This document shows, in pieces, positions 1 through 64,000 of a DNA stretch of 64,000 nt. The notes below the pieces were generated by a model, which saw nothing but the letters and a program-made list of their open reading frames with translations, did not search any database and was not told the DNA's origin. The first letter of the stretch is position 1, and each line of letters begins with the position of its first letter. This DNA is from Candidatus Adlerbacteria bacterium (GTDB lineage: Bacteria > Patescibacteriota > Minisyncoccia > Phycocordibacterales > SBAW01). The translations under genes were made by a program, and so were the position numbers. Location: positions 11,571 to 75,570 of the forward strand of contig CAWCNA010000013.1 of NCBI GenBank assembly GCA_963796795.1, in the 5' to 3' direction.

Positions 1-300
1 TCATGAAAAGAGCCCGAAAAGCGTGCACCGAGTGATACTACATACTCTTGCAATTGAATGCTGGCAAGCAACATTGCTTCCCAATCCTCAGGAGCTAAAA
101 ACTCCAATGGACGAGTAAAGTACAGAAAACCCTTAGCAGGATTGTTAAGTCTACGAAATAAAGATTCGTCCGTAGACATTCCATCGTCCCGTGCCGCGCG
201 GAACCGAGAGCAGAAATCTTCCATGGAATTCCTCCGCTAGAATGTGGTGTTCTTTCTTGCGTATATATAACATATTTTCTTTGCGATATACTAAAGCCAT

Positions 301-1302
301 ATGGAATCTTCTATCGATTTTTTTGCTATTGGCGACATTGTTACCGAGCCGTTTATCCGGCTTAAAGAAGCCAACGTCCACTGCAAAATAGACAACGAGC
401 AGTGCGAGATTTGCATGCGATGGGGAGACAAAATCCCCTATGACTACTTTGTATTAGTTCCTGCTGTCGGCAACGCATCGAACGCGGCGGTTGCGGCGGC
501 ACGTTTGGGCTTAAGCTCTGCCTTGCGCGCGTACGTTGGCGAAGATAGATACGGCGAAGACTGCTTCGCGGTTTTGAAACAAGAAAAAGTTGATACGACG
601 TTTATGGTCAAAGACCCATCGCGCCCCTCCAACTATCACTATGTGTTGTGGTACGAAACTGAGCGTACTATTTTGGTAAAGCACGAGGAGTATGACTATC
701 GCCTGCCAGAAATCCCCACAGATACCAAATGGATATATCTTTCGTCACTTGCAGACAACTCGCTTCCCTACCATGTCGCAATCGGTGAATGGTTGGTAAA
801 AAATCCAAACACGAAACTCGCCTTCCAGCCCGGCACATTTCAAATGAAATTAGGTGTCGACGCACTGAAAGATATATACGCCCGCACTGAACTATTTGTC
901 TGTAACAAAGAAGAGGCTGAACGGATTTTGAAACTAGATCCAACTGAAGACATTAAATCTCTTCTAGAGAGTTTGCATGCGCTCGGTCCAAAAATAATCG
1001 TCATTACTAATGATAGAAAGGGTGCGTACGCGCGTGCCGAAGACGGCACCTATTGGTTTGTGCCGATGTATCCGGACACCAGGCCTCCGTTTGAAAGGAC
1101 CGGTGCGGGAGATGCGTTTGCATCAAGCGTTACTGCGGCACTGGCACTCGGCAAACCGCTCAATGAAGCACTTTTGTGGGGCCCAGTAAATGCTATGTGT
1201 GTTGTTCAAGAAGTTGGCGCGCAAAAAGGTTTGCTCACTCGCGAAAAATTGGAAGAGTATATCAAAAACGCACCCGCAGAATACGCGATTTCAAAACTCT
1301 AA
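301..1302 (+). CDS. PfkB-family carbohydrate/nucleoside kinase (ribokinase-like)
   Basis: Intact 333-aa ORF. N-terminal 'FFAIGDIVTEP' and C-terminal 'TGAGDAFASS' match the two PfkB signature motifs. Confidence 0.7.
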   Translation: MESSIDFFAIGDIVTEPFIRLKEANVHCKIDNEQCEICMRWGDKIPYDYFVLVPAVGNASNAAVAAARLGLSSALRAYVGEDRYGEDCFAVLKQEKVDTTFMVKDPSRPSNYHYVLWYETERTILVKHEEYDYRLPEIPTDTKWIYLSSLADNSLPYHVAIGEWLVKNPNTKLAFQPGTFQMKLGVDALKDIYARTELFVCNKEEAERILKLDPTEDIKSLLESLHALGPKIIVITNDRKGAYARAEDGTYWFVPMYPDTRPPFERTGAGDAFASSVTAALALGKPLNEALLWGPVNAMCVVQEVGAQKGLLTREKLEEYIKNAPAEYAISKL

Positions 1303-1511
1303 CAAATTTCTAGTTGGCAGGGAGTACCGTTTCGCGCTCTATGGCCGAGGCCATGGCGTTCGCAACTGGATTTTCGTTAAATGCAACTTTCCACACTATC
1401 AAAAACGCACCCGAAGCAAAGCTCGCAACAAAAATTAAACTAATAACCGGGTTTATCCAGGCACTGAAGATGCTCGCGCTTCGGTTGCTTATCATACGTT
1501 CAGTATACTGT

Positions 1512-2537
1512 TTAGAATTTACGAGCAAACACGTTCTTCACAGCCTCCACAATATCCTGCACGCCCAGCTTGTATTCGACAATCAGTTGAGCAGCTTCTC
1601 CCGACTGGCCAAAACGGTCATACACGCCAATAAATTCAATGGGTACCGGTGATGTGCGCGCTAATACTTCAGCAATAGCGCTCCCGAGCCCACCTGCGAT
1701 TTGATGCTCTTCCACTGTGACAACAGCACCTGCGTTTTTTGCAGCCGCCGTTATTGTTTTTTCATCAAGCGGTTTTATTGTATGTACGTTAATAACTGAA
1801 ACTGCGATTTCGCTCTCCAGTTGTTTGGCAGCAAGGAGCGCGTTGTGCAGAAGCGGCCCAGTCGCAAAAATTGCCACTTGCGGATTTTCTCCCAGCCACA
1901 ACAGTTCTGCTTTTCCAATGAGGAATGGCGACTCTTTTGTTGTAATAACCGGAGTTTTTTCGCGCGCGAGGCGTATGTACACCGGCCCATCATAGGCAGC
2001 CGCGGCAAGTGTTGCCTTACGCGCCTCCTCTTTATCGCACGGCGATATAACCGTCATATTCGGCTGCACACGCATCAACGCAATATCTTCCAAGGCCTGA
2101 TGCGTCGCACCATCGGGGCCGACTGAAAGCCCTGCATGTGAGCCAACAATTTTAACCGGTACATTATTTAAAGAAATGGTGGTGCGAATTTGTTCGTTAT
2201 TGCGGCCAGGGGAAAAGGTAGCATACGAAGCAATGAAAGGGATTTTGCCATAGTTGGCCAAGCCCGATGCGACCGTTGCCAAATTTTGTTCGGCAACACC
2301 AACCTCGATATATCGCTCTGGATATTTTTCGCGGAAGGCAAGCATGCGCGTCGACTCTGCCAAGTCGGCGCACACCGCAACAACACGCGGATCTTTCTCA
2401 CCTAACTCAAGCAAGGCATCGCCAAAACCATCACGTGTCATCGCAAGCTCGGGCTTTTCAAGGACAGTTGGGGAAATTTTTTGATTGGAGGAAAGCATAT
2501 TATTCGCTGCCGACCCAGTAATAGTTTGGGCCTCCAA
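1512..2537 (-). CDS. Transketolase, C-terminal (pyrimidine-binding) subunit
   Basis: 341-aa ORF with transketolase Pyr and C-terminal domain sequence ('GVAEQNLATVASGLA', 'GPDGATHQALEDIALMR'). It is the split-gene form typical of CPR and archaea. Confidence 0.85.
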   Translation of the reverse strand: MEAQTITGSAANNMLSSNQKISPTVLEKPELAMTRDGFGDALLELGEKDPRVVAVCADLAESTRMLAFREKYPERYIEVGVAEQNLATVASGLANYGKIPFIASYATFSPGRNNEQIRTTISLNNVPVKIVGSHAGLSVGPDGATHQALEDIALMRVQPNMTVISPCDKEEARKATLAAAAYDGPVYIRLAREKTPVITTKESPFLIGKAELLWLGENPQVAIFATGPLLHNALLAAKQLESEIAVSVINVHTIKPLDEKTITAAAKNAGAVVTVEEHQIAGGLGSAIAEVLARTSPVPIEFIGVYDRFGQSGEAAQLIVEYKLGVQDIVEAVKNVFARKF

Positions 2538-2997
2538 TAGGGCACGCCACTTGGTTGCTAAACGTGCCTGTGGGCGCGGGGTTTTCCAAGTTCACCGAAA
2601 TAATATAATTCTGGTTGTTGTTGTAGACGCAATAATGATAGACATGACAATTTGCTGTAGTGCCGCAGTTGCCGAGGTCTGTGTTCTGGGGGTCAATCGG
2701 CATTGATGGAATATATGCGGTTGGGATTAGTGTCGACCAACAGAGCGAACTGCTAAACACGTCGCCTGTGCCAACACTGCACGCAACATTAGGGTTCGGG
2801 TACGAACCATTTTGCGTATTGTAGAGCTCAAGTGCCTTCTGCATCTCTTGCAAATCGCCTTGGCGTTTGGCATCGCGGCTTTTAACACGTGCGCTTGCCA
2901 GTGATGTCAGCACGATAGACGCAAGCAGCCCCAAAATAGTAACAACGACCAATAATTCTATAAGTGTAAAGCCGCGAGATTTTTTTTGTACACTCAT
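2500..2997 (-). CDS. Type IV pilin / pseudopilin-like protein
   Basis: N-terminus 'KSRGFTLIELLVVVTILGLLASIVL' is a class III prepilin leader with the conserved G/F cleavage site, Glu+5 and a hydrophobic helix. Cys pairs near the C-terminus. The gene overlaps the flanking genes by 38 nt and 4 nt. Confidence 0.75.
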   Translation of the reverse strand: MSVQKKSRGFTLIELLVVVTILGLLASIVLTSLASARVKSRDAKRQGDLQEMQKALELYNTQNGSYPNPNVACSVGTGDVFSSSLCWSTLIPTAYIPSMPIDPQNTDLGNCGTTANCHVYHYCVYNNNQNYIISVNLENPAPTGTFSNQVACPIGGPNYYWVGSE

Positions 2998-3476
2998 AGT
3001 AGTAGATACGCGGTAATACCCACAAAGACGAAAATAGAAGCAATCATAACTATATTTGCTTGCTTCTCATTTTTTACCAGCCCTGTGTGTATCAACAAGC
3101 CGATAATTCCCTTCGGCGCGGTGCGGCTGGTTGCTTCGTTATCCAAATACCGCGACGCGGATACAAACGGCCGTATTTCTGTGTTGCCTTCCACAATAGT
3201 CGGCGGTATAAGACCGCTGCCTTCCCTGCGCCGCTTTTCCATTTCGGCAAGGAACGCGGCATCTTGTGTCTGCGCGGCACTGGGTTCTTGCCCAGCAGGA
3301 ATGCTAACCCGTTCCCTCTCGACGTTTGAAAACGCCGCGGCAATGTCGCCAACTGCCCAGCCCTGCGCCATCAGCGCCTGTGTCAGTGTTTGTTTTGGAA
3401 ATTTGGAAGCATTTTCCCGTATATATGAAACAAGCTGCTCGTTTAGCATATCTTTAGTATAGCTGACACTATTCAT
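2994..3476 (-). CDS. Hypothetical tail-anchored membrane protein
   Basis: 160-aa ORF with a soluble N-terminal domain and a single C-terminal TM helix ('IVMIASIFVFVGITAYLLL'). It overlaps both neighbours, so it is in an operon with the transketolase halves and the pilin gene. Confidence 0.4.
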   Translation of the reverse strand: MNSVSYTKDMLNEQLVSYIRENASKFPKQTLTQALMAQGWAVGDIAAAFSNVERERVSIPAGQEPSAAQTQDAAFLAEMEKRRREGSGLIPPTIVEGNTEIRPFVSASRYLDNEATSRTAPKGIIGLLIHTGLVKNEKQANIVMIASIFVFVGITAYLLL

Positions 3477-4326
3477 GCTCGCTTTGTATGGCGCCCTTTA
3501 GTGTGCGCAGTTCTTTTAAAAATTTCTCTGCCTCTTCCTTAGTAGGCGGCTTGCCATGCCAGCGATAATCAAACTCTATTTCCTTTATTCCTTTGCCCGG
3601 GATTGTATGCGCAATAATCATCGTCGGCTTCTCATAAATGGCTTTTGCTTGGTCGGTGGCGTCAATGAATTCACGAATATTGTGTCCATCAACTTCTATC
3701 ACGTGCCAGTTAAATGCCTCGTATTTCGCACGCAAGTTTTCAAGCGGCATCACCTGTTCGGTCATCCCGTTTATCTGGATATTGTTTCGGTCGATTACTG
3801 CCGTGAGGTTGGAAAGTTTATTATTGCCCGCAAACATTGCGCCCTCCCATGTGTTGCCCGCGTTCTGCTCGCCGTTCGACATCGCGCAATACACACGGAA
3901 TTTCTTGGAGTCCATGCGCGCGCCGTATGCGTAGCCTGCCGCTTGCGAAAGGCCAGAACCGAGGGGGCCCGATGTGGTTTCGAGGCCGGGCAAACGCAGG
4001 CGCTCGGGGTGGCCTTGCAAACGCGAGCCAAATTTCCGCAATGTTAAGGATTCCTCAAGCGGAAAATATCCTGCGTGCGCCATGGCGGCATATCGCACCG
4101 GTACGATGTGACCGTTGGAAAGGATCAACCTATCGCGCTCTTCCCACTCTGGGTGCTTCGAATCGTGATTCAAAATATGAAAATAGAACGCCGAAAAAAT
4201 ATCGGCCATGCCGAGCGGCCCTGCCGTGTGCCCGCTGCCCGCTGCAACAAGCATCTCAATAATAGTTTCGCGAATTGCTTCGGCTTTTAACTCCAGTTCT
4301 TTTATTTTTTGCTCGCCAACAATCAT
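3469..4326 (-). CDS. Transketolase, N-terminal (TPP-binding) subunit
   Basis: 285-aa ORF: 'GSGHTAGPLGMADIFSAFYF', 'GHPE'. Confidence 0.85.
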   Translation of the reverse strand: MIVGEQKIKELELKAEAIRETIIEMLVAAGSGHTAGPLGMADIFSAFYFHILNHDSKHPEWEERDRLILSNGHIVPVRYAAMAHAGYFPLEESLTLRKFGSRLQGHPERLRLPGLETTSGPLGSGLSQAAGYAYGARMDSKKFRVYCAMSNGEQNAGNTWEGAMFAGNNKLSNLTAVIDRNNIQINGMTEQVMPLENLRAKYEAFNWHVIEVDGHNIREFIDATDQAKAIYEKPTMIIAHTIPGKGIKEIEFDYRWHGKPPTKEEAEKFLKELRTLKGAIQSEHE

Positions 4327-4331
4327 AGAAA

Positions 4332-5018
4332 TTATTTTACCCGTTCACGAAGCTCATGGAGTGCCTCGTTCGGGTCATCTGCATTGAGGATAGCATGGCC
4401 AATAATTACTCTATTCACTCCTGCGTCTGCAATTTTTTTTATGGTGTCCATATCAACACCGCCATCCACTTGTATCACAAGTTCGGGATAAAGCGTGCGA
4501 AGTTTTTGTATCAATTCTAAACATCGCTCATCAAACGGCTGGCCTTGCACGCCGACGCGGCCAATGCCCATCACCTGCACAAAATCATATAGTCCCATAT
4601 ATGGGACTACGGCTTCGGGCGATGCGCCTGCCATTAACGCGATGCCGACTTCAACCGGCACCAACTCTGTTCCACGATACTGCTGCAAAAGATTAAGCGC
4701 AGCCAAGGCACCCTCGGCACGTGCGTGTATGACAATGCCCGACGCACCCGCCTTCACGTACTGCTCGACATGCGTTTCCGGATGCTCCGCCATCACATCA
4801 AATTGGAATTCAAATTCCTGCCAAAATGGAATGCCTTCGTCGCCGTTGGCAAACGCGTCAAACGAACCTGGCGCGTTGTACGGCCATGTTATGTTTTTTG
4901 CATATACGCCATCGACCATGTCGACCTGCACCGTGCCTCCTAAATCTTGGATATGCGAAAGCTGCACCTCCAAGTCAGTCACGCTTTTGGGAAGTATGGC
5001 CGGAATAATTTCTATCAT
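4332..5018 (-). CDS. rpe: Ribulose-phosphate 3-epimerase
   Basis: 228-aa ORF: 'VQVDMVDG', 'IALMAG', 'VQVMGIGRVG', 'DGGV'. This is the typical RPE TIM-barrel sequence. Confidence 0.85.
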   Translation of the reverse strand: MIEIIPAILPKSVTDLEVQLSHIQDLGGTVQVDMVDGVYAKNITWPYNAPGSFDAFANGDEGIPFWQEFEFQFDVMAEHPETHVEQYVKAGASGIVIHARAEGALAALNLLQQYRGTELVPVEVGIALMAGASPEAVVPYMGLYDFVQVMGIGRVGVQGQPFDERCLELIQKLRTLYPELVIQVDGGVDMDTIKKIADAGVNRVIIGHAILNADDPNEALHELRERVK

Positions 5019-5456
5019 GCGTCTAGTTTTTTTATGCGGCGTACGTGACGTTCTTCATTACTGAACGGTGTGCTCAAAAAAAGTTCTACCGCTTGTTTTG
5101 CTTCTTCCTCTGGAAATAAACCTCGCACCGAGTGAGAGAATATTTGCATTATTATGCTCCCGAGAGATTTTGATGATGTCCGTACTTCCTCCATAATATA
5201 CTGCTGCACGAACTCCTTTAATTCTATTCGCGGCCATTGCCTCACCCTGCCCCGAGCCTCCAATGGCGATACCGAAACTTCCCTTATCTGCGGCCACCTT
5301 TTCTGCCAAAGGAGTAATGGTGTCCGGATAGTCATCTCCTTCTATATATATAGAAGGGCCGAGATCATCTATTTCTCTACCCTGCGTACGCAATAGCGTG
5401 ACGAGCGCATTTTTAAGTTCGAGCCCAGCGTGGTCGGAAGCAATATAAACTTTCAT
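5015..5456 (-). CDS. rpiB: Ribose-5-phosphate isomerase B (RpiB/LacAB family), apparent frameshift
   Basis: ORF 5058..5456 gives 'MKVYIASDHAGLELK...GIAIGGSGQGEAMAANR' and then junk. The conserved C-terminus 'EEEAKQAVELFLSTPFSNEERHVRRIKKL' continues in overlapping ORF 5015..5335 in another frame. A single indel lies near 5100-5150. Confidence 0.75.
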
Positions 5457-5509
5457 ATTCTCTATATTACAACACTATTTGATTAGGTTTGTGATAGAAT
5501 CGGGCGAAT

Positions 5510-5962
5510 ATGAGCATTATTCCCCATTTATATAAAAAGTATGTCCGAGGAACGGCCAAAAAAGCTATCGTGCAGTCGGTAACAGTCCTATTGTGTCATC
5601 TTACTGCAACCGTAATGAAAGGAGTAGGATCTTCTTGCCAGAAAATCTACATCAGTACGCGTGTGTTGAAACATATTTATGACAAACGACCTGCAGAAGA
5701 ATTTGATTTTTGTCTGGAGCACGTGATGAGCACAGTCCGCTACCCCAACCGCGTATATAAAAACAAAGGTGGCAAGCGAGGGGCCTATATTTTTGTAAAA
5801 GATGTACAGAATTCTCAATGTTTGGTATCTGTGGAAACAGTGACGGATGCAAATGGAAACGCCACACATTGTGAGGTGGCTACATTCTTCCGCCCCTCTG
5901 AAGGATACCTAAATAGTTACGAACTTTTGTGGGAGTGGAAGGATGGCACCCCTTCATCGTAA
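5510..5962 (+). CDS. Hypothetical protein, 150 aa, orphan plus-strand gene
   Basis: Long ORF in an otherwise minus-strand block with no recognisable family. His- and Lys-rich core 'LKHIYDKRPAEEFDFCLEHV...KGGKRGAYIFVK'. Confidence 0.3.
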   Translation: MSIIPHLYKKYVRGTAKKAIVQSVTVLLCHLTATVMKGVGSSCQKIYISTRVLKHIYDKRPAEEFDFCLEHVMSTVRYPNRVYKNKGGKRGAYIFVKDVQNSQCLVSVETVTDANGNATHCEVATFFRPSEGYLNSYELLWEWKDGTPSS

Positions 5963-6157
5963 TGCTTTCGATTCTGGTGTAACCCAGCCTAATTGCATCC
6001 CGCAGTAGAGCCTTTCTGCTTTTCACCCCCGCAAAAGACCGCAACCTATTCCGTTATAAATATACAGTGATGGTACTTTATTTTATGCAGGTTGTCCACA
6101 CTTCTCGATGACGTATATAATACTCTTTTCTTCCCAAAGAAAACGTGAATTTAACAT

Positions 6158-7216
6158 CTATATATGTGTTGCCAGGCGCTTCACGTGCTCGACAAGCGCA
6201 TGGGTGTACCCCATTTCGTTGTCGTACCAAGCTAGTACCTTTACCAAGTTGCCGTCAATGACGCGTGTGAGTGCCAAGTCAGCGATAGACGCATGAGTAC
6301 TCCCTAAAATATCCGAAGAGACGAGCGGCTCTTCTGTAACTGAAAATACCGGTTTCCAGCGTGGGTCGTCTGCTGCTTTTTTTAATATCGAATTTACTTC
6401 TTCAACTGTAGTAGTGCGTTTTGCAATAAATGTAACGTCAGCAATAGAGCCAGCAATAATTGGTACACGGAGCGAAATGCCGTCGAACTTCCCTGCCAAA
6501 GTGGGAATTGCTTTTGTAACCGCAATTGCGGCACCGGTCGATGACGGCACGATGTTGTGTGCGCCCGCGCGGCCGTCGCGAAAATCATCTTTGCCTTTTG
6601 CTTTTTTAACTGGGCCGTCTACTAAATTTTGTGATGCGGTGTAGCCATGTACCGTCGAGAGCACTGCTTTTTCAATACCAAGCGCTTCGTCCAAAATCTG
6701 TATCAGCGGGCTCGATGCATTTGTTGTGCATGATGCATTTGACGTGATAATGCTTGTTGCAAACTTGTCGTCATTGATGCCAACTAAAATAGTTGCACCA
6801 GCAAGGCCCTCGGGTGCTTCATCCTTAACAGGCGCCGTGATAACAACTCGCTTGGCGCCAGCGTCCAAGTGGACTTTTGCTTTTTCGTAGCTTGTAAAAA
6901 AACCTGTGCTTTCAACGACGATATCAATACCTAAATCTTTCCAAGGAAGTTTGCTCGGGTCAGCTTCTGCGTAGACAGGGATTTTTTTACCGCCGACAAT
7001 AATCGCTGCTTGCCCTGAGCCGGTCGTTGGGTCTCCTGCTTCTACCAAAAACGGCGCTTGGCCGTACACACTGTCATATTTCAAAAGATAGGCCAAATTT
7101 TCGGCATCGCCTAAATCATTTATTGCGACAACCTCAAAACCCTGCTCCTCATACGCCACCCGCATAAACGCGCGACCGATGCGCCCAAACCCATTAATTG
7201 CTATTTTTGTTGCCAT
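6158..7216 (-). CDS. gap: Glyceraldehyde-3-phosphate dehydrogenase, type I
   Basis: 352-aa ORF: 'INGFGRIGR' NAD-binding motif and 'SCTTN' catalytic Cys. Confidence 0.9.
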   Translation of the reverse strand: MATKIAINGFGRIGRAFMRVAYEEQGFEVVAINDLGDAENLAYLLKYDSVYGQAPFLVEAGDPTTGSGQAAIIVGGKKIPVYAEADPSKLPWKDLGIDIVVESTGFFTSYEKAKVHLDAGAKRVVITAPVKDEAPEGLAGATILVGINDDKFATSIITSNASCTTNASSPLIQILDEALGIEKAVLSTVHGYTASQNLVDGPVKKAKGKDDFRDGRAGAHNIVPSSTGAAIAVTKAIPTLAGKFDGISLRVPIIAGSIADVTFIAKRTTTVEEVNSILKKAADDPRWKPVFSVTEEPLVSSDILGSTHASIADLALTRVIDGNLVKVLAWYDNEMGYTHALVEHVKRLATHI

Positions 7217-7305
7217 ATATGCTGCAAATTATACCAGAGGAATTCATATATCTTTATATATCTGGTTGCGTCTTGCTATCCTAAGAGAGAATAAATTTCA
7301 TTCTT

Positions 7306-7545
7306 CTACTTTAAACCTAATCTCTTGCGCACTTCTTCCAGTGGTACAACTTTCCCCTGTTTGATCTGCTCGCGCGATACGGCTATATCCTGAGCAAAGA
7401 AAAAATCTATCTCCATTTTATCGTTTACATATGCCTGAGTTGCGAGGTTAAGTACCGCGCTTAATGTCACACCTTGCTTGCGTGCTTTTTTCATGGCTGC
7501 ATCTTTAAGTTTTTTGTTTGTATTGAATATAACTTTTACGTTCAT
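7306..7545 (-). CDS. RelB/DinJ-like antitoxin-type ribbon-helix-helix protein, no partner toxin
   Basis: 79-aa ORF 'MNVKVIFNTNKKLKDAAMKKARKQGVTLSAVLNLATQ...' matches the DinJ pattern (basic N-terminal strand 'V..R.D..LK..A' followed by helices). No RelE/YafQ-like ORF is adjacent. Confidence 0.45.
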   Translation of the reverse strand: MNVKVIFNTNKKLKDAAMKKARKQGVTLSAVLNLATQAYVNDKMEIDFFFAQDIAVSREQIKQGKVVPLEEVRKRLGLK

Positions 7546-7586
7546 ACATACAGTATATACCGGGTATATACACGGTCAAGCAACTT

Positions 7587-9824
7587 TTACTGCCCAGTGC
7601 TTGTTGCCTCGCTGCTCGTTGCGTTCGGGTCCACCACAATCACTGTGCGGGTTGCAGTGCCTGTCTGGCCGTTTTGGTCGGTCGCCGAGAAGAGGATGAT
7701 GTGGGTGCCCGGCTCTGTGGTATTAACCTGCAGCTGTTCGGGCGATGTACTTGTTGCCCCGTCGAGGGAGACCGTGTATCCAATGTTTGGGCTTACCGTG
7801 CTGTTGACTGTCACGCCTGGGTCTATATATGTATCACCAACATTGAGCTGTGCTGGATCGGCACCTATCAATGTGATTGTTGGCGGTGTTGAAGATGCAT
7901 TTGAGCCGCTTCCAGAGGACTGTCCTCCGTTAGAGCCGTTTGGCGTAGATGTTGCCGTGCCATTCATCACCGCAGAGAGCTGGTCGCCTGTAACGCAGAC
8001 TTCAGTTCCGTTCGATTTCGACACGCAGAGTTTGTCGGTGTGCACTTCTTTTGCAAATACTTTGTCAAAGATACCAACACTTGCATATACAACTTTGCCA
8101 ATAACATCCACTACTCCATTTCCTACACTCTGCAGAACCGATTGCAGCCCAGTCTTCATTGCATCGCTTGCATCACTAAATGCGCCTGCCCATGCCGGAG
8201 GCGTACTTGTTGCAGTTGTTTGTGCGGATGTTGTAGCAGTTGTAAGTTCCGCAAAAGTTGTCGTGCCAAGTAAGCTGTATGCATTCTGATTTATATTTGA
8301 TGCCAAAATCTGCCCTGTGAGATTTAAATTTCCATCTTCATCGAGAGTTGCAATATTCCTGCCAAGTTGATTTTTAAATACCAAACTCTGAGGATTCCCT
8401 GCTCCTTCCGCAATTCTGAAATCGTTTGCAAACACGGCGTCACCAAAGAATTGGTTGGTTCCTGCCCCGCTTCCAGAGTTAAGAAGAATCGAAGTCCCTG
8501 AAATTGCCAGACCTAGCTTATACGTTCCTACTGTTGTTGTAGCTCCACCGTTCGGTGCCCAATAATATGTACTGCCCGCAGTAAGCCCCGAGTAACCGCT
8601 GACAACACCGTTTGATGCGACAGTCACTGTACCTCCAGCGCTCGAGGCATTGGTAGCTACACCAATTACAGTCGTGTCTTGAGTTTGAAGGAGATATGCA
8701 GCAGCGATAGAGCCTGATGGGCTATATCCTAAAATAAATAAGGAGGGAGAAACCGCCGAGAGACTATATTCTGTTCCAAGGCTTCCTGGGAACGTAGATG
8801 CAGTACCCGCCGTCAACACAGTACCTGACAAGACCGAGGTGACGACCGAGTTGGAAGAATTGGTGCTTGAATAAACCACTACATGGCTTGAGTCAGGCGA
8901 TGTTATTAAAATACTGCCGTTACCAGATGAAAGGAGCGCGGCGGTGCTCCCCGCCGTTATGGTTGTACCTGAAACAGAGGCCGCAATTTCACCGGTGACA
9001 CCATTTGTGCTATCGGAATATGCAACAACAATATGTGATGAATCAGGAGAAATTATTGAAATACCACCGGGGATAGATGGGTTTAGATTGGTCTGTGTGC
9101 CTGCCGTGATAGTCGTACCCGATACGCTCGAGACAGTTGCATCCAAGAATGTAGTGCTCGTGTTCTTATACGCCATTGCAAAGTGTGTGGAGTCGAGAGC
9201 TGTAGTTATAGGAATAGTTGCATTGGTTGTACTTATCGCTGCTGGAGTACCAGCACTAATGGTAGTCCCTGAGACAGAGGCTACCACCGCACTAACCTTA
9301 AGTGAGCTTGCATTTAGATACCCCACAACGAAATGTGTCGCGTCGAGAGCAGAAACTTTTACGGAAGATTGATTGGTGCTTACCGAGTTAAGCTGAGTCT
9401 CGCTGCCCGAACCAACGTACGTTGTGCCAGACACGTTCACTATCATTGCATTTAGGAAGCCAGTATTTGGATCCTCAAATGCAACAACAAAATGAGATGA
9501 GTCGAGTGTTGCTATAGAGAGGAAGCTCAGCGGAGTACCACTTGTACTAAATATCTGGTGGGTGGTTTGAACACTAATATTCGTACCCGAGACAGTACCA
9601 AGAGCAATGGTGATTTGGTCAGGACTGCCGTCGAAATAGGCAAACGCAAAATGTGTAGAATCCAACATGGTTGCAACGGACGAACCACTAGCCGTACTAC
9701 CGTTGATTGTTGTAGAAGCAAGTGCTGTAACCGTACCTCCAGAAACTGCGCCTGCCTCGGTGGCATTGCCGTTTGTATACGCAACTACATCACCAACATT
9801 TATATTCGCGCTGCCCGAATCCAC
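7587..9824 (-). CDS. Giant surface protein paralog B, C-terminal segment ('DSTHFVVAY' repeats, FFGDAVFANDFRI domain, DUF5011-like Ig C-terminus)
   Basis: 745-aa ORF. The same reading frame stays open upstream to a stop at 9894-9896 and encodes 'ILSIDTNGNLKAKLKNLTSDYTVDSGSANINVGD', a module that is internal in the paralogs. This ORF is therefore the 3' part of the gene starting near 14912. The C-terminus 'TPPTITLIGADP...GTATRTVIVVD' is DUF5011-like. Confidence 0.7.
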   Translation of the reverse strand: MDSGSANINVGDVVAYTNGNATEAGAVSGGTVTALASTTINGSTASGSSVATMLDSTHFAFAYFDGSPDQITIALGTVSGTNISVQTTHQIFSTSGTPLSFLSIATLDSSHFVVAFEDPNTGFLNAMIVNVSGTTYVGSGSETQLNSVSTNQSSVKVSALDATHFVVGYLNASSLKVSAVVASVSGTTISAGTPAAISTTNATIPITTALDSTHFAMAYKNTSTTFLDATVSSVSGTTITAGTQTNLNPSIPGGISIISPDSSHIVVAYSDSTNGVTGEIAASVSGTTITAGSTAALLSSGNGSILITSPDSSHVVVYSSTNSSNSVVTSVLSGTVLTAGTASTFPGSLGTEYSLSAVSPSLFILGYSPSGSIAAAYLLQTQDTTVIGVATNASSAGGTVTVASNGVVSGYSGLTAGSTYYWAPNGGATTTVGTYKLGLAISGTSILLNSGSGAGTNQFFGDAVFANDFRIAEGAGNPQSLVFKNQLGRNIATLDEDGNLNLTGQILASNINQNAYSLLGTTTFAELTTATTSAQTTATSTPPAWAGAFSDASDAMKTGLQSVLQSVGNGVVDVIGKVVYASVGIFDKVFAKEVHTDKLCVSKSNGTEVCVTGDQLSAVMNGTATSTPNGSNGGQSSGSGSNASSTPPTITLIGADPAQLNVGDTYIDPGVTVNSTVSPNIGYTVSLDGATSTSPEQLQVNTTEPGTHIILFSATDQNGQTGTATRTVIVVDPNATSSEATSTGQ

Positions 9825-9876
9825 GGTATAGTCTGACGTAAGATTTTTGAGCTTTGCTTTTAAGTTGCCGTTGGTG

Positions 9877-12800
9877 TCAATAGAAAGTATCTAGAGAAAG
9901 AGTGGTTGTTGTCGCCGACGACAGGGATTCAGTAATAATGACCGCACCATTACCTCCTGAAGTTGGAGTTGAAAGATCTTGCCTTCCGGAGCCGCCACCG
10001 CCGTAGATATTTCCGGTGGGTGATCCTACACTACCCCCACCGCCTCCTGCCGTTCCAGTACCTCCACCTGCCCCACCAGTACCTCCAGTTGCTCCCCCAG
10101 AACCAGTTCCACCCGTGCCTGTACCCGCGCCACCGCCACCGCCAGAAAAAGCTCCATTTCCAGCACCACCACCGCCGCCGCCGAGAACATTAACATCGCC
10201 ACCTGTTGCACCGCCGCCACCACCACCGCCGGTGCCACCGCCGCCGCCTGTTCCGCCACTTGCTCCACTCGTACCAGTAACGCTACCTGAGCCGCCACCA
10301 CCGGAGCCGCCACCGGAGCTAGAGCCACCAGACCCTCCATCGTTACCGCCGCCGCCGCCATATGTGCCTCCACTTCCCGCACTACCTCCTCCAGATACCC
10401 CTGCAGTTGTTCCACCGCCTCCACCGCCTCCACCGCCGATCCCGCTAGAGCCACCGCCACCGCCGCCCGCAACAACAGGAGTAGCTGCTACGAAAGCCGA
10501 TGAGCCACCGCCAGCAGCATTATAAGTACTACCAGCACCTCCCACTTGATACCCTGTACCTCCAATCACACCATTCGCTCCAGCACCAACGTATACTGCT
10601 ACTGAACTTCCAAGCGCTGTCAGGGCAGCTCCTGAGTAAGTTTTTTTAGCATACCCACCGCCACCGCCACCGCCACCGCCATTACCATTACCACCATCAA
10701 CACCACCACCACCACCACCGCCGTATACTTCAACAACAATTTGAGTAAGATTTGCCGGTGGAACCCATGTGTTACCGCCAACTGTACTGAATGTAACTAC
10801 CACAGTACTTGTCGCTGCATTAGTAGTAACTGGAGAGTAAATACTGAAGGGAGAAACCGAACTGTTAGTGTTGAGTATGGAAAGCACTGACATTGGTGAT
10901 GATGTACCGATGCCGAGGAATCCTTGGTTGGTTACGGTAAGTGCTGACACTGTTGATGTCGCATATCCATCGGTTGATGTACCGATGTAGAGATTCCCTC
11001 CCATGTTTGAGAAGAGCCAGCTCTTGAGATTGGGGCCAGCCGACATATCGAAGAGTGCAAATGTTGGGCGCGTACCGGAGACATCAAAGAGCCAATTTGG
11101 TGTTGTAGTCCCTACCCCGACATTGCCGTTCTGCGCGATAAAGAGTGACGATGTACCTATAGAGCTGTTGGTACCGTTGAAGTACGCAACCTGTCCTTGA
11201 GTACCTTGCAGTGGCGAGAGGCATGCACCGTTAGTATAGAAACATCCACCCGTGAGGCTGATGCCGTCAGCAAACGTTGATGTCGCTGTTGTCGACGTGA
11301 TATTAAGCACGTTCGCCGCAAGGCCCGTGTAGAAGGTGGAGGTCGCCGTGCTGAAGTTCGCAACATTGTTGACCGAGAATATTGTCCCCGGTGTTGTCGT
11401 GCCGATGCCCACATTCCCCGCGAAATATGCGTTCCCCGTTGTTGTCGCGCCGCCGGAGATTGTGAGCCCGGTTGCTTGTCCGCCGGCCCCGGCGGTGGAG
11501 GACGCGAGCGCTAGGAACCCGCCGGACAGTGAAGAGAGGCCGATGACACCGAATGTCGAGGTCGCGGTAATCGCGCCTCCAAAGAATGTGCTACCAGAGA
11601 TGTATCCGTTGCCTTGCACTGAAAAGAGTGTGGAGGGAGATGTCGTACCAACTCCCAAGAATCCTGCTGACGTGAAGGTGGAGGTGGCCGTGCCACCGAA
11701 GTAGCCAACTGTTGCAGAGAGTTGTGTGGTTGAGGCGTTGGCATTGAAAAGCGCAAGACCACTGACATTCAAAGTGTTGGAGAGTGTCGCTGCACCGGAA
11801 ACTGCCAACGTTCCCGTCGCTGTGATGTTTGATGCAGTCAGGGTGCCATTGAAGTAACCGCCGCCCTGTACCGAAAGTGTTTGTGAAGGTGAGGTTGTAC
11901 CGATACCAACGTTACCTGTACCTTCGCCCTGCAAGATGACATTACCCCAGGTATTTTTTCCTGAAGCGTACCCTCCTTCTAGATAAATATTGCCTGCAAC
12001 AATACCCGAGTCTGTGTTGGCGGTATCACCTCCTTGAAAATACACGTCTCCTCCAAGGCTCCCTCCTGAGGGGTTCGAGTTACCAATACCAGCATTAAAA
12101 CTGGTTCGTACGTTCGATGTATCAAGTGCGTGATTACTAGCAGGCCCCACATGCAGGGTGTCTGGTGTCTGGCCATCTCCAGCTGAGGAAGAAACGGTAA
12201 GCAAGCCTCCGATGTTCACATTACTATTTGTAAAATCTATATATGCAGTTCCTCCGGATGTTTTTGCAATTCTGTAATAATTGGTATCAAGTGGCGAAGC
12301 GCCAATACCCAAATCATTTCCCGAATCACTTCGATGAATGGTCAGCAACGCAGTCGGGTTTGTTGTGCCGACACCGACATTACCAGTTGGATCGATATAC
12401 ACTCTATCCGCATTATTTGTCCGCAATAACAATCCATGGTTGCTAGCAGTACCAAAGAAGGCGTTGGATCCGGCATTGTTCAGCGCTCCCATAAATGCTG
12501 TAACAGACCCGGATTGGAATGTCATATAGCCAGCCGTAGAATTACCTACTATGTTGAAGGCATCTCCGTTGCCGACTACTTGAGTGTTTGTGTTGATGCC
12601 AACAAAAGGTGTGCCGAAGGTGCCGTTCCCAGTCGCATAGACCAAATTGGGGTTAGCAGTATTGCCAACATTCAAGAGATTATTATTTACCCCTCCCTCC
12701 ACATCTAACAAATACCCTGGCGTTGTGGTTCCGATGCCGACGCTCCCGCCTGTTGTTGCAAAGTATGCACTTGAAGTTGCAGTGATAGCACCACCAAAGA

Positions 12801-13626
12801 ATGCCGAGCCGCTGGTGTATTCGTTGCCTTGCACCGCGAGCGTTGTTGAGGGCGATGTTGTGCCGATGCCAATGTTGCCGTTGTCGGCGATGGTCATGCG
12901 TTGGAGATTGTTTGTAAAGAAGTTCAGGAAGTTGCCGTCAGTCGCGTTGATGTATGTTGTCTGGGCCGCATTCACCACGCCGCCGAGGCCCTGCCATATG
13001 TTGTTGTCGCCGAAACCTTCAAACTGATGTGTTGTCGTGTTGTAACGGACTTGGCCTGTCAGATCTTCCAACGGGCGCTGGCCTGTTGTACCCACTGGCA
13101 GGTGCAAGGCATCAGTTGCAAAAATATCTACCGACGATGCTGGCGTCGATGTGCCGATGCCGATGCGGCCGCCGGCTGCGACTTCCAAGTAGGAGGCACC
13201 TGTCGAAGATGCAACTCGCAACAAATCGGCTGTCTGGCCCGTCAAACCTTTCAAATCCAACGTTACAACATTGCCGCCGTTTGATGATGCATTTTGGATA
13301 AACAATGGCTGATTGAAGGCAAACGTTTTTGCGGTCGAGTTCCAGCCCAGCAACGCGTTGGGGACTACGTTGCCGCGGAAGAAGATGATGTTTGCATCTT
13401 CGGCATCCGACGATACGTTGTCGGAATTGATCGTAAAGTTTGCCGACTGTGTCCCGCCTATTTGCGTATTGTTGGCGACGATGTTGTTGGCAGTAATGGT
13501 GCCCACGTATGCGTTGTTCCAGAAAAACGATGGTGAACCAAGATTGTACGTAATGTTTCTGATCCGGGACGATGTCGGAGTGGATTGATGAGTTAATAAC
13601 AAGCGTATTTGAGCTGCTGTTACCAA
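9877..13626 (-). CDS. Giant surface protein paralog B, middle segment (includes Gly-rich domain)
   Basis: 1249-aa ORF. Its N-part 'YNLGSPSFFWNNAYVGTITANNIVANNTQIGGTQS...' aligns to residues ~560-900 of the intact 3594-aa paralog. It has long Gly runs ('YGGGGGGGVDGGNGNGGGGGGGGG'). Confidence 0.7.
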   Translation of the reverse strand: MVTAAQIRLLLTHQSTPTSSRIRNITYNLGSPSFFWNNAYVGTITANNIVANNTQIGGTQSANFTINSDNVSSDAEDANIIFFRGNVVPNALLGWNSTAKTFAFNQPLFIQNASSNGGNVVTLDLKGLTGQTADLLRVASSTGASYLEVAAGGRIGIGTSTPASSVDIFATDALHLPVGTTGQRPLEDLTGQVRYNTTTHQFEGFGDNNIWQGLGGVVNAAQTTYINATDGNFLNFFTNNLQRMTIADNGNIGIGTTSPSTTLAVQGNEYTSGSAFFGGAITATSSAYFATTGGSVGIGTTTPGYLLDVEGGVNNNLLNVGNTANPNLVYATGNGTFGTPFVGINTNTQVVGNGDAFNIVGNSTAGYMTFQSGSVTAFMGALNNAGSNAFFGTASNHGLLLRTNNADRVYIDPTGNVGVGTTNPTALLTIHRSDSGNDLGIGASPLDTNYYRIAKTSGGTAYIDFTNSNVNIGGLLTVSSSAGDGQTPDTLHVGPASNHALDTSNVRTSFNAGIGNSNPSGGSLGGDVYFQGGDTANTDSGIVAGNIYLEGGYASGKNTWGNVILQGEGTGNVGIGTTSPSQTLSVQGGGYFNGTLTASNITATGTLAVSGAATLSNTLNVSGLALFNANASTTQLSATVGYFGGTATSTFTSAGFLGVGTTSPSTLFSVQGNGYISGSTFFGGAITATSTFGVIGLSSLSGGFLALASSTAGAGGQATGLTISGGATTTGNAYFAGNVGIGTTTPGTIFSVNNVANFSTATSTFYTGLAANVLNITSTTATSTFADGISLTGGCFYTNGACLSPLQGTQGQVAYFNGTNSSIGTSSLFIAQNGNVGVGTTTPNWLFDVSGTRPTFALFDMSAGPNLKSWLFSNMGGNLYIGTSTDGYATSTVSALTVTNQGFLGIGTSSPMSVLSILNTNSSVSPFSIYSPVTTNAATSTVVVTFSTVGGNTWVPPANLTQIVVEVYGGGGGGGVDGGNGNGGGGGGGGGYAKKTYSGAALTALGSSVAVYVGAGANGVIGGTGYQVGGAGSTYNAAGGGSSAFVAATPVVAGGGGGGSSGIGGGGGGGGGTTAGVSGGGSAGSGGTYGGGGGNDGGSGGSSSGGGSGGGGSGSVTGTSGASGGTGGGGGTGGGGGGGATGGDVNVLGGGGGGAGNGAFSGGGGGAGTGTGGTGSGGATGGTGGAGGGTGTAGGGGGSVGSPTGNIYGGGGSGRQDLSTPTSGGNGAVIITESLSSATTTTLSLDTFY

Positions 13627-14587
13627 GCGTTGTCGAGTTCCCTGCTACAAACAGGTTGCCGCCGATGTAGGCGTCACTTGCTGTCTGGAGCACACCCGGG
13701 GCAGATGTTGCGACACCAACGCCCAAACCAACCGCAAAGTAACCACTGCCTGTCGTGCTTGCATTGCCGTTAACGATACTGTCGCCATGTGTATTGAAAC
13801 TGCCCACGTTCAATGCTCCGCTTATGGATGCATTGGTTGCAAATAAATTTGTCGTTGACGCCACCTGCGCAAAGAAGTTTGTCGTTGTTGCGTTGGAAAG
13901 AAGTGTATTGCCCGAGACTGAAAGTGTTCCGAGTGTTGTGGTTGCGGCGTTAAACGTGCCTCCAACGTTCGTGTTGCCTAGGACATCAAGGCTGCCAACG
14001 CTCCCATATGTTGCAAAAATGTTATCAGCCTTCGTATCACCGTTAAGTGTTGTGTTTGAAAGGTTATTTATAAGCTCAGGAAGAACAAAGTTCTGCAACG
14101 GGCTTTCGCGGCCGGGGTTTTCAAGGTTCGAAATCTGGATGGCAAACTTGTTGGAAAGGTCCCCGAGGCGCGCTGTGAGTTCGTCTTCAGAGATTCCACC
14201 AGACCCTACAGCCTGTTGCACAACCGTACGTTCAATGACCGGATAATTATTTACGATGGTAGGCGGTGGAGTCACAACGGGAACCGTTGGTACCGAAGCA
14301 GAACTGTTTCTGAGGAGAAGTCTGGCCGACCGAAGGGAGGAGATCCGAGGACTTCTCTGAAGAATTGTTCTGTGGAGGTACATCAGCAACTTTTGAAGTA
14401 TGTCCAAACAACGTTGCGAATATTCCTGACAAAAAGTTTGAAGTGCCTGTGACAGCTGGTGCGGTTGTGCCGAAGAAAGGTGTTTCAGCTGCAGAGACCG
14501 CAGCAAATGATGGTCCGCCAGCTGGCGGATTTGTATTAGGTACAAGCGTCGAAGCAAACACAAGCGAGCCGAGCAGCAGGATCGCAC
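13112..14587 (-). CDS. Giant surface protein paralog B, segment (real frame only about 13620-14320)
   Basis: 'SEDELTARLGDLSNKFAIQISNLENPGRESPLQNFVLPELINNLSN...' matches 'TEDELTTRLADLQNKFAVQISNLENPGRESPLENFALPELINNLSN' of the intact paralog. The ORF's own N- and C-terminal parts are out-of-frame junk. It is joined to the flanking ORFs by frameshifts. Confidence 0.55.
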   Translation of the reverse strand: MRSCCSARLCLLRRLYLIQIRQLADHHLLRSLQLKHLSSAQPHQLSQALQTFCQEYSQRCLDILQKLLMYLHRTILQRSPRISSLRSARLLLRNSSASVPTVPVVTPPPTIVNNYPVIERTVVQQAVGSGGISEDELTARLGDLSNKFAIQISNLENPGRESPLQNFVLPELINNLSNTTLNGDTKADNIFATYGSVGSLDVLGNTNVGGTFNAATTTLGTLSVSGNTLLSNATTTNFFAQVASTTNLFATNASISGALNVGSFNTHGDSIVNGNASTTGSGYFAVGLGVGVATSAPGVLQTASDAYIGGNLFVAGNSTTLGNSSSNTLVINSSIHSDIVPDQKHYVQSWFTIVFLEQRIRGHHYCQQHRRQQYANRRDTVGKLYDQFRQRIVGCRRCKHHLLPRQRSPQRVAGLELDRKNVCLQSAIVYPKCIIKRRQCCNVGFERFDGPDSRFVASCIFDRCLLLGSRSRRPHRHRHIDASIVGRYFCN

Positions 14588-14912
14588 CTGCCACCAGTCC
14601 TATAGGCGCACCGACAGAGACCTCCTTCGCGCGCAAAAAAATATTCTGCAAGGCAGTTTGCTGCTCACGCACGTTTTCGCGATATTCACTCGAAAGAGAT
14701 TTTGAAAGTTCAAGTCTGCGCGCCTCGCGCTCTGTTGCTTTTTGCTCAAGGTATGAAGAAAGCGATGTTGGGTCGACATACCACACGCCATCAACAAGTT
14801 TTCCTTGCACTGCCTGTCTGCGACAAAGCAACGCAACGTAGTCGTTGGTCTTTTTAAAATCGCGGGCTGCCGCGACAGAAGAAATATATGTTTTTGGAAT
14901 TTTCTCGCTCAT
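14247..14912 (-). CDS. Giant surface protein paralog B, N-terminal segment (cytoplasmic HTH-like domain plus TM anchor)
   Basis: Start placed at 'MSEKIPKTYISS' by analogy with 'MSPQKKIFS' of paralog A. 'DYVALLCRRQAVQGKLVDGVWYVDPTSL' is followed by TM 'VGAPIGLVAGAILLLGSLVFASTL' and 'TPFFGTTAPAV...NFLSGIFATLFG', all conserved with paralog A. The upstream part of ORF 14247..15089 looks non-coding. Confidence 0.65.
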   Translation of the reverse strand: MSEKIPKTYISSVAAARDFKKTNDYVALLCRRQAVQGKLVDGVWYVDPTSLSSYLEQKATEREARRLELSKSLSSEYRENVREQQTALQNIFLRAKEVSVGAPIGLVAGAILLLGSLVFASTLVPNTNPPAGGPSFAAVSAAETPFFGTTAPAVTGTSNFLSGIFATLFGHTSKVADVPPQNNSSEKSSDLLPSVGQTSPQKQFCFGTNGSRCDSTAYHRK

Positions 14913-15300
14913 CGTTTTTACAACGAGTTGAGAAGCGAACTGTCCAAGTGCTGTATGGTCGTATCGCCGGTTTGTGCGTACCTCGGCGAAGTAACCAAAT
15001 AAAGAAAGGGCAGTCCGCCAATCGACGGATGCCCTGTTGCTATAAAGTATATCCTTGTACCTGTTTTTAATGCATATACATATATGCACTCATATGGGGA
15101 TAAGAAATTTTAATGGAGGTCGGTCCTCCGCAAATTTGAAAAAATTGTATCAATCTTGAAACCCTAAAGCTATAGTTGACACACATCTCCAATAGATGCT
15201 GAATGTGTAAAAACACTATTTTCCGCGCATTACTTCTATCCGAGATTTGTTATATATCAACATATCTCGGATAAACAGATACAGAGGACCGACCTCGGTA
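14913..15300. promoter_or_regulatory. Upstream region of paralog B with a cluster of inverted repeats
   Basis: Hairpin GGAGG-tcggt-CCTCC at 15115..15129. A perfect 9-bp inverted repeat ATCCGAGAT/ATCTCGGAT at 15238..15272 with a 17-nt AT loop. GAGG-accga-CCTC at 15284..15296, which is the near reverse complement of the 15115 element. Palindrome TGCATAT.c.ATATGCA at 15071..15089. Confidence 0.4.
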
Positions 15301-17001
15301 TTATTGCTGGGTGCTGGTTGCGGCACCTGCCTGCGCAGGCAGGGACACTATAATAGTGCGGGTTGCAGTGCCTGTGTTCCCTGCCCCGTCGGTCGCACTA
15401 AAGAGGATGATATGGGTGCCTGGGGTGCTTGTATCGAGAGTAAATTGGGCTGGAGACGTGCTTGTCGCCCCGTCCAGAGACATGCTGTAGCCGATGTTTG
15501 GGCTTGATGTGCTGGTTACAGTAACGCCCGGATCTATATATGTATCACCAACATTGAGCTGTGCTGGATCGGCACCGATGAGAGTTATTGTCGGTGGAGT
15601 TGATGTGGCGGAACCCGAGGAGTCACCTCCTCCGGAGGAAACACCTCCGGTTCCTTGAGGTGTCGAAGTAGCAGTCCCGTTCAACAAATTATTAAGTTGT
15701 GTGCGCGTGACACATGTCTTGCCTGTTGCATCTGTGATGCAGAGTTGGTCGGTATCAACTTCTTTTGCAAATACTTTATCGAATACGCCGACGCTCGCGT
15801 ATATTGCCTTGCCCATCACTTCTACAACTTCGTTACCTATACTTTGTAGTACGGTTTTCAATCCATCACTTGCATTAGCAAATACTCCGGCCCATTCAGG
15901 AGTTGAGGTTGCGTTTGTCGAGGTAGCAGTCGTTAACTCAACAACAGAAGTCGTGCCGAGCAAGTTAAATGTATTTTGATTTATATTTGATGCCAAAATT
16001 TGGCCCGTGAGATTCAAGTTGCCATCTTCATCCAGCACTGCAATATTCTTGCCCAACTGGTTTTTAAATGTCAGCCCTTGTGGAGTATCAGGAGATTCTG
16101 CAATTCTGAAGTTGTTTGCAAACACTGCGTCACCAAAGAACTGGTCGCCTGTTGCGTTGTTATTAGAATTGAGGAGCATTGACGACGATGTAAGGGCGAG
16201 ACCAACCTGATACGCGGAGGTCGATGTGGAGAGTCCACCTGCTGGACTCCAGAAATACGTGTTCCCTGCTGTCAGCCCTGACAACCCTCCGACAATGCCA
16301 GTTGATGCAACTGTCACTGTGCCATTTGCACTTGCTGCATTTGTTGCCATACCAAGGACGGTAGGATTTGTAACAACACCAACAGACGCGTTTGGATAAT
16401 TATTGCCGTCGACAAACCCATAGACATAGTGTGTCGAGTCGAGATCTGCAATTGTTATGTAATTGTAATTACTAAGGGTGCTCGAAATAATATAAGAATT
16501 GTTCGGTGTGATGGTCGTGCCGGAGACCGTGGACGCCGAAGCTCGAACTTGTTTTAGCGATGGATCTAAGTACCCGACAATAAAGTTGGTGGAACTTAAC
16601 ACTGAAAGTGAAACGTAGGAGCCTGCGTTAATGTCGCTAGAAGTAGTGGTATTACCGGCAATTGTGGAAGGGCTTCCGCAGGAAACAGAAGTTCCCGAAA
16701 TTGTGCAGGCTGTTGCCCTAACTGCATATGGTATAGGAGGAGGACTGACATTGCTGTACGCCTGCAGATAGGCGACAACCAAAGCACTCGAAGAGAGAGA
16801 TGAAATAGAGAAGTAAGCCGGGGCATACCCGCCGCCACCGGCGTTCGTGGGAGTACCGCATGTAGGGGTAGTCCCCGAGACCGTACATGCAACGACTTTT
16901 GCTTGGTTGAGGGTGCCATCCCCGAAGGTCTCAGCGAAGCTCGATGAAGAGAGAGCCGTAACGGCAACGTTAGCGTCGGTGTTCTGAATTCGCGTCGACA
17001 T
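15301..17001 (-). CDS. Giant surface protein, 3'-most segment of the gene A array (FFGDAVFANNFRI domain and DUF5011-like C-terminus)
   Basis: 566-aa ORF ending 'TPPTITLIGADPAQLNVGDTYIDPGVTV...GTATRTIIV'. It continues ORF 16970..19156 across an apparent frameshift at ~16970-17001. Confidence 0.65.
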   Translation of the reverse strand: MSTRIQNTDANVAVTALSSSSFAETFGDGTLNQAKVVACTVSGTTPTCGTPTNAGGGGYAPAYFSISSLSSSALVVAYLQAYSNVSPPPIPYAVRATACTISGTSVSCGSPSTIAGNTTTSSDINAGSYVSLSVLSSTNFIVGYLDPSLKQVRASASTVSGTTITPNNSYIISSTLSNYNYITIADLDSTHYVYGFVDGNNYPNASVGVVTNPTVLGMATNAASANGTVTVASTGIVGGLSGLTAGNTYFWSPAGGLSTSTSAYQVGLALTSSSMLLNSNNNATGDQFFGDAVFANNFRIAESPDTPQGLTFKNQLGKNIAVLDEDGNLNLTGQILASNINQNTFNLLGTTSVVELTTATSTNATSTPEWAGVFANASDGLKTVLQSIGNEVVEVMGKAIYASVGVFDKVFAKEVDTDQLCITDATGKTCVTRTQLNNLLNGTATSTPQGTGGVSSGGGDSSGSATSTPPTITLIGADPAQLNVGDTYIDPGVTVTSTSSPNIGYSMSLDGATSTSPAQFTLDTSTPGTHIILFSATDGAGNTGTATRTIIVSLPAQAGAATSTQQ

Positions 17002-19156
17002 TTACCGTGCTACCCGCGGTAATCGTGGTGCCCGAGAGGGTACCCACCGTGGCATACGTACTATTAATCCCACCTGGGGTGTATCCGACAACAAACTTTG
17101 TGGCACTGAGCGCGGCCACAGAAACAATATCCTGTCCTGAAGATACCGTGCCCCCCATGCTTTGAGCGCTCCCGCACGTCGGAGTAGTCCCAGATATGGT
17201 GCACGCGAGGCTCGAGACCGTACCGCTTCCGCTGGCAGTATTGTTGTATGCAACTACGAAGCTCGTAGAGGATAGTGCTGCGAGAGAAACATCGGAGGAA
17301 GCGGAGGAGAGAAGAACTGTGGGAGTGCCGCAGACTACACTATTTGCCAATACATTACATACGGCCGCAGTAAGGAAATTAGAATTATTACTATCTCTGT
17401 ATGCCTCAACAAAACTTGTTGCAGAGAGCGCTGTCGCAGATGTGTATGCTGCGGATGCCGAATATGACAAGACGGTCGAAGAACCGACACCAGTGACCGT
17501 TCCGCCCGCGAGCGCATCATCTTTCCGAACTTTCCCATTAATGTACGCAACGATGTCACCAACATTAATCTGTGAACTCCCCGAATCCACCGTGTAATCC
17601 GCAGTCAAATTCTTGAGCTTGGCAGTCAACGCACCACTTGCATCAACCCTCAATACATTCGCACCAGTTGATGATGCGATGGCGAAGATATCACCAGAGC
17701 CAGGCGTGCCCTGAATGGAAAGTGCTGCAAGAGGTGAACTTGTCCCAACCCCAAAGAGCCCTGCCGCCGTGAGTGTGAGAGTAGAAGTTCCGACAGCATT
17801 GTTAGTACCAGAGAAGTATGTGAGTTGGCCCGTTGAGCCAATTGGGTTTGTGAGGCAGACGTTGTTGTAGAGCAAGCATCCGCCATTGAGTTGGATACCA
17901 TTCGCAAACGTCGATGTTGCAGTACCCGTAACATTGAGTGCAAATGCTTGCAGCCCTCCGGCGAACGTACTCGTCGAAAGATTCGTAACAATGAGATTCG
18001 TGAGAGTCGAAGTACCTGCACTGAGTGTACCTGCACCAACAATGTTGCCGAGGGAATCGATGGTGGTGGTAGCAGTTGCACCGAAGTAGGCTTTTTGAAC
18101 AACCGCAAACTGTGAAGTAGATGCAGTAGCGAAGTTAAAGGCACCGCCGACAGAGAAGCCTCCTGCGATGGTGAGCTGGCCACTGTTGCTGACACTAAAC
18201 ACCGACGCATAGCTTTGTGTACCTGTAGGTGAGCGCTTGAGCGAGAACGCATCACTCTGTCCACCAAGCTGGAAGTCCCATGCAGGGTAGGAGTTGTTGA
18301 TGAGTGAGCCAGTACCGGTGTCGTTTGAGGCAATGTTTAAGTCACCTGTGTTGGACGGTATATAGAAGGAGTATGGAATGGCAGCATTACCGTTTGCACC
18401 AGAGAGGTTCGCTAAGGTGAGGAGTGATGAATTACCAGAGGCATAGTTCCCTTCTACATCAAGTTTAGCCTTCGGTGCAGTAGTAGATGCAATACCAAGG
18501 CCAAGAGAACCACTGGTATTAAGGAAGATGTTGTTACTCCCCCAGTTGTTGGTGTTGAGTGCGGTGTTTAAGCTCACCGGTACCGTACAGGTGCCACTCT
18601 GGCCTGCCGTACATGCACCACCTGTGGACTTTACATACAAGAGGTCGAAGTCGCCTGCGTTGATTGGTGCACCCGAGACTGCAGAGTTTGTTTCAGCGAA
18701 GCCAAGGTCTCCCGCAATGACCTTGTTTGCATATATAGCAGAGAGGCGGTCGGTGGAGGAGCCGATTGCGAAGAGGTTGTCGCTGGTTGGGAAGATGTTG
18801 CCTGCGAGCGTACCTCCTGCAAGCAGTGTTCCATTTGAACTTGCAGATATGATTGAGGAAAGTGCTGATGCAAGTTGTGTATTTGTGATGTAGGTGCTGA
18901 GGGTACTGGTGGAGACAAACTGCGTGAAGTCAGGCAAGTCACTAAAGAGTGATGATGTTGAAACAAGGCCGGAGATATCTCCGAGTGTTGCGTAGTTGGA
19001 AAGGTCTGGAGTGGTTGAAGTTGGAAGTGCGGCGAGGGCAGAGGCAAGTGTTGAACTAGAGACAAGGCCTGAGATATCAGAAAAGGGTTGCGTAGCCTGA
19101 AAGATCCGGAGCAGTAAACACTGGTGTCGAGGTAGGTGCAATCTGGCTCCAGTCAC
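16970..19156 (-). CDS. Giant surface protein, tandem unit 1 ('LYVKSTGGACTAGQSGTC...FSLKRS' cassette and DSTHFVVAY-type repeats)
   Basis: 728-aa ORF. Its N-part 'FSDLPDFTQFVSTSTLSTYITNTQLASALSSI...' repeats the module that is read in frame inside ORF 22678..33462. Confidence 0.65.
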   Translation of the reverse strand: MTGARLHLPRHQCLLLRIFQATQPFSDISGLVSSSTLASALAALPTSTTPDLSNYATLGDISGLVSTSSLFSDLPDFTQFVSTSTLSTYITNTQLASALSSIISASSNGTLLAGGTLAGNIFPTSDNLFAIGSSTDRLSAIYANKVIAGDLGFAETNSAVSGAPINAGDFDLLYVKSTGGACTAGQSGTCTVPVSLNTALNTNNWGSNNIFLNTSGSLGLGIASTTAPKAKLDVEGNYASGNSSLLTLANLSGANGNAAIPYSFYIPSNTGDLNIASNDTGTGSLINNSYPAWDFQLGGQSDAFSLKRSPTGTQSYASVFSVSNSGQLTIAGGFSVGGAFNFATASTSQFAVVQKAYFGATATTTIDSLGNIVGAGTLSAGTSTLTNLIVTNLSTSTFAGGLQAFALNVTGTATSTFANGIQLNGGCLLYNNVCLTNPIGSTGQLTYFSGTNNAVGTSTLTLTAAGLFGVGTSSPLAALSIQGTPGSGDIFAIASSTGANVLRVDASGALTAKLKNLTADYTVDSGSSQINVGDIVAYINGKVRKDDALAGGTVTGVGSSTVLSYSASAAYTSATALSATSFVEAYRDSNNSNFLTAAVCNVLANSVVCGTPTVLLSSASSDVSLAALSSTSFVVAYNNTASGSGTVSSLACTISGTTPTCGSAQSMGGTVSSGQDIVSVAALSATKFVVGYTPGGINSTYATVGTLSGTTITAGSTVNVDANSEHRR

Positions 19157-20321
19157 TGATGCAGTTGTCTGTTCCTAAGCAAAGTACATTAGTACTCGTA
19201 GTGGAAGCGGTGAGCAGATCAGTAACAGTTGACGTTGCATTGATTTGATTAACGTTGGTGTTGTTGATGGTTGTTGTACCAGTCAAGAAAACATTTTGTG
19301 CAGAGATGTTCCCTCCTACGTTGAGATTACCGTCTTCATCAATGCTCATAATCTGCCTTCCCAACTGATTTTCAAAGTTGAGTGCGTTTGGAACCCCAGG
19401 GTTTTCAGTAATCCTGAAGTTGTTTGCAAACACTGCGTCACCGAAGAACTGATCACTCCCTGCTCCGTTGCTGGAGTTCAAGAGCATTGAAGTCGAAGTC
19501 AGCGCAATACCAACTTTATATGTTGATGAGGTAGTGGTGAGGCTGTTGCCGTTGAAATAATACGTCGAGCCGGCAGTGAGACCGGAAAGACCAGAAACAA
19601 TACCGTTCGACGCAACCGTCACGATGCCATTCGCGCTCGCGGCATTCGTGGCCATGCCAAGGTTGTTGGAGGAAGGAGTTTGAGAAGTGGAGACAACGGC
19701 GGCGGCGTAGTTTGTGCTGTCGCCCTGATACGCCACGACGAATGAGGTGGAGGAGAGGACGGCGACGGAGGTAAAGGCGGAGCTGACGGCGTTGAGAGCA
19801 GCGGGGGTGCCGGCGGTGATGGTGGTGCCAGAGACGGTGGCGACGACGGCGTTGGCGTAGCCTGTGTTGTTGCTCTCGATACCCCACCACGAATGAGGTG
19901 GAGGAGAGGGCAGCGACGGAGGTGTAGATGCCGGGGGCGTTGGTGAGGTCGACGAGGGAACCATGACCAGTGACGGAGGTGCCGGAGACGGTGGCGACGA
20001 CGGCGGTGACATGGGTACTGCCGTCCCTATACGCCACAACGAAGTGTGTGGAGTCGAGGGCGGCAACGGAGTCGTAGTTGGAGGTTTGCGAAGAGTTGAC
20101 GGTGGCAAAAGTGCCGGCAGTGATGGTGGTGCCGGAGACGGTGGCGACAACGGCGTCCGCGTAGAGGTTGCTATCCTGGTACGCCACCACGAACGACGTG
20201 GATGATAAGGCGGAGACGGAGGTGTAGGTGGAGGCGAGAGAGTTGAGGACGACTGGAGTGCCGGCGGTGATGGTGGTGCCAGAGACGGTGGCGACGACGG
20301 CGTTGGCGAAGCCTGAGGCAC
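19077..20321 (-). CDS. Giant surface protein, unit 2 3' segment (FFGDAVFANNFRITENPG domain; 5' half of the ORF is out of frame)
   Basis: C-terminal ~250 aa 'GYANAVVATVSGTTITAGTPAALNAV...FFGDAVFANNFRITENPGVPNALNFENQLGRQIMSIDEDGNLNVGG...FTAPDLSGYATLF' is real. The Pro-rich N-terminal part is alternate-frame junk. Confidence 0.5.
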   Translation of the reverse strand: MPQASPTPSSPPSLAPPSPPALQSSSTLSPPPTPPSPPYHPRRSWWRTRIATSTRTPLSPPSPAPPSLPALLPPSTLRKPPTTTPLPPSTPHTSLWRIGTAVPMSPPSSPPSPAPPSLVMVPSSTSPTPPASTPPSLPSPPPHSWWGIESNNTGYANAVVATVSGTTITAGTPAALNAVSSAFTSVAVLSSTSFVVAYQGDSTNYAAAVVSTSQTPSSNNLGMATNAASANGIVTVASNGIVSGLSGLTAGSTYYFNGNSLTTTSSTYKVGIALTSTSMLLNSSNGAGSDQFFGDAVFANNFRITENPGVPNALNFENQLGRQIMSIDEDGNLNVGGNISAQNVFLTGTTTINNTNVNQINATSTVTDLLTASTTSTNVLCLGTDNCISDWSQIAPTSTPVFTAPDLSGYATLF

Positions 20322-22227
20322 CCCGATACGCTACCACAAAGTGCGTGGAGTCGAGTGCGGCGGCGGATTCGTAGCCGGCGGTGACAGCATTGAGAGCAAC
20401 GGGGGTGCCGGCGGTGATGGTGGTGCCAGAGACGGTGGCGACGACGGCGTTGGCGAAATTTGAAGCACCCGCGTAGGCCACCACAAAGTGCGTGGAGTCG
20501 AGTGCGGCGACGGAGGTGTAGGAGGAGCTGACGGCGTTGATGGCGACGGGGGTGCCGTAGGTGATGGTGGTGCCAGAGACGGTGGCGACGACGGCTTCAG
20601 CAAAGCCTGTGCTTCTGTTCACATATGCCACGACGAATGAGGTGGAGGAGAGGGCGGCGGCGGAGGTGTAGTCGGAAGCAACGGCATTGGCGACGACGGG
20701 GGTGCCGGTGGTGATGGCGTTTTGCGCCTTCGTGGCTTTTCCGTTGATAAACGCCACGATGTTCCCGACATTGATCGCACTGCTCCCCGAATCCACCGTG
20801 TAGTCGGCGGTGAGTTGTTTCAGTTTTGCGGTGAGTGCACCTGTCGAATCAACTTTCAATACGTTCGCACCAGTTGATGACGCGACGTCAAAGATGTCAG
20901 TTGAGCCAGGTGTCCCCTGAATGGAGAGTGCTGCAAGTGGCGACGAGGTGCCGATGCCAAAGAATCCAGTAGCACTAAGTGTGAGCGTCGAAGTGCCAAC
21001 TTCATTGTTAGTGCTGGAGAAATATGGGATTTGGCCGGTTGTACCTACCGAAGGCGTAAGGCATTTGTTGTTGTAGAGCAAACACCCAGCATTGAGTTGG
21101 ATACCATTTGAGAAGGTTGATGTTGCAGTGCCGGTGACATTGAGTGCAAATGCTTGGAGCCCCCCAGCAAACGTACTCGTCGAGAGATTGGAGACAATGA
21201 GATTTGTGAGAGTTGAGGTGCCTGCACTAAGTGTTCCTGCACCAATGATATTACCTGCCGCGTCGATGGTGGTGGTTGCAGTGGCACCGAAGTAGGCGTT
21301 GTTGAAGACAGAGAATTGTGAGGTAGAAGCGTTGGTGAATTGCAACTGACCCGTTGCGAATGTCCCTCCGATTGAAAGGTTGCCTGGGATTGAAAGGTTG
21401 CCTGTATTACTAATGTTGAAGACTGACGTGTAAGCCTGCGTACCAGGAGCACTGCGCTTGAGCGAGAACGCATCACTCTGTCCACCAAGCTGGAAGTCCC
21501 ATGCTGGGTAGGAGTTGTTGATGAGTGAGCCAGTACCGGTGTCGTTTGAGGCAATGTTTAAGTCACCTGTGTTGGACGGTATATAGAAGGAGTATGGAAT
21601 GGCAGCATTACCGTTTGCACCAGAGAGGTTCGCTAAGGTGAGGAGTGATGAATTACCAGAGGCATAGTTCCCTTCTACATCAAGTTTAGCCTTCGGTGCA
21701 GTAGTAGATGCAATACCAAGGCCAAGAGAACCACTGGTATTAAGGAAGATGTTGTTACTCCCCCAGTTGTTGGTGTTGAGTGCGGTGTTTAAGCTCACCG
21801 GTACCGTACAGGTGCCACTCTGGCCTGCCGTACATGCACCACCTGTGGACTTTACATACAAGAGGTCGAAGTCGCCTGCGTTGATTGGTGCACCCGAGAC
21901 TGCAGAGTTTGTTTCAGCGAAGCCAAGGTCTCCCGCAATGACCTTGTTGGCGTAGATTGCTGAAAGGCGCTCTGTTGGAGTACCGAGTGTAAAGAGGTTG
22001 TCTCCTGCTGGGATGAGGTTACCTGAGAGTGTTCCTCCTGCAAGGAGTGTTCCGTTTGCACTTGATGATGCGATTGCAGAGAGTGCTGAGGCGAGTTGTG
22101 TGTTTGTGATGTAGGTGGAGAGGGTTGAGGTGGAGACGAAGCCAGCAAGTGATGGAAGGTCAGAAAAGCTTTGCGTATGCAGAGAGGTCAGGTGCAGTAA
22201 AAGGTGTTGATGTCGGGATTGCTGCAA
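19516..22227 (-). CDS. Giant surface protein, tandem unit 2 (cassette plus ~40-aa 'DSTHFVVAY' repeats; 3' end out of frame)
   Basis: 903-aa ORF. 'ALDSTHFVVAYRGASGFANAVVATVSGTTITAGTPV.LN' is repeated at least 6 times. The last ~130 codons (His/Arg-rich) are frameshift junk. Confidence 0.6.
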   Translation of the reverse strand: MQQSRHQHLLLHLTSLHTQSFSDLPSLAGFVSTSTLSTYITNTQLASALSAIASSSANGTLLAGGTLSGNLIPAGDNLFTLGTPTERLSAIYANKVIAGDLGFAETNSAVSGAPINAGDFDLLYVKSTGGACTAGQSGTCTVPVSLNTALNTNNWGSNNIFLNTSGSLGLGIASTTAPKAKLDVEGNYASGNSSLLTLANLSGANGNAAIPYSFYIPSNTGDLNIASNDTGTGSLINNSYPAWDFQLGGQSDAFSLKRSAPGTQAYTSVFNISNTGNLSIPGNLSIGGTFATGQLQFTNASTSQFSVFNNAYFGATATTTIDAAGNIIGAGTLSAGTSTLTNLIVSNLSTSTFAGGLQAFALNVTGTATSTFSNGIQLNAGCLLYNNKCLTPSVGTTGQIPYFSSTNNEVGTSTLTLSATGFFGIGTSSPLAALSIQGTPGSTDIFDVASSTGANVLKVDSTGALTAKLKQLTADYTVDSGSSAINVGNIVAFINGKATKAQNAITTGTPVVANAVASDYTSAAALSSTSFVVAYVNRSTGFAEAVVATVSGTTITYGTPVAINAVSSSYTSVAALDSTHFVVAYAGASNFANAVVATVSGTTITAGTPVALNAVTAGYESAAALDSTHFVVAYRGASGFANAVVATVSGTTITAGTPVVLNSLASTYTSVSALSSTSFVVAYQDSNLYADAVVATVSGTTITAGTFATVNSSQTSNYDSVAALDSTHFVVAYRDGSTHVTAVVATVSGTSVTGHGSLVDLTNAPGIYTSVAALSSTSFVVGYREQQHRLRQRRRRHRLWHHHHRRHPRCSQRRQLRLYLRRRPLLHLIRRGVSGRQHKLRRRRCLHFSNSFLQQPWHGHECREREWHRDGCVERYCFWSFRSHCRLDVLFQRQQPHHYLINI

Positions 22228-22708
22228 GTGCCGCAGTCAGTTGTGCGGTGAAGTTTGCTGTAAGGGATGCTGTCGCAGAAGCAAGCGCAGTATTTAATGT
22301 ACTTGTTGAGACGAACGAAGAAAGATCAGGGAATGTAACCGGAGTAGTAGTTGCCATAGTTGGCCATGCATTTCGGCAATCACCGTTCAAGCACAGTGTG
22401 CTTGTAGTTGTGGTCCCTGCAGTGAGCAGATCAGTAACAGTTGACGTTGCGTTGATTTGATCAATATTGGTGTTGCTGATGGTTGTCGTTCCAGTTAGAA
22501 AGACATTTTGTGCAGAGATGTTCCCTCCCACATTAAGATTGCCATCTTCATCGATGCTCAAGATCTGCCTGCCGAGCTGGTTTTCAAAGTTGAGTGCATT
22601 CGGCAACCCCGGATTTTCTGTAATTCTGAAGTTGTTGGCGAAGACCGCGTCACCGAAGAATTGGTCTGTGGCAGAACTTACTCCCCCATTGCCCGAGTTG
22701 AGAAGCAT
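22160..22708 (-). CDS. FFGDAVFANNFRITENPG-domain segment, probable continuation of ORF 22678..33462 via frameshift
   Basis: 182-aa ORF overlapping the stop of the 3594-aa ORF by 31 nt. It encodes the domain that follows the repeat region in every paralog and ends 'FTAPDLSAYAKLF'. Confidence 0.5.
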   Translation of the reverse strand: MLLNSGNGGVSSATDQFFGDAVFANNFRITENPGLPNALNFENQLGRQILSIDEDGNLNVGGNISAQNVFLTGTTTISNTNIDQINATSTVTDLLTAGTTTTSTLCLNGDCRNAWPTMATTTPVTFPDLSSFVSTSTLNTALASATASLTANFTAQLTAALAAIPTSTPFTAPDLSAYAKLF

Positions 22709-25700
22709 CGAAGTGGTGGTGAGGGCGATGCCGACTTTGTAGGACTGTACGGTAGTAGTGAGGCCAGTTGTGCCGAAGTAGTACGTACTTCCCCTGTGAG
22801 ACCAGACAATCCAGTCACAATACCGTTTGATGCAACGGTCACTGTGTTGTTGGTGGTCGTCGTGGCATTCGTTGCCATGCCGAGGATGTTGGGGGAAGTG
22901 ACGAGTGGTAACGTGCCGACGACGGCGGTGGCCGCGAAGGGCGCATTAGTAACGTTCTGATACGCCACCGCGAAGTGAGTGGAGTCGAAGGCGGCGACGG
23001 AGGTGTAGAGGGAGCCAACGCCGTTGAGGATGACAGGCGTACTTGCGGTAATAGTAGTGCCGGAGACCGAAGAGACAACGGCGCCGATAAAATTACTGCT
23101 GCTGATATTTTTATACGCCACCGCGAAGTGAGTGGAGTCGAGGGCGGCGACGGAGACGTTGCTGGTGCCGATAGAGTTAAGGGCAGTGGGTGTTCCAGCA
23201 GTGATGGTAGTACCGGAGACGGTGCTGACGACGGCGGCGTCGCCACCATTGGTACCATCTCCATACGCAACGACGAAGTGAGTGGAGTCGAGTTTGGCGG
23301 CGGAGTCGTAGTTGGAGAGGACAGCATTGAGGACGATGGGGGTGCCGACAGTGATGGTGGTGCCGGAGACGGAGGAGGCAACGGCGTTGGCAAAAGTTGT
23401 AGAAGAATTCCGATACCCCACCACGAAGTGCGTGGAGTCGAGGGCGGCGACGGATTCGTAGTCGGAAGGGACAGCATTGAGGGCGATGGGGGTGCCGGCA
23501 GTGATGGTGGTGCCAGAGACGGAGGAGGCAACGGCGTTGGCAAAAGTTGTAACAGAATTTTGATATGCCACCACGAAGTGCGTGGAGTCGAGGGCGGCGG
23601 CAGAGATCGGGTAACCAGCGGAGTAGGTGGCGTTTACGGTAACGGCCGAGCCGGGGGTAATGGTGGTGCCTCCCGAAACGGTGCTGACAACTGCGGAGAC
23701 GTAGTAAGGCGTGGCTTCAATATACGCCACCACAAAGTGGGTAGAGTCGAGCGCGGCGACGGATACCTCGTTAAGAGCGTTGGAGGTGATAAGAACAGGA
23801 GTGCCGGGAGTAATTGTGCTACCAGATACGGAGGAAACGACCGAGTAGACGTAGCCGGTACTGCCATCATTATACGCCGTTACGAAATGTGTGGAGTCTA
23901 GGGCAGCGGCGGAGATGTTTGTGGAGTTGGTAGAATTGAGAGCAACAGGAGTTCCCGCGCTAGGAATAGTGCCAGTTGTATTAACAACTTTCGTTGCCTT
24001 CCCATTGATGTAAGAAACAATATCACCAACATTAATCTGTGCACTCCCTGAATCAACAACATAGTCAGCAGTCAAATTCTTGAGCTTTGCAGTGAGTGCA
24101 CCAGTAGCATCAACTTTGAGAACGTTTGCACCTGTTGATGAAGCAAGGTCGAAGATATCAGTTGAGCCAGGTGTTCCCTGTATAGAGAGAGTTGCAAGTG
24201 GTGAAGTCGTACCGATGCCAAAGAATCCAGCAGCGCTGAGTGTAAGAGTGGATGTACCAACTGCAGTGTTCGTACCAGAGAAGTATGTGAGTTGGCCAGT
24301 TGTGCCTTGCGGAGTAGTGAGGCAGGTGCCGTTGTACTGGAAGCAACCACCAGTAATGGAGATACCGCTTGCAAACGTACTCGTTGAAAGATTCGTGACA
24401 ATGAGATTTGAGAGGGTTGAGGTGCCTGCACTAAGCGTACCTGCACCAACAATGTTGCCTGCCGCGTCGATGGTGGTGGTTGCAGTTGCACCGAAGTAGG
24501 CTTTCTGGAAGATGGAGAGCTGTGAGGTAGAAGCGTTGGTGAATTGCAACTGACCCGTTGCGAATGTCCCTCCGATTGAAAGGTTGCCTGGGATTGAAAG
24601 GTTGCCTGTATTACTAATGTTGAAGACTGACGCATAGCTCTGCGTACCAGGAGCACTGCGCTTGAGTGAGAACGCATCACTCTGCCCACCAAGCTGGAAG
24701 TCCCATGCAGAGTAGGAGTTGTTGATGAGTGAACCAGTACCTGTGTCGTTTGAGGCAATGTTTAAGTCGCCTGTGTTGGACGGTATATAGAAGGAGTATG
24801 GAATGGCGGCATTGCCGTTTGCACCAGAGAGGTTAGCTAAGGTGAGGAGTGATGAATTACCAGACGCATAGTTCCCTTCTACATCAAGCTTTGCCTTAGG
24901 TGCAGTTGTTGATGCAATACCAAGGCCAAGTGAACCTGATGTATTGAGGTAGATGTTGTTACTTCCCCAGTTGTTGGAGTTGAGGGCGGTGTTGAGGTTG
25001 ATTGGAACAGTGTGAGTAGTACCGCCAGTTGAGGTGACATACAAAGAGACAACATCACCGGGTACAAGTGGTGCACCCGATACTGCAGAGTTTGTTTCAG
25101 TAAAGGTGAGGTCGCCTGCATTAACATTTTTTGCAAATACATCAGTGAAGCGGTTTGTTGCAGTACCAAGCGTAAAGAGATTGTCGCCTGCTGGCACTAG
25201 GCTACCGTCCAGAGTGCCGCCTGCAAGAAGTGTTCCATTTGCACTTGATGATGCAATTGCAGAGAGTGCTGATGCAAGCTGAGTGCCCGTGATGTAGGTG
25301 GAGAGGGTTGAACTTGAAACAAACTGGGTGAAGTCAGGGAGAGAAGCGAAGAATGAGGAGGTTGCGAGGGCGAGTGCGTTGTTAAATGTGCTTGTGGAAA
25401 CAAAACCCGAAAGATCGATGGGTTGGCTCGATGATGCTGTGGTGGTACCGAGCTGATCAAAACTATTAATGCAGGTGCCGCCAAGGCACAGTGCAGTAGT
25501 GGTTGTGGTCGCTGCGGTGAGAGTGCCGGTTGTTGTTGTTGAAGCAGTGAGTGTATCTGCCACTACCCCATTAAAGAGCCCTGTCGTTGCGTATAGTGCA
25601 TGGTCGAATACGTGGACTATTGGGTCGGTCAGTGATGCGAGCGCACCTCGGACAAGGCCACTCGATGCTGCAAATGCGCCCGACCATGGTGTTGCAGGCG

Positions 25701-28700
25701 TCGATGTTGCCGAGGTGGAAGTGGTAAGGTCATTTACACTCGTTGTTGCGAGTAACGAATCAATGTGTGTCGAGAGCACATTAACTTGTGCAATAAAACT
25801 GGTGAACAAATTCGAAATTGTATCACTCACTGAAGGCGTCGAGCTTGCATCACTTTGTGTGCTGCTTGCCGATGAGCCGTTTAAGAAACGATTTGTTATT
25901 GCTTGAATAAGGCCGCCAACAAAATCGAACGCATCTGTCGTTGTTGCAGTCGGCTGCGCGAGCAATTGCTGTCCCACCGCCGAGGCATTCGTCCCTTTTT
26001 GAAGATTCAAAAATACTTCTATCGTTGTGCCGGTTGAACTTGCCGTAAATGCCTCAAGCGCATTTCCAATTGACGGGTCGAGCGGGCCCGCTTTCATACC
26101 AACACCCGGCACTGACGAAATAGTTATTGGGTCGCCAATTGCGATGGGGCCGTTTTCAAGCGAGACCTTTGTTGGCACACGGCCCGACAGCGCCACTTCC
26201 CGCTGCCCGCTTGTGTCGGTAGGTTGTGCAAGCACAAGCCCTGGGTCTGTTGAGATAACACCTGCGAGGATATTTGCCTCTCCTTCCGTAGCGCGCGTTA
26301 CATTCACCGGAGTTGATGTATCAAACGCGACGATATCGCCGGCCGCTATAGAAGAGTCGAGTACTGGGTAGTATTCGGCGAGGTCGGCACCGCCGTTTGT
26401 GAGATAGCGCACAATAACAATACCCGAACCGCCCGTACCCGAGCCGGTATTCCATCCGCCATTTGGAGCCCAGTACGAACATCCGCCGCCGCCGCCGCCG
26501 GTGTTTGCTATCGCATTCGGAACTGCACTTCCTTGCGTGGTTCCGTTAACCCCAGCGGAGTATGAAGAATAGCTGTAATAGGATGTTGTGCCGCAGCCAC
26601 GGCCGCCGCCGGCAAATCCATCGCCTGCGCGCTCGCTCGAGTTACCGCTACCGCCGCCGCCGCCTGCGTATGCAACCGACGAACCGGTGATGGAACTCAC
26701 GTATCCCGCACCGCCGTTGCCACCTGTCGCACCACTACTGCCGCTAATACCCTGGCCGCCTGCACCTCCGCCGCCTGCACCAGTCCAACTTACGGTGCTA
26801 GCGCCGCCGGCATTTCCATACCCATTTGTTTGCGTAGATGCACCTGCAGCACCGCCGCCTTGTGCCGCGCCGCCGCCCGAACCGCCGCTACCTGCGGCGG
26901 TTGCACTCCCAGTCGAGGCGCCGCCGCCGCCGCCAAGTGCTGTGTAGGTACCGAAGACGGAACTTTGGCCATTATTACCAACGCCAATGGTGACACTTGG
27001 AACGGCAGCACCGCCGTTACCAACAGTAACCGTATAGGCGCCGGGAGTTACGGGAACAATGGTGTCAATAACGCCGCCGCCGCCGCCGCCGCCGTTTGCG
27101 TTTGTCGTATTGTTATTGCCGCCCGAGCCACCGCCGCCGACAACGAGCACTTCCACGTTTGCACCCGTTGCGGCAGAAGAAACGGTAAATGTGCCACTTG
27201 TTGTGAAAGTCTGGATAGTATAGAGACCGCTCGTTGTCACCGTGCCACCGGATGCACTCACCTGGCCGGTTGGAGTTGGAGTTATATCTGCGACACTTGT
27301 CGAAGGATACGAGCGACCCGGACCCCACATTATGCGCACCGCGCCCGAGCCACCATTGCCACCGCCAAACGATGTGCCGCCACCGCCACCGCCACCGCCG
27401 TATGCACCACCATATATAGTACCGTTTGCACTTTGGCTACTACTTGGCTCGCCGAAGGCACCGTTCTGGCCGCCCGAACCACCACCACCGCCACCACCGG
27501 TCCCTAATGTACAGCCACTCACACCGTCAGAGCCTTGCCCCAAAATGCCAACGCCGCCGCCGCCGCCCGAACCGTACGTAGAAGAATATGAGCACGGGCC
27601 GCCGCCGCCGCCCGACCCAGTTTGTGCTGCAACACTGTTACCATCTGCACCGTGGCCTGCATATCCGCCTGCGCCACCCGCATCATAGGTGGTGCTTGTA
27701 TTACCACCGCGGCCGCCGCCGTCGCCGGTAAAACCGCCACCCGAATTTACAGTTGATGCCGTTGACCCCGAACCTCCTTGCCCCGCACCATAGCCAGCAA
27801 CAGTAGCCGTGCTTACGAAATAAGAATTGTTACCGTTCGTGGGCGAAGTACTGTACGTGCCGCCCGCACCGACCACCACGGTATAGGTCTGGCCCGGTAC
27901 CACGGTAATATTATTTTTATATCCGAGGCCGCCGCCCGCACCGCCATGGTTCGACCAGGACGACGAACCGCCGCCGCCGCCGCCGACTGCAACCACGCTG
28001 ATGCTTGTGACGCCCGCTGGTGCCGTCCACGAATAGGTGCCGGGGGCAGTGTAGGCTTGCTGGCCTGGTGCGGGAATAGTTGTAAGGCTAAATGTTGCGA
28101 TGGTCGGGCCTACTGTTAGTGTTGAAGTTAAGGTAACGGAATAAATACTCGAGGACGTCATACTCACTCGCACATATTGATTATTGAGTACAGTACCCGG
28201 CGAACTGGTCCAATTTTGGACGACAGACGCACACGCGCTGTCACTGCACACTTGGTATTGGGGCGATCCAGAGCCACTCACCGAAATTGCTACAGGAATG
28301 TTTATGCCCGTAATCTGCTGAGTCGTCGACGTTGCAACGCTAGACAATTGAACAAGGCTGCCTGCGGTTTGATCGGTTGTGAGTGTAGAAGGAAATGAGC
28401 GCCCACTGCCCCATATAATGCGCACGGCACCCGAGCCGCCTGCGCCGCCGCCAACAGTTGTACCAGGGCCACCGCCACCGCCACCGTATGCGCCGCCTGT
28501 GATTGTTCCGTTCGTACTTTGGTTACTATTTGGCTCTCCATCAGCTCCATTTGCACCACCCGAACCTCCGCGGCCGCCTTCCAAACCGGCACCTGAGGTA
28601 CCTGCCACCCCACTTGTACCTTGGCCCAAAATACCAACACCGCCGCCGGCAGAAGTGCCGTAAGTGCTCGAATAGTAATACCCGCCGCCGCCACCACCAC

Positions 28701-31700
28701 CTGAGCCGTTGAATCCGCTGCCTACACCGGCTCCGTTGCCACCATTTCCGGCGTAGCCGCCTGCGCCGCCGCCGCTTTGGTAGTTGGGAGCATTACCTCC
28801 TGCGCCGCCGCCGTCGCCGACATAGCCGCCGCCGGATGAGTTGTTATTCGCACAACCAGTTGTGCCTGTCCCAGCGTTACCTCCGCCGCATCCTTCAACT
28901 GTTGCTGTCGAATTAAAATATGAACTGCCTCCAATACCCCCCACAGATGCTGTGGTACCTCCTGCACCAACCACAACGGTATACGTCTGGCCCGGTACCA
29001 CAGTAATATTATTTTTATATCCGAGGCCGCCGCCTGAACCTGCTGGATTCGCCCATGTTTGCGAACCGCCGCCACCGCCGCCGACTGCAACCACACTCAC
29101 GCTTGTCACGCCGGCTGGTGCTGTCCAGCTATAGGTGCCGGGGGCAGTGTAGGCTTGCTGGCCTGTAACAGCTGAATTACTAAATGAGAGAGGGTTAGGC
29201 GTTCCAAGGCCTGTGCCAACTTGCCATGTTGCACTGCCATCGCCTGCCCACACCGTCACGGTGCTTGTTGCAAGGTTGGTTGCAAACGTTGTAGTGCGTA
29301 ACTGCAATGTCTGGCCGCTTGAGATATATCCTGCCGTCTCCCATGCGCTACCATTAATGCTGAACTGCGGATCGCCGTCGCCAATAATACGAACAGGAAC
29401 GGCGCCATCAAAGTTGGTGAGCGTATCGATAGCCGACGATGTTGCGGCACTCAACTGCGCTTGTGTCGTAGACGCAAAGGTAAACGTAGCAGGAATAATT
29501 GTCGGATTATTTATCGGCGCCCATGTCGTGGTGCCGCCCGTATTTGTGCATCCTTCAAAATTAGATGTTGCTTGATTGAATCTAAAAATACCGAGTTGCG
29601 CCGTAGTGCACGTTGCGGAAGAATTTCCTACTCGTATATTTCCGGCAACATCGAGCGTTGTCACTGCTGTTGTTGTTCCAACACCAACATTTCCGTTTGG
29701 CGATATAAACAATGTTGAAGTGCCTAACGCTTTGTTAGTTCCTGAAAGATATGCGACTTGGCCTTGAGTACCCGAAAGGCTTCCTAAACACTGGCCCTGA
29801 ACGGAGACACAGCCAGTTGTTACATTAATCGCACTGGCTTGTATGCCCGCAGAAAAGGTTGAGGTCGCGTTGTCTATCAAGTAGATGGAATTTGTTCCAA
29901 CATGGAGTTGGCCTTTTATATCGACGTTGCCAGTGAAGGTCGATGAGGCAGCACCACTGTTTGCTACGTAGAGCGGTCCATTAACAGCGAGGGTCGCTGA
30001 TGGAGTGGATGTGCCGATGCCGACCGAACCCGTACTCGTTACAACAAATGAAGGATAGGTAAGCGGCCCTGTCGAGGTTGCGATAAAGAAATTATTGCCG
30101 CCGTTTTGCAACACATCCGTTCCCGCAAACCAATTGCCGAGGGCGGCTGCAGTATTTCCTCCCCCCGCAAATGCAATGGCAGTCGCAAATGAATTAAGGT
30201 CGGTATTATCGATTTGCAAACCATAGCGCAAGTCCCCAGTAGCGCGCCCGTTGCCAAGTACCACAAGCGGGCCGCCAGGGGTCGACGTTCCGATACCTAT
30301 GCGGCCGCTCAACAGGAACGAATTGCCGAGGTTCGTATTAAGCGTGGTGTACCCGAGCCCCACAGGGCCCGACGCGGACACGTACAACCCAGATGAGTTG
30401 CCCGGCGCTATCTGGATGTCATGGAAGTTTCCACCCAGAGGCGCTGTCGTGGTGAGTTTTAATATATTTGATATGAACGAGAGATTTCCATCTTCATACG
30501 TAGACGGGCTTCCAACATTCCAAATATTTATACCTGCGGGGCCAAAGTTGCCTGAAAGGAAGCGCGACGTAGAAGAGCCAAGGAGCGAGGTGTTGTCGGA
30601 CGCCGGCGTAATACTTCCGCCTACGTTAATACTGCCGTTTGTATTTATAAAAAGCGACGACGTGCCCATTGCCGTGTTCGTGCCAGAGAAATATGCAACT
30701 TGTCCCGGCGTGCCAATAAGTGCCGGACTCGACGTTGCAATAAGTTTTCCGCTTGCATCAACTGCAATAAACGAGCCTGCGGGAAGCCCGAGCGATGAAA
30801 GTGTCAGTGTGCTCGTTGCTGTGATGGCTCCGCCGAAGAATGCAGAACCACTCGTGTATTGATTGCCTTCCACTGCAAGCGTTGTTGATGGCGATGTCGT
30901 ACCAATCCCAACATTGCCATTGTCTGCAATGGTCATGCGCTGGAGGCTATTTGTAAAAAAATTGAGGAAGTTACCGTCAGTTGCCGTAATGTACGTTGTC
31001 TGTGCAGCGTTGATAACACCCCCCAGGCCTTGCCATACGCTATTGTCACCAAAACCTTCAAACTGATGCGTGGTTGTGTTGTAGCGAATTTGTCCCGTTA
31101 AATCTTCTGCGGGGCGCTGTGCTGATGTACCAACCGGCAAGTGCAGCGCGTCAGTTGCAAAAATATCAAGAGAAGATGCTGGGGTTGAAGTGCCTATACC
31201 AATCCTTCCACCCGACCCAACTTCCAAATAACTCGCCCCTGTTGACGACGCAATGCGGAGAAGATCTGCAGTTTGTCCTGCCAAACCTTTCAAATCGAGT
31301 GTCACAACATTGCCGGTATTGTTCGACGCATTTTGTATAAATACAGGTTGGTTGAATGAGAAGTTCTTTGTGGAAGAATTCCATCCGAGTACGGCATTCG
31401 GTACTACGTTGCCGCGGAAGAAGATGAGGTTGGCGTCTTCTGCATCTGCACTTACGTTGTCAGAGTTGATTGTGAAGTCGGAGCTTTGTGTGCCTCCAAT
31501 CTGGGTGTTGCTTGCAACGATGTTGTTGGCGTTAATGGTGCCGACGTAGACATTTCGCCAGAAGAACGAGGGCGAACCGAGATCATATTGGATATTTTGA
31601 TCAGGCACGATGCTCGAATTTATTGATGAGTTGATAGTGAGAGTGTTTGAAGATGAGTTGCCAAGCGTTGTTGAGTTTCCGGCTACGAATAAGTTTCCAC

Positions 31701-33462
31701 CGATGTAGGCATTGCTTGATGTTTGGAGCACGCCCGGTGCTGATGTTGCGATGCCAACGCCAAGGCCGCCAGCAAAATATGCATTACCGGTGGTTGTTGA
31801 ATTACCTGAAATGTTTAATGAAAGAAGTGTCGTTGAGGCGGCAGTGAATGAACCGAAGCTGGCCGTTTGAGCAAAGAGGTTGGTAGAAGATGCGGTGGTT
31901 GCAAAAAATGCACTTGAAGTTGCGTTAGCGAGTGTAGTACCTGCCTGCGCAGTCAGGTTGCCAGTAACCACCAATGCTCCCAGCGTCGAAGAGGTTGCAG
32001 TGAATGTTCCCACAGATGCAGTCTGTGCGAAAAGATTTGTTGTAGAGGCAAGAGTTGAAAAGAAATTGGTAGATGTTGCGTTTGCCAGCGTCGTATCCCC
32101 CAAGACAGTAAGTTTGTTAAGTGTAGTCGTGCCAAGTGATGTCAGATCCGCGCTGAAATAACCCGCACCTTGCGAAAAGATACTTGCTGCGGCAAGCGTT
32201 CCTGCAAATGTCGACGTGGATGTGTTTTGGACAATGAGGTTTGAAACGGTCGTTGTGCCCGCAAACGCCGTGCCTGGGGTTCCGTTGTTGTTCTCGACCG
32301 TGAGGTTGCCTGCAATGGTGGTATTTCCATCAACATTCACATCGCTGTTGAAGTACGCGATGCCTGTTGTCGTTGCATTGCCGTTTACGGTGAGGTTGGC
32401 GGTTGTTGTTGTTGCGGTGTTCAGTACGCCACTGATGTTGGTGTCGGAGAGGTTTGTGGTGCCGGTGACACCGAGCACGCTTGTTTGCAAATACTGTACT
32501 GCAATATTGTCCGCAACCGTATCACCATTGAGGCGTACGTTCGAAAGATTGTTGATGAGCTCCGGCAATGCAAAGTTCTCTAGTGGGCTTTCGCGGCCTG
32601 GGTTTTCAAGGTTAGAGATCTGAACTGCAAATTTGTTTTGTAGATCTGCGAGGCGCGTTGTGAGTTCGTCTTCGGTGACGCCGGAAACTACGTAGGCAAT
32701 TGGAGTCGAAGCAGCCGAAGCAGAATTGTTCTGCGAAGGCGTCGCAAGAGTCTGCGAAGAAACAGATGGGTATGTGGCCTGTGCAGAACTTACAGCACTG
32801 CTCGCTGATTCCGGGTACGCAGATTCCCTGCTAGGAATCTGCTCAGTCCGGGGGTCCACGGAGTGGACGACGCTCTGCGGAGCCCCTGCATCAGCAACAG
32901 TGCTTCCACTCTTTCCAAACAACGTTGCAAACATTCCAGACAAAAAGTTTGATGCACCTGCAAAGGCATTTCCTGTGTGGGGCAATACAACTGCCGGTGG
33001 CGTTGTGCCAAAGAATGGAGTTTCTGATTGTGATACTGCTGCTGTAAGTGCCTCGCCCGCGGCCGGGCTATGGCCGAGGGTTGATGCAAACACGAGCGAG
33101 CCTACCAAAAGTATTGCACCCGCAGCAAGACCTATAGGAGCACCGATAGTTGCCGTATGAAATGCAAGAACACTTTTCTGTACAAATGTGCCGTGTTGTT
33201 TTTGATACGCAAGCGTTTCATTGCGGCGTTGCTGCCCAAGAGATTCTGCACGCTCCTGCTTTGCAAACATTCGCGCTTGCTCAAATACAGCAATAGATGC
33301 CGGGTCGACGTACCACTGGCCTTCAAGCAATTGGCCAACAAGTTTACCTTCGCGGCACAGCTTCGAAACATAATCCTGTGCGCACTTCAAACGCGCCGCC
33401 GCTTTTCGAGCTGATAGCAGCGGTCGGCCGTCGTTTGAAAATATTTTTTTCTGAGGAGACAT
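22678..33462 (-). CDS. Giant surface protein paralog A, intact 3594-aa ORF (N-terminal excisionase-like HTH, TM anchor, β-rich extracellular region)
   Basis: Uninterrupted 10.8-kb ORF. N-terminus 'SARKAAARLKCAQDYVSKLCREGKLVGQLLEGQWYVDPASIAVF', then TM 'IGAPIGLAAGAILLVGSLVFASTL'. Three Gly-rich domains begin 'YTAPGTYSWTAPAGVTS.SVVAVGGGGGGS' and end 'GAVRI.WG'. The 'LYVTSTGG...FSLKRS' cassette is present. There are 'AALDSTHFVVAY' repeats of about 40 aa, at least 8 copies. Confidence 0.8.
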   Translation of the reverse strand: MSPQKKIFSNDGRPLLSARKAAARLKCAQDYVSKLCREGKLVGQLLEGQWYVDPASIAVFEQARMFAKQERAESLGQQRRNETLAYQKQHGTFVQKSVLAFHTATIGAPIGLAAGAILLVGSLVFASTLGHSPAAGEALTAAVSQSETPFFGTTPPAVVLPHTGNAFAGASNFLSGMFATLFGKSGSTVADAGAPQSVVHSVDPRTEQIPSRESAYPESASSAVSSAQATYPSVSSQTLATPSQNNSASAASTPIAYVVSGVTEDELTTRLADLQNKFAVQISNLENPGRESPLENFALPELINNLSNVRLNGDTVADNIAVQYLQTSVLGVTGTTNLSDTNISGVLNTATTTTANLTVNGNATTTGIAYFNSDVNVDGNTTIAGNLTVENNNGTPGTAFAGTTTVSNLIVQNTSTSTFAGTLAAASIFSQGAGYFSADLTSLGTTTLNKLTVLGDTTLANATSTNFFSTLASTTNLFAQTASVGTFTATSSTLGALVVTGNLTAQAGTTLANATSSAFFATTASSTNLFAQTASFGSFTAASTTLLSLNISGNSTTTGNAYFAGGLGVGIATSAPGVLQTSSNAYIGGNLFVAGNSTTLGNSSSNTLTINSSINSSIVPDQNIQYDLGSPSFFWRNVYVGTINANNIVASNTQIGGTQSSDFTINSDNVSADAEDANLIFFRGNVVPNAVLGWNSSTKNFSFNQPVFIQNASNNTGNVVTLDLKGLAGQTADLLRIASSTGASYLEVGSGGRIGIGTSTPASSLDIFATDALHLPVGTSAQRPAEDLTGQIRYNTTTHQFEGFGDNSVWQGLGGVINAAQTTYITATDGNFLNFFTNSLQRMTIADNGNVGIGTTSPSTTLAVEGNQYTSGSAFFGGAITATSTLTLSSLGLPAGSFIAVDASGKLIATSSPALIGTPGQVAYFSGTNTAMGTSSLFINTNGSINVGGSITPASDNTSLLGSSTSRFLSGNFGPAGINIWNVGSPSTYEDGNLSFISNILKLTTTAPLGGNFHDIQIAPGNSSGLYVSASGPVGLGYTTLNTNLGNSFLLSGRIGIGTSTPGGPLVVLGNGRATGDLRYGLQIDNTDLNSFATAIAFAGGGNTAAALGNWFAGTDVLQNGGNNFFIATSTGPLTYPSFVVTSTGSVGIGTSTPSATLAVNGPLYVANSGAASSTFTGNVDIKGQLHVGTNSIYLIDNATSTFSAGIQASAINVTTGCVSVQGQCLGSLSGTQGQVAYLSGTNKALGTSTLFISPNGNVGVGTTTAVTTLDVAGNIRVGNSSATCTTAQLGIFRFNQATSNFEGCTNTGGTTTWAPINNPTIIPATFTFASTTQAQLSAATSSAIDTLTNFDGAVPVRIIGDGDPQFSINGSAWETAGYISSGQTLQLRTTTFATNLATSTVTVWAGDGSATWQVGTGLGTPNPLSFSNSAVTGQQAYTAPGTYSWTAPAGVTSVSVVAVGGGGGGSQTWANPAGSGGGLGYKNNITVVPGQTYTVVVGAGGTTASVGGIGGSSYFNSTATVEGCGGGNAGTGTTGCANNNSSGGGYVGDGGGAGGNAPNYQSGGGAGGYAGNGGNGAGVGSGFNGSGGGGGGGYYYSSTYGTSAGGGVGILGQGTSGVAGTSGAGLEGGRGGSGGANGADGEPNSNQSTNGTITGGAYGGGGGGPGTTVGGGAGGSGAVRIIWGSGRSFPSTLTTDQTAGSLVQLSSVATSTTQQITGINIPVAISVSGSGSPQYQVCSDSACASVVQNWTSSPGTVLNNQYVRVSMTSSSIYSVTLTSTLTVGPTIATFSLTTIPAPGQQAYTAPGTYSWTAPAGVTSISVVAVGGGGGGSSSWSNHGGAGGGLGYKNNITVVPGQTYTVVVGAGGTYSTSPTNGNNSYFVSTATVAGYGAGQGGSGSTASTVNSGGGFTGDGGGRGGNTSTTYDAGGAGGYAGHGADGNSVAAQTGSGGGGGPCSYSSTYGSGGGGGVGILGQGSDGVSGCTLGTGGGGGGGSGGQNGAFGEPSSSQSANGTIYGGAYGGGGGGGGTSFGGGNGGSGAVRIMWGPGRSYPSTSVADITPTPTGQVSASGGTVTTSGLYTIQTFTTSGTFTVSSAATGANVEVLVVGGGGSGGNNNTTNANGGGGGGGVIDTIVPVTPGAYTVTVGNGGAAVPSVTIGVGNNGQSSVFGTYTALGGGGGASTGSATAAGSGGSGGGAAQGGGAAGASTQTNGYGNAGGASTVSWTGAGGGGAGGQGISGSSGATGGNGGAGYVSSITGSSVAYAGGGGGSGNSSERAGDGFAGGGRGCGTTSYYSYSSYSAGVNGTTQGSAVPNAIANTGGGGGGCSYWAPNGGWNTGSGTGGSGIVIVRYLTNGGADLAEYYPVLDSSIAAGDIVAFDTSTPVNVTRATEGEANILAGVISTDPGLVLAQPTDTSGQREVALSGRVPTKVSLENGPIAIGDPITISSVPGVGMKAGPLDPSIGNALEAFTASSTGTTIEVFLNLQKGTNASAVGQQLLAQPTATTTDAFDFVGGLIQAITNRFLNGSSASSTQSDASSTPSVSDTISNLFTSFIAQVNVLSTHIDSLLATTSVNDLTTSTSATSTPATPWSGAFAASSGLVRGALASLTDPIVHVFDHALYATTGLFNGVVADTLTASTTTTGTLTAATTTTTALCLGGTCINSFDQLGTTTASSSQPIDLSGFVSTSTFNNALALATSSFFASLPDFTQFVSSSTLSTYITGTQLASALSAIASSSANGTLLAGGTLDGSLVPAGDNLFTLGTATNRFTDVFAKNVNAGDLTFTETNSAVSGAPLVPGDVVSLYVTSTGGTTHTVPINLNTALNSNNWGSNNIYLNTSGSLGLGIASTTAPKAKLDVEGNYASGNSSLLTLANLSGANGNAAIPYSFYIPSNTGDLNIASNDTGTGSLINNSYSAWDFQLGGQSDAFSLKRSAPGTQSYASVFNISNTGNLSIPGNLSIGGTFATGQLQFTNASTSQLSIFQKAYFGATATTTIDAAGNIVGAGTLSAGTSTLSNLIVTNLSTSTFASGISITGGCFQYNGTCLTTPQGTTGQLTYFSGTNTAVGTSTLTLSAAGFFGIGTTSPLATLSIQGTPGSTDIFDLASSTGANVLKVDATGALTAKLKNLTADYVVDSGSAQINVGDIVSYINGKATKVVNTTGTIPSAGTPVALNSTNSTNISAAALDSTHFVTAYNDGSTGYVYSVVSSVSGSTITPGTPVLITSNALNEVSVAALDSTHFVVAYIEATPYYVSAVVSTVSGGTTITPGSAVTVNATYSAGYPISAAALDSTHFVVAYQNSVTTFANAVASSVSGTTITAGTPIALNAVPSDYESVAALDSTHFVVGYRNSSTTFANAVASSVSGTTITVGTPIVLNAVLSNYDSAAKLDSTHFVVAYGDGTNGGDAAVVSTVSGTTITAGTPTALNSIGTSNVSVAALDSTHFAVAYKNISSSNFIGAVVSSVSGTTITASTPVILNGVGSLYTSVAAFDSTHFAVAYQNVTNAPFAATAVVGTLPLVTSPNILGMATNATTTTNNTVTVASNGIVTGLSGLTGEVRTTSAQLASLLPYSPTKSASPSPPLRCFSTRAMGE

Positions 33463-33881
33463 TAGTCCGATATAGCTTTTATTTATGCAGTGATTTCGGA
33501 GGGAGCACTACGTTTATTGTACGCGGTGTTGCGAATATTCTTCAGAGAATTTTCATAAAAAACTGTGGATAGAATATATAAAAAATTATATTAAAAACAA
33601 TTTCTAGAATGCCTTATAACAAGAGTTAGGTATTACTTTTGATATAAAAATCATTTTTTTATATTACGTTCGTATATCGAGAAAACTCTTATTGCATAAA
33701 AATAACTTTTATTTATAAATCTCGTGTAAACGTTTTACAAAGAAGAATAAAGATTTATCGTCTTGCCGTACCCATATCTCGGCTAGAAGAGTTCGTATAT
33801 AAAAAGAAAAATACTCCTAAAAATCTAATTTCTAGAAGTATTTTGTGCCGCCACTAGGGCGTTATCTAGCTCGCTGGTTTC
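33463..33881. promoter_or_regulatory. AT-rich 420-bp upstream region of giant gene A
   Basis: Sharp drop in GC between two minus-strand genes. Two identical 11-mers AATTTCTAGAA (TTCTAGAA palindrome) at 33599..33609 and 33827..33837. Several TATA-like tracts. Confidence 0.45.
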
Positions 33882-34664
33882 TTACTGTTGGCCGTTTTGA
33901 CAGTTTCCAAAAATGAAGCACAGTGTCTTTTCTTGCGAATATGAGACGCTTGCCGTCTGCCCTTTCTGCACCGTTACCGTTGTATCCAAGCCCAATGACC
34001 CGAAAAAGGTAAATGCCAAAACTACGGCTCCTAAAGCCGTTACTCCTGTAACTGCTAGCGCCGTTACAAAAGGATTTCTTTTTTGTACGCGTCTTTCTTC
34101 TACTATCACTACCGGCTTCTCTGCGGGCGCAACATATATCGCCGCCGCAGGCACCGTTCTCGGTATATCGTTTGTTCGTTTTTGTATAGCAGGAAACAAC
34201 GGGCCCGAATCCGAGATATAGGTAAGCCCCGTTTTTTTTATCGGCACACTCCGAACAGGCTCTGAAATAAATACTTCTTCTTTTCGAATCGGGACAACAT
34301 ACTCGGTCGGAGCAGGAACAGGCTTGGCCGAAACGTTGGTAGGCACGACGGTGCCGGACATAGGAGAATTTTCAACAGGAAATTCTCCGCGTTGAGGCGA
34401 GCTTGGTTCCTGCGCAGGTACATATGTTTTTGCGACTATCTGTACTGGGGTAGCCGAGGGAGCAGGCGATATGTAGGTCTTGCTCTCCTTGTTGAGGTAG
34501 TCGGCAAACGAGCGTTCTTCCACGTACCATGCCCGGCCCACCTTGGTACCCAAAATCTTGCCTCCACGGATAAGCTGGCCGATATAATCCGAATGGTACT
34601 TGTTTTCCTTGGCAATACGTTTAGACGAGATGTATCGCTTCCCCGAGATTTCTAGTTCATCCAT
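33882..34664 (-). CDS. Small paralog of the giant-protein N-terminal module (excisionase-like HTH plus single TM), 260 aa
   Basis: Start placed at 'MDELEISGKRYISSKRIAKENKYHSDYIGQLIRGGKILGTKVGRAWYVEERSFADYL', which shares the motif with both giant genes. Pro/Val-rich linker, then TM 'FVTALAVTGVTALGAVVLAFTFFGSLGL' and a ~40-aa tail. Confidence 0.6.
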   Translation of the reverse strand: MDELEISGKRYISSKRIAKENKYHSDYIGQLIRGGKILGTKVGRAWYVEERSFADYLNKESKTYISPAPSATPVQIVAKTYVPAQEPSSPQRGEFPVENSPMSGTVVPTNVSAKPVPAPTEYVVPIRKEEVFISEPVRSVPIKKTGLTYISDSGPLFPAIQKRTNDIPRTVPAAAIYVAPAEKPVVIVEERRVQKRNPFVTALAVTGVTALGAVVLAFTFFGSLGLDTTVTVQKGQTASVSYSQEKTLCFIFGNCQNGQQ

Positions 34665-34741
34665 TTGCCTACAGTATATACATATAATAAAAACCCCGCT
34701 AAGCGGGGTGTGCAAAACTATGCAAGGCTAAGCCTTGCATG

Positions 34742-36142
34742 TTATCCAAGCAATTTTTTAAATTGCTCAGCAAGCGTCCCTGGGTTTGCCGAACCCTTAC
34801 TTTCCTTCATCCCCTGCCCAACCAAAAACTGAAGCACTGTTGTCTTCCCTGCTTTGTATTCAGCAGCGACACTCGGGTTGGCATCGATTATTTTCTGCAC
34901 AAGCGCGGGCAATGCATCATCGCTCGCTGCTTCAACAAGCACGCCAGAAAGTAGCGAGCTCTTTGCTTGGGGCGATGCTATCTTCCCTGCTGCATACAAC
35001 TCAACAACTTCGGCAAGCAAGTTGGCCGTCGGCAGCCATGTTGCACCGTGCCCGCCGGCAGGCAGGTCTTTTTTTCGCTGTCCTGCAATATCGTTCAAAA
35101 TAAAATTTGCAGCAATTTTAATCAGTTCAGGTTTTGTGAGTTTTGTTTCCATTTCGCTGAAAAATGCAGCGAGTTCGGCATCACCAACAAGCTGCTCGAT
35201 GTCCTGTGCTTGTAGAAGACCTAACTCGGCCAAGCGAGCGCGCTTTTGCCATGGGAGTTCGGGCAACGCAAAGTCTTTAAATTCAGCGATCTCGGAAAGC
35301 CGTAGTTTTGGCAAGTCGGGGTCAGGGAAATAACGGTAGTCGTGGCTCGATTCTTTTTTACGCTGAGAGAACGTGCTTTGAGTATTCTCGTTCCAGCCGC
35401 GCGTCTCCTGGACAACCTCGCCGCCTTTCTCAAGCAACTCGATTTGTCGAGCCACTTCATACGCAATGGCGCGTTCAACACTGCGGAATGAGTTAAGATT
35501 TTTAACCTCAACCTTTGTACCTAGAGGGCGAGGTTCAACCTCGCCACTTCCGGCGAGGTTGAACCTCGCCACGGAGATATTCGCCTCAACGCGCATCTCA
35601 CCTTTCTCCATGTTTGCCTCCCCCGCATCTAAATAACGCAGCACAAGCTGGAGCTCTCGGGCAAACGCACCGGCATCTTCAGCAGTGTGCAGTACCGGCT
35701 CGGTAACAAGCTCCATCAAGGGCACGCCTGCGCGATTGTAATCAACTAAACTTGTATCTCCTGTGTGTTGCGAGCGGGCAGTGTCTTCTTCCAAATGGAT
35801 GCGTGTGATATCTATCCCTCTCAAGTTTCCGCCGCTCACAAGCGGGTATGCGTACTGGCTTATTTGATAACCCTTCGGGATGTCGGGGTAAAAATAGCTC
35901 TTTCTATCAAATTCGGTATAGTCGGCCAGTTTGGCGCCGAGCGCTGTACCCATGCGGAGCACGTGCCGCACCGCCTCTTTGTTTATAACGGGCAAGGAGC
36001 CTGGGTGCGCCATACAGACCGGGCAAATATTCTGGTTAGGGCGCTTTTCGTCGGCATCGTTTAAACACGCACAAAACATCTTGGTGCGGGTCTTCAATTC
36101 TGCGTGGATTTCCAAGCCGATAGTAGGCCGATATTCGCTCAT
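34742..36142 (-). CDS. gatB: Asp-tRNA(Asn)/Glu-tRNA(Gln) amidotransferase subunit B
   Basis: 466-aa ORF: 'GLEIHAELKTRTKMFC', 'CPVCMAHPGSLPV', 'KNLNSFRSVERAIAYE', C-terminal GatB/YqeY domain. Confidence 0.9.
   Translation of the reverse strand: MSEYRPTIGLEIHAELKTRTKMFCACLNDADEKRPNQNICPVCMAHPGSLPVINKEAVRHVLRMGTALGAKLADYTEFDRKSYFYPDIPKGYQISQYAYPLVSGGNLRGIDITRIHLEEDTARSQHTGDTSLVDYNRAGVPLMELVTEPVLHTAEDAGAFARELQLVLRYLDAGEANMEKGEMRVEANISVARFNLAGSGEVEPRPLGTKVEVKNLNSFRSVERAIAYEVARQIELLEKGGEVVQETRGWNENTQSTFSQRKKESSHDYRYFPDPDLPKLRLSEIAEFKDFALPELPWQKRARLAELGLLQAQDIEQLVGDAELAAFFSEMETKLTKPELIKIAANFILNDIAGQRKKDLPAGGHGATWLPTANLLAEVVELYAAGKIASPQAKSSLLSGVLVEAASDDALPALVQKIIDANPSVAAEYKAGKTTVLQFLVGQGMKESKGSANPGTLAEQFKKLLG
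35526..35569. repeat. Perfect 19-bp inverted repeat with 6-nt spacer inside gatB
   Basis: GGCGAGGTTCAACCTCGCC acttcc GGCGAGGTTGAACCTCGCC. The second arm is the exact reverse complement of the first, and each arm is itself a 9+9 palindrome. It is in frame and encodes 'ARFNLAGSGEVEPR'. Confidence 0.8.
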
Positions 36143-36153
36143 GTGTACCTATA

Positions 36154-37125
36154 TTACCGCAATGCGGCGATAAGTGTATCGCGCAGTTCTTTGACCGCCG
36201 CGTCGTCTAAGACTGAGACAACAACTGCTTCCTTCCCCTCTTGTTCAAACTTCTTCTTTATTTCTTCTATATATAGAGAGTCTCGGGTATCCGACTTCGT
36301 CAGCACGAGCAATTCTGGCTTGGCCGACAATACACCATTTTCAAACTGGGCCAGCTCGGCTCGGATAAGTTTATACTCGGCAAGCGGATCTTCCGACTCC
36401 AAGGAGACGCAGTGCACTAATAGATGTGTGCGCGAGATATGGCGCAAAAACTGCGAGCCGAGGCCCTTTCCCGCTGAAGCACCTTCGATAAGCCCAGGGA
36501 TATCGGCAAGTATAAAACCATACAGCGCCCCGAGATTTGGGTCGAGCGTGGTAAACGCGTATGCACCAACTTTGGCAGTTGCCCCCGTGAGCGTATTTAA
36601 GAGGGACGATTTGCCGGCGTTAGGCAAACCTATCAACCCCGCATCCGCAATAAGGCGCAGTTCGATATGCAGCATGGCCGTCTCGCCACGCGCCCCCGGG
36701 GTGCACTCCATGGGGCTCTGGTTCGTGGACGATTTAAATGCAGTGTTCCCGGCCCCGCCGCGGCCACCCTTCAACACCATCATCTCCTGCCCCTCCTGTA
36801 TCAATTCAAATTCCTCGCCCGTGTTTTGATTGCGGACAATGGAGCCGACAGGCAGGTCGAGAAAATAATCTTCTCCCGCCCTGCCGCCCCTGTTTTGATT
36901 TTCTCCATCGTTGCCATCCTCGGCTTGGAATTTTTTCTCGCCTCGGTAGCGCGAGAGCAGGTTAATGTCCCGCACGCCGCGTATGTAAAAATCACCGCCG
37001 TTGCCGCCGTTGCCGCCCGAAGGGCCGGAATATTCCTTGCCCTTCTCGTGCAGCCAGCGCACGACGCCATCGCCGCCCTTGCCAGCACGTGCGGCAACGT
37101 CTAATTCATCAACGAAAGATGCCAT
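36154..37125 (-). CDS. obg: GTPase Obg/CgtA
   Basis: Gly-rich Obg fold 'GGDGVVRWLHEKGKEYSGPSGGNGGNGG'. G motifs 'GLIGLPNAGKSSLL' and 'DIPGLIEGA'. Start at 'MASFVDE'. Confidence 0.9.
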   Translation of the reverse strand: MASFVDELDVAARAGKGGDGVVRWLHEKGKEYSGPSGGNGGNGGDFYIRGVRDINLLSRYRGEKKFQAEDGNDGENQNRGGRAGEDYFLDLPVGSIVRNQNTGEEFELIQEGQEMMVLKGGRGGAGNTAFKSSTNQSPMECTPGARGETAMLHIELRLIADAGLIGLPNAGKSSLLNTLTGATAKVGAYAFTTLDPNLGALYGFILADIPGLIEGASAGKGLGSQFLRHISRTHLLVHCVSLESEDPLAEYKLIRAELAQFENGVLSAKPELLVLTKSDTRDSLYIEEIKKKFEQEGKEAVVVSVLDDAAVKELRDTLIAALR

Positions 37126-37278
37126 ACTAAAAACCCTTAAATAGCCACCACACAATGAGCGCCAGTATCACAAGCGCCACAACCTTAAACAAGGGCTTTA
37201 CAATAAATTTGAGAAGCAGCAACGCTACAACTATAACAATCACAATAGTGAGCCAATTCATAATCGTATCCTAGCAGG

Positions 37279-38039
37279 CTATAAGTGGTTGAGCAATGAG
37301 TTGTACCCGAGGTGTGTAAAGACGTCGCTTGCCCACTGCACAAAAAATCCCATGTATCCAAACATCATATAAAGGCCAAAAATCACCAAGATTCCGCCTG
37401 CGACTTTTGAAAGCAGCGAGACTGCCCCCTGCATGCGCGCAAAAAATTTACCGGCACTCCCTATCAGATAGGCCGTTAGCAAAAACGGAAGCCCGAGCCC
37501 GAGCGAAAACACAAACAATAATAATGCGCCCTGCACTGCTGTAGCAGAAGTTGATGCAAATAAAAGTACCGTGCCCAGAATGGGGCCAATGCAGGGTGTC
37601 CACCCGAGGGCGAACAACATGCCGATGAGGAATGAACTTTCAGGCCGGCCTATAACGATAAAGTGAGGGGCGCGGATGCGCTTTTTCAGAAAAGCAGCAC
37701 GGGGATCTTTATCCATCCAAGCATCGTCAGGCCAAATAAAATAATGATGAGACCCGCCGCTCGGCTTATAAACGGCCTCCATGGCCCGAGCAGGCCGCCG
37801 ATACTCGCCGCAAACAACCCGAGTGCAATAAATACGAAGGAGAAACCGATGACAAAACACAGCGCGTTTTTCATCACACGCCGCTTGGCTTCACGCGCAC
37901 CTGTTTTAGCAACTTGCGCTTCAGGCACGCCGGCAATAAACGCCAAATACCCAGGTACTATTGGCAAAGTGCAAGGGGCAAGAAACATCAACACTCCAGC
38001 AAGAAATGCGGCAGGTATGAGGGAAAGCGCGTCAGGCAT
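37279..38039 (-). CDS. ccdA: Cytochrome c-type biogenesis / thiol-disulfide transporter CcdA (DsbD family), apparent frameshift
   Basis: ORF 37686..38039 carries TM1 'FLAPCTLPIVPGYL'. ORF 37279..37860 carries the second Cys motif 'GWTPCIGPILG'. The two ORFs overlap in different frames. Confidence 0.6.
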
Positions 38040-38455
38040 TACTCTTCTATTGTATCGCGAACAGATACAAAAAACTCCTTGTCTTTTTCGTGGGTAAGTA
38101 GTTCGGCTGCTTCATCGAGGCTAACGTAACGGGCTTCTGTGACTTCATCATCTTTCGGGTGGAGTGCATGCTGCATCGTTGTAAATAAAAATAGCGTGCG
38201 TTTCTTCATTCCCCATTCCGGATACTCCCCTGTGCCATCTTTACCAATAGAATATCGCTCATACGAGCCGAGTTCTTTCACCAATTGCAGCTGGGTGATG
38301 CCAGTTTCTTCTTCAATTTCGCGAATAGCTGCTTGCAGCAGCGTCTCCCCTTCTTCCACACCACCCTTGGGGAACGACCACGAGTTCCCGTGCTGGCACA
38401 CGAGGACAATCCGGCCGTCGGGACCTTTGATTATTCCTCCTGCAGATTCTTTCAT
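38039..38455 (-). CDS. NUDIX hydrolase
   Basis: Nudix box 'GGVEEGETLLQAAIREIEEETG'. Confidence 0.8.
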   Translation of the reverse strand: MKESAGGIIKGPDGRIVLVCQHGNSWSFPKGGVEEGETLLQAAIREIEEETGITQLQLVKELGSYERYSIGKDGTGEYPEWGMKKRTLFLFTTMQHALHPKDDEVTEARYVSLDEAAELLTHEKDKEFFVSVRDTIEE

Positions 38456-38836
38456 TTATTTTTTAGCGCCAAAAACTGAAACGTACAGAAGTGCCGCTGC
38501 GAGGCCGAGGTGGCTCACAAAAAGTCCGAAGTCCAGCTGGGTTGACCAATTGTGATAGAAAAGCACCGCGAGCAACAGTACATAGAGAACGAGCAGAAGT
38601 GCGACCGGGCGAATCTTCCATCCTGTAAGAAGCGCAATAACACCAACTACTTCCAAGATAAGTGCGAGCCCGACCGCAACCCTTGCAAACGGCACGCCGA
38701 CGCCTGCCGTCATTGCCGCCTCGCCCGAAAACCCAACAATCTTGAAGAATGCCGCGATACCAAACTGAATCGCTAAAAATAACCGGGCAACCATAATTGC
38801 GCCTTTTTCATATCCGCGACTATGCATAAATTGCAT
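38456..38836 (-). CDS. DoxX-family membrane protein
   Basis: 126 aa with 4 TM helices and a DoxX-like pattern. The assignment is moderate. Confidence 0.6.
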   Translation of the reverse strand: MQFMHSRGYEKGAIMVARLFLAIQFGIAAFFKIVGFSGEAAMTAGVGVPFARVAVGLALILEVVGVIALLTGWKIRPVALLLVLYVLLLAVLFYHNWSTQLDFGLFVSHLGLAAALLYVSVFGAKK

Positions 38837-38918
38837 GATGTTCTAAAAAATACTAATTAATACACCTAGAGTATATCAAAGAAAAAACGCGGCCTTTCGG
38901 TCGCGCTCTTGGAGAAAT

Positions 38919-39818
38919 CTACGCTTGCTTGCGATGCACTTGCGCCGCCAATGTCTTGGTACGTGCTGGGAGCTCTTCGAGCCTCTTCTTCTGTTCTTCG
39001 CTGAACAGATGCGCCGACGGAGAGTCGAGCAAGTCCTTCACATATCCACTTGTGGTACGAATGGCATAACGGTACGCGGGCTCAAGAAGCAACTTTCGCT
39101 CCTCAAGCGCCAGAACGGGGTATTGTTTTGGCCGGTCAATGTAATACTCCCCCTTCTTACCCTCCCAGGCAACAAAGTCGTGCGCCTGGTGCCAATTGTT
39201 GGCGAGAATGCCGATAAAAAGCGTGCGCTCCTCATCCGTATACTTCCCACCTTCGGGAAGATAGCGCTCCGGCTTAAGCATTGGCCAATACGCTTCGTTC
39301 AAATACCCAAAGACACGCAAACGCTGTTCTAAATTCAGCTGAAGTTCGCCCTTCTTATTAAGTGTAAGGATGGTTTTTGCCCTGTCACTCAGTCGGGCTT
39401 TGGAATCGAGAGCTCCGGCGAGTAGGAGATGAAACTCCTTCTCGTTCAACGCGAGCTCTTTTGTGCGCCCAAGCGCCCGATACGCCCATGCATCATTAGC
39501 GATGATGCGCGCAAGCGCCTTTTCGCGGATCTCGGCGCTCGTATCGTGCTTAAGCACTTCTTCGACACGGCTGAAGTACTTTTCGTCGAGCAAACGCGCA
39601 GCGAGCCGTGACACCAAGTCAACATGGCGTTCGAGCCCTTCGTAGTATCTACCGCGCAACGCGAGGTAGATATATTCGACGTTTTCAGCACCCACTAAAT
39701 ATTCGAGGATGCTGCGCTTGGACATGCTGTTGAGCCCGCGCACGGACGACAAGATATCGTACGTGACCTTCTCGTTGTGGGGCCGGACAAGTGGCAGAAT
39801 GCGTGTGACGTCAACCAT
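38919..39818 (-). CDS. Hypothetical protein, 299 aa, helical
   Basis: Clean ORF with no recognisable motif. Confidence 0.4.
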   Translation of the reverse strand: MVDVTRILPLVRPHNEKVTYDILSSVRGLNSMSKRSILEYLVGAENVEYIYLALRGRYYEGLERHVDLVSRLAARLLDEKYFSRVEEVLKHDTSAEIREKALARIIANDAWAYRALGRTKELALNEKEFHLLLAGALDSKARLSDRAKTILTLNKKGELQLNLEQRLRVFGYLNEAYWPMLKPERYLPEGGKYTDEERTLFIGILANNWHQAHDFVAWEGKKGEYYIDRPKQYPVLALEERKLLLEPAYRYAIRTTSGYVKDLLDSPSAHLFSEEQKKRLEELPARTKTLAAQVHRKQA

Positions 39819-39910
39819 TACTTCTCTCCTCTTGTTGTGATTGTTCAGCTTGAAATGTACGCAGCTAAAAAATACTCTACATTATTTTTACAAAATAGCA
39901 AGTTTTTCAA

Positions 39911-42426
39911 TTACTCCTTAACAATACTCCACCCCTGTTTCAAAAGCGGCTCGGCTTTTTTGAATTTCATCTCACGGGTTTCCGTGCCGTTGGTGATTTT
40001 CACTTTATCGTTACGACCAACGTCGGCAAAAGCCGAAGCAGAACCGGCCTCGCCTTGCGCATGCATGCCGAGCGCGTTCTGCGCAGGCACTACACTAACT
40101 GTTGGCTGCACTGCATTTTTTGTGAGATTATCCAAAATTTCAAACACGCGTGCCGCAAACATAAATTCCATGTCTTTGTAGATACGGGTACCCTCTTTAC
40201 GATATTCCGTAAGTGGGTCGCGCTGGCCATAGGCGCGCAAGTTAACACTGCCGCGGAGGTACTCCATCGACTCCAGATGTTCAACCCAGAGCATGTCCAA
40301 AGTTTGCAGCATGAGCGTACGTGCGGCACCGAGGAATTCTTCGCGGCCAAACTCAGCTTCTTTTTTACTAATAACTTGAAGTGCCTCTGCACTCTCTCCT
40401 GCCAGCTCTTTAAGTACCTGCTCAACCTCGTCGAATGAACCGGTTAGCGCTTTATAACGGGTGCCATAAATAGCCTTGCGCTGCCTGTCGAGCACGTTGT
40501 CGAATTCGAGCACGTGCTTGCGGGCAGTCGAAGTTAAATCCTTCTATTTTTGTCTGCGCACTCTCAAGCGCGCGCGTACACCATGCCGTTTTCTATCGGC
40601 TCGTCTTCGGGGATGCCAAAACGCCCCATCAAATTTTTTATAGTGTCGGGTGCAAACACGCGCATTAAGGTTGTCCTCGAGCGACACAAAAAACTGCGTC
40701 TCCCCTGGGTCGCCTTGGCGGCCCGAGCGGCCGCGCAACTGGTTGTCGATGCGGCGCGCTTCGTGGCGCTCGGTGCCAAGCACAAACAACCGCCCATATG
40801 CTTTTATTTCCTCCTGCTCTTCATTTGTGGCAAGCGCGCCGCCAAGCTTGATGTCGACGCCGCGGCCCGCCATGTTGGTGGCAACGGTTACCTTTGCCTT
40901 TTTTGCCCGCAGCTGCGACAATTTCGCCCTCGCGTTCGTGGTTTTTGGCATTCAAAATTTCGTGCGGCACGCCTTCGCGTTTTAGATATGCAGAAAGCAG
41001 TTCGTTCTTTTCAATCGAGACAGTACCGACAAGTACCGGCTGGCCTTTTTGGTGCAGCTCTTTAACTTTGCGTGCAAGTGCGGCAAACTTGCCCTTCTTC
41101 CGTTTGGAAGATAAGGTCGTTGTCGTCGTTGCGGACAACAGTGCGGTTGGTAGGAATCTCCACCACTTCAAGCCCATACACTTTATAAAACTCCTCGGCC
41201 GAGGTTTTGGCCGTGCCCGTCATGCCTGCAAGCTTGTCGTAGAGGCGAAAATAATTTTGGTAGGTAATCGACGCAAATGTGCGGCTTCTTTTTGCACCGT
41301 GACACCCTCTTTTGCCTCAATAGCCTGATGCAGGCCCTCGCTCCAGCGGCGCCCCGGCTGCATACGGCCGGTAAACTCGTCGACAATAATAACCTCGCTC
41401 CTCTTTAACCACATACTCCTTATCTTTGCTGAACAAGCGCTTTGGCGCGCACGGCAGTCTCCAAGTGGTGCACATACTTGATGCCCTTTTCGGTATAAAT
41501 ATTCTCAATGCCGAGCAGTTTTTCGGCATGCTCGATGCCTGCGTCGGTCAAGCTGTATGGCTTTTTGCTTTTCGTCCACCGTATAATCCGTCTTCCTGAG
41601 TTAGCTTTGCTGCAATGCTCGGCAAAGGTGCGGTACAGATCTTCGGACTCGGCGGCAGGCGCCGAGATAATAAGCGGCGTGCGCGCCTCGTCTATTAATA
41701 TAGAGTCAATTTCGTCGACAATGGCGTAGGAGTGGCCGCGTTGGCGCAGCTCATCGCGCTTGTAGGAAATATTGTCGCGCAAATAGTCGAAGCCAAACTC
41801 AGAGTTGGTGCCGTAGGTAATGTCGGCTTCGTAGGCCTCGCGGACGCGTACAAGGCCGCAAGAAATCGTAGAAAACTCTAAAGCTGCCCTCTTCGTCGCG
41901 CATGGCGTCCTCTTCTTTATGGCCGGCGTCGTATAGGTACGAAGCATCAGTGTTAATGATACCGACCGACATGCCGAGTGCTGCATATACCTGCCCCATC
42001 CACGCGGCGTCGCGGCGCGCCAAGTAATCGTTAACAGTAATCACATGCACGCCTTTGCCCATGAGCGCATTGAGGTATGCGGGCAATGTTGCTACCAAGG
42101 TTTTACCTTCGCCGGTTTTCATCTCGGCAATGCCGCGGTTGTTAAGCACGATGCCGCCGATGAGTTGCACATCAAAGGGACGCAAGCTTGAGTGTGCGCT
42201 GCGCGCTTTCGCGCACGGCCGCAAATGCTTCGGGCAACAGTGAGTCGACAGTGGCGCCGCCCTCCAATCGCAGGCGAAATTCTTCTGTTTTTGCACGAAG
42301 CGCATCGTCCGAAAGTGCCTGATATTCAGGCTCGAGGCTGTTTATAGTCGCAATAACTTTAGCGTTATCTGCCATCACCCGGGTGCCCGTACTCCCAAAG
42401 AGGTTTTTTAGCGAAAACATGTCCAC
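39911..42426 (-). CDS. secA: Preprotein translocase ATPase SecA, interrupted by at least 5 apparent frameshifts
   Basis: Colinear SecA pieces in ORFs 42172..42426 (N-terminus 'KNLFGS'), 41799..42305 ('[20 protein letters not shown]'), 41420..41986, 41220..41414 ('IIVDEFTGR'), 40821..41177, 40544..40951 ('[14 protein letters not shown]', '[25 protein letters not shown]'), 40564..40797 and 39911..40513 (C-terminal wing). SecA is essential, so these are indel artefacts. Confidence 0.8.
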
Positions 42427-42506
42427 AGACTACCATAAATCACCTGTTTTTACCCGAAAAATGACCCTACAATGCTCGCGCCACGGAGGTGACGGAAAAG
42501 AAAAAT

Positions 42507-42538
42507 CCCCACCGAGGTGGAGATTTTTCTTTCGAGAG
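42507..42538. terminator. Bidirectional rho-independent-type terminator hairpin between murB and secA
   Basis: GAAAAATCCCCACC-ga-GGTGGAGATTTTTC: an ~11-bp stem flanked by A-run and T-run, so it reads as stem plus U-tract in both orientations. Confidence 0.45.
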
Positions 42539-42806
42539 GATGGTAATTCAAACGCGAGTCTAAATCACCGACGCAATTATTTGCGCTTCTTCTTTGCTGC
42601 TTTCTTTTTCTTTGCTGCCATATAATTTTGGCGACTTGCGTCGCAAATTGTCTGGACATCGACCGACCTTGTTCAAAGTTTGTCCGCGGACAACGCAATG
42701 AGCAATCTCGATGCTCTACATGTAAGTATCCGGTAAATAAAATATAGTTACAATGAATTTTAATTTCAGTATGTGGATAACTTTTTATTTTAAAAAGAAA
42801 AATAAT

Positions 42807-43805
42807 TTAAATTATTTTTACTTCGGGCTCTATTTTTATTTGTAGTTGGTCAAAAACTTTTTTTTGTACAAGTGATGCAAGCTCTTTTACATCGGTTGCA
42901 GATGCGTTTCTGCTTGCAACAATAACGAGTATTTGTTTTTCAAATACGCGGGCGCCGCCTACACGGGTGCCGTGCAACGACAATGCCTTATCCATAAGCC
43001 AGGCAATGGGTATCTTAACTTGGGATGTTTCCGGCGTCGGAAAGAATGGCATTTCTGGATATTTTAGAGAAAGCGCCTCTGCCTCCGTCTTGGAAAGAAG
43101 TGGGTTTTTAAAGAACGAACCAGCCGTTCCCTCTACCGAAATATCAGGAAATTTGCCTTTTCTAATTTCCAAAACCGCGGCGCGAATAGCTGCTAGATCT
43201 TCTGAAGAGTCTGCGAACCGCGCAGAGAGATCTTTATACGAGAGTTTCGGATTTGGCGTATGGGATAGTTTAAGTGTGGCGCGAAGAACGATATATCTCC
43301 CCTCTTCTGTTTTAAAGATACTTCCACGATACCCGAAATTGCACATCTCTTTGCTGAGCGTTCGTATCTCTTGTTCGTGAGTATCGAATACTTCTACGGA
43401 TCCTAATACTTCCGAAAGTGCCGCGCCGTATGCGCCGATGTTCTGCACAACCGCACCTCCAACCGTGCCCGGGATTCCTGAAAGATTTTCTATGCCCCAC
43501 AGATTCTTCTCCACGGCATACGCAACAAGCTCATCCCAGTTCTCGCCCGCTCCAGCGGTGATCATATTTCCCTCTTGCTCAACCCCGCTTACTTCAATTT
43601 TTATAACTACTCCGGCAAATCCCTCATCTCCAACTAATACATTAGAACCACCGCCAAGGATAAATACGGGCAGGCTTTTCTCTTTCGCAAAAGAAATTGC
43701 CTCACTGATATCATCAATATTTTTTACCGTCACGAAAAATCGCGCCTTCCCTCCTAACCGAAACGTGGTGTAGGGGGCGAGCGCGATATTTTCCTGCATC
43801 TGCAT
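42807..43805 (-). CDS. murB: UDP-N-acetylenolpyruvoylglucosamine reductase
   Basis: 332-aa ORF: FAD-binding 'TTFRLGG...LPVFILGGGSNVL', 'GIENLSGIPGTVGGA'. Confidence 0.9.
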   Translation of the reverse strand: MQMQENIALAPYTTFRLGGKARFFVTVKNIDDISEAISFAKEKSLPVFILGGGSNVLVGDEGFAGVVIKIEVSGVEQEGNMITAGAGENWDELVAYAVEKNLWGIENLSGIPGTVGGAVVQNIGAYGAALSEVLGSVEVFDTHEQEIRTLSKEMCNFGYRGSIFKTEEGRYIVLRATLKLSHTPNPKLSYKDLSARFADSSEDLAAIRAAVLEIRKGKFPDISVEGTAGSFFKNPLLSKTEAEALSLKYPEMPFFPTPETSQVKIPIAWLMDKALSLHGTRVGGARVFEKQILVIVASRNASATDVKELASLVQKKVFDQLQIKIEPEVKII

Positions 43806-43809
43806 GTAA

Positions 43810-46122
43810 CTACTGCGAGGTCGTCAATGTGCCGTTTTTGATTTGAGTTATCACCGTTTGGATTTGTGTCGCAAGCGCCGGGTCAAGCTGGGCCGCGCGG
43901 TTGAGCGCCACGATAGCATCTGCTTTGTCACCCGCAGTGTAGTAGGCGGCTGCCAACCCCAATTCATCCTGCGTGTTTTCCGGGTCGTTCTTTACACGCA
44001 ACTGCCAGATCTGCACAACGCGGTCGTACTGCTTTGTATTGACATACACCTGCAGCAAACGCGAGTCATCAACAATAGTTGAACCGAAACCTTGTATGAG
44101 AAGCGCGTCCGCGTCAGTTTTGTCGCCGCTGTAGAAGAGTGCTGACGCGTAGAGTATACGCGCATCGGTATAGTCAGGGGCTTCGTCAAACGCAGTTTTC
44201 AACACCGGCAATGCATCTTTTGTATCGTTTGCGTTCAAGTACACAACTCCTATCTCGAACATAATTTGCTGCTTCTTGGGCGAATCAGCAAGCGCTTCGG
44301 AAAGCACTTGCAGCGCCTGCGGATATTGGCTAAAGCTATCGAGGAATGCGCCGTCAAAGAGTTCTATGCGTGCATCATGCTGGCGTTGTGCGAGCAGCGC
44401 GGCTGCAGCATTTTGTGCAGCGTTGGCAGTATCCTGCTTTACCGACGGGTCAATTGATGTAGACGCTGCGAGGCCGGACGCATACTGGAGTAGCTGCTCC
44501 GTCACTTCCTGGCGACCCATCGGCGTACCCGGCCATATACCCTCCCCCAGCGCCGTCTCGAAATTCTGCAGCAGCACTTTCGGATCTTTTGGTTGCCCGG
44601 TTATATTTCCACTTGCATCTTTGACGGCTACTTGTGTTGTCAATGCAGCAATAATATTTTGTGCGCGGACAATGCCAGGCATATTTGCTGTCCATACAAC
44701 AAGCAATGTAACAACAACCACAATAGGTGCTGCAACTGCAAGCCCTTTTTCTCCCATTGGACGCGAGAGGAACATCCATCGCGGCGGCATCTTTTTCGAC
44801 AACGAGTGTGCGAATGCCAGTACAAGGAAAAAGTAGACCGAACTCATCAGGTCGTCGAACACGAACAGGTTATTAAAGGCATACGCAGCAAGAAGGCCAA
44901 GTAACACTGCCTGTTCAGGTACCTCAAGGTCCGAGCGGAAGATGTACCACACCGCAAGTACAAAGAAGGATACATAGAGAAGGAATGCGGGCAGGCCGCC
45001 ATCTACAAGCCAATCGAGAAACTGGTCGTGTGCGCGGTCAAACCACTGTTCCTGGCTGTACATCTGCGGCACGTAATATTTATTGAAGACGAAGTTAAAG
45101 TTTTCCTGACCCCAACCTGCAATAATAGTCTTCGGCGATTGTACAAAGCCCTGGAGCGCCATGTGCCAGATCTGGAAACGCGCCGCCGTTGTCGGGTCGG
45201 TGAGCGAGATAGATGCAATGCGGCCCAAAGTTGAAGAGTGCTGCACAAACGGTGTCGAGCGCAGCGCGAAGAACGCAACAACAAGAACGACAATTGCACC
45301 AAGGCCCCAGAGGGAAACACGGCGCAGCGTGCGCCACTCGTGTCCCGCGCCTTTCCATCCAACATATATCGCGGCAATCACGAGGCCGCCGATTACGCCA
45401 AGTACAGCACCTCGCGTCTCGGTGTAATAGAGCACTATCACTTGCAGCACGAGCGCAATGCCGTAGAGCACTTGCGCCACAGTGGACTTACGCTGACGCA
45501 CGAGCATAAACAACGTAATGAAGAGGTTGAAGAGCATAAACACCGCCAAGTAGGTGGCATTACCGAACGTGCCGTCCAAACGCGCACCGCTCTGGCTGCT
45601 GATCGGGATCTTGTGTGCCAGCTGCAATAGGCCGTAAAAAGCCATCACTACTGAGGCCACAATAGAGCACTGGAACAACTTCTTCCACCATTCTTCCGCA
45701 GCAACAACTGCACCCACCATCAAGAAATATGCAAAGAGGTGGAGCAAGGCGATGTACCCTTCCATGCGCTCGAAGTTGCTCCAGAAGCTTTTTGTTGGGT
45801 CAACGCTCACAATTGTGGCAACAGCAATCCATGCAACAAAAATCCCAACTGCCCACATGATGAGTGATGCACGCGGGCGGTACTTTGGCTCGCGGAGCGC
45901 CAAGAGTACGTACACACCAACGAGCACTTCTATCAAAATACGGAAGACAAAGTTCTTACCGGTGATAAACGGGAAGAACATCGCAAAGAATGGAATGTAG
46001 AGATTCCCCATTCCCGATGCCTGTTGATACCCCACCCCGCCGTCGGCGATAATAAACGGAATAATAAACACAGCGGCCAGGCCGACAAGCAGCGTCCACC
46101 GCAGAAATTTTGTATACGACAT
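43810..46122 (-). CDS. O-antigen ligase (Wzy_C)-like polytopic membrane protein with C-terminal TPR-like repeats
   Basis: 770 aa. About 10 TM helices in the first ~430 aa, then a periplasmic TPR-like helical repeat region. Confidence 0.65.
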   Translation of the reverse strand: MSYTKFLRWTLLVGLAAVFIIPFIIADGGVGYQQASGMGNLYIPFFAMFFPFITGKNFVFRILIEVLVGVYVLLALREPKYRPRASLIMWAVGIFVAWIAVATIVSVDPTKSFWSNFERMEGYIALLHLFAYFLMVGAVVAAEEWWKKLFQCSIVASVVMAFYGLLQLAHKIPISSQSGARLDGTFGNATYLAVFMLFNLFITLFMLVRQRKSTVAQVLYGIALVLQVIVLYYTETRGAVLGVIGGLVIAAIYVGWKGAGHEWRTLRRVSLWGLGAIVVLVVAFFALRSTPFVQHSSTLGRIASISLTDPTTAARFQIWHMALQGFVQSPKTIIAGWGQENFNFVFNKYYVPQMYSQEQWFDRAHDQFLDWLVDGGLPAFLLYVSFFVLAVWYIFRSDLEVPEQAVLLGLLAAYAFNNLFVFDDLMSSVYFFLVLAFAHSLSKKMPPRWMFLSRPMGEKGLAVAAPIVVVVTLLVVWTANMPGIVRAQNIIAALTTQVAVKDASGNITGQPKDPKVLLQNFETALGEGIWPGTPMGRQEVTEQLLQYASGLAASTSIDPSVKQDTANAAQNAAAALLAQRQHDARIELFDGAFLDSFSQYPQALQVLSEALADSPKKQQIMFEIGVVYLNANDTKDALPVLKTAFDEAPDYTDARILYASALFYSGDKTDADALLIQGFGSTIVDDSRLLQVYVNTKQYDRVVQIWQLRVKNDPENTQDELGLAAAYYTAGDKADAIVALNRAAQLDPALATQIQTVITQIKNGTLTTSQ

Positions 46123-46183
46123 ATAGGGAGCATTGTAGCAGAAGTGCCTTTTTGCACCAAAGAACAGGTATACTCCTCTATAT

Positions 46184-46840
46184 ATGAAAACCGTCCTTAT
46201 AACCGGAACGAGTAGAGGTATAGGTAAAGCCCTTGCACATACATTTCTGGAAAAAGGCTATTTTGTCATTGGAACTTCCAGAGAAGAAAAAGCGCTACAC
46301 GAACACCCCAATTTTCTCCTTCTGCAGCTTGATTTGTTTGATCCAAAAAGTATTGAGCGATGTGTTTCTGACATAGAACGGAGCGGGAAAAAGCTTGAAA
46401 TACTGGTTAATAACGCAGCCGTTGGTTCAAACGAACAGGACGACTCGGTCATGCACCCCGACGCCCTACGCAGAACGCTTGAAGTGAACGTTATTGGAAC
46501 GGCAGATTTTACCGAGCAAATTCTTCCCTTTATAGAAGAAGGTGGTCATATCGTAAATGTTTCTTCTCGCGGAGGCTCATTAGGAAATCTTCATAACACA
46601 AATCATGCGGAATATAGAATTTCCAAAGCCGCACTCAACATGATTACAAGATTGTTGGCCGTGCGCCTCGCGGGGAAAATTACCGTCTCATCAATACATC
46701 CAGGTTGGGTCCGAACTGACATGGGAGGAAACGATGCGGATCTATTACCCGAAGATGCAGCGGAATCTTTGTTCACGTTTGCAACATCCCACGTCGAATC
46801 AGGGCAGTTCTGGTATAACGGAGAAAAAATTCCTTGGTAA
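46184..46840 (+). CDS. Short-chain dehydrogenase/reductase (SDR)
   Basis: 'ITGTSRGIGKA' Rossmann motif, 'NNAA', and catalytic 'YRISKAAL'. Confidence 0.8.
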   Translation: MKTVLITGTSRGIGKALAHTFLEKGYFVIGTSREEKALHEHPNFLLLQLDLFDPKSIERCVSDIERSGKKLEILVNNAAVGSNEQDDSVMHPDALRRTLEVNVIGTADFTEQILPFIEEGGHIVNVSSRGGSLGNLHNTNHAEYRISKAALNMITRLLAVRLAGKITVSSIHPGWVRTDMGGNDADLLPEDAAESLFTFATSHVESGQFWYNGEKIPW

Positions 46841-46845
46841 AAGAA

Positions 46846-46880
46846 AAGCCGTCCACACTCCAGTTGGAGAGGGACGGCTT
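46846..46880 (-). terminator. Rho-independent terminator for the minus-strand ORFs at 46886..47453
   Basis: AAGCCGTCC-(17 nt loop)-GGACGGCTT gives a 9-10 bp stem. On the minus strand the stem is followed by TTTTCTTTT. Confidence 0.5.
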
Positions 46881-46885
46881 CAAGT

Positions 46886-47453
46886 CTAATCCCTTGGGAT
46901 ATCCACGAACACCACCTTGCGAAGGAGCGTGTCGTGCGGCAGATAGAATGCCCAGGGCTTCAAGTAGTCCGGGGCGGGAGCATAGGTCTCCTTGACCATC
47001 CGCAGCCGCTGTGGGCCAGCCTGTTCGGTCTGCAGCCACGCATCCCAGAATGGAAAGAGGCTTGGACTGAGGTCCGCGGGAGCGTCGCCCGGCTTCTGGC
47101 ACAGCCCGTCGCTTCTGTTCCAGCGGCAAACCCCCCAGGCCTTCCGTTCGGTGTCGGCGAACTCGAGAATCATTTCCTGGATGGTAAACAAGTTGTAAGC
47201 CACCAGGCCATGGACTGCGCGCCTTTGCCAAGTCGGGTGTCCCACTGCGGGATTGATTGCCGACTCAGCCGCAGTCTTTCAGAGGAACGCCCACATCAGA
47301 AAATTCGAAGGAGATAGGCGTGTAGGGATCGGGGGGTACCCGTACCTGTTCGATGGTTTTCGTCCAGTCCTCCTCCTTGCCGTGACGGCGGATGAGAAAC
47401 GTCCCACCAAGGGCATCTTGCTCAGCTTGAATCGTGTCTCGAAGGTCGGCCAT
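46886..47453 (-). CDS. Two small hypothetical ORFs (62 aa and 119 aa), possibly one gene, in a GC-rich islet
   Basis: ORFs 47265..47453 and 46886..47245, 19 nt apart. Their GC (~57-60 %) is clearly higher than the flanking glycan genes (~40-48 %). No recognisable domain. Confidence 0.3.
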
Positions 47454-47593
47454 GGGCGTCCCCCTGTTCTATCGCTACAAACCCTGTAGCTGGGTACTTA
47501 ATCTACTTGCAGGCTACAACATATCTTAACTTTTGTCTGTATGGTCATCAAAGAACCCTTTCACCATAGAGAACGGTTATACTTCCTATACAC

Positions 47594-48851
47594 ATGTTTA
47601 CCGCTGCAAAACAACGCCTATACGATTTTTTACGTTGGACAGAGAGATATACCAAGACAGATATGGTGCATTTTGTATGGAGCAATATATGGATGAATCT
47701 TGGCAGGATTATCGCGCTGGCTACAGGCCTGATACTAACCACTGCGTTCGCTAACCTTCTTTCGCCACAATTGTTCGGTACCTACCAATACGTCATTGCC
47801 GCAGCAAGCGTCGTTGGTGCATTCACTCTTAACAACATGAGCGGGGCGGTCATGCGCGCCGTAGCGCAGGGCAAACAACATGTGGTGCCCGCAGTCGTCC
47901 GTGCCATGATGCGCTGGAGCGTGCCGGCAAGTATCGTGAGCGCCGGCATAGGCGTTTATTACTTATTCCATGGCAATACGACGCTCGGCTACGGCTTCCT
48001 GTTTATTGCGGTGTTCAATGTCACCGCCAACGGGTATGGCCTGTCAAAATCGGTCATCATTGCAAAACAAGATTTTAAAAATTCCTTTGTCGTCGGCACT
48101 ATACGGAGTATGTTCCCTATCGTTGTCATAGTGGCAACTTTATTTTCTGACCAAAAATCTTGTTTGGATATTGTTCGCATACTTTTTCTCCAACGCATTT
48201 GGGGCGTGGGCACAATATATTTGGGCCCTCCGTCACTTTAAGATTAAAGGATCAAACGAGGATGTTAAAGAAACTGTTACGTTCGGCAAACATTTGAGTA
48301 TCATCGGTTTTTTCCTTATCGCGAGCGGACAGATAGACCAGATACTACTCTTCCATTTTTCAGGTGGCGCACAATTGGCAATTTATGCACTTGCCCTCAC
48401 GCCCGTGATGGAGGCACGAAATTTGCTGGACAATTTTCTTTCCATTCTCTTTCCAAAAATGGCAGCAAAGGATAAAGAGACAGCTCGTAAAACCATATCC
48501 TTACGCCTCAAACAACTTACCGTACTTGCAATCGTATTGACGCTTGCCTATATTCTGCTCGTTCCCATCCTATTTCACGTTTTGTTTCCTAAATACATAC
48601 CATCGATCTTAATCAGCCAAGTTCTTGCGCTTGTCATTCTTTTCGAGCCGCGCGGCGTTATTGATACCTACATAGTCGCACACGGAGAAATAAAGAAGCG
48701 CTACGTTGCAGTGCTCTCAAGCCAAGCAGTCGAGTTCGCGCTCTTCTGCGTCCTTATCCCTCTTTTTGGGCTCTGGGGAGCTGTGTGGGCTACAATACTT
48801 TCCGAAGCCGGCGCGTCCCTTTCGCTCTATTTGATTTATAAAACCTTATAG
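47594..48851 (+). CDS. wzx: Polysaccharide biosynthesis flippase (Wzx-like), apparent frameshift near 48171-48241
   Basis: Two overlapping ORFs, 47594..48241 and 48171..48851. Together they give about 420 aa with about 12 TM helices, typical of PF01943. Confidence 0.65.
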
Positions 48852-48852
48852 T

Positions 48853-49754
48853 ATGAGAAAAAATATTGTTATATCAAAACTCATCGGAGGCTTAGGTAAT
48901 CAAATGTTTCAATACGCATTCGCACGCGCTCTTGCGGAAAAAAATGCAGCGACATTGGCATTAGATATTTCTTGTTACGGCACAACATTTAATGCCTACG
49001 GTTTTCATCTATCCAACTTTGACATACAGGCAGAATATGCGTTCGAAAAAGAGATTACGTCCTTACGGAAACACAAAAGAAGAAATGGTACTCTGGGTAA
49101 ATTTCTCAATCTTTTTTTTGCTGATCCAAAAAAATATGTAGTGGAAAGAATGCAGACGTACGATCCTCATATGCTCGAACTCACACCTCCATGCTACGTC
49201 GAAGGCTATTGGCTCTCAGAAAAATATTTCATCGATAGTGCAGAAACCATACGGAGTGAATTTTCTCTCCAAACACCCTTGGGTGATTATTCAAAAATAA
49301 TAGCCGCACAGATTACATCGTCTCCTGAATCTATCGCGATCCATATCCGCCAAGGATTTGCGAAAGATATTGAACGCACGAAACAAAAAGACATCTCCCA
49401 CGTTTCCTGCTCCGTTGACTATTACACGGAAGCCATACGCATCATGAACGAACGAGTTCCCGGAGCATCTTATTTTATTTTTTTCCTGATGATGTCGAAT
49501 GGGCGAAACAACATATACAAACGGGCCGGCCGACAGTGTTCATTGGGCAAGGCTCAAGTAAGGATTATGAGGACCTTGAGCTGATGCGCCTCTGTACCCA
49601 CCATATTATTTCAAACAGTACGTTTGGCTGGTGGGCGGCATGGCTCTCCAAGCATGAAAAGGAATCGGTTACGATTGCCCCTAAAAAATGGACTACAAAA
49701 CCCTTTGATACCAAAGATCTTATTCCTGAACGCTGGATAACCCTTCCATATTAA
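48853..49754 (+). CDS. GT11 alpha-1,2-fucosyltransferase-like glycosyltransferase, frameshift at a T7 tract (~49476)
   Basis: N-terminal 'KLIGGLGNQMFQYAFARAL' is the GT11 motif I. The C-terminal part continues in ORF 49536..49754 ('HHIISNSTFGWWAAWL', GT11 motif). The break is at 'tttatttttttcc'. Confidence 0.7.
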
Positions 49755-49763
49755 TAGCCAGCG

Positions 49764-50516
49764 CTATTTCTTTTTTCCAAGAATTTTATTCCCAAGTTTT
49801 ATCAATGGAAGTGGAATCTTCCATATGAGCGGCACAATTTTATTCCATCGGCTTTCATAGTAAGTGTATATCTGCGGATGTACGAGTGCCAAAGCTTTGT
49901 CGTGGCCTATTTTAATTTCTTCTGCAAGTTTTGGATAGTTTGAAAGCTCACTTTCCTTTACATAAAACATAACGTTCTGCGCGTAGAAAAACGCAACGCG
50001 TGCGTCGCTCCATACGCGATGGCGCAGGCAATCGACAGGCACGTATCCTTGCTCCTTAAATCTCTCTTCCCAGTATGCCGGCCATTGCTCATTTATATGA
50101 TGCACTCCTTGTTGGCCAGGTATCGCCGCAGAAAATAAAATAACGGGTGCGGCATCTGTGAGATTTTTTACAAACGTTCGTGATGCCACATCCGAGAGAT
50201 GCTCCCCCACTTCGAGTGAAACTACGAGGTCGAATGTTCTTCCAAAAGTTAGTGGCTGTTCCAAATTAGCGCCGATAAATTTTTCCTTCGGGATAGAAAG
50301 TTTCTCTTTATCGACATACTCGCCGTCGTACCCGACAACATCTTCAATGCCGGTTTCCATAAAGGCCTTGAGCCACAGCCCCTGCCCGCATCCAATATCG
50401 AGTACTGATTTTGCTTGCACAAACTGCAGAGCAAGCGGAGCGACTACGCGGGCAGAGGAAAGATTGGCATCCTCCATGCCTGCAAAAAACGAGCCTGAAT
50501 AAAATGCTTCTGCCAT
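49764..50516 (-). CDS. Class I SAM-dependent methyltransferase
   Basis: 'VLDIGCGQGLW' motif I. 250 aa. Confidence 0.7.
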   Translation of the reverse strand: MAEAFYSGSFFAGMEDANLSSARVVAPLALQFVQAKSVLDIGCGQGLWLKAFMETGIEDVVGYDGEYVDKEKLSIPKEKFIGANLEQPLTFGRTFDLVVSLEVGEHLSDVASRTFVKNLTDAAPVILFSAAIPGQQGVHHINEQWPAYWEERFKEQGYVPVDCLRHRVWSDARVAFFYAQNVMFYVKESELSNYPKLAEEIKIGHDKALALVHPQIYTYYESRWNKIVPLIWKIPLPLIKLGNKILGKKK

Positions 50517-50576
50517 AGATGTATTCCGCAGTATACCAGTGCCGCCTCCAAGAAGGTATACTGGCCCAAAAGATAT

Positions 50577-52037
50577 ATGAGTTTTGTCGAACTGCGATTC
50601 CTTATTTTCTTCCCGACCGTCGTTGCATTGTTTTTACTGCTTCCCTACCGCTTCCGTTGGATTTTGTTGCTTATTTCAAGCTACATCTTTTATATGGCCT
50701 TCAAGCCGTCGTATGGCTTGTTACTTGCCGCAATAACGCTCATCGACTTCTTTGCAGGCTTAGCGATGAAAAATGAAATGAGGCCCCAGTATCGCAAGCT
50801 CTATCTTCTTTTAAGCCTTACGGCAAATCTCGGAATACTTTTTGTATTTAAATATTTCAACTTTTTCTTCGACTCGCTTGAGCATGTACTCCAGTTTGTA
50901 GGACATCCACAAACATTTCCAGCACTCTCAATCCTTTTACCTATCGGTATTTCATTCCACGTATTTCAAAGTTTAAGTTACACGATAGAGGTGTACAGGA
51001 AAAAATACGAACCGGTAACGCACCTGGGCAAGTTCGCTTTGTACGTAAGTTTCTTCCCACAATTAGCGGCGGGCCCCATTGAGCGACCACAAGGGCTGCT
51101 GACACAAATAATGGAAGGCCGCCCGTTCAATCTCGAACAGGCACAGAGCGGCCTGCGGCTCATGATGTGGGGATATTTTAAAAAACTTATGATTGCGGAC
51201 ACGCTGGCACCATTCATAAATAATGTGTATGGAAACCCAGGCGCGTATCCCGGGCCGACGTACATACTCGCGACCATGATGTTTGCGTACCAAATTTACT
51301 GCGACTTCTCGGGATATACCGATATCGCGCGAGGTGCCGCCCGCGTGTTCGGATATGAACTTGTTCTTAACTTCAACCGCCCCTTCCACGCCACATCAAT
51401 GGCAGACTTCTGGCGACGCTGGCATATCTCACTTTCGAGCTGGCTACGCGACTATCTCTATACACCGCTCGTATTTTCTGGAAAACGCATCACACAGACC
51501 CGCATATATTGGAGCCTGTTCATCACATTCGTATTAATAGGACTGTGGCACGGTGCCAACTGGACGTATGTACTCTTTGGCGCACTCCATGGAATATATC
51601 TCGTTGGAGAATTAGTGCTTACCGGTCCCGCACGCAAGTTCCCGCTTGCTGTCCCTCTATTTATAAAACGCATCACAGTATTTCTGCTCGTTTGTTTTTC
51701 ATATATCTTTTTCCGCGCTCCAACTGTTAGCGAAGCGTTTTCTATCGTCAAAGGACTCGGTAGTGAATGGCAGATATTTGTATCCAATCTCGCATCCAAT
51801 GCCGGACGCTTGCATGTACTCGCAATGGATATCGGGTGGAAGGGTTTGGCAATAGGACTTTCTTCAGTGTGCGTACTTGAAGTGGTGGAAGTGCTACACG
51901 AACGCGTGCCATTTGGTGAGAGGTTTGCATATACACCGGCCGTGGTTCGCGCAGTTTTGTATGCAGGCATCATTTCGATAATTTTACTGTTTGGAGCACT
52001 CGGCAACAGCCAGCAATTTATCTATTTCCAGTTCTAG
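50577..52037 (+). CDS. MBOAT-family membrane-bound O-acyltransferase (AlgI/DltB-like)
   Basis: 486 aa, multipass. Conserved His region 'FWRRWHISLSSWLRDYLYTPL'. Confidence 0.85.
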   Translation: MSFVELRFLIFFPTVVALFLLLPYRFRWILLLISSYIFYMAFKPSYGLLLAAITLIDFFAGLAMKNEMRPQYRKLYLLLSLTANLGILFVFKYFNFFFDSLEHVLQFVGHPQTFPALSILLPIGISFHVFQSLSYTIEVYRKKYEPVTHLGKFALYVSFFPQLAAGPIERPQGLLTQIMEGRPFNLEQAQSGLRLMMWGYFKKLMIADTLAPFINNVYGNPGAYPGPTYILATMMFAYQIYCDFSGYTDIARGAARVFGYELVLNFNRPFHATSMADFWRRWHISLSSWLRDYLYTPLVFSGKRITQTRIYWSLFITFVLIGLWHGANWTYVLFGALHGIYLVGELVLTGPARKFPLAVPLFIKRITVFLLVCFSYIFFRAPTVSEAFSIVKGLGSEWQIFVSNLASNAGRLHVLAMDIGWKGLAIGLSSVCVLEVVEVLHERVPFGERFAYTPAVVRAVLYAGIISIILLFGALGNSQQFIYFQF

Positions 52038-52059
52038 GACAACACACTATACTGGCAGC

Positions 52060-52389
52060 ATGCGCGGCATCGGTATAGACATGACACCCGTGGCTCGTAT
52101 GGAAGCCGCCCTCACTAATACCCAGTTTATGGCTAATACATTTACGGATATTGAACAAACCTACTGCAATTCATACAAAGATGCCGCGGTGCATTTTGCG
52201 GGGACATTTGCCGCAAAAGAAGCGGTGAGGAAAGCGACCAGCCTCTATCCAAAACTCAACGAAGTGGAAATACGGCGCACGGCTGAAGGCAAACCTGAGG
52301 TATGGATACAGGGCGCGCTGGAGTCATCACTGCTGATTTCTATAACACACACAGCAACTGATGCATGTGCTATAGCAATAGCGCAATAG
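52060..52389 (+). CDS. acpS: Holo-ACP synthase (4'-phosphopantetheinyl transferase, AcpS type)
   Basis: 'MRGIGIDMTPVARMEAAL...FTDIEQTYC...HFAGTFAAKEAVRKA...EVEIRRTAEGKPEV' follows the AcpS pattern. Confidence 0.7.
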   Translation: MRGIGIDMTPVARMEAALTNTQFMANTFTDIEQTYCNSYKDAAVHFAGTFAAKEAVRKATSLYPKLNEVEIRRTAEGKPEVWIQGALESSLLISITHTATDACAIAIAQ

Positions 52390-52440
52390 TTCGATATGAC
52401 TCACTACAAGTAATTATGTCTGAAATTAAAAAAATGTATC

Positions 52441-53460
52441 GTGCTCGACCTCGACAACACCCTTTGGGGCGGTGTTGTAGGAGAAGATGGTAAGGACGGA
52501 ATTTTGCTTTCCATTGATGAAAAAGGAGAAGCGTTTATTGCATTCCAACAAGCACTGCGCGACCTGTACGACCGCGGCATCATACTCGCGATAAACAGCA
52601 AAAATAATCCGGAGGATGCACTGGAGGTTATCCGCACACACCCAAACATGCTTTTGAAGGAGCCTCATTTCGCAGCAATGCGCATCAACTGGAATGACAA
52701 GGTGGACAATATGCGCGAACTCGCCGAAGAGTTAAATATTGGTCTCGACTCGATGGTGTTTCTCGACGACAGTGCGCTGCAGCGCGAGGCAGTAAAATCG
52801 GCACTTCCTGAAGTTGCAGTGCCGGACATGCCACAGGACCCCCGCGATTATACGCAGATGCTCTTGTCGCTCCCCTACTTCAATTCCAATACCCTGACCG
52901 ATGAGGACAAGATGCGCGGGAATTTTTATGTAACCGAACGCCTTCGTGCAAAAGCTGAAGGCCGCTTTGAAAACCGCGAGGCCTTTTTGGAAAGCCTTGG
53001 CCTACAGGTACGGGTAGTTCGCAATGACACGAATGCCATTTCGCGTATTTCACAACTGACTGGAAAAACAAATCAATTTAATACAAATAAAATTCCAAAA
53101 ACTGAAGAGGAAATTGCCGCATATATGGAGAGTGAGAATACGGACGTGTGGTATGCACAAGCCTCAGACCGCTTTGGCGACCACGGGATTATCGCGGTTG
53201 CCCTTCTACAAAAGAGCGGCGCCGTTTGGAATATAGAAACACTGCTGATGAGCTGCCGCGTGTTCGAGCGTGGTATTGAAGATGCATTTATATATGCCAT
53301 TGCAGAGGCAGCACAGGAGGAAGATGTGAGATCTATTGCATTTGATTTTGCACCGACCGAGAAAAACGATCCTGCTAAAACATTCTTAGACAACAAGACT
53401 ACAAATGGCATACTACAGGTACGGGACCAGAACCTGCCCCGCTGGATAACTCTTGTATAA
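52441..53460 (+). CDS. FkbH-like HAD-superfamily (subfamily IIIC) phosphatase / carrier-protein loading enzyme
   Basis: 'VLDLDNTLWGGVVGEDG' (HAD motif I, DxDxT) and 'ISQLTGKTNQFN' (FkbH hallmark). The likely true start is ATG 52416 ('MSEIKK'). An A7 tract at 52430-52436 causes a -1 frame offset relative to the expected 'MSEIKKCIVLDLDNT'. Confidence 0.75.
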   Translation: MLDLDNTLWGGVVGEDGKDGILLSIDEKGEAFIAFQQALRDLYDRGIILAINSKNNPEDALEVIRTHPNMLLKEPHFAAMRINWNDKVDNMRELAEELNIGLDSMVFLDDSALQREAVKSALPEVAVPDMPQDPRDYTQMLLSLPYFNSNTLTDEDKMRGNFYVTERLRAKAEGRFENREAFLESLGLQVRVVRNDTNAISRISQLTGKTNQFNTNKIPKTEEEIAAYMESENTDVWYAQASDRFGDHGIIAVALLQKSGAVWNIETLLMSCRVFERGIEDAFIYAIAEAAQEEDVRSIAFDFAPTEKNDPAKTFLDNKTTNGILQVRDQNLPRWITLV

Positions 53461-53463
53461 AAT

Positions 53464-53694
53464 ATGAAACAATTTGACGACATTGTGTACGAAATGCTGC
53501 GCATCGAGAAAGGTCCGAATATTGACGCCCTAACACCCAAGGATGTCCCGCACTGGGACTCCATGAACTACCTACTCTTTATTGCGGAGCTCGAAAAAGA
53601 ATACGGCGTTTCCTTCACCATGGACGAAGTACTCTCGGCTCAAAGCTTAGGCGATGTGCGTACGGCACTGCGAAACAAAGGCGCGAACGTATGA
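53464..53694 (+). CDS. Acyl/peptidyl carrier protein
   Basis: 76 aa. 'VPHWDSMNYLLFI' has the phosphopantetheine-attachment Ser in a D-S-L/M context. Confidence 0.75.
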   Translation: MKQFDDIVYEMLRIEKGPNIDALTPKDVPHWDSMNYLLFIAELEKEYGVSFTMDEVLSAQSLGDVRTALRNKGANV

Positions 53695-54131
53695 GTGACA
53701 TTCCAAAAGCTGCCGACCGAACATTTGAATCTATCCAGGTTGGCGAAACCTGCGTGCGGGAACGGATAATAACTGCCGAAGATATTGAAACGTTCGCCAA
53801 ACTCTCGGGCGATCATAATCCGCTGCATGTTGATGCAGCCTATGCGGCACAAACGCAATTTAAAAAACCCGTCGTACATGGCATGTTTCTCGGGGCGTTG
53901 GTTTCTGAACTAATCGGAATGCATCTGCCGGGGATGCGATGCCTGCTTGTAAAAGAAGCTCTTGAATTTAAATTGCCAGTTTTTGCCGGCGACACAGTCC
54001 GCATTGAGGGTGTCATCGTGCACAAAAGCGAAGCGGCAAAACTTCTTGAAATAAAAATAACAATTACTCGCGAGTTCGATACGGTTGTAGAAGGAGTGGT
54101 TCATACAAAAGTTTTACACCATGACGCCTAA
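53691..54131 (+). CDS. MaoC-like (R)-specific hot-dog dehydratase
   Basis: 'SGDHNPLHVD' and 'HGMFLGALVSELIG' are MaoC dehydratase motifs. Confidence 0.75.
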   Translation: MSDIPKAADRTFESIQVGETCVRERIITAEDIETFAKLSGDHNPLHVDAAYAAQTQFKKPVVHGMFLGALVSELIGMHLPGMRCLLVKEALEFKLPVFAGDTVRIEGVIVHKSEAAKLLEIKITITREFDTVVEGVVHTKVLHHDA

Positions 54132-54741
54132 TAAATACGCGCTTACAACTGGCGGTACAGGATATGTTGGTACTGCGGTCGTAGCAATGCTGATCAAAAA
54201 CGGTTTTGAGGTTGTTAACCTCGGCAGGAAGGAATGTAACCTGGCCGATCTAAAAAACGTATCTATCGTGGCAGAGAAAATTTTGAAGGAACGAGGCGCT
54301 CCCCAAGTTATTATCCATATGGCGTGCCCACCAACCACGCGTAAGGCGCTGGAAGATACAACTGAGGAAGAAAAAGCTACTGAATTTACAATTGCAGTAG
54401 ATATAGCGCGAGTGCTTGGTGAAATATTTTTGCCACATATGGCACCCGGTTCGAGCTTTATTGGGATTACAACCGCCTCGCTCGACAAGGCAGAACCGGA
54501 AAAAAACATCGGTGCATATATCCCAGCAAAGGCCGCATTGCGTTCACTTCAAAAAAAGCTCGCGGAAGATTGGGGCGACAAAGGCATACATGTGTATGAT
54601 GTCGCCCCAACGTTCTTGCCTGGCGGGTTAAATAAGGACCTACCAGAAGGCGTCCTCAACCTCCTTGCACGCCAGAAAGACGGTACCGTGCCCACCGCAG
54701 AAAGTGTGGCAAATACAATAGAAAAGCTTATTACGGGGTAA
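54121..54741 (+). CDS. SDR-family oxidoreductase (ketoreductase-like)
   Basis: 'TGGTGYVGTAV' Rossmann motif and 'YIPAKAAL' catalytic YxxxK. Confidence 0.7.
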   Translation: MTPNKYALTTGGTGYVGTAVVAMLIKNGFEVVNLGRKECNLADLKNVSIVAEKILKERGAPQVIIHMACPPTTRKALEDTTEEEKATEFTIAVDIARVLGEIFLPHMAPGSSFIGITTASLDKAEPEKNIGAYIPAKAALRSLQKKLAEDWGDKGIHVYDVAPTFLPGGLNKDLPEGVLNLLARQKDGTVPTAESVANTIEKLITG

Positions 54742-54781
54742 CTTTTATACTCCGCCTCGAGTCATATATACTGAAACCACA

Positions 54782-56533
54782 ATGTGCGGCATCATCAGTA
54801 TAATTGGAAAAGGTGCCGTAGAGGCCTCGCTTGAGGAGGCTATTGCGACACTTAAACATCGCGGGCCCGACAGCCACGGCTCCATGCAATTTGATGGCGC
54901 AGCGCTCGGACATACGCGCCTGGCTATTATCGACCTCTCGCCCTCGGGGCATCAGCCGATGCGCGATAATGCAAAAAATATTGCTATCACTTTTAATGGT
55001 GAAATCTACAACTACAAAGAGCTGCGTGCCGAACTTGAGGCAAAGGGGCACACATTTTCTACGCCTTCAGATACAGAAGTAATTTTAAAAGCGTACGAGG
55101 AGTATGGCAGCGAGTGCCCAAAAAAGTTGGACGGCATGTTCGCGTTTGTTATCTGGGATGATGAGAAAAAAGAAGCTTTTATGGCACGCGACCGCTTTGG
55201 CAAGAAACCTCTTTTCTATGCACATACGCCTGATGGAAAATTGGTTGCGGGTTCGGAGATAAAAGCGCTCAAGGCAGCTGGCGTACAACCAGAAATTGAC
55301 CCCCAAGGTATTGATGCGTATTTAACTCTTATGTATGTGCCACCGTGGCGTACGGTATATAAAAACGTGCACGTGATACTCCCCGGACACTCTGCAACGT
55401 ATAAAGACGGAAAACTTGAAACAAATATCTATTGGCAGCTTGAACGTAAACCTATTTCGATATCATATGAGGATGCAAAAAAAGAACTGCGCCGACTTTT
55501 TGCACAGTCGGTCAAAAAGCGCATGGTTGCCGATGTTGAAGTGGGCGCTTTTCTCTCCGGCGGCGTTGATTCAACCTTGGTTACTGCATACGCACAAAAG
55601 ATTTCTTCAAAACCCATACAAACATTTTCGCTCGGGTATGGAGATCTAATAAACGAGCTTCCATTCGCGCAGGAAGCCGCTGACACATTGAAAACAAATC
55701 ATCATACACTCCAGGCAAGCGGCGACCTTATCCATGAATTAGAAGCTTCACTCTCATATTTTGACGAGCCCCATGGTGACACCGCATCATTCCCCCAACA
55801 TATGCTCTCGCGGGAAACGGCAAAAAGCGTCAAGGTCGCGCTTTCAGGCGAAGGCGGCGACGAGATGTTCCTTGGCTACGGTCGATATTTTTCGTACTGG
55901 CACACCAACAAGCTGTCACGGCTTAGAAATATGCTGTTCTCAAATCAATACAAAGATTTTCTAAAACAAAGTACTGTCTTCCCTCTTTCTTTGCGGAAAG
56001 ATTTACAAAAAGACACTTCGAATCTTTGGACTGAACCCATGGATACCATGGTTCAGGGTTTCAAGGGCACGACGCTTGAGCGCATGGACCTCTTCGATCT
56101 CACGACTCATATGCCCGGGATGTTACTCACCAAAGTGGACGAAATGGGCATGATGCATGGACTCGAAATTCGCTGTCCGTTTCTGGATTATGAACTTGCG
56201 GAGTTTGCGTTCAATCTGCCCCTCGAATATAAGACCAACGGGAGTACCGGGAAAATCATTTTAAAAGATCTTCTAGCAGAAATTATGCCGCGTGAGTTCG
56301 TCGATAGAAAAAAACAGGGTTTTGGTGCGCCAGTACGAAAATGGCTGCAGGAACCCGCGCTGCGCACATATGTCGAAAAGATCTTCAAAGATGCACGAGT
56401 CTACCAGTATCTCGACGCCGCTCGTGTTCAGGCATTTATCAAAAAAACCTACGCAAGCCAAAAACCAAAAGCCTACTATCAGCTCTGGACCTTGCTGTGC
56501 CTCGAGATTTGGCTAAAGAAACATGACTATTAG
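54782..56533 (+). CDS. Asparagine synthetase B-type glutamine amidotransferase
   Basis: N-terminal nucleophile 'MCGIISI'. PP-loop 'GAFLSGGVDSTLV'. 583 aa. Confidence 0.9.
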   Translation: MCGIISIIGKGAVEASLEEAIATLKHRGPDSHGSMQFDGAALGHTRLAIIDLSPSGHQPMRDNAKNIAITFNGEIYNYKELRAELEAKGHTFSTPSDTEVILKAYEEYGSECPKKLDGMFAFVIWDDEKKEAFMARDRFGKKPLFYAHTPDGKLVAGSEIKALKAAGVQPEIDPQGIDAYLTLMYVPPWRTVYKNVHVILPGHSATYKDGKLETNIYWQLERKPISISYEDAKKELRRLFAQSVKKRMVADVEVGAFLSGGVDSTLVTAYAQKISSKPIQTFSLGYGDLINELPFAQEAADTLKTNHHTLQASGDLIHELEASLSYFDEPHGDTASFPQHMLSRETAKSVKVALSGEGGDEMFLGYGRYFSYWHTNKLSRLRNMLFSNQYKDFLKQSTVFPLSLRKDLQKDTSNLWTEPMDTMVQGFKGTTLERMDLFDLTTHMPGMLLTKVDEMGMMHGLEIRCPFLDYELAEFAFNLPLEYKTNGSTGKIILKDLLAEIMPREFVDRKKQGFGAPVRKWLQEPALRTYVEKIFKDARVYQYLDAARVQAFIKKTYASQKPKAYYQLWTLLCLEIWLKKHDY

Positions 56534-57659
56534 GGAATTTTTTAACCGTTTACTTTTCCGCCTGCAAGGAAGGGTAATACATCTCAAACCTAAGGGGCCA
56601 GTGAAAGGCCGAGTGCTTTTTTCCTATATCACACACTCATTCTTGCGGCCAGGGCCATGGGATAGCCATACCAATTACTGGGAAGGGCGGAACATGGTTG
56701 AAGCATTTGTCGAGCGTGGATATGCCGTTGATGTTATTGACTCAACAAATCAAACATTCCTTCCAAAAAAACACTATGATTTTTTTATCGATAACGCGGT
56801 AAACATGGAAAGGCTCACTCCCCTGCTAAACCAAGACTGCATAAAGATATTTCATATTACAAACGCTGAACCGCGCTTCCAAAACGCTGCAGAGAGAACA
56901 CGTGCTGAGGATCTAAAAAAACGTCGCGGTATTGTACTTGCCCCTGACCGCACAATCGCGGAAGTCCGTACGGTGAAGCTTGCCGAGTATACAACGGCAC
57001 TTGGTAACAAATTTACTATTGATACCTATGCGTACGCACACAAGCCTATGACGCGCATTCCAATATCTTCAACCCATACTTTTCCCTCTCCAGAACATAA
57101 AAATTTTGATGCCGTACAAAAACAGTTTGTATGGATAGGCGGCGCAGGTCCCCTCCACAAAGGTTTGGATCTCGTACTGGAAGCATTCGCCACTATGCCG
57201 GACTATAAACTTGTTGTATGCGTCAAATTGGGGGCTGATACAGCATTCGCTCGCGCATTCGCGACAGAGTTATATCAAACACCCAATATTAAAACTTTGG
57301 GGTTTATCGACCATGGAAGTGAGCAGTTCAAAAAACTCTGCAATGAATCACTTGGTATTATCTCTGTCTCGTGTGCAGAAGGCGGAGGCGGTAGTACCAT
57401 CCTTGGAATGCACGCGGGGCTTATACCGATTGTTAATTACGAAACATCCGTGGATGTCGAAGACTTCGGCCTTTTGCTGCCCGACTCACACATCGAGACG
57501 ATACAACGCTCCATCCGTGAAGTTTCTTCATTACCAAAAGAAGCATTACAGTCGAAGGCGGTTGCCGCATGGAACTATGCACGCGAGAACCATACCCGCG
57601 AGCGATTTGCAAAGCACTACAGACTATTCTTAGATACACTTTTAGAACACCATGACTGA
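56523..57659 (+). CDS. Glycosyltransferase (GT-B fold, GT4-like)
   Basis: 378 aa. The C-terminal half 'VWIGGAGPLHKGLDLVLEAF...EGGGGSTILGMHAGLIPIV' is a retaining GT-B C-domain. Confidence 0.55.
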   Translation: MTIREFFNRLLFRLQGRVIHLKPKGPVKGRVLFSYITHSFLRPGPWDSHTNYWEGRNMVEAFVERGYAVDVIDSTNQTFLPKKHYDFFIDNAVNMERLTPLLNQDCIKIFHITNAEPRFQNAAERTRAEDLKKRRGIVLAPDRTIAEVRTVKLAEYTTALGNKFTIDTYAYAHKPMTRIPISSTHTFPSPEHKNFDAVQKQFVWIGGAGPLHKGLDLVLEAFATMPDYKLVVCVKLGADTAFARAFATELYQTPNIKTLGFIDHGSEQFKKLCNESLGIISVSCAEGGGGSTILGMHAGLIPIVNYETSVDVEDFGLLLPDSHIETIQRSIREVSSLPKEALQSKAVAAWNYARENHTRERFAKHYRLFLDTLLEHHD

Positions 57660-58509
57660 ACAGGAACTTATATCCGTCGTCATACCCGTTTGGAATGAAA
57701 AGGATCGTATCGCGCGGGCGATTGAATCAATGCAGAATCAAACATGGAGAAACCTAGAGATTATTGTTGTGGACGATGGCTCGACCGACGGTACGCAGGA
57801 AATCGTCAAAGGAATTGCAAAGCAAGACCAGCGGGTTTCTTTTTATGACAATCCTCACAAAGTACCCCGCACCAACTGGCGCGGATACGATATCAACGCA
57901 GGATATGCTGCCCGCAATTATGGGTTCAGTATCGCCGAAGGTCAGTGGATAACGACCCAGGACGCGGATGATGCGTCTTTGTTAAATCGTATCGAGGTGC
58001 AGTACCAGCTGGCAAAAAAATACAACGCCACAATGGTAACTGTTAGCTATCAACGCCTGCGTCCGGAGATTTTGGATAAAAAACTTGATATTGGGAGAAT
58101 TTTTAAAGAAAAAGGAGAGGAACATGTCGTGATACGACCGGAAACTATTGTGACATTCACTAAAAAACAGCGAGGTATTTTGATGATCGAGCCCTTACAC
58201 AGATTTATCCCTTTCCCCATCAAATGGTTTCCATATACACGGAAGCTTTTCTATAGACATACCGATCCGTTTTTGGGCGCTGACAACTGTATGATGTTCA
58301 ATAGGAAGGTCATAGACGCGGGCGTTTATTTTAGAACTCGTAACCAGCGTACATGGGGCACGCCAAACGGCCGCGGCACCGGGCGTGATTTTGCCTACAA
58401 TGTAAGCATGAAATTTAAAAATAGCTGGTCATTCCGTCTGCCGCTGTATCTGTGGAACGCCAACTTGGAAAACCCAGACTATATAGGCTACGAAAAATAT
58501 TTGATATGA
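57652..58509 (+). CDS. Family 2 glycosyltransferase
   Basis: 'ISVVIPVWNEKDRIARAIESMQNQTWRNLEIIVVDDGSTDGT', 'QDADD'. Confidence 0.8.
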   Translation: MTEQELISVVIPVWNEKDRIARAIESMQNQTWRNLEIIVVDDGSTDGTQEIVKGIAKQDQRVSFYDNPHKVPRTNWRGYDINAGYAARNYGFSIAEGQWITTQDADDASLLNRIEVQYQLAKKYNATMVTVSYQRLRPEILDKKLDIGRIFKEKGEEHVVIRPETIVTFTKKQRGILMIEPLHRFIPFPIKWFPYTRKLFYRHTDPFLGADNCMMFNRKVIDAGVYFRTRNQRTWGTPNGRGTGRDFAYNVSMKFKNSWSFRLPLYLWNANLENPDYIGYEKYLI

Positions 58510-59405
58510 AATTTTCTATCATCACACCCGCATACGACATAGCAAAGTGGCTACCCACGACGATAGAGAGCGTGCTCGATCAAGCAGGAGATTTTTCTAT
58601 TGAATATATTTTGGTTATCAATGACTCACTGGACGACACTCTCAAAATCGCACAAACATATAAGCAAAGGGTTGAATCTAGTGAATATCCAATACACTGC
58701 AAAAATATTTCGATGCAGATTATTGAAGCCGAAAAGCCACAGGGCATGTATGTCGCTATCAATGAAGGGTTTGCAAAAGCGACTGGTGATATTTTTGCAT
58801 GGATTGCAGGAGACGATATCTATAGGCCGGGCGCGTTTCAAGTAATGAACGAGGCATTTAGAGAATACCCTGATATCGGCTGGCTCAAAGGTATCACTAC
58901 CACTATCGGGGAACACGGCGAGCTTATACGAGGAAGCACCTCGAGCATCTATCATCAAGACTGGTTACGTTTGGGGGTATATGGGATGGAGTCATACCAT
59001 GTCGAGCAAGACAGTAATTTTTGGCGTGCGAGTGTATGGAAAAAGGTGGGCAATTTCCCCTCCTATTTCAAGAGCGCGGGCGACTACTGGCTCTGGATAC
59101 AGATGGCAAAATATGCCCGTTTATGGAGCATAAACGCCTCTATAAGCGCTTTTCGCAAGCGCGAAGGCCAAGATAGCCGTGCAAATCACAGCAGGCTAAT
59201 TGCGCAGAAAAAGGCGGCTCGGCCAAAACGCCCCCTTCGCGCATGGATTCCCCGCCTGTTCTTTTACCCCTACTTCAATCTGCCGGCCCTTCAACCATCG
59301 TTACGGAAACTCTATCCGTATATCTTTTTCTATAAGTCGCGGACGTACCTTGAGAAAGAAAACGGTGTGTGGGTCAAAAAAACAATGCCGACCTTTTCTC
59401 TTTAG
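58506..59405 (+). CDS. Family 2 glycosyltransferase
   Basis: 'MKFSIITPAYDIAKWLPTTIESVLDQ', 'AGDD'. The start overlaps the previous stop (ATGA). Confidence 0.7.
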   Translation: MKFSIITPAYDIAKWLPTTIESVLDQAGDFSIEYILVINDSLDDTLKIAQTYKQRVESSEYPIHCKNISMQIIEAEKPQGMYVAINEGFAKATGDIFAWIAGDDIYRPGAFQVMNEAFREYPDIGWLKGITTTIGEHGELIRGSTSSIYHQDWLRLGVYGMESYHVEQDSNFWRASVWKKVGNFPSYFKSAGDYWLWIQMAKYARLWSINASISAFRKREGQDSRANHSRLIAQKKAARPKRPLRAWIPRLFFYPYFNLPALQPSLRKLYPYIFFYKSRTYLEKENGVWVKKTMPTFSL

Positions 59406-60047
59406 GATTTCTTCCGTGCCGCGACAAATACTCCCGCGGCTAACAATACGGGTACTACTTCGCTGCGCTTGATATCTCCGTATCGCTCAACGATAAGCGG
59501 GTCAAGTTTGTTTAAAATCAGAGCAAGTACGTACACCAAACCTTTTGTAAATTTTCCACCACGTAATTTTGTTTGAAACATAATACGCTGTAACAGTATG
59601 GCTATCGTGCTGAAGGCATCCCCTTCAACCCCCTCTTCGACGATATCGAAATCTTTAAGTACTGTCCTCAAACCATAAGGTGTGTATCTCCAATAGTCGT
59701 GTGGGGCATCGTGTACGGGAAAGTTAAAGCGCGTCGTAATAAGTAACAGTCCTCCAGGTTTCAAGATGCGGGCAATCTTCTGATGCGGCAAGAAATGGAT
59801 TATGGAAGTGCTCGAACGATTCCGCACATATCACAATATCAAATGAGGAATCCTCAAGTGGTAATGCATGTACGTCACCAACCACGTCAGGCTTCTTCTC
59901 CGCCGCAATATCAAGCGTTGTCACGTGAGGGAAAAAATCCTTCCACACACTTCGCGCACCAGCGCCAATATCGAGGACATACTTCGCGTCCGCATCCTTG
60001 TACGTTGTAAGAAATTTTTTTGCCTGCCAGTCGTTAAGTTTTCTCAT
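59402..60047 (-). CDS. Class I SAM-dependent methyltransferase, apparent frameshift near 59780
   Basis: ORF 59724..60047 has motif I 'VLDIGAGARS' and 'DIVICAESFEHF'. ORF 59402..59827 carries the rest ('ILKPGGLLLITT'). Confidence 0.6.
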
Positions 60048-60050
60048 ATA

Positions 60051-61112
60051 TTATTTTGAGGTAATTTTCTTAAAAAAATTAGCTAGGTTTTCGGTGCATC
60101 GGTCGGGGTTTAGATGCTCTTCAGCAAATTTCCGGGCATTGGCACCCAAACGTGCTCGGAGCTCGCGGTCGTCAAGAAGGCGTTTAATGGCTGCATGCAT
60201 GGCATGCACATCATGTTGCGGCACCAGCAATCCATTCACACCATCTTCGATATATGCCTCCATCCCCTGTGAGCGCGATGCGACTATTGCCTTTCCCATC
60301 GAGAGCGATTCATACAGTGCTGAAATGCCCATCTCGTTATTTAAGCCCGTTGAGGTATCGAGCGGGATGACAACAATAGATGCATCGTCATAGGCATCTT
60401 TAAGTTCTGGGACTGAAAAAGTTTTATGTACGATGTGGCCGGGCAACGGTGCCAAGGATTTGAGACGGGATTCTCGCGTGGTAATGATAAGCTCTTTGCC
60501 GAGGCCCTCTGTTGCCGCAAACAAAAGTTTTAAGTCTCTGTCCGGGTCTCGGCCGGGTGAGAAAATCGCGCCTTCGCCCAAGATGCCGGATGGTTTGAAA
60601 TATTCTAAGTCAACACCGTACGGGATAAATTCAATGCGACCGCGCAAATTCGAAAAACGCTGCTCCAAAAGCTGTTTCTCTTTTTTACTTATGGTTACTA
60701 TCCCGGCTGCACGCGAAACCATCCACGCAAATACTTTTTGTTTTACTGTTGTTTCATTGGCAATGGTGCCCATAATGCTAAAGTCGTGCATGACCCATTT
60801 TGGTTTTTTAATATGCAGGAGAGTATGCACAAGTTGCGTGCCATACCCCGTTGAGGAAAATACGATGTCGTAGGAAAAGAACGCGAGGTATGTCGGCAGA
60901 TGAATCCAATTGACGCTTATGTGTTTTCGGAGAAATTTTGAAACCGAGCGCGGATAGACTTCCTCGACCCCCACATGGGAAGCATCAATACCAAATTTGT
61001 GGAGATGGAGCATGCCCCAAAAGCCGTTACCCTGCTCTGTGCCAGCCTTCACTTGTGCCAAATGGGGCCCGCGATCCCCCGTAAAAAGATACAGCACCTT
61101 CAATTGCATGGA
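60051..61112 (-). CDS. GT4-family glycosyltransferase (glycosyl transferase group 1)
   Basis: 'EGAIFSPGRDPDRDLKLL...MEAYIEDGVNGLLVP' with E..E of the GT4 C-domain. Start taken at 'MQLKVLYLF'. Confidence 0.75.
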   Translation of the reverse strand, partial: SMQLKVLYLFTGDRGPHLAQVKAGTEQGNGFWGMLHLHKFGIDASHVGVEEVYPRSVSKFLRKHISVNWIHLPTYLAFFSYDIVFSSTGYGTQLVHTLLHIKKPKWVMHDFSIMGTIANETTVKQKVFAWMVSRAAGIVTISKKEKQLLEQRFSNLRGRIEFIPYGVDLEYFKPSGILGEGAIFSPGRDPDRDLKLLFAATEGLGKELIITTRESRLKSLAPLPGHIVHKTFSVPELKDAYDDASIVVIPLDTSTGLNNEMGISALYESLSMGKAIVASRSQGMEAYIEDGVNGLLVPQHDVHAMHAAIKRLLDDRELRARLGANARKFAEEHLNPDRCTENLANFFKKITSK

Positions 61113-61175
61113 GCTATTGTGGCGGCTGGGCGACCTTTTTGCAATGAAGAAAAAAGGGCATAATAGCGACACAAT

Positions 61176-62276
61176 ATGAAGGGTAAGTTCATACGGGCAG
61201 GGCTTTCTGCGCTCGCAATATGTCTATTAGTATTAATCTTTGGAGAAATATATGCGCGTATATTCCAGATAGAGCCGGACTCTCTTATCACCCTCGACTC
61301 ATGTACCGGTTATAAATCAATTCCGAATGCAGTGGGAGTAGTGAGAAATCCGGGGGGCCTTATACCTGTGGCCACCAATAGTGCGGGTTTCCGTGATGTT
61401 GAGCACACAACATCAAAACCTGCAGGTACCTATAGAGTCCTCTTTCTTGGTGACTCCTTTACTGAAAGCTTGCAGGTGCCGCTGCAGGATACCTTCTGGC
61501 GCCAGATGCAGGCGAAAGCCGATGCGGCACACCTGCCGCTCGAAATTATGACGATGGGCGTCTCAAGCTTTGATACGGCGCAGGAGATGCTTGCGTATGA
61601 ATGTTATGGTGAACAATATCATCCAGACCTTGTTGTGCTGGATTACAACGGGTTTGACCTGTTGGAAAATTATTTTTATACCGACCAGTTCACTCCAAAA
61701 TTTTCCCTTACGAACGGCGCCCTGACGCTCGACGAAAGTTACAAAGCAAACATTACAAAACGTCTGGAGCAAAAAGATACTCTATTCCCGGGCAGCCTCT
61801 ATTTTGTTAAAGATCATTCAATGTTTTTACGGCACCTCTTTTTTGAGATGCAAAATGCTTTAGTTGGCCAAACGCTTGCAAATAAGACAAATACGAGTGA
61901 CCCGGTCGCCGCAGAATTTGCAATAACATATACGGAGCAGATTGAAGATGCGTGGACACTTACAGGAGGTTTACTTACACGGCTTAATAGTGACGTTATA
62001 AAAAACGGTGGGCAGCTGCTTATGGTCAACTTCCCTATTATCCAGCAGTACGCACTGGACACTGACCCAACGCTCGACTTAGACAAACCTGATATGCGCC
62101 TCGCTGGTATCGCAAAAAATATTGGCGTCCCGTTTGTGGATTTATATCAGCCTCTCCTTACAGCCCAAAAGGCCGGCGTGGTGCATTTTGATGGAGACTC
62201 TCATCTGACACCGTACGGGCATACGGTTGTTGCCGGACTTTTGTACAATGAAGTGCTATATTTACGCAACAAATAA
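61176..62276 (+). CDS. SGNH/GDSL-like hydrolase (AlgX/AlgJ-type candidate O-acyl transfer partner), with N-terminal TM
   Basis: 'RVLFLGDSFTESL' (block I, GDS) and 'HFDGDSHLTPYGH' (block V, DxxH). N-terminal signal anchor. Confidence 0.6.
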   Translation: MKGKFIRAGLSALAICLLVLIFGEIYARIFQIEPDSLITLDSCTGYKSIPNAVGVVRNPGGLIPVATNSAGFRDVEHTTSKPAGTYRVLFLGDSFTESLQVPLQDTFWRQMQAKADAAHLPLEIMTMGVSSFDTAQEMLAYECYGEQYHPDLVVLDYNGFDLLENYFYTDQFTPKFSLTNGALTLDESYKANITKRLEQKDTLFPGSLYFVKDHSMFLRHLFFEMQNALVGQTLANKTNTSDPVAAEFAITYTEQIEDAWTLTGGLLTRLNSDVIKNGGQLLMVNFPIIQQYALDTDPTLDLDKPDMRLAGIAKNIGVPFVDLYQPLLTAQKAGVVHFDGDSHLTPYGHTVVAGLLYNEVLYLRNK

Positions 62277-62277
62277 C

Positions 62278-63177
62278 ATGGAGAAGTACCCGAAAATCAG
62301 CGTTATCATTCCCTGCCACAACCGCGCGCCATATATCAGGCAGGCCCTTGAGTCGGTACTTTCGCAAGAATACCCAAACCTCGAACTCATAGTAATTGAC
62401 GATAATTCAACCGATGGGAGCTGGGAAATAATCGAACGCTACAAAGAGAAGCTTGGCTACTACGAAAATATCAATATCAAGGCAACCTCTCCCCATCCGC
62501 AACTTCAATATGGATTTGATCGTTCAAGCGGTGAAATAATAGGCCACATCACCGACAAGGGCTTGTTGCTCCCTGGTAGCCTCTTTACCATTGGCCGCGT
62601 GTTTTCCGAGTTCCCCGATGTGGAATGGATAACCGCCATGACAACAGTGGTCAATGGCGATGGCTCTATCATCTCAGTCGTACCGCTGCGGAAAGATTTA
62701 CACGAACACTTGATCCACGTGCCGTGGAACATGCAGGCCGAGTCGACGTTTTGGCGCCGCTCATTGTGGGAGCGCTCGCATTCGACGTGGGACAACGGGC
62801 TTGGATGGGCAGCCGATTTTGGCATATGGAGTTACTTTTTTGCGGCAGGTGCAAAACTATATCATCTCAATACGATACTCGGTGCATATCGCAAAATTCC
62901 GAGTGCACAAGGCGTGAAGAACCCGAAACAATATTACGACAGCGCTGCACGATACACACAGTGGCTGCGAGCGCGCGTTCCAAAAAAAGAACTCGTCTAC
63001 GCATCACTCTATAAAGTACTTCGATATGCAAAACCAATACTCCGAAATATTCCCGACTCAATCTATCAACATATCCCTGTGCTAAATCACTTCTGCAATG
63101 AGGCAATTGCGTTTAAAGACATGCATACCCTTAAGCGATACAAGCGCAACCCGTTCCGCACTATCTATCCTTGGTAA
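62278..63177 (+). CDS. Family 2 glycosyltransferase
   Basis: 'MEKYPKISVIIPCHNRAPYIRQALESVLSQEYPNLELIVIDDNSTDGS'. Confidence 0.8.
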   Translation: MEKYPKISVIIPCHNRAPYIRQALESVLSQEYPNLELIVIDDNSTDGSWEIIERYKEKLGYYENINIKATSPHPQLQYGFDRSSGEIIGHITDKGLLLPGSLFTIGRVFSEFPDVEWITAMTTVVNGDGSIISVVPLRKDLHEHLIHVPWNMQAESTFWRRSLWERSHSTWDNGLGWAADFGIWSYFFAAGAKLYHLNTILGAYRKIPSAQGVKNPKQYYDSAARYTQWLRARVPKKELVYASLYKVLRYAKPILRNIPDSIYQHIPVLNHFCNEAIAFKDMHTLKRYKRNPFRTIYPW

Positions 63178-63181
63178 TTTA

Positions 63182-63895
63182 TTAGATGCCAAACTCAGCG
63201 TGTAGCTGATTGTTTACCTTATCAAGCCCTGTAGTATTATGCTTTTGTTCAAACATATATTGCGCGACCAGTAACCCAAACAGGTGATTTCCTTCCGGAT
63301 TGAAATGCAGGTCGTCCTGCCAGTAGAGTGGTGAGGATGTTGCCGCGGCAGCCGCGCGGAATTGTGAGAGCGGGTCAAAATATGTAATCCCCTGTTTCTG
63401 CATAAATGCTTCTTCGGCCGCATATGTCGTGCTGGTTGTTGTCGCGTAGGTATCTTCTTTTGGCGGGATGAAGACGAAGAGAAGCTTGGAGCCTTCTTTT
63501 TGTGCCAGATTTTTTAAACCTGCAATGTTTGCAAGATGTGCCGCAAAACTTGCGTCGGTCGTCGGGACGGAGGCGGGCTCTTGGTTCACAATACCAACAT
63601 CTTGGAGAAGCTGTTTCGGGGCGATATCTTTTATTGCACTCTGCGCAAGGAGATACAAAATGGAATGGTTGCGCAGGTAGCACTTAACTGCTTGCAGTGC
63701 TGGATGTACGGGCATGTTCCACATGCAATATTCCTGTGCCCACTGTGCGTATTGCGGCAATTTTTGTTGCAATTGATCGTAGGTAAGTGTTGGGTCATTG
63801 CTTAGGTTTTTTATGAGCTGCCCTTGGTAGACAAGGCTGTTTGGAAATGCCGCATCATCGTTCGGGTCATTGGCAAAATAACTCACGATAATCAT
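63182..63895 (-). CDS. SGNH-like hydrolase, 3' part (gene may extend beyond the listed ORF start)
   Basis: C-terminal 'WQDDLHFNPEGNHLFG' matches SGNH block V. No N-terminal GDS block is visible in this ORF. Confidence 0.4.
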   Translation of the reverse strand: MIIVSYFANDPNDDAAFPNSLVYQGQLIKNLSNDPTLTYDQLQQKLPQYAQWAQEYCMWNMPVHPALQAVKCYLRNHSILYLLAQSAIKDIAPKQLLQDVGIVNQEPASVPTTDASFAAHLANIAGLKNLAQKEGSKLLFVFIPPKEDTYATTTSTTYAAEEAFMQKQGITYFDPLSQFRAAAAATSSPLYWQDDLHFNPEGNHLFGLLVAQYMFEQKHNTTGLDKVNNQLHAEFGI

Positions 63896-64000
63896 CGTGG
63901 GCTTGGGTAATGTGGCGAGAGTCTTTGTCGTCTTCGCCAGCTCCTGTTTGGTGCCATAGCCGGGGACTCCACACTTTACTATGCGCGCACCTAGTAGTGT

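Follow-up and report, generated by a model that had tools for sequence, protein, structure and literature searches.

Does a glycan-assembly locus of a CPR bacterium build an acyl group on a carrier protein of its own, and if so, which enzyme would receive it? The DNA that raises this question, a stretch of 64,000 nucleotides referred to here as the window, comes from a CPR organism with an Adlerbacteria-like genome, and its nearest relatives are Candidatus Adlerbacteria MAGs. We favor, with a probability of roughly 60%, the reading that an acyl-donor cassette complete in itself is coupled in this locus to an MBOAT-SGNH system for export and transfer.

A seven-gene block in a glycan-assembly locus

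Genes for an MBOAT, ACPS, FkbH, ACP, MaoC, SDR and AsnB lie contiguously and head to tail on the plus strand within the glycan-assembly locus, all of them where the initial annotation had placed them. Profile matches confirmed the family assignments of all module genes, and the family-defining motifs are unbroken in all seven. The intergenic gaps range from -11 to +40 nt, and the seven genes are therefore likely to form a single operon. The block and its surroundings are as follows:

43810-46122, minus strand: Wzy_C+TPR protein (Pfam)
46184-46840: SDR (Pfam)
47594-48851: Wzx-type flippase, split (Pfam)
48853-49584: GT11 (Pfam)
49764-50516, minus strand: methyltransferase (Pfam)
50577-52037, plus strand: MBOAT, 486 aa, cassette-linked subtype (PF03062, E = 2.8e-22)
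52060-52389, plus strand: holo-ACP synthase (ACPS), an AcpS-type phosphopantetheinyl transferase, 109 aa (PF01648, 42 bits; TIGR00556, 56 bits)
52416-53460, plus strand: FkbH-type loader with HAD phosphatase and GNAT-fold domains (TIGR01686, TIGR01681)
53464-53694, plus strand: stand-alone acyl carrier protein (ACP), 76 aa (PF00550, 23.6 bits versus 20.8)
53691-54131, plus strand: MaoC hot-dog (R)-specific hydratase/dehydratase, 146 aa (PF01575, E = 1.3e-23)
54121-54741, plus strand: short-chain dehydrogenase/reductase (SDR), 206 aa (PF13561, PF00106)
54782-56533, plus strand: AsnB-type glutamine-dependent amidotransferase, 583 aa (TIGR01536, PF00733, PF13537)
56523-57659, plus strand: weak GT1-like gene, 378 aa (Pfam)
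57652-58509, plus strand: GT2 (Pfam)
58452-59405, plus strand: GT2 (Pfam)
61176-62276, plus strand: membrane-anchored SGNH-fold protein, 366 aa (AF2 model, pLDDT 94)
63182-64000, minus strand: AlgX/AlgJ-type SGNH-like protein, truncated at the end of the window (PF16822 ALGX, 29.3 bits versus 26.5)

In total, the flanks hold three GT2 genes, one GT4, one weak GT1-like gene, the Wzx-type flippase, the Wzy_C+TPR protein and two SGNH-type proteins. This agrees with the GT2 and GT4 transferases, Wzx flippase, O-antigen-ligase-like protein and two SGNH hydrolases recognized earlier, the ligase-like protein being the Wzy_C+TPR one and the flippase being broken into two ORFs (47594-48241 and 48171-48851). 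The upstream glycan region from 43810 to 50516 shows synteny with L001/L006.

Both SGNH-type proteins are candidate extracytoplasmic partners of the MBOAT. The model of the protein at 61176-62276 has an N-terminal TM helix (residues 2-30), and its fold is of the SGNH type, with TesA and acetyl-xylan esterases as matches; its G92, S94 and H343 are invariant, its homologues frequently match PF16822 ALGX, and the orthologue in L008 sits immediately 5' of the MBOAT. The ALGX-like protein that begins at 63182, 315 aa long in the independent assembly L130, is homologous to the same family (hhalign 91%).

The acyl-carrier cassette and the place of AsnB

The probable start of the ACPS is ATG 52060 rather than TTG 51991, giving a length of 109 aa as in its homologues. 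Homologues of 109-116 aa lie immediately upstream of FkbH in related loci, and the family is present in 26 loci. FkbH itself scores 292 bits against TIGR01686 (cutoff, 147), and its AF2 model combines an N-terminal domain matching 3slr, MDP-1 and KdsC with a C-terminal domain matching GNATs. The catalytic Asp residues, whose absence would have spoken against the initial assignment, are present as a pair in the motif DLDNT (52447-52455) along with the conserved Cys of the motif SCRV (53254-53256), and D11, D13 and C280 are invariant among 12 homologues. The carrier protein likewise has the phosphopantetheine Ser ascribed to it, as Ser33 in the motif WDSM (53560-53562). The extended motif WDSMNYLxFIxxLEK is conserved across cassette ACPs, with its WDS core found also in the ACP of an operon on Sinorhizobium meliloti pSymB, and among solved structures the nearest is that of a putative ACP (2lml). 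MaoC carries the hydratase-2 motif SGDHNPLH (Asp41, His46), and the SDR carries the motifs TGGTGYVG and YIPAK.

In the window, the ATG at 52416 that relatives conserve as the FkbH start falls out of frame owing to a run of A7 (52428-52434) in place of their A6. The sole in-frame start, GTG 52441, drops eight N-terminal residues, including the invariant K5, K6 and C7. Together with the split flippase, this +1 frameshift might mean that the module is an inactive, decaying remnant in this organism. We consider that very improbable, since the rest of the module genes are intact, the FkbH residues are conserved, and the essential SecA (39911-42305) is fragmented in the window as well. Moreover, comparison with an independent assembly of the same organism over 8.9 kb shows a single difference from the window, a 1-nt indel that restores a gene other than FkbH. 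Indel errors are the simpler explanation, and the frameshifts in the window therefore seem to be errors of assembly, not signs of pseudogenes.

Across 39 related loci, the conserved unit consists of five genes, ACPS-FkbH-ACP-MaoC-SDR, whose order is kept in nearly all; MaoC follows ACP in 27 loci and the SDR follows MaoC in 33. Conservation of the neighborhood thus extends to this cassette and, in 22 of the 39 loci, to an adjacent MBOAT, but AsnB, counted as part of the module in the initial annotation, occurs 3' of the SDR only in the window and its close clade (L044, L006, L007, L008 and L045/L046). AsnB, c28, c11 and c15 occur in the same order in L006 and the window; in L007 and L008, c15 or c58 comes after the retained AsnB, c28 and c11. 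The glycan-assembly block at 56523-59405 travels with AsnB. We conclude that AsnB probably stands outside the acyl module and performs a separate step, the amidation of a glycan carboxylate such as that of a uronic acid.

Were AsnB integral to the module, a carboxylate would be adenylated and an amide formed with or on the ACP-derived acid, giving an amide-linked rather than an ester-linked substituent. AsnB homologues do amidate thioester-bound diacids, as in the malonamyl starter unit (OxyD), and the window protein scores 490 bits against TIGR01536 (cutoff, 267) with its glutaminase Cys2 intact. Such a role would also fit the position of the gene immediately 3' of the SDR, with a 40-nt gap in the window, in all loci of the close clade, and, in L024 and L032, its adjacency to a second MBOAT. 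However, more than 30 other loci with the five-gene cassette lack AsnB, as does the S. meliloti operon, and the gene moves with the downstream glycosyltransferase block. Furthermore, none of the cassette enzymes would generate a second carboxylate, and uronic-acid amidation is the usual assignment for AsnB homologues in glycan loci. Integration of AsnB into the module thus appears very improbable.

Two types of MBOAT and the proposed consumer of the carrier-bound acyl group

The window MBOAT has its catalytic His325 in the motif WHG (51549-51551) and terminates in FIYFQF, an acyl-shuttle Tyr motif with Tyr483 at 52023-52025. All intact C-termini of these MBOATs end in FXYXXF or a close variant, the motif shown to act as an acyl-Tyr shuttle in PatA and DltX (PMC12148441). 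With FXYXXF fused, the protein has the architecture of PatA/AlgI and is not a DltB, its score against TIGR04091 (DltB) being 148 bits, under the cutoff of 375.

In 17 loci, the MBOAT lies directly 3' of the SDR or MaoC, and in 11 of the MBOAT loci the next gene encodes a c8 protein (∼385 aa). This family and c38, both defined here by clustering, are found 3' of the MBOAT in two clades and are homologous (hhalign 94%); c38, which adjoins the MBOAT in L007, L008 and L045, is absent from the window. In an NJ tree, the MBOATs of the window clade do not form the sister group of the post-SDR MBOAT clade, and they neighbor the cassette only where relatives are close and syntenic (MBOAT identity of 59% or more). 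Some one-third of the cassettes lack an MBOAT altogether. In eight loci, the cassette occurs instead with a cytoplasmic AAC(3)-like N-acyltransferase (PF02522, 130 bits), accompanied by the nonulosonic-acid genes NeuB/DegT and usually by a Cj1295-like DUF4910 protein. An MBOAT and an AAC(3)-like transferase were found together in none of the 39 related loci, the pattern expected if the two were alternative consumers of the same acyl-ACP.

The at least eight MBOAT-free loci with an AAC(3)-like gene could also point to two systems that merely lie side by side. The cassette would then acylate an amino or nucleotide sugar in the cytoplasm through an unrecognized transferase, for example the 378-aa GT1-like protein, and the MBOAT and SGNH proteins would carry out acetyl-CoA-dependent O-acetylation in the manner of PatA/PatB or AlgI/AlgJ. 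Dense CPR glycan islands make adjacency alone weak evidence, and generic MBOATs with 38-48% identity to that of the window almost never have a cassette nearby. According to the one mechanistic paper found, MBOATs with the fused motif use acyl-CoA/acetyl-CoA as the donor and no carrier protein (PMC12148441), a statement which we counted against a carrier-fed enzyme.

What argues against two separate systems is a set of twelve positions, several of them near the catalytic His, which are near-invariant as TYSEFINSWTAW in ∼70 unlinked MBOATs and are replaced in both cassette-linked clades by V/I-F-A-D-L-Y/T-S-I-F-V-S-F/Y. The window MBOAT reads VFADLTSIFVSY and matches the generic residues at 0 of 12 positions. 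These positions were chosen after the fact; among sequences left out of the choice, generic matches numbered 0 in L044 and L045b, 4 and 3 in L076a and L076b (MBOATs adjoining ACP and ACPS), 6 in L122 (adjoining FkbH-ACP-MaoC) and 1 of 12 in the S. meliloti operon. The replacement set is thus common to the window, post-cassette MBOATs of other lineages and S. meliloti. Because each of L022 and L045 has two MBOATs, one generic and one of the linked type that lies beside the cassette, the signature is not simply a CPR lineage marker. It could mark specificity for the acyl group or the acceptor rather than carrier use, and it is not clearly shared with DltB, the sole proven carrier-dependent MBOAT.

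Pfam/profile annotation of the window's glycan locus found no acyltransferase-like gene besides the MBOAT, and no amino-sugar aminotransferase was found there. Given these results and the mutual exclusion of MBOAT and AAC(3), we regard two independent systems as unlikely. The proposal that the MBOAT is fed by the FkbH-loaded carrier protein, already made in the initial annotation, is instead supported by comparative evidence, since MBOAT adjacency recurs, AAC(3) never co-occurs, and the signature tracks ACP/FkbH linkage, including that in the held-out S. meliloti operon; the transfer itself we infer.

Proposed pathway and comparison with known systems

For the carrier-fed MBOAT, we infer the chemical steps, the hand-over from ACP, the acyl group (lactyl, or glyceryl) and the acceptor as follows. 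The dedicated phosphopantetheinyl transferase would turn the 76-aa carrier protein into its holo form, and FkbH, by means of its HAD and GNAT-fold domains, would use 1,3-bisphosphoglycerate to place a glyceryl unit on it. MaoC could then strip the 3-OH to yield the enol of pyruvoyl-S-ACP, which the SDR would reduce to lactyl-S-ACP; alternatively, the glyceryl group might be handed on unchanged. At the cytoplasmic face, the MBOAT would take the acyl group from the phosphopantetheine arm of the carrier and transfer it to its own Tyr483 at the outer face, from where one or both SGNH proteins may shift it to a hydroxyl of the glycan, presumably the product of the GT, Wzx and Wzy-like genes of the locus. 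AsnB would act separately, probably in amidating a carboxylate in this glycan.

A GAPDH gene is located in the same window (6158-7216), which we counted in favor of a proposal that uses 1,3-bisphosphoglycerate. Counted against it were the frameshifted FkbH start, the missing c38 and the MBOAT-free third of cassettes, as well as the rarity, to our knowledge, of ester-linked lactyl groups on bacterial glycans. If the proposal is true, a carrier-borne three-carbon hydroxy-acyl group derived from a glycolytic intermediate reaches an acyltransferase in the membrane, which decorates a sugar polymer of the surface.

The same conversion of glyceryl to lactyl has been proposed in trans-AT polyketide synthases, for loading modules of the type DH-KR-FkbH-ACP. 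The combination of an FkbH-loaded carrier with an MBOAT had initially been considered undescribed in a CPR-type organism. We found no description of it in the literature searched, but the S. meliloti pSymB operon encodes an MBOAT, a 409-aa unknown protein, an ACP and FkbH and adjoins rkpR/KPS export genes, and the MBOAT-ACP-FkbH system is therefore not CPR specific. An association of FkbH with glycan loci is already known from Campylobacter jejuni, where the FkbH-domain gene cj1302 is annotated in the flagellin-glycan locus (PMC7099621) and di-O-methylglyceroyl-pseudaminic acid occurs (PMC7099621, PMC3068675); we counted both in favor of the proposal.

Gene content and integrity of the cluster

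Profile searches confirmed all seven genes that the initial annotation had placed at 50577-56533, together with their family assignments. The genes are contiguous on the plus strand, and the window proteins matched each of the five models named for the domain check (PF03062, PF01648, TIGR01686, PF00550 and PF01575).

Genes of the cluster, in order, and their flanks (scores are given against the model cutoff)
50577-52037, plus strand: MBOAT; PF03062, E = 2.8e-22, 79.9 bits against 27
plus strand: AcpS-type phosphopantetheinyl transferase (ACPS); PF01648 and TIGR00556
plus strand: FkbH; TIGR01686, 292 bits against 146.65; TIGR01681, 66.5 against 35.75
plus strand: ACP, 76 aa; PF00550, 23.6 bits against 20.8; Ser33 in WDSM
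plus strand: MaoC hot-dog dehydratase; PF01575; SGDHNPLH motif
plus strand: SDR, 206 aa; profile match
54782-56533, plus strand: AsnB-type amidotransferase; TIGR01536, 489.6 bits against 267.1; PF00733, E = 1.1e-90; begins MCGI (Cys2 nucleophile)
flanks: Wzy_C+TPR protein, Wzx-type flippase, GT11, three GT2, GT4, methyltransferase, two SGNH-type proteins

Since the gaps between the seven genes are short, ranging from an 11-nt overlap to 40 nt, the cluster fits a single operon; a consensus promoter and terminator scan of the window showed no enrichment and did not help to define the transcription unit. Neither the Rfam scan nor the tRNA scan of the window gave a hit. The closest relatives are Candidatus Adlerbacteria and other Patescibacteria MAGs, and the CPR assignment of the window therefore holds.

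The catalytic histidine of the MBOAT (H325, in GLWHGANW) was 100% conserved in all aligned groups. In FkbH, for which a Pfam profile search returned no matching model, HAD motif I (DxDxT) and the acidic motif IV are present as LDLDNTLWGG and FLDDS. The catalytic aspartates, on which the initial annotation had made its FkbH proposal depend, are in place: D11, D13, D117 and D118 are invariant among 12 homologues, as is C280 in MSCRVFERG. An AF2 model of FkbH (pLDDT 78) consists of a HAD domain matching 3slr, MDP-1 and KdsC and a C-terminal domain with a GNAT fold, which matches GNAT acyltransferases and carries the invariant cysteine of SCRVFERG. From work on OzmB, the conserved cysteine of the C-terminal domain is reportedly the site of the glyceryl-S-enzyme intermediate. 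Loading of a glyceryl unit from 1,3-bisphosphoglycerate onto a cognate ACP is the function of this family and, by analogy, would be that of the window enzyme. The ACP serine belongs to the D-S motif with which helix 2 begins, and WDS(33)M is kept in the cassette ACPs of 28 loci.

The conserved FkbH start codon (ATG at 52416) is out of frame in the window, where positions 52428-52434 form an A7 run; the close relatives L044 and L006 have A6 at this place. The additional A is probably an assembly indel, although it may instead mark a real frameshift or slippage site. Other genes are broken as well: the flippase (47594-48851) is in two pieces, SecA (39911-42305, minus strand) is divided among no fewer than three ORFs, which overlap and differ in frame, and the methyltransferase gene (59402-60047, minus strand) is split, with an indel near 59781. 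The breakage of SecA and the flippase points to frequent indel errors in this assembly. In L130, a second and independent assembly of this organism, the methyltransferase gene is intact (214 aa), and over 8.9 kb (99.989% identity) one 1-nt indel is all that separates L130 from the window; we therefore read the split genes as assembly errors rather than gene decay.

Elsewhere in the window, a run of very large ORFs (7587-33462, minus strand), reaching 3594 aa, includes some with Bact_surface_Ig-like domains and mostly ones with no Pfam match. These ORFs probably belong to a single giant surface protein or a small number of them, and indels may have broken them up. Between 18 and 26 kb the GC skew is strongly positive. 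At 2500-2997 (minus strand) and 5510-5962 (plus strand) lie a type IV pilin-like protein whose N terminus carries a methylation motif and a weak, below-cutoff match to a PBECR3 phage-barnase/EndoU-like nuclease domain.

Conservation of the cassette and its acyltransferase neighbours

A search with the FkbH protein returned more than 5,000 relatives and 38 genome loci, nearly all of them from CPR bacteria. For 39 related loci (L006-L043 and L004, some fetched by exact look-up), we searched the ORFs with the window proteins and clustered all neighbouring genes. The conserved unit across these loci comprises five genes in a fixed order: ACPS, FkbH, ACP, MaoC and SDR. Looking up the exact sequence of MaoC from the window gave zero matches.

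Conservation across CPR genomes thus extends to the five-gene cassette and stops short of AsnB, which the initial annotation had counted as a member of the module. Only the window and the clade closest to it (L044, L006, L007, L008 and L045/L046) have AsnB after SDR. Because it is missing from more than 30 other cassettes and travels with the same downstream glycosyltransferase block, we place it outside the module. AsnB proteins of glycan loci usually amidate a sugar carboxylate, and by analogy this is the likeliest role of the window protein. In two related loci, L024 (841-4175) and L032 (126-3510), an overlapping AsnB/MBOAT pair lies on the opposite strand, ∼5 to 6 kb from the cassette. Both loci also have an MBOAT after SDR, and the pair represents a second recurring association of the two genes.

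The neighbours of the cassette fell into two classes, MBOAT and AAC(3)-like, which never occurred together in the 39 loci. An MBOAT was present in 22, directly after SDR or MaoC in 17 of them, and in the window clade it sits directly upstream of the cassette. The next gene after the MBOAT in 11 loci encodes a ∼385-aa membrane protein with weak GDSL and DUF1574 matches (family c8 of our clustering); the related family c38 (hhalign, 94%) lies between MBOAT and ACPS in L007, L008 and L045. Eight loci (L009, L010, L012 [e.g., 12359-14460], L016, L017, L036, L041 and L004) have no MBOAT, and all eight carry an AAC(3)-like N-acyltransferase (PF02522, 130 bits), accompanied by NeuB and DegT and, in most, by a Cj1295-like DUF4910/DUF2172/HTH_47 protein (359 bits for DUF4910/DUF2172). 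The full ACPS-FkbH-ACP-MaoC-SDR set is present in seven of these eight; L036 has only ACPS, FkbH and ACP.

A swap of this kind would be expected if the two enzymes drew alternatively on one acyl-ACP. The AAC(3)-like enzyme would act on nitrogen in the cytoplasm, and the MBOAT on oxygen outside the membrane. No other acyltransferase-like gene was found in the window locus.

A signature of linked MBOATs and an operon in S. meliloti

Scanning metagenomes with the window MBOAT yielded 80 loci, whose MBOATs were 38-88% identical to it. The cassette was confined to the closest of them (at least 59% MBOAT identity), the remaining loci holding ordinary MBOATs with no ACP or FkbH genes; generic MBOATs on Bacillus and Leptospira plasmids likewise had no ACP nearby. 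We aligned 25 linked MBOATs, that is, those near an FkbH/ACP cassette, with 74 unlinked ones. Among 141 columns conserved in the unlinked proteins, 12 were replaced in both linked clades (window positions 129, 270, 272, 277, 290, 296, 313, 321, 334, 368, 375 and 376), giving an empirical signature that was derived in this analysis after the fact and has no published definition. At these positions generic MBOATs read, near-invariantly, TYSEFINSWTAW; linked MBOATs read V/I-F-A-D-L-Y/T-S-I-F-V-S-F/Y, and the window MBOAT reads VFADLTSIFVSY, with 0/12 generic residues. Three of the positions (313, 321 and 334) are no more than 12 residues from the catalytic His325, and the other nine are at least 29 residues away in sequence.

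Since the positions had been picked post hoc, we checked sequences from outside the selection. Generic residues numbered 0 of 12 in L044 and L045b, 1 in an S. meliloti MBOAT, 4 and 3 in the two MBOATs of L076, which adjoin ACP and ACPS genes, and 6 in that of L122, which adjoins FkbH-ACP-MaoC; the MBOATs of L052 and L090, whose linkage is doubtful, had 12. On L076, a 9-kb metagenome contig with no FkbH, both MBOATs are of the linked type and form two tandem pairs with c8 partners (1228-7195), divergently adjacent to the ACP and ACPS genes.

A signature of this kind could merely mark the CPR lineage. We rejected this explanation because two CPR loci, L022 and L045, each hold one generic MBOAT (L022a and L045a) and one of the linked type, the latter adjoining the cassette; the S. 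meliloti MBOAT is also of the linked type. That the signature marks carrier-protein use in general is unsupported as well: DltB was intermediate and did not clearly share it, so what the signature reflects may be the acyl group and not the carrier. In a neighbor-joining tree the two linked clades were not sisters, which would reflect either convergence or poor deep resolution of the tree.

When plasmids were searched by tblastn with FkbH as the query, an operon came to light on S. meliloti pSymB, beside rkpR and the KPS export genes.

L127 8033-13068 (CP140955.1 1048481-1053516): S. meliloti operon; MBOAT, 409-aa protein, ACP and FkbH, in this order

As in the window, the three key components share one operon, here beside capsule (rkpR) export genes, the MBOAT (522 aa, C-terminal FLYQGF) has the linked-type signature, and the ACP (VPQWDSLS) has the common VPxWDS motif. 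The S. meliloti operon differs in having no MaoC, SDR, ACPS or AsnB, in its long-form FkbH of 628 aa and in its partner protein: the 409-aa product, probably wrongly annotated as a "TonB-dependent receptor," had no similarity to c8, c38 or the SGNH family detectable by hhalign. This operon is an independent, cross-phylum case of the MBOAT-ACP-FkbH trio, and we found no characterisation of it in the literature searched. Because S. meliloti is genetically tractable and has the operon next to its capsule export genes, the coupling idea is directly testable. For more distant plasmid homologues of FkbH, linkage to an MBOAT was rejected, those of Methylosinus, Ralstonia, C. perfringens and Erwinia lying in PKS/small-molecule clusters.

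The central idea of the initial annotation, that a carrier protein feeds the MBOAT, thus gains good comparative support from the frequency of MBOATs beside the cassette, their mutual exclusion with AAC(3)-like genes, the MBOAT signature and the S. meliloti trio, and we regard this coupling as rather probable. Other parts of the picture changed: AsnB drops out of the module, the pSymB operon shows that the system is not specific to CPR bacteria, and an FkbH gene had already been annotated in another glycan locus, that of Campylobacter discussed below.

Proposed acyl route and comparison with known systems

The window MBOAT ends in QQFIYFQF, a fused FXYXXF motif, and all MBOATs of the linked set with an intact C terminus end in FXYXXF or a close variant. 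The tyrosine of this motif is the acyl shuttle in PatA and DltX, and the non-Dlt MBOAT-SGNH pathways draw on acyl-CoA, with no carrier protein involved (PMC12148441). The window MBOAT therefore combines the architecture of PatA and AlgI with a genomic tie to a carrier protein, as in Dlt.

Two SGNH-type proteins, neither adjacent to the MBOAT in the window, are candidate partners.

61176-62276: SGNH protein with an N-terminal TM helix
63182 onwards, running past the window end: ALGX-domain protein

The fold of the first is seen only in an AF2 model (pLDDT 94), which matches generic SGNH hydrolases rather than PatB, AlgJ or DltD specifically; Gly92, Ser94 and His343 are invariant. PDB sequence searches with the two proteins gave nothing significant. 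A GAPDH, the source of the 1,3-bisphosphoglycerate used by FkbH enzymes, is encoded at 6158-7216. It belongs to a central-carbon block (301-7216) that also includes a PfkB kinase, ribulose-phosphate 3-epimerase and a split transketolase (N-terminal part 3469-4326, C-terminal part 1512-2537).

FkbH would load glyceryl to give glyceryl-ACP, MaoC would dehydrate this to the enol of pyruvoyl-ACP, and SDR would reduce the enol to lactyl-ACP. We infer this chemistry entirely by analogy, and a C3 hydroxy acid is a reasoned guess for the acyl group. The boldest reading that fits the data, with a probability of roughly one half, is that these loci represent a widespread, unrecognised MBOAT-SGNH class whose acyl donor is an FkbH-loaded carrier protein instead of acyl-CoA. 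The donated group would be a C3 unit from glycolysis, either glyceryl or, once MaoC and SDR have acted, lactyl, and it would be placed as a hydroxy-acyl ester on surface glycans in CPR bacteria and in S. meliloti. In other loci this donor cassette would instead serve a cytoplasmic N-acyltransferase of the AAC(3)-like kind that modifies nonulosonic acids, and the 12-residue signature of the MBOATs would record the change of donor or of acyl group.

To our knowledge, Dlt is the only bacterial MBOAT pathway that uses a carrier protein, and in recent mechanistic papers every fused-motif MBOAT is taken to use acyl-CoA. In the literature searched we found no description of an FkbH/ACP-coupled MBOAT, in agreement with the novelty claimed initially. 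If correct, this reading would add a second carrier-dependent MBOAT class with another loader and another acyl group, and so widen cell-envelope acylation chemistry. It would explain why an ACP and an AcpS-type phosphopantetheinyl transferase are kept inside glycan islands of CPR bacteria, which, as far as we know, usually have no fatty-acid synthesis. It would also provide a sequence signature for predicting non-acetyl MBOATs, and the MBOAT-less cassettes would predict N-(C3-hydroxyacyl) nonulosonic acids in CPR bacteria.

In the Dlt system (DltA, DltC, DltB, DltX and DltD), which D-alanylates teichoic acids, the acyl group passes from a carrier-protein thioester via the MBOAT, an outer-face FXYXXF tyrosine and an SGNH-type protein to a cell-envelope polymer (PMC12148441). 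The window likewise has a carrier protein, an MBOAT, the FXYXXF motif and SGNH proteins. It differs in its putative loader, a HAD/GNAT protein of the FkbH type predicted to use a glycolytic intermediate, where Dlt has the adenylating ligase DltA, in its predicted acyl group, which is not D-alanine but a C3 hydroxy acid that MaoC and SDR would modify on the carrier, in the fusion of the tyrosine motif to the MBOAT rather than its placement on a DltX microprotein, and in having its own ACPS. No window ORF scanned matched the AMP-binding family of DltA-type ligases, and by analogy FkbH would take DltA's loader role. The window MBOAT is not a DltB equivalog (TIGR04091, 148.5 bits against a cutoff of 375) and aligns with the solved DltB at low identity, over residues 110-343 only. 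The carrier protein is not a member of the DltC family, and its use by the MBOAT is putative.

With PatA/PatB, AlgI/AlgJ/AlgX and WssH/WssI, the window shares an MBOAT of ∼480 to 490 aa whose C terminus has two additional helices and ends in FXYXXF, SGNH proteins of the membrane-anchored or AlgX type (in the window, candidate partners) and a polysaccharide-locus setting. Those systems, however, work with acetyl-CoA and without a carrier protein (PMC12148441). The window MBOAT has none of the 12 generic residues of the PatA/AlgI type, and carrier protein, phosphopantetheinyl transferase and loader lie directly downstream in the same probable operon.

The loader itself resembles the glyceryl-ACP synthases FkbH, OzmB and ZmaN in its family (TIGR01686), its DxDxT and SCRV motifs and its dedicated ACP. 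As in the DH-KR-FkbH-ACP loaders of polyketide synthases, of which that of BryA has been proposed to make lactyl starter units, FkbH is accompanied by a dehydratase and a reductase. A DH-MT-FkbH-ACP architecture is documented in OocJ (PMC4552970). Unlike PKS loading modules, the window has no ketosynthase or NRPS, its MaoC hot-dog and SDR proteins stand alone, and the predicted consumer is a glycan acyltransferase rather than an assembly line; the oxidation and methylation enzymes FkbK, FkbI and FkbG of FkbH-type pathways are absent as well.

The C. jejuni flagellin-glycosylation locus, where ACP genes are presumably present too, resembles the window in having an FkbH gene in a glycan locus. 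That gene, cj1302, is already annotated with an FkbH domain (PMC7099621), and aminopeptidase-like Cj1295 is needed there for di-O-methylglyceroyl-pseudaminic acid (PMC3068675), a glycan with a glycerate-derived acyl group. In C. jejuni, however, acylation takes place in the cytoplasm and joins the group to a nitrogen of a nonulosonic acid, without an MBOAT and with neither MaoC nor SDR reported, whereas the window has no NeuB, aminotransferase or AAC(3)-like gene. The C. jejuni arrangement is instead mirrored by the MBOAT-less CPR relatives, with their Cj1295-like DUF4910, AAC(3)-like and NeuB genes, and the comparison links the uncharacterised C. jejuni FkbH gene to a broader family of glycan-acylating cassettes.
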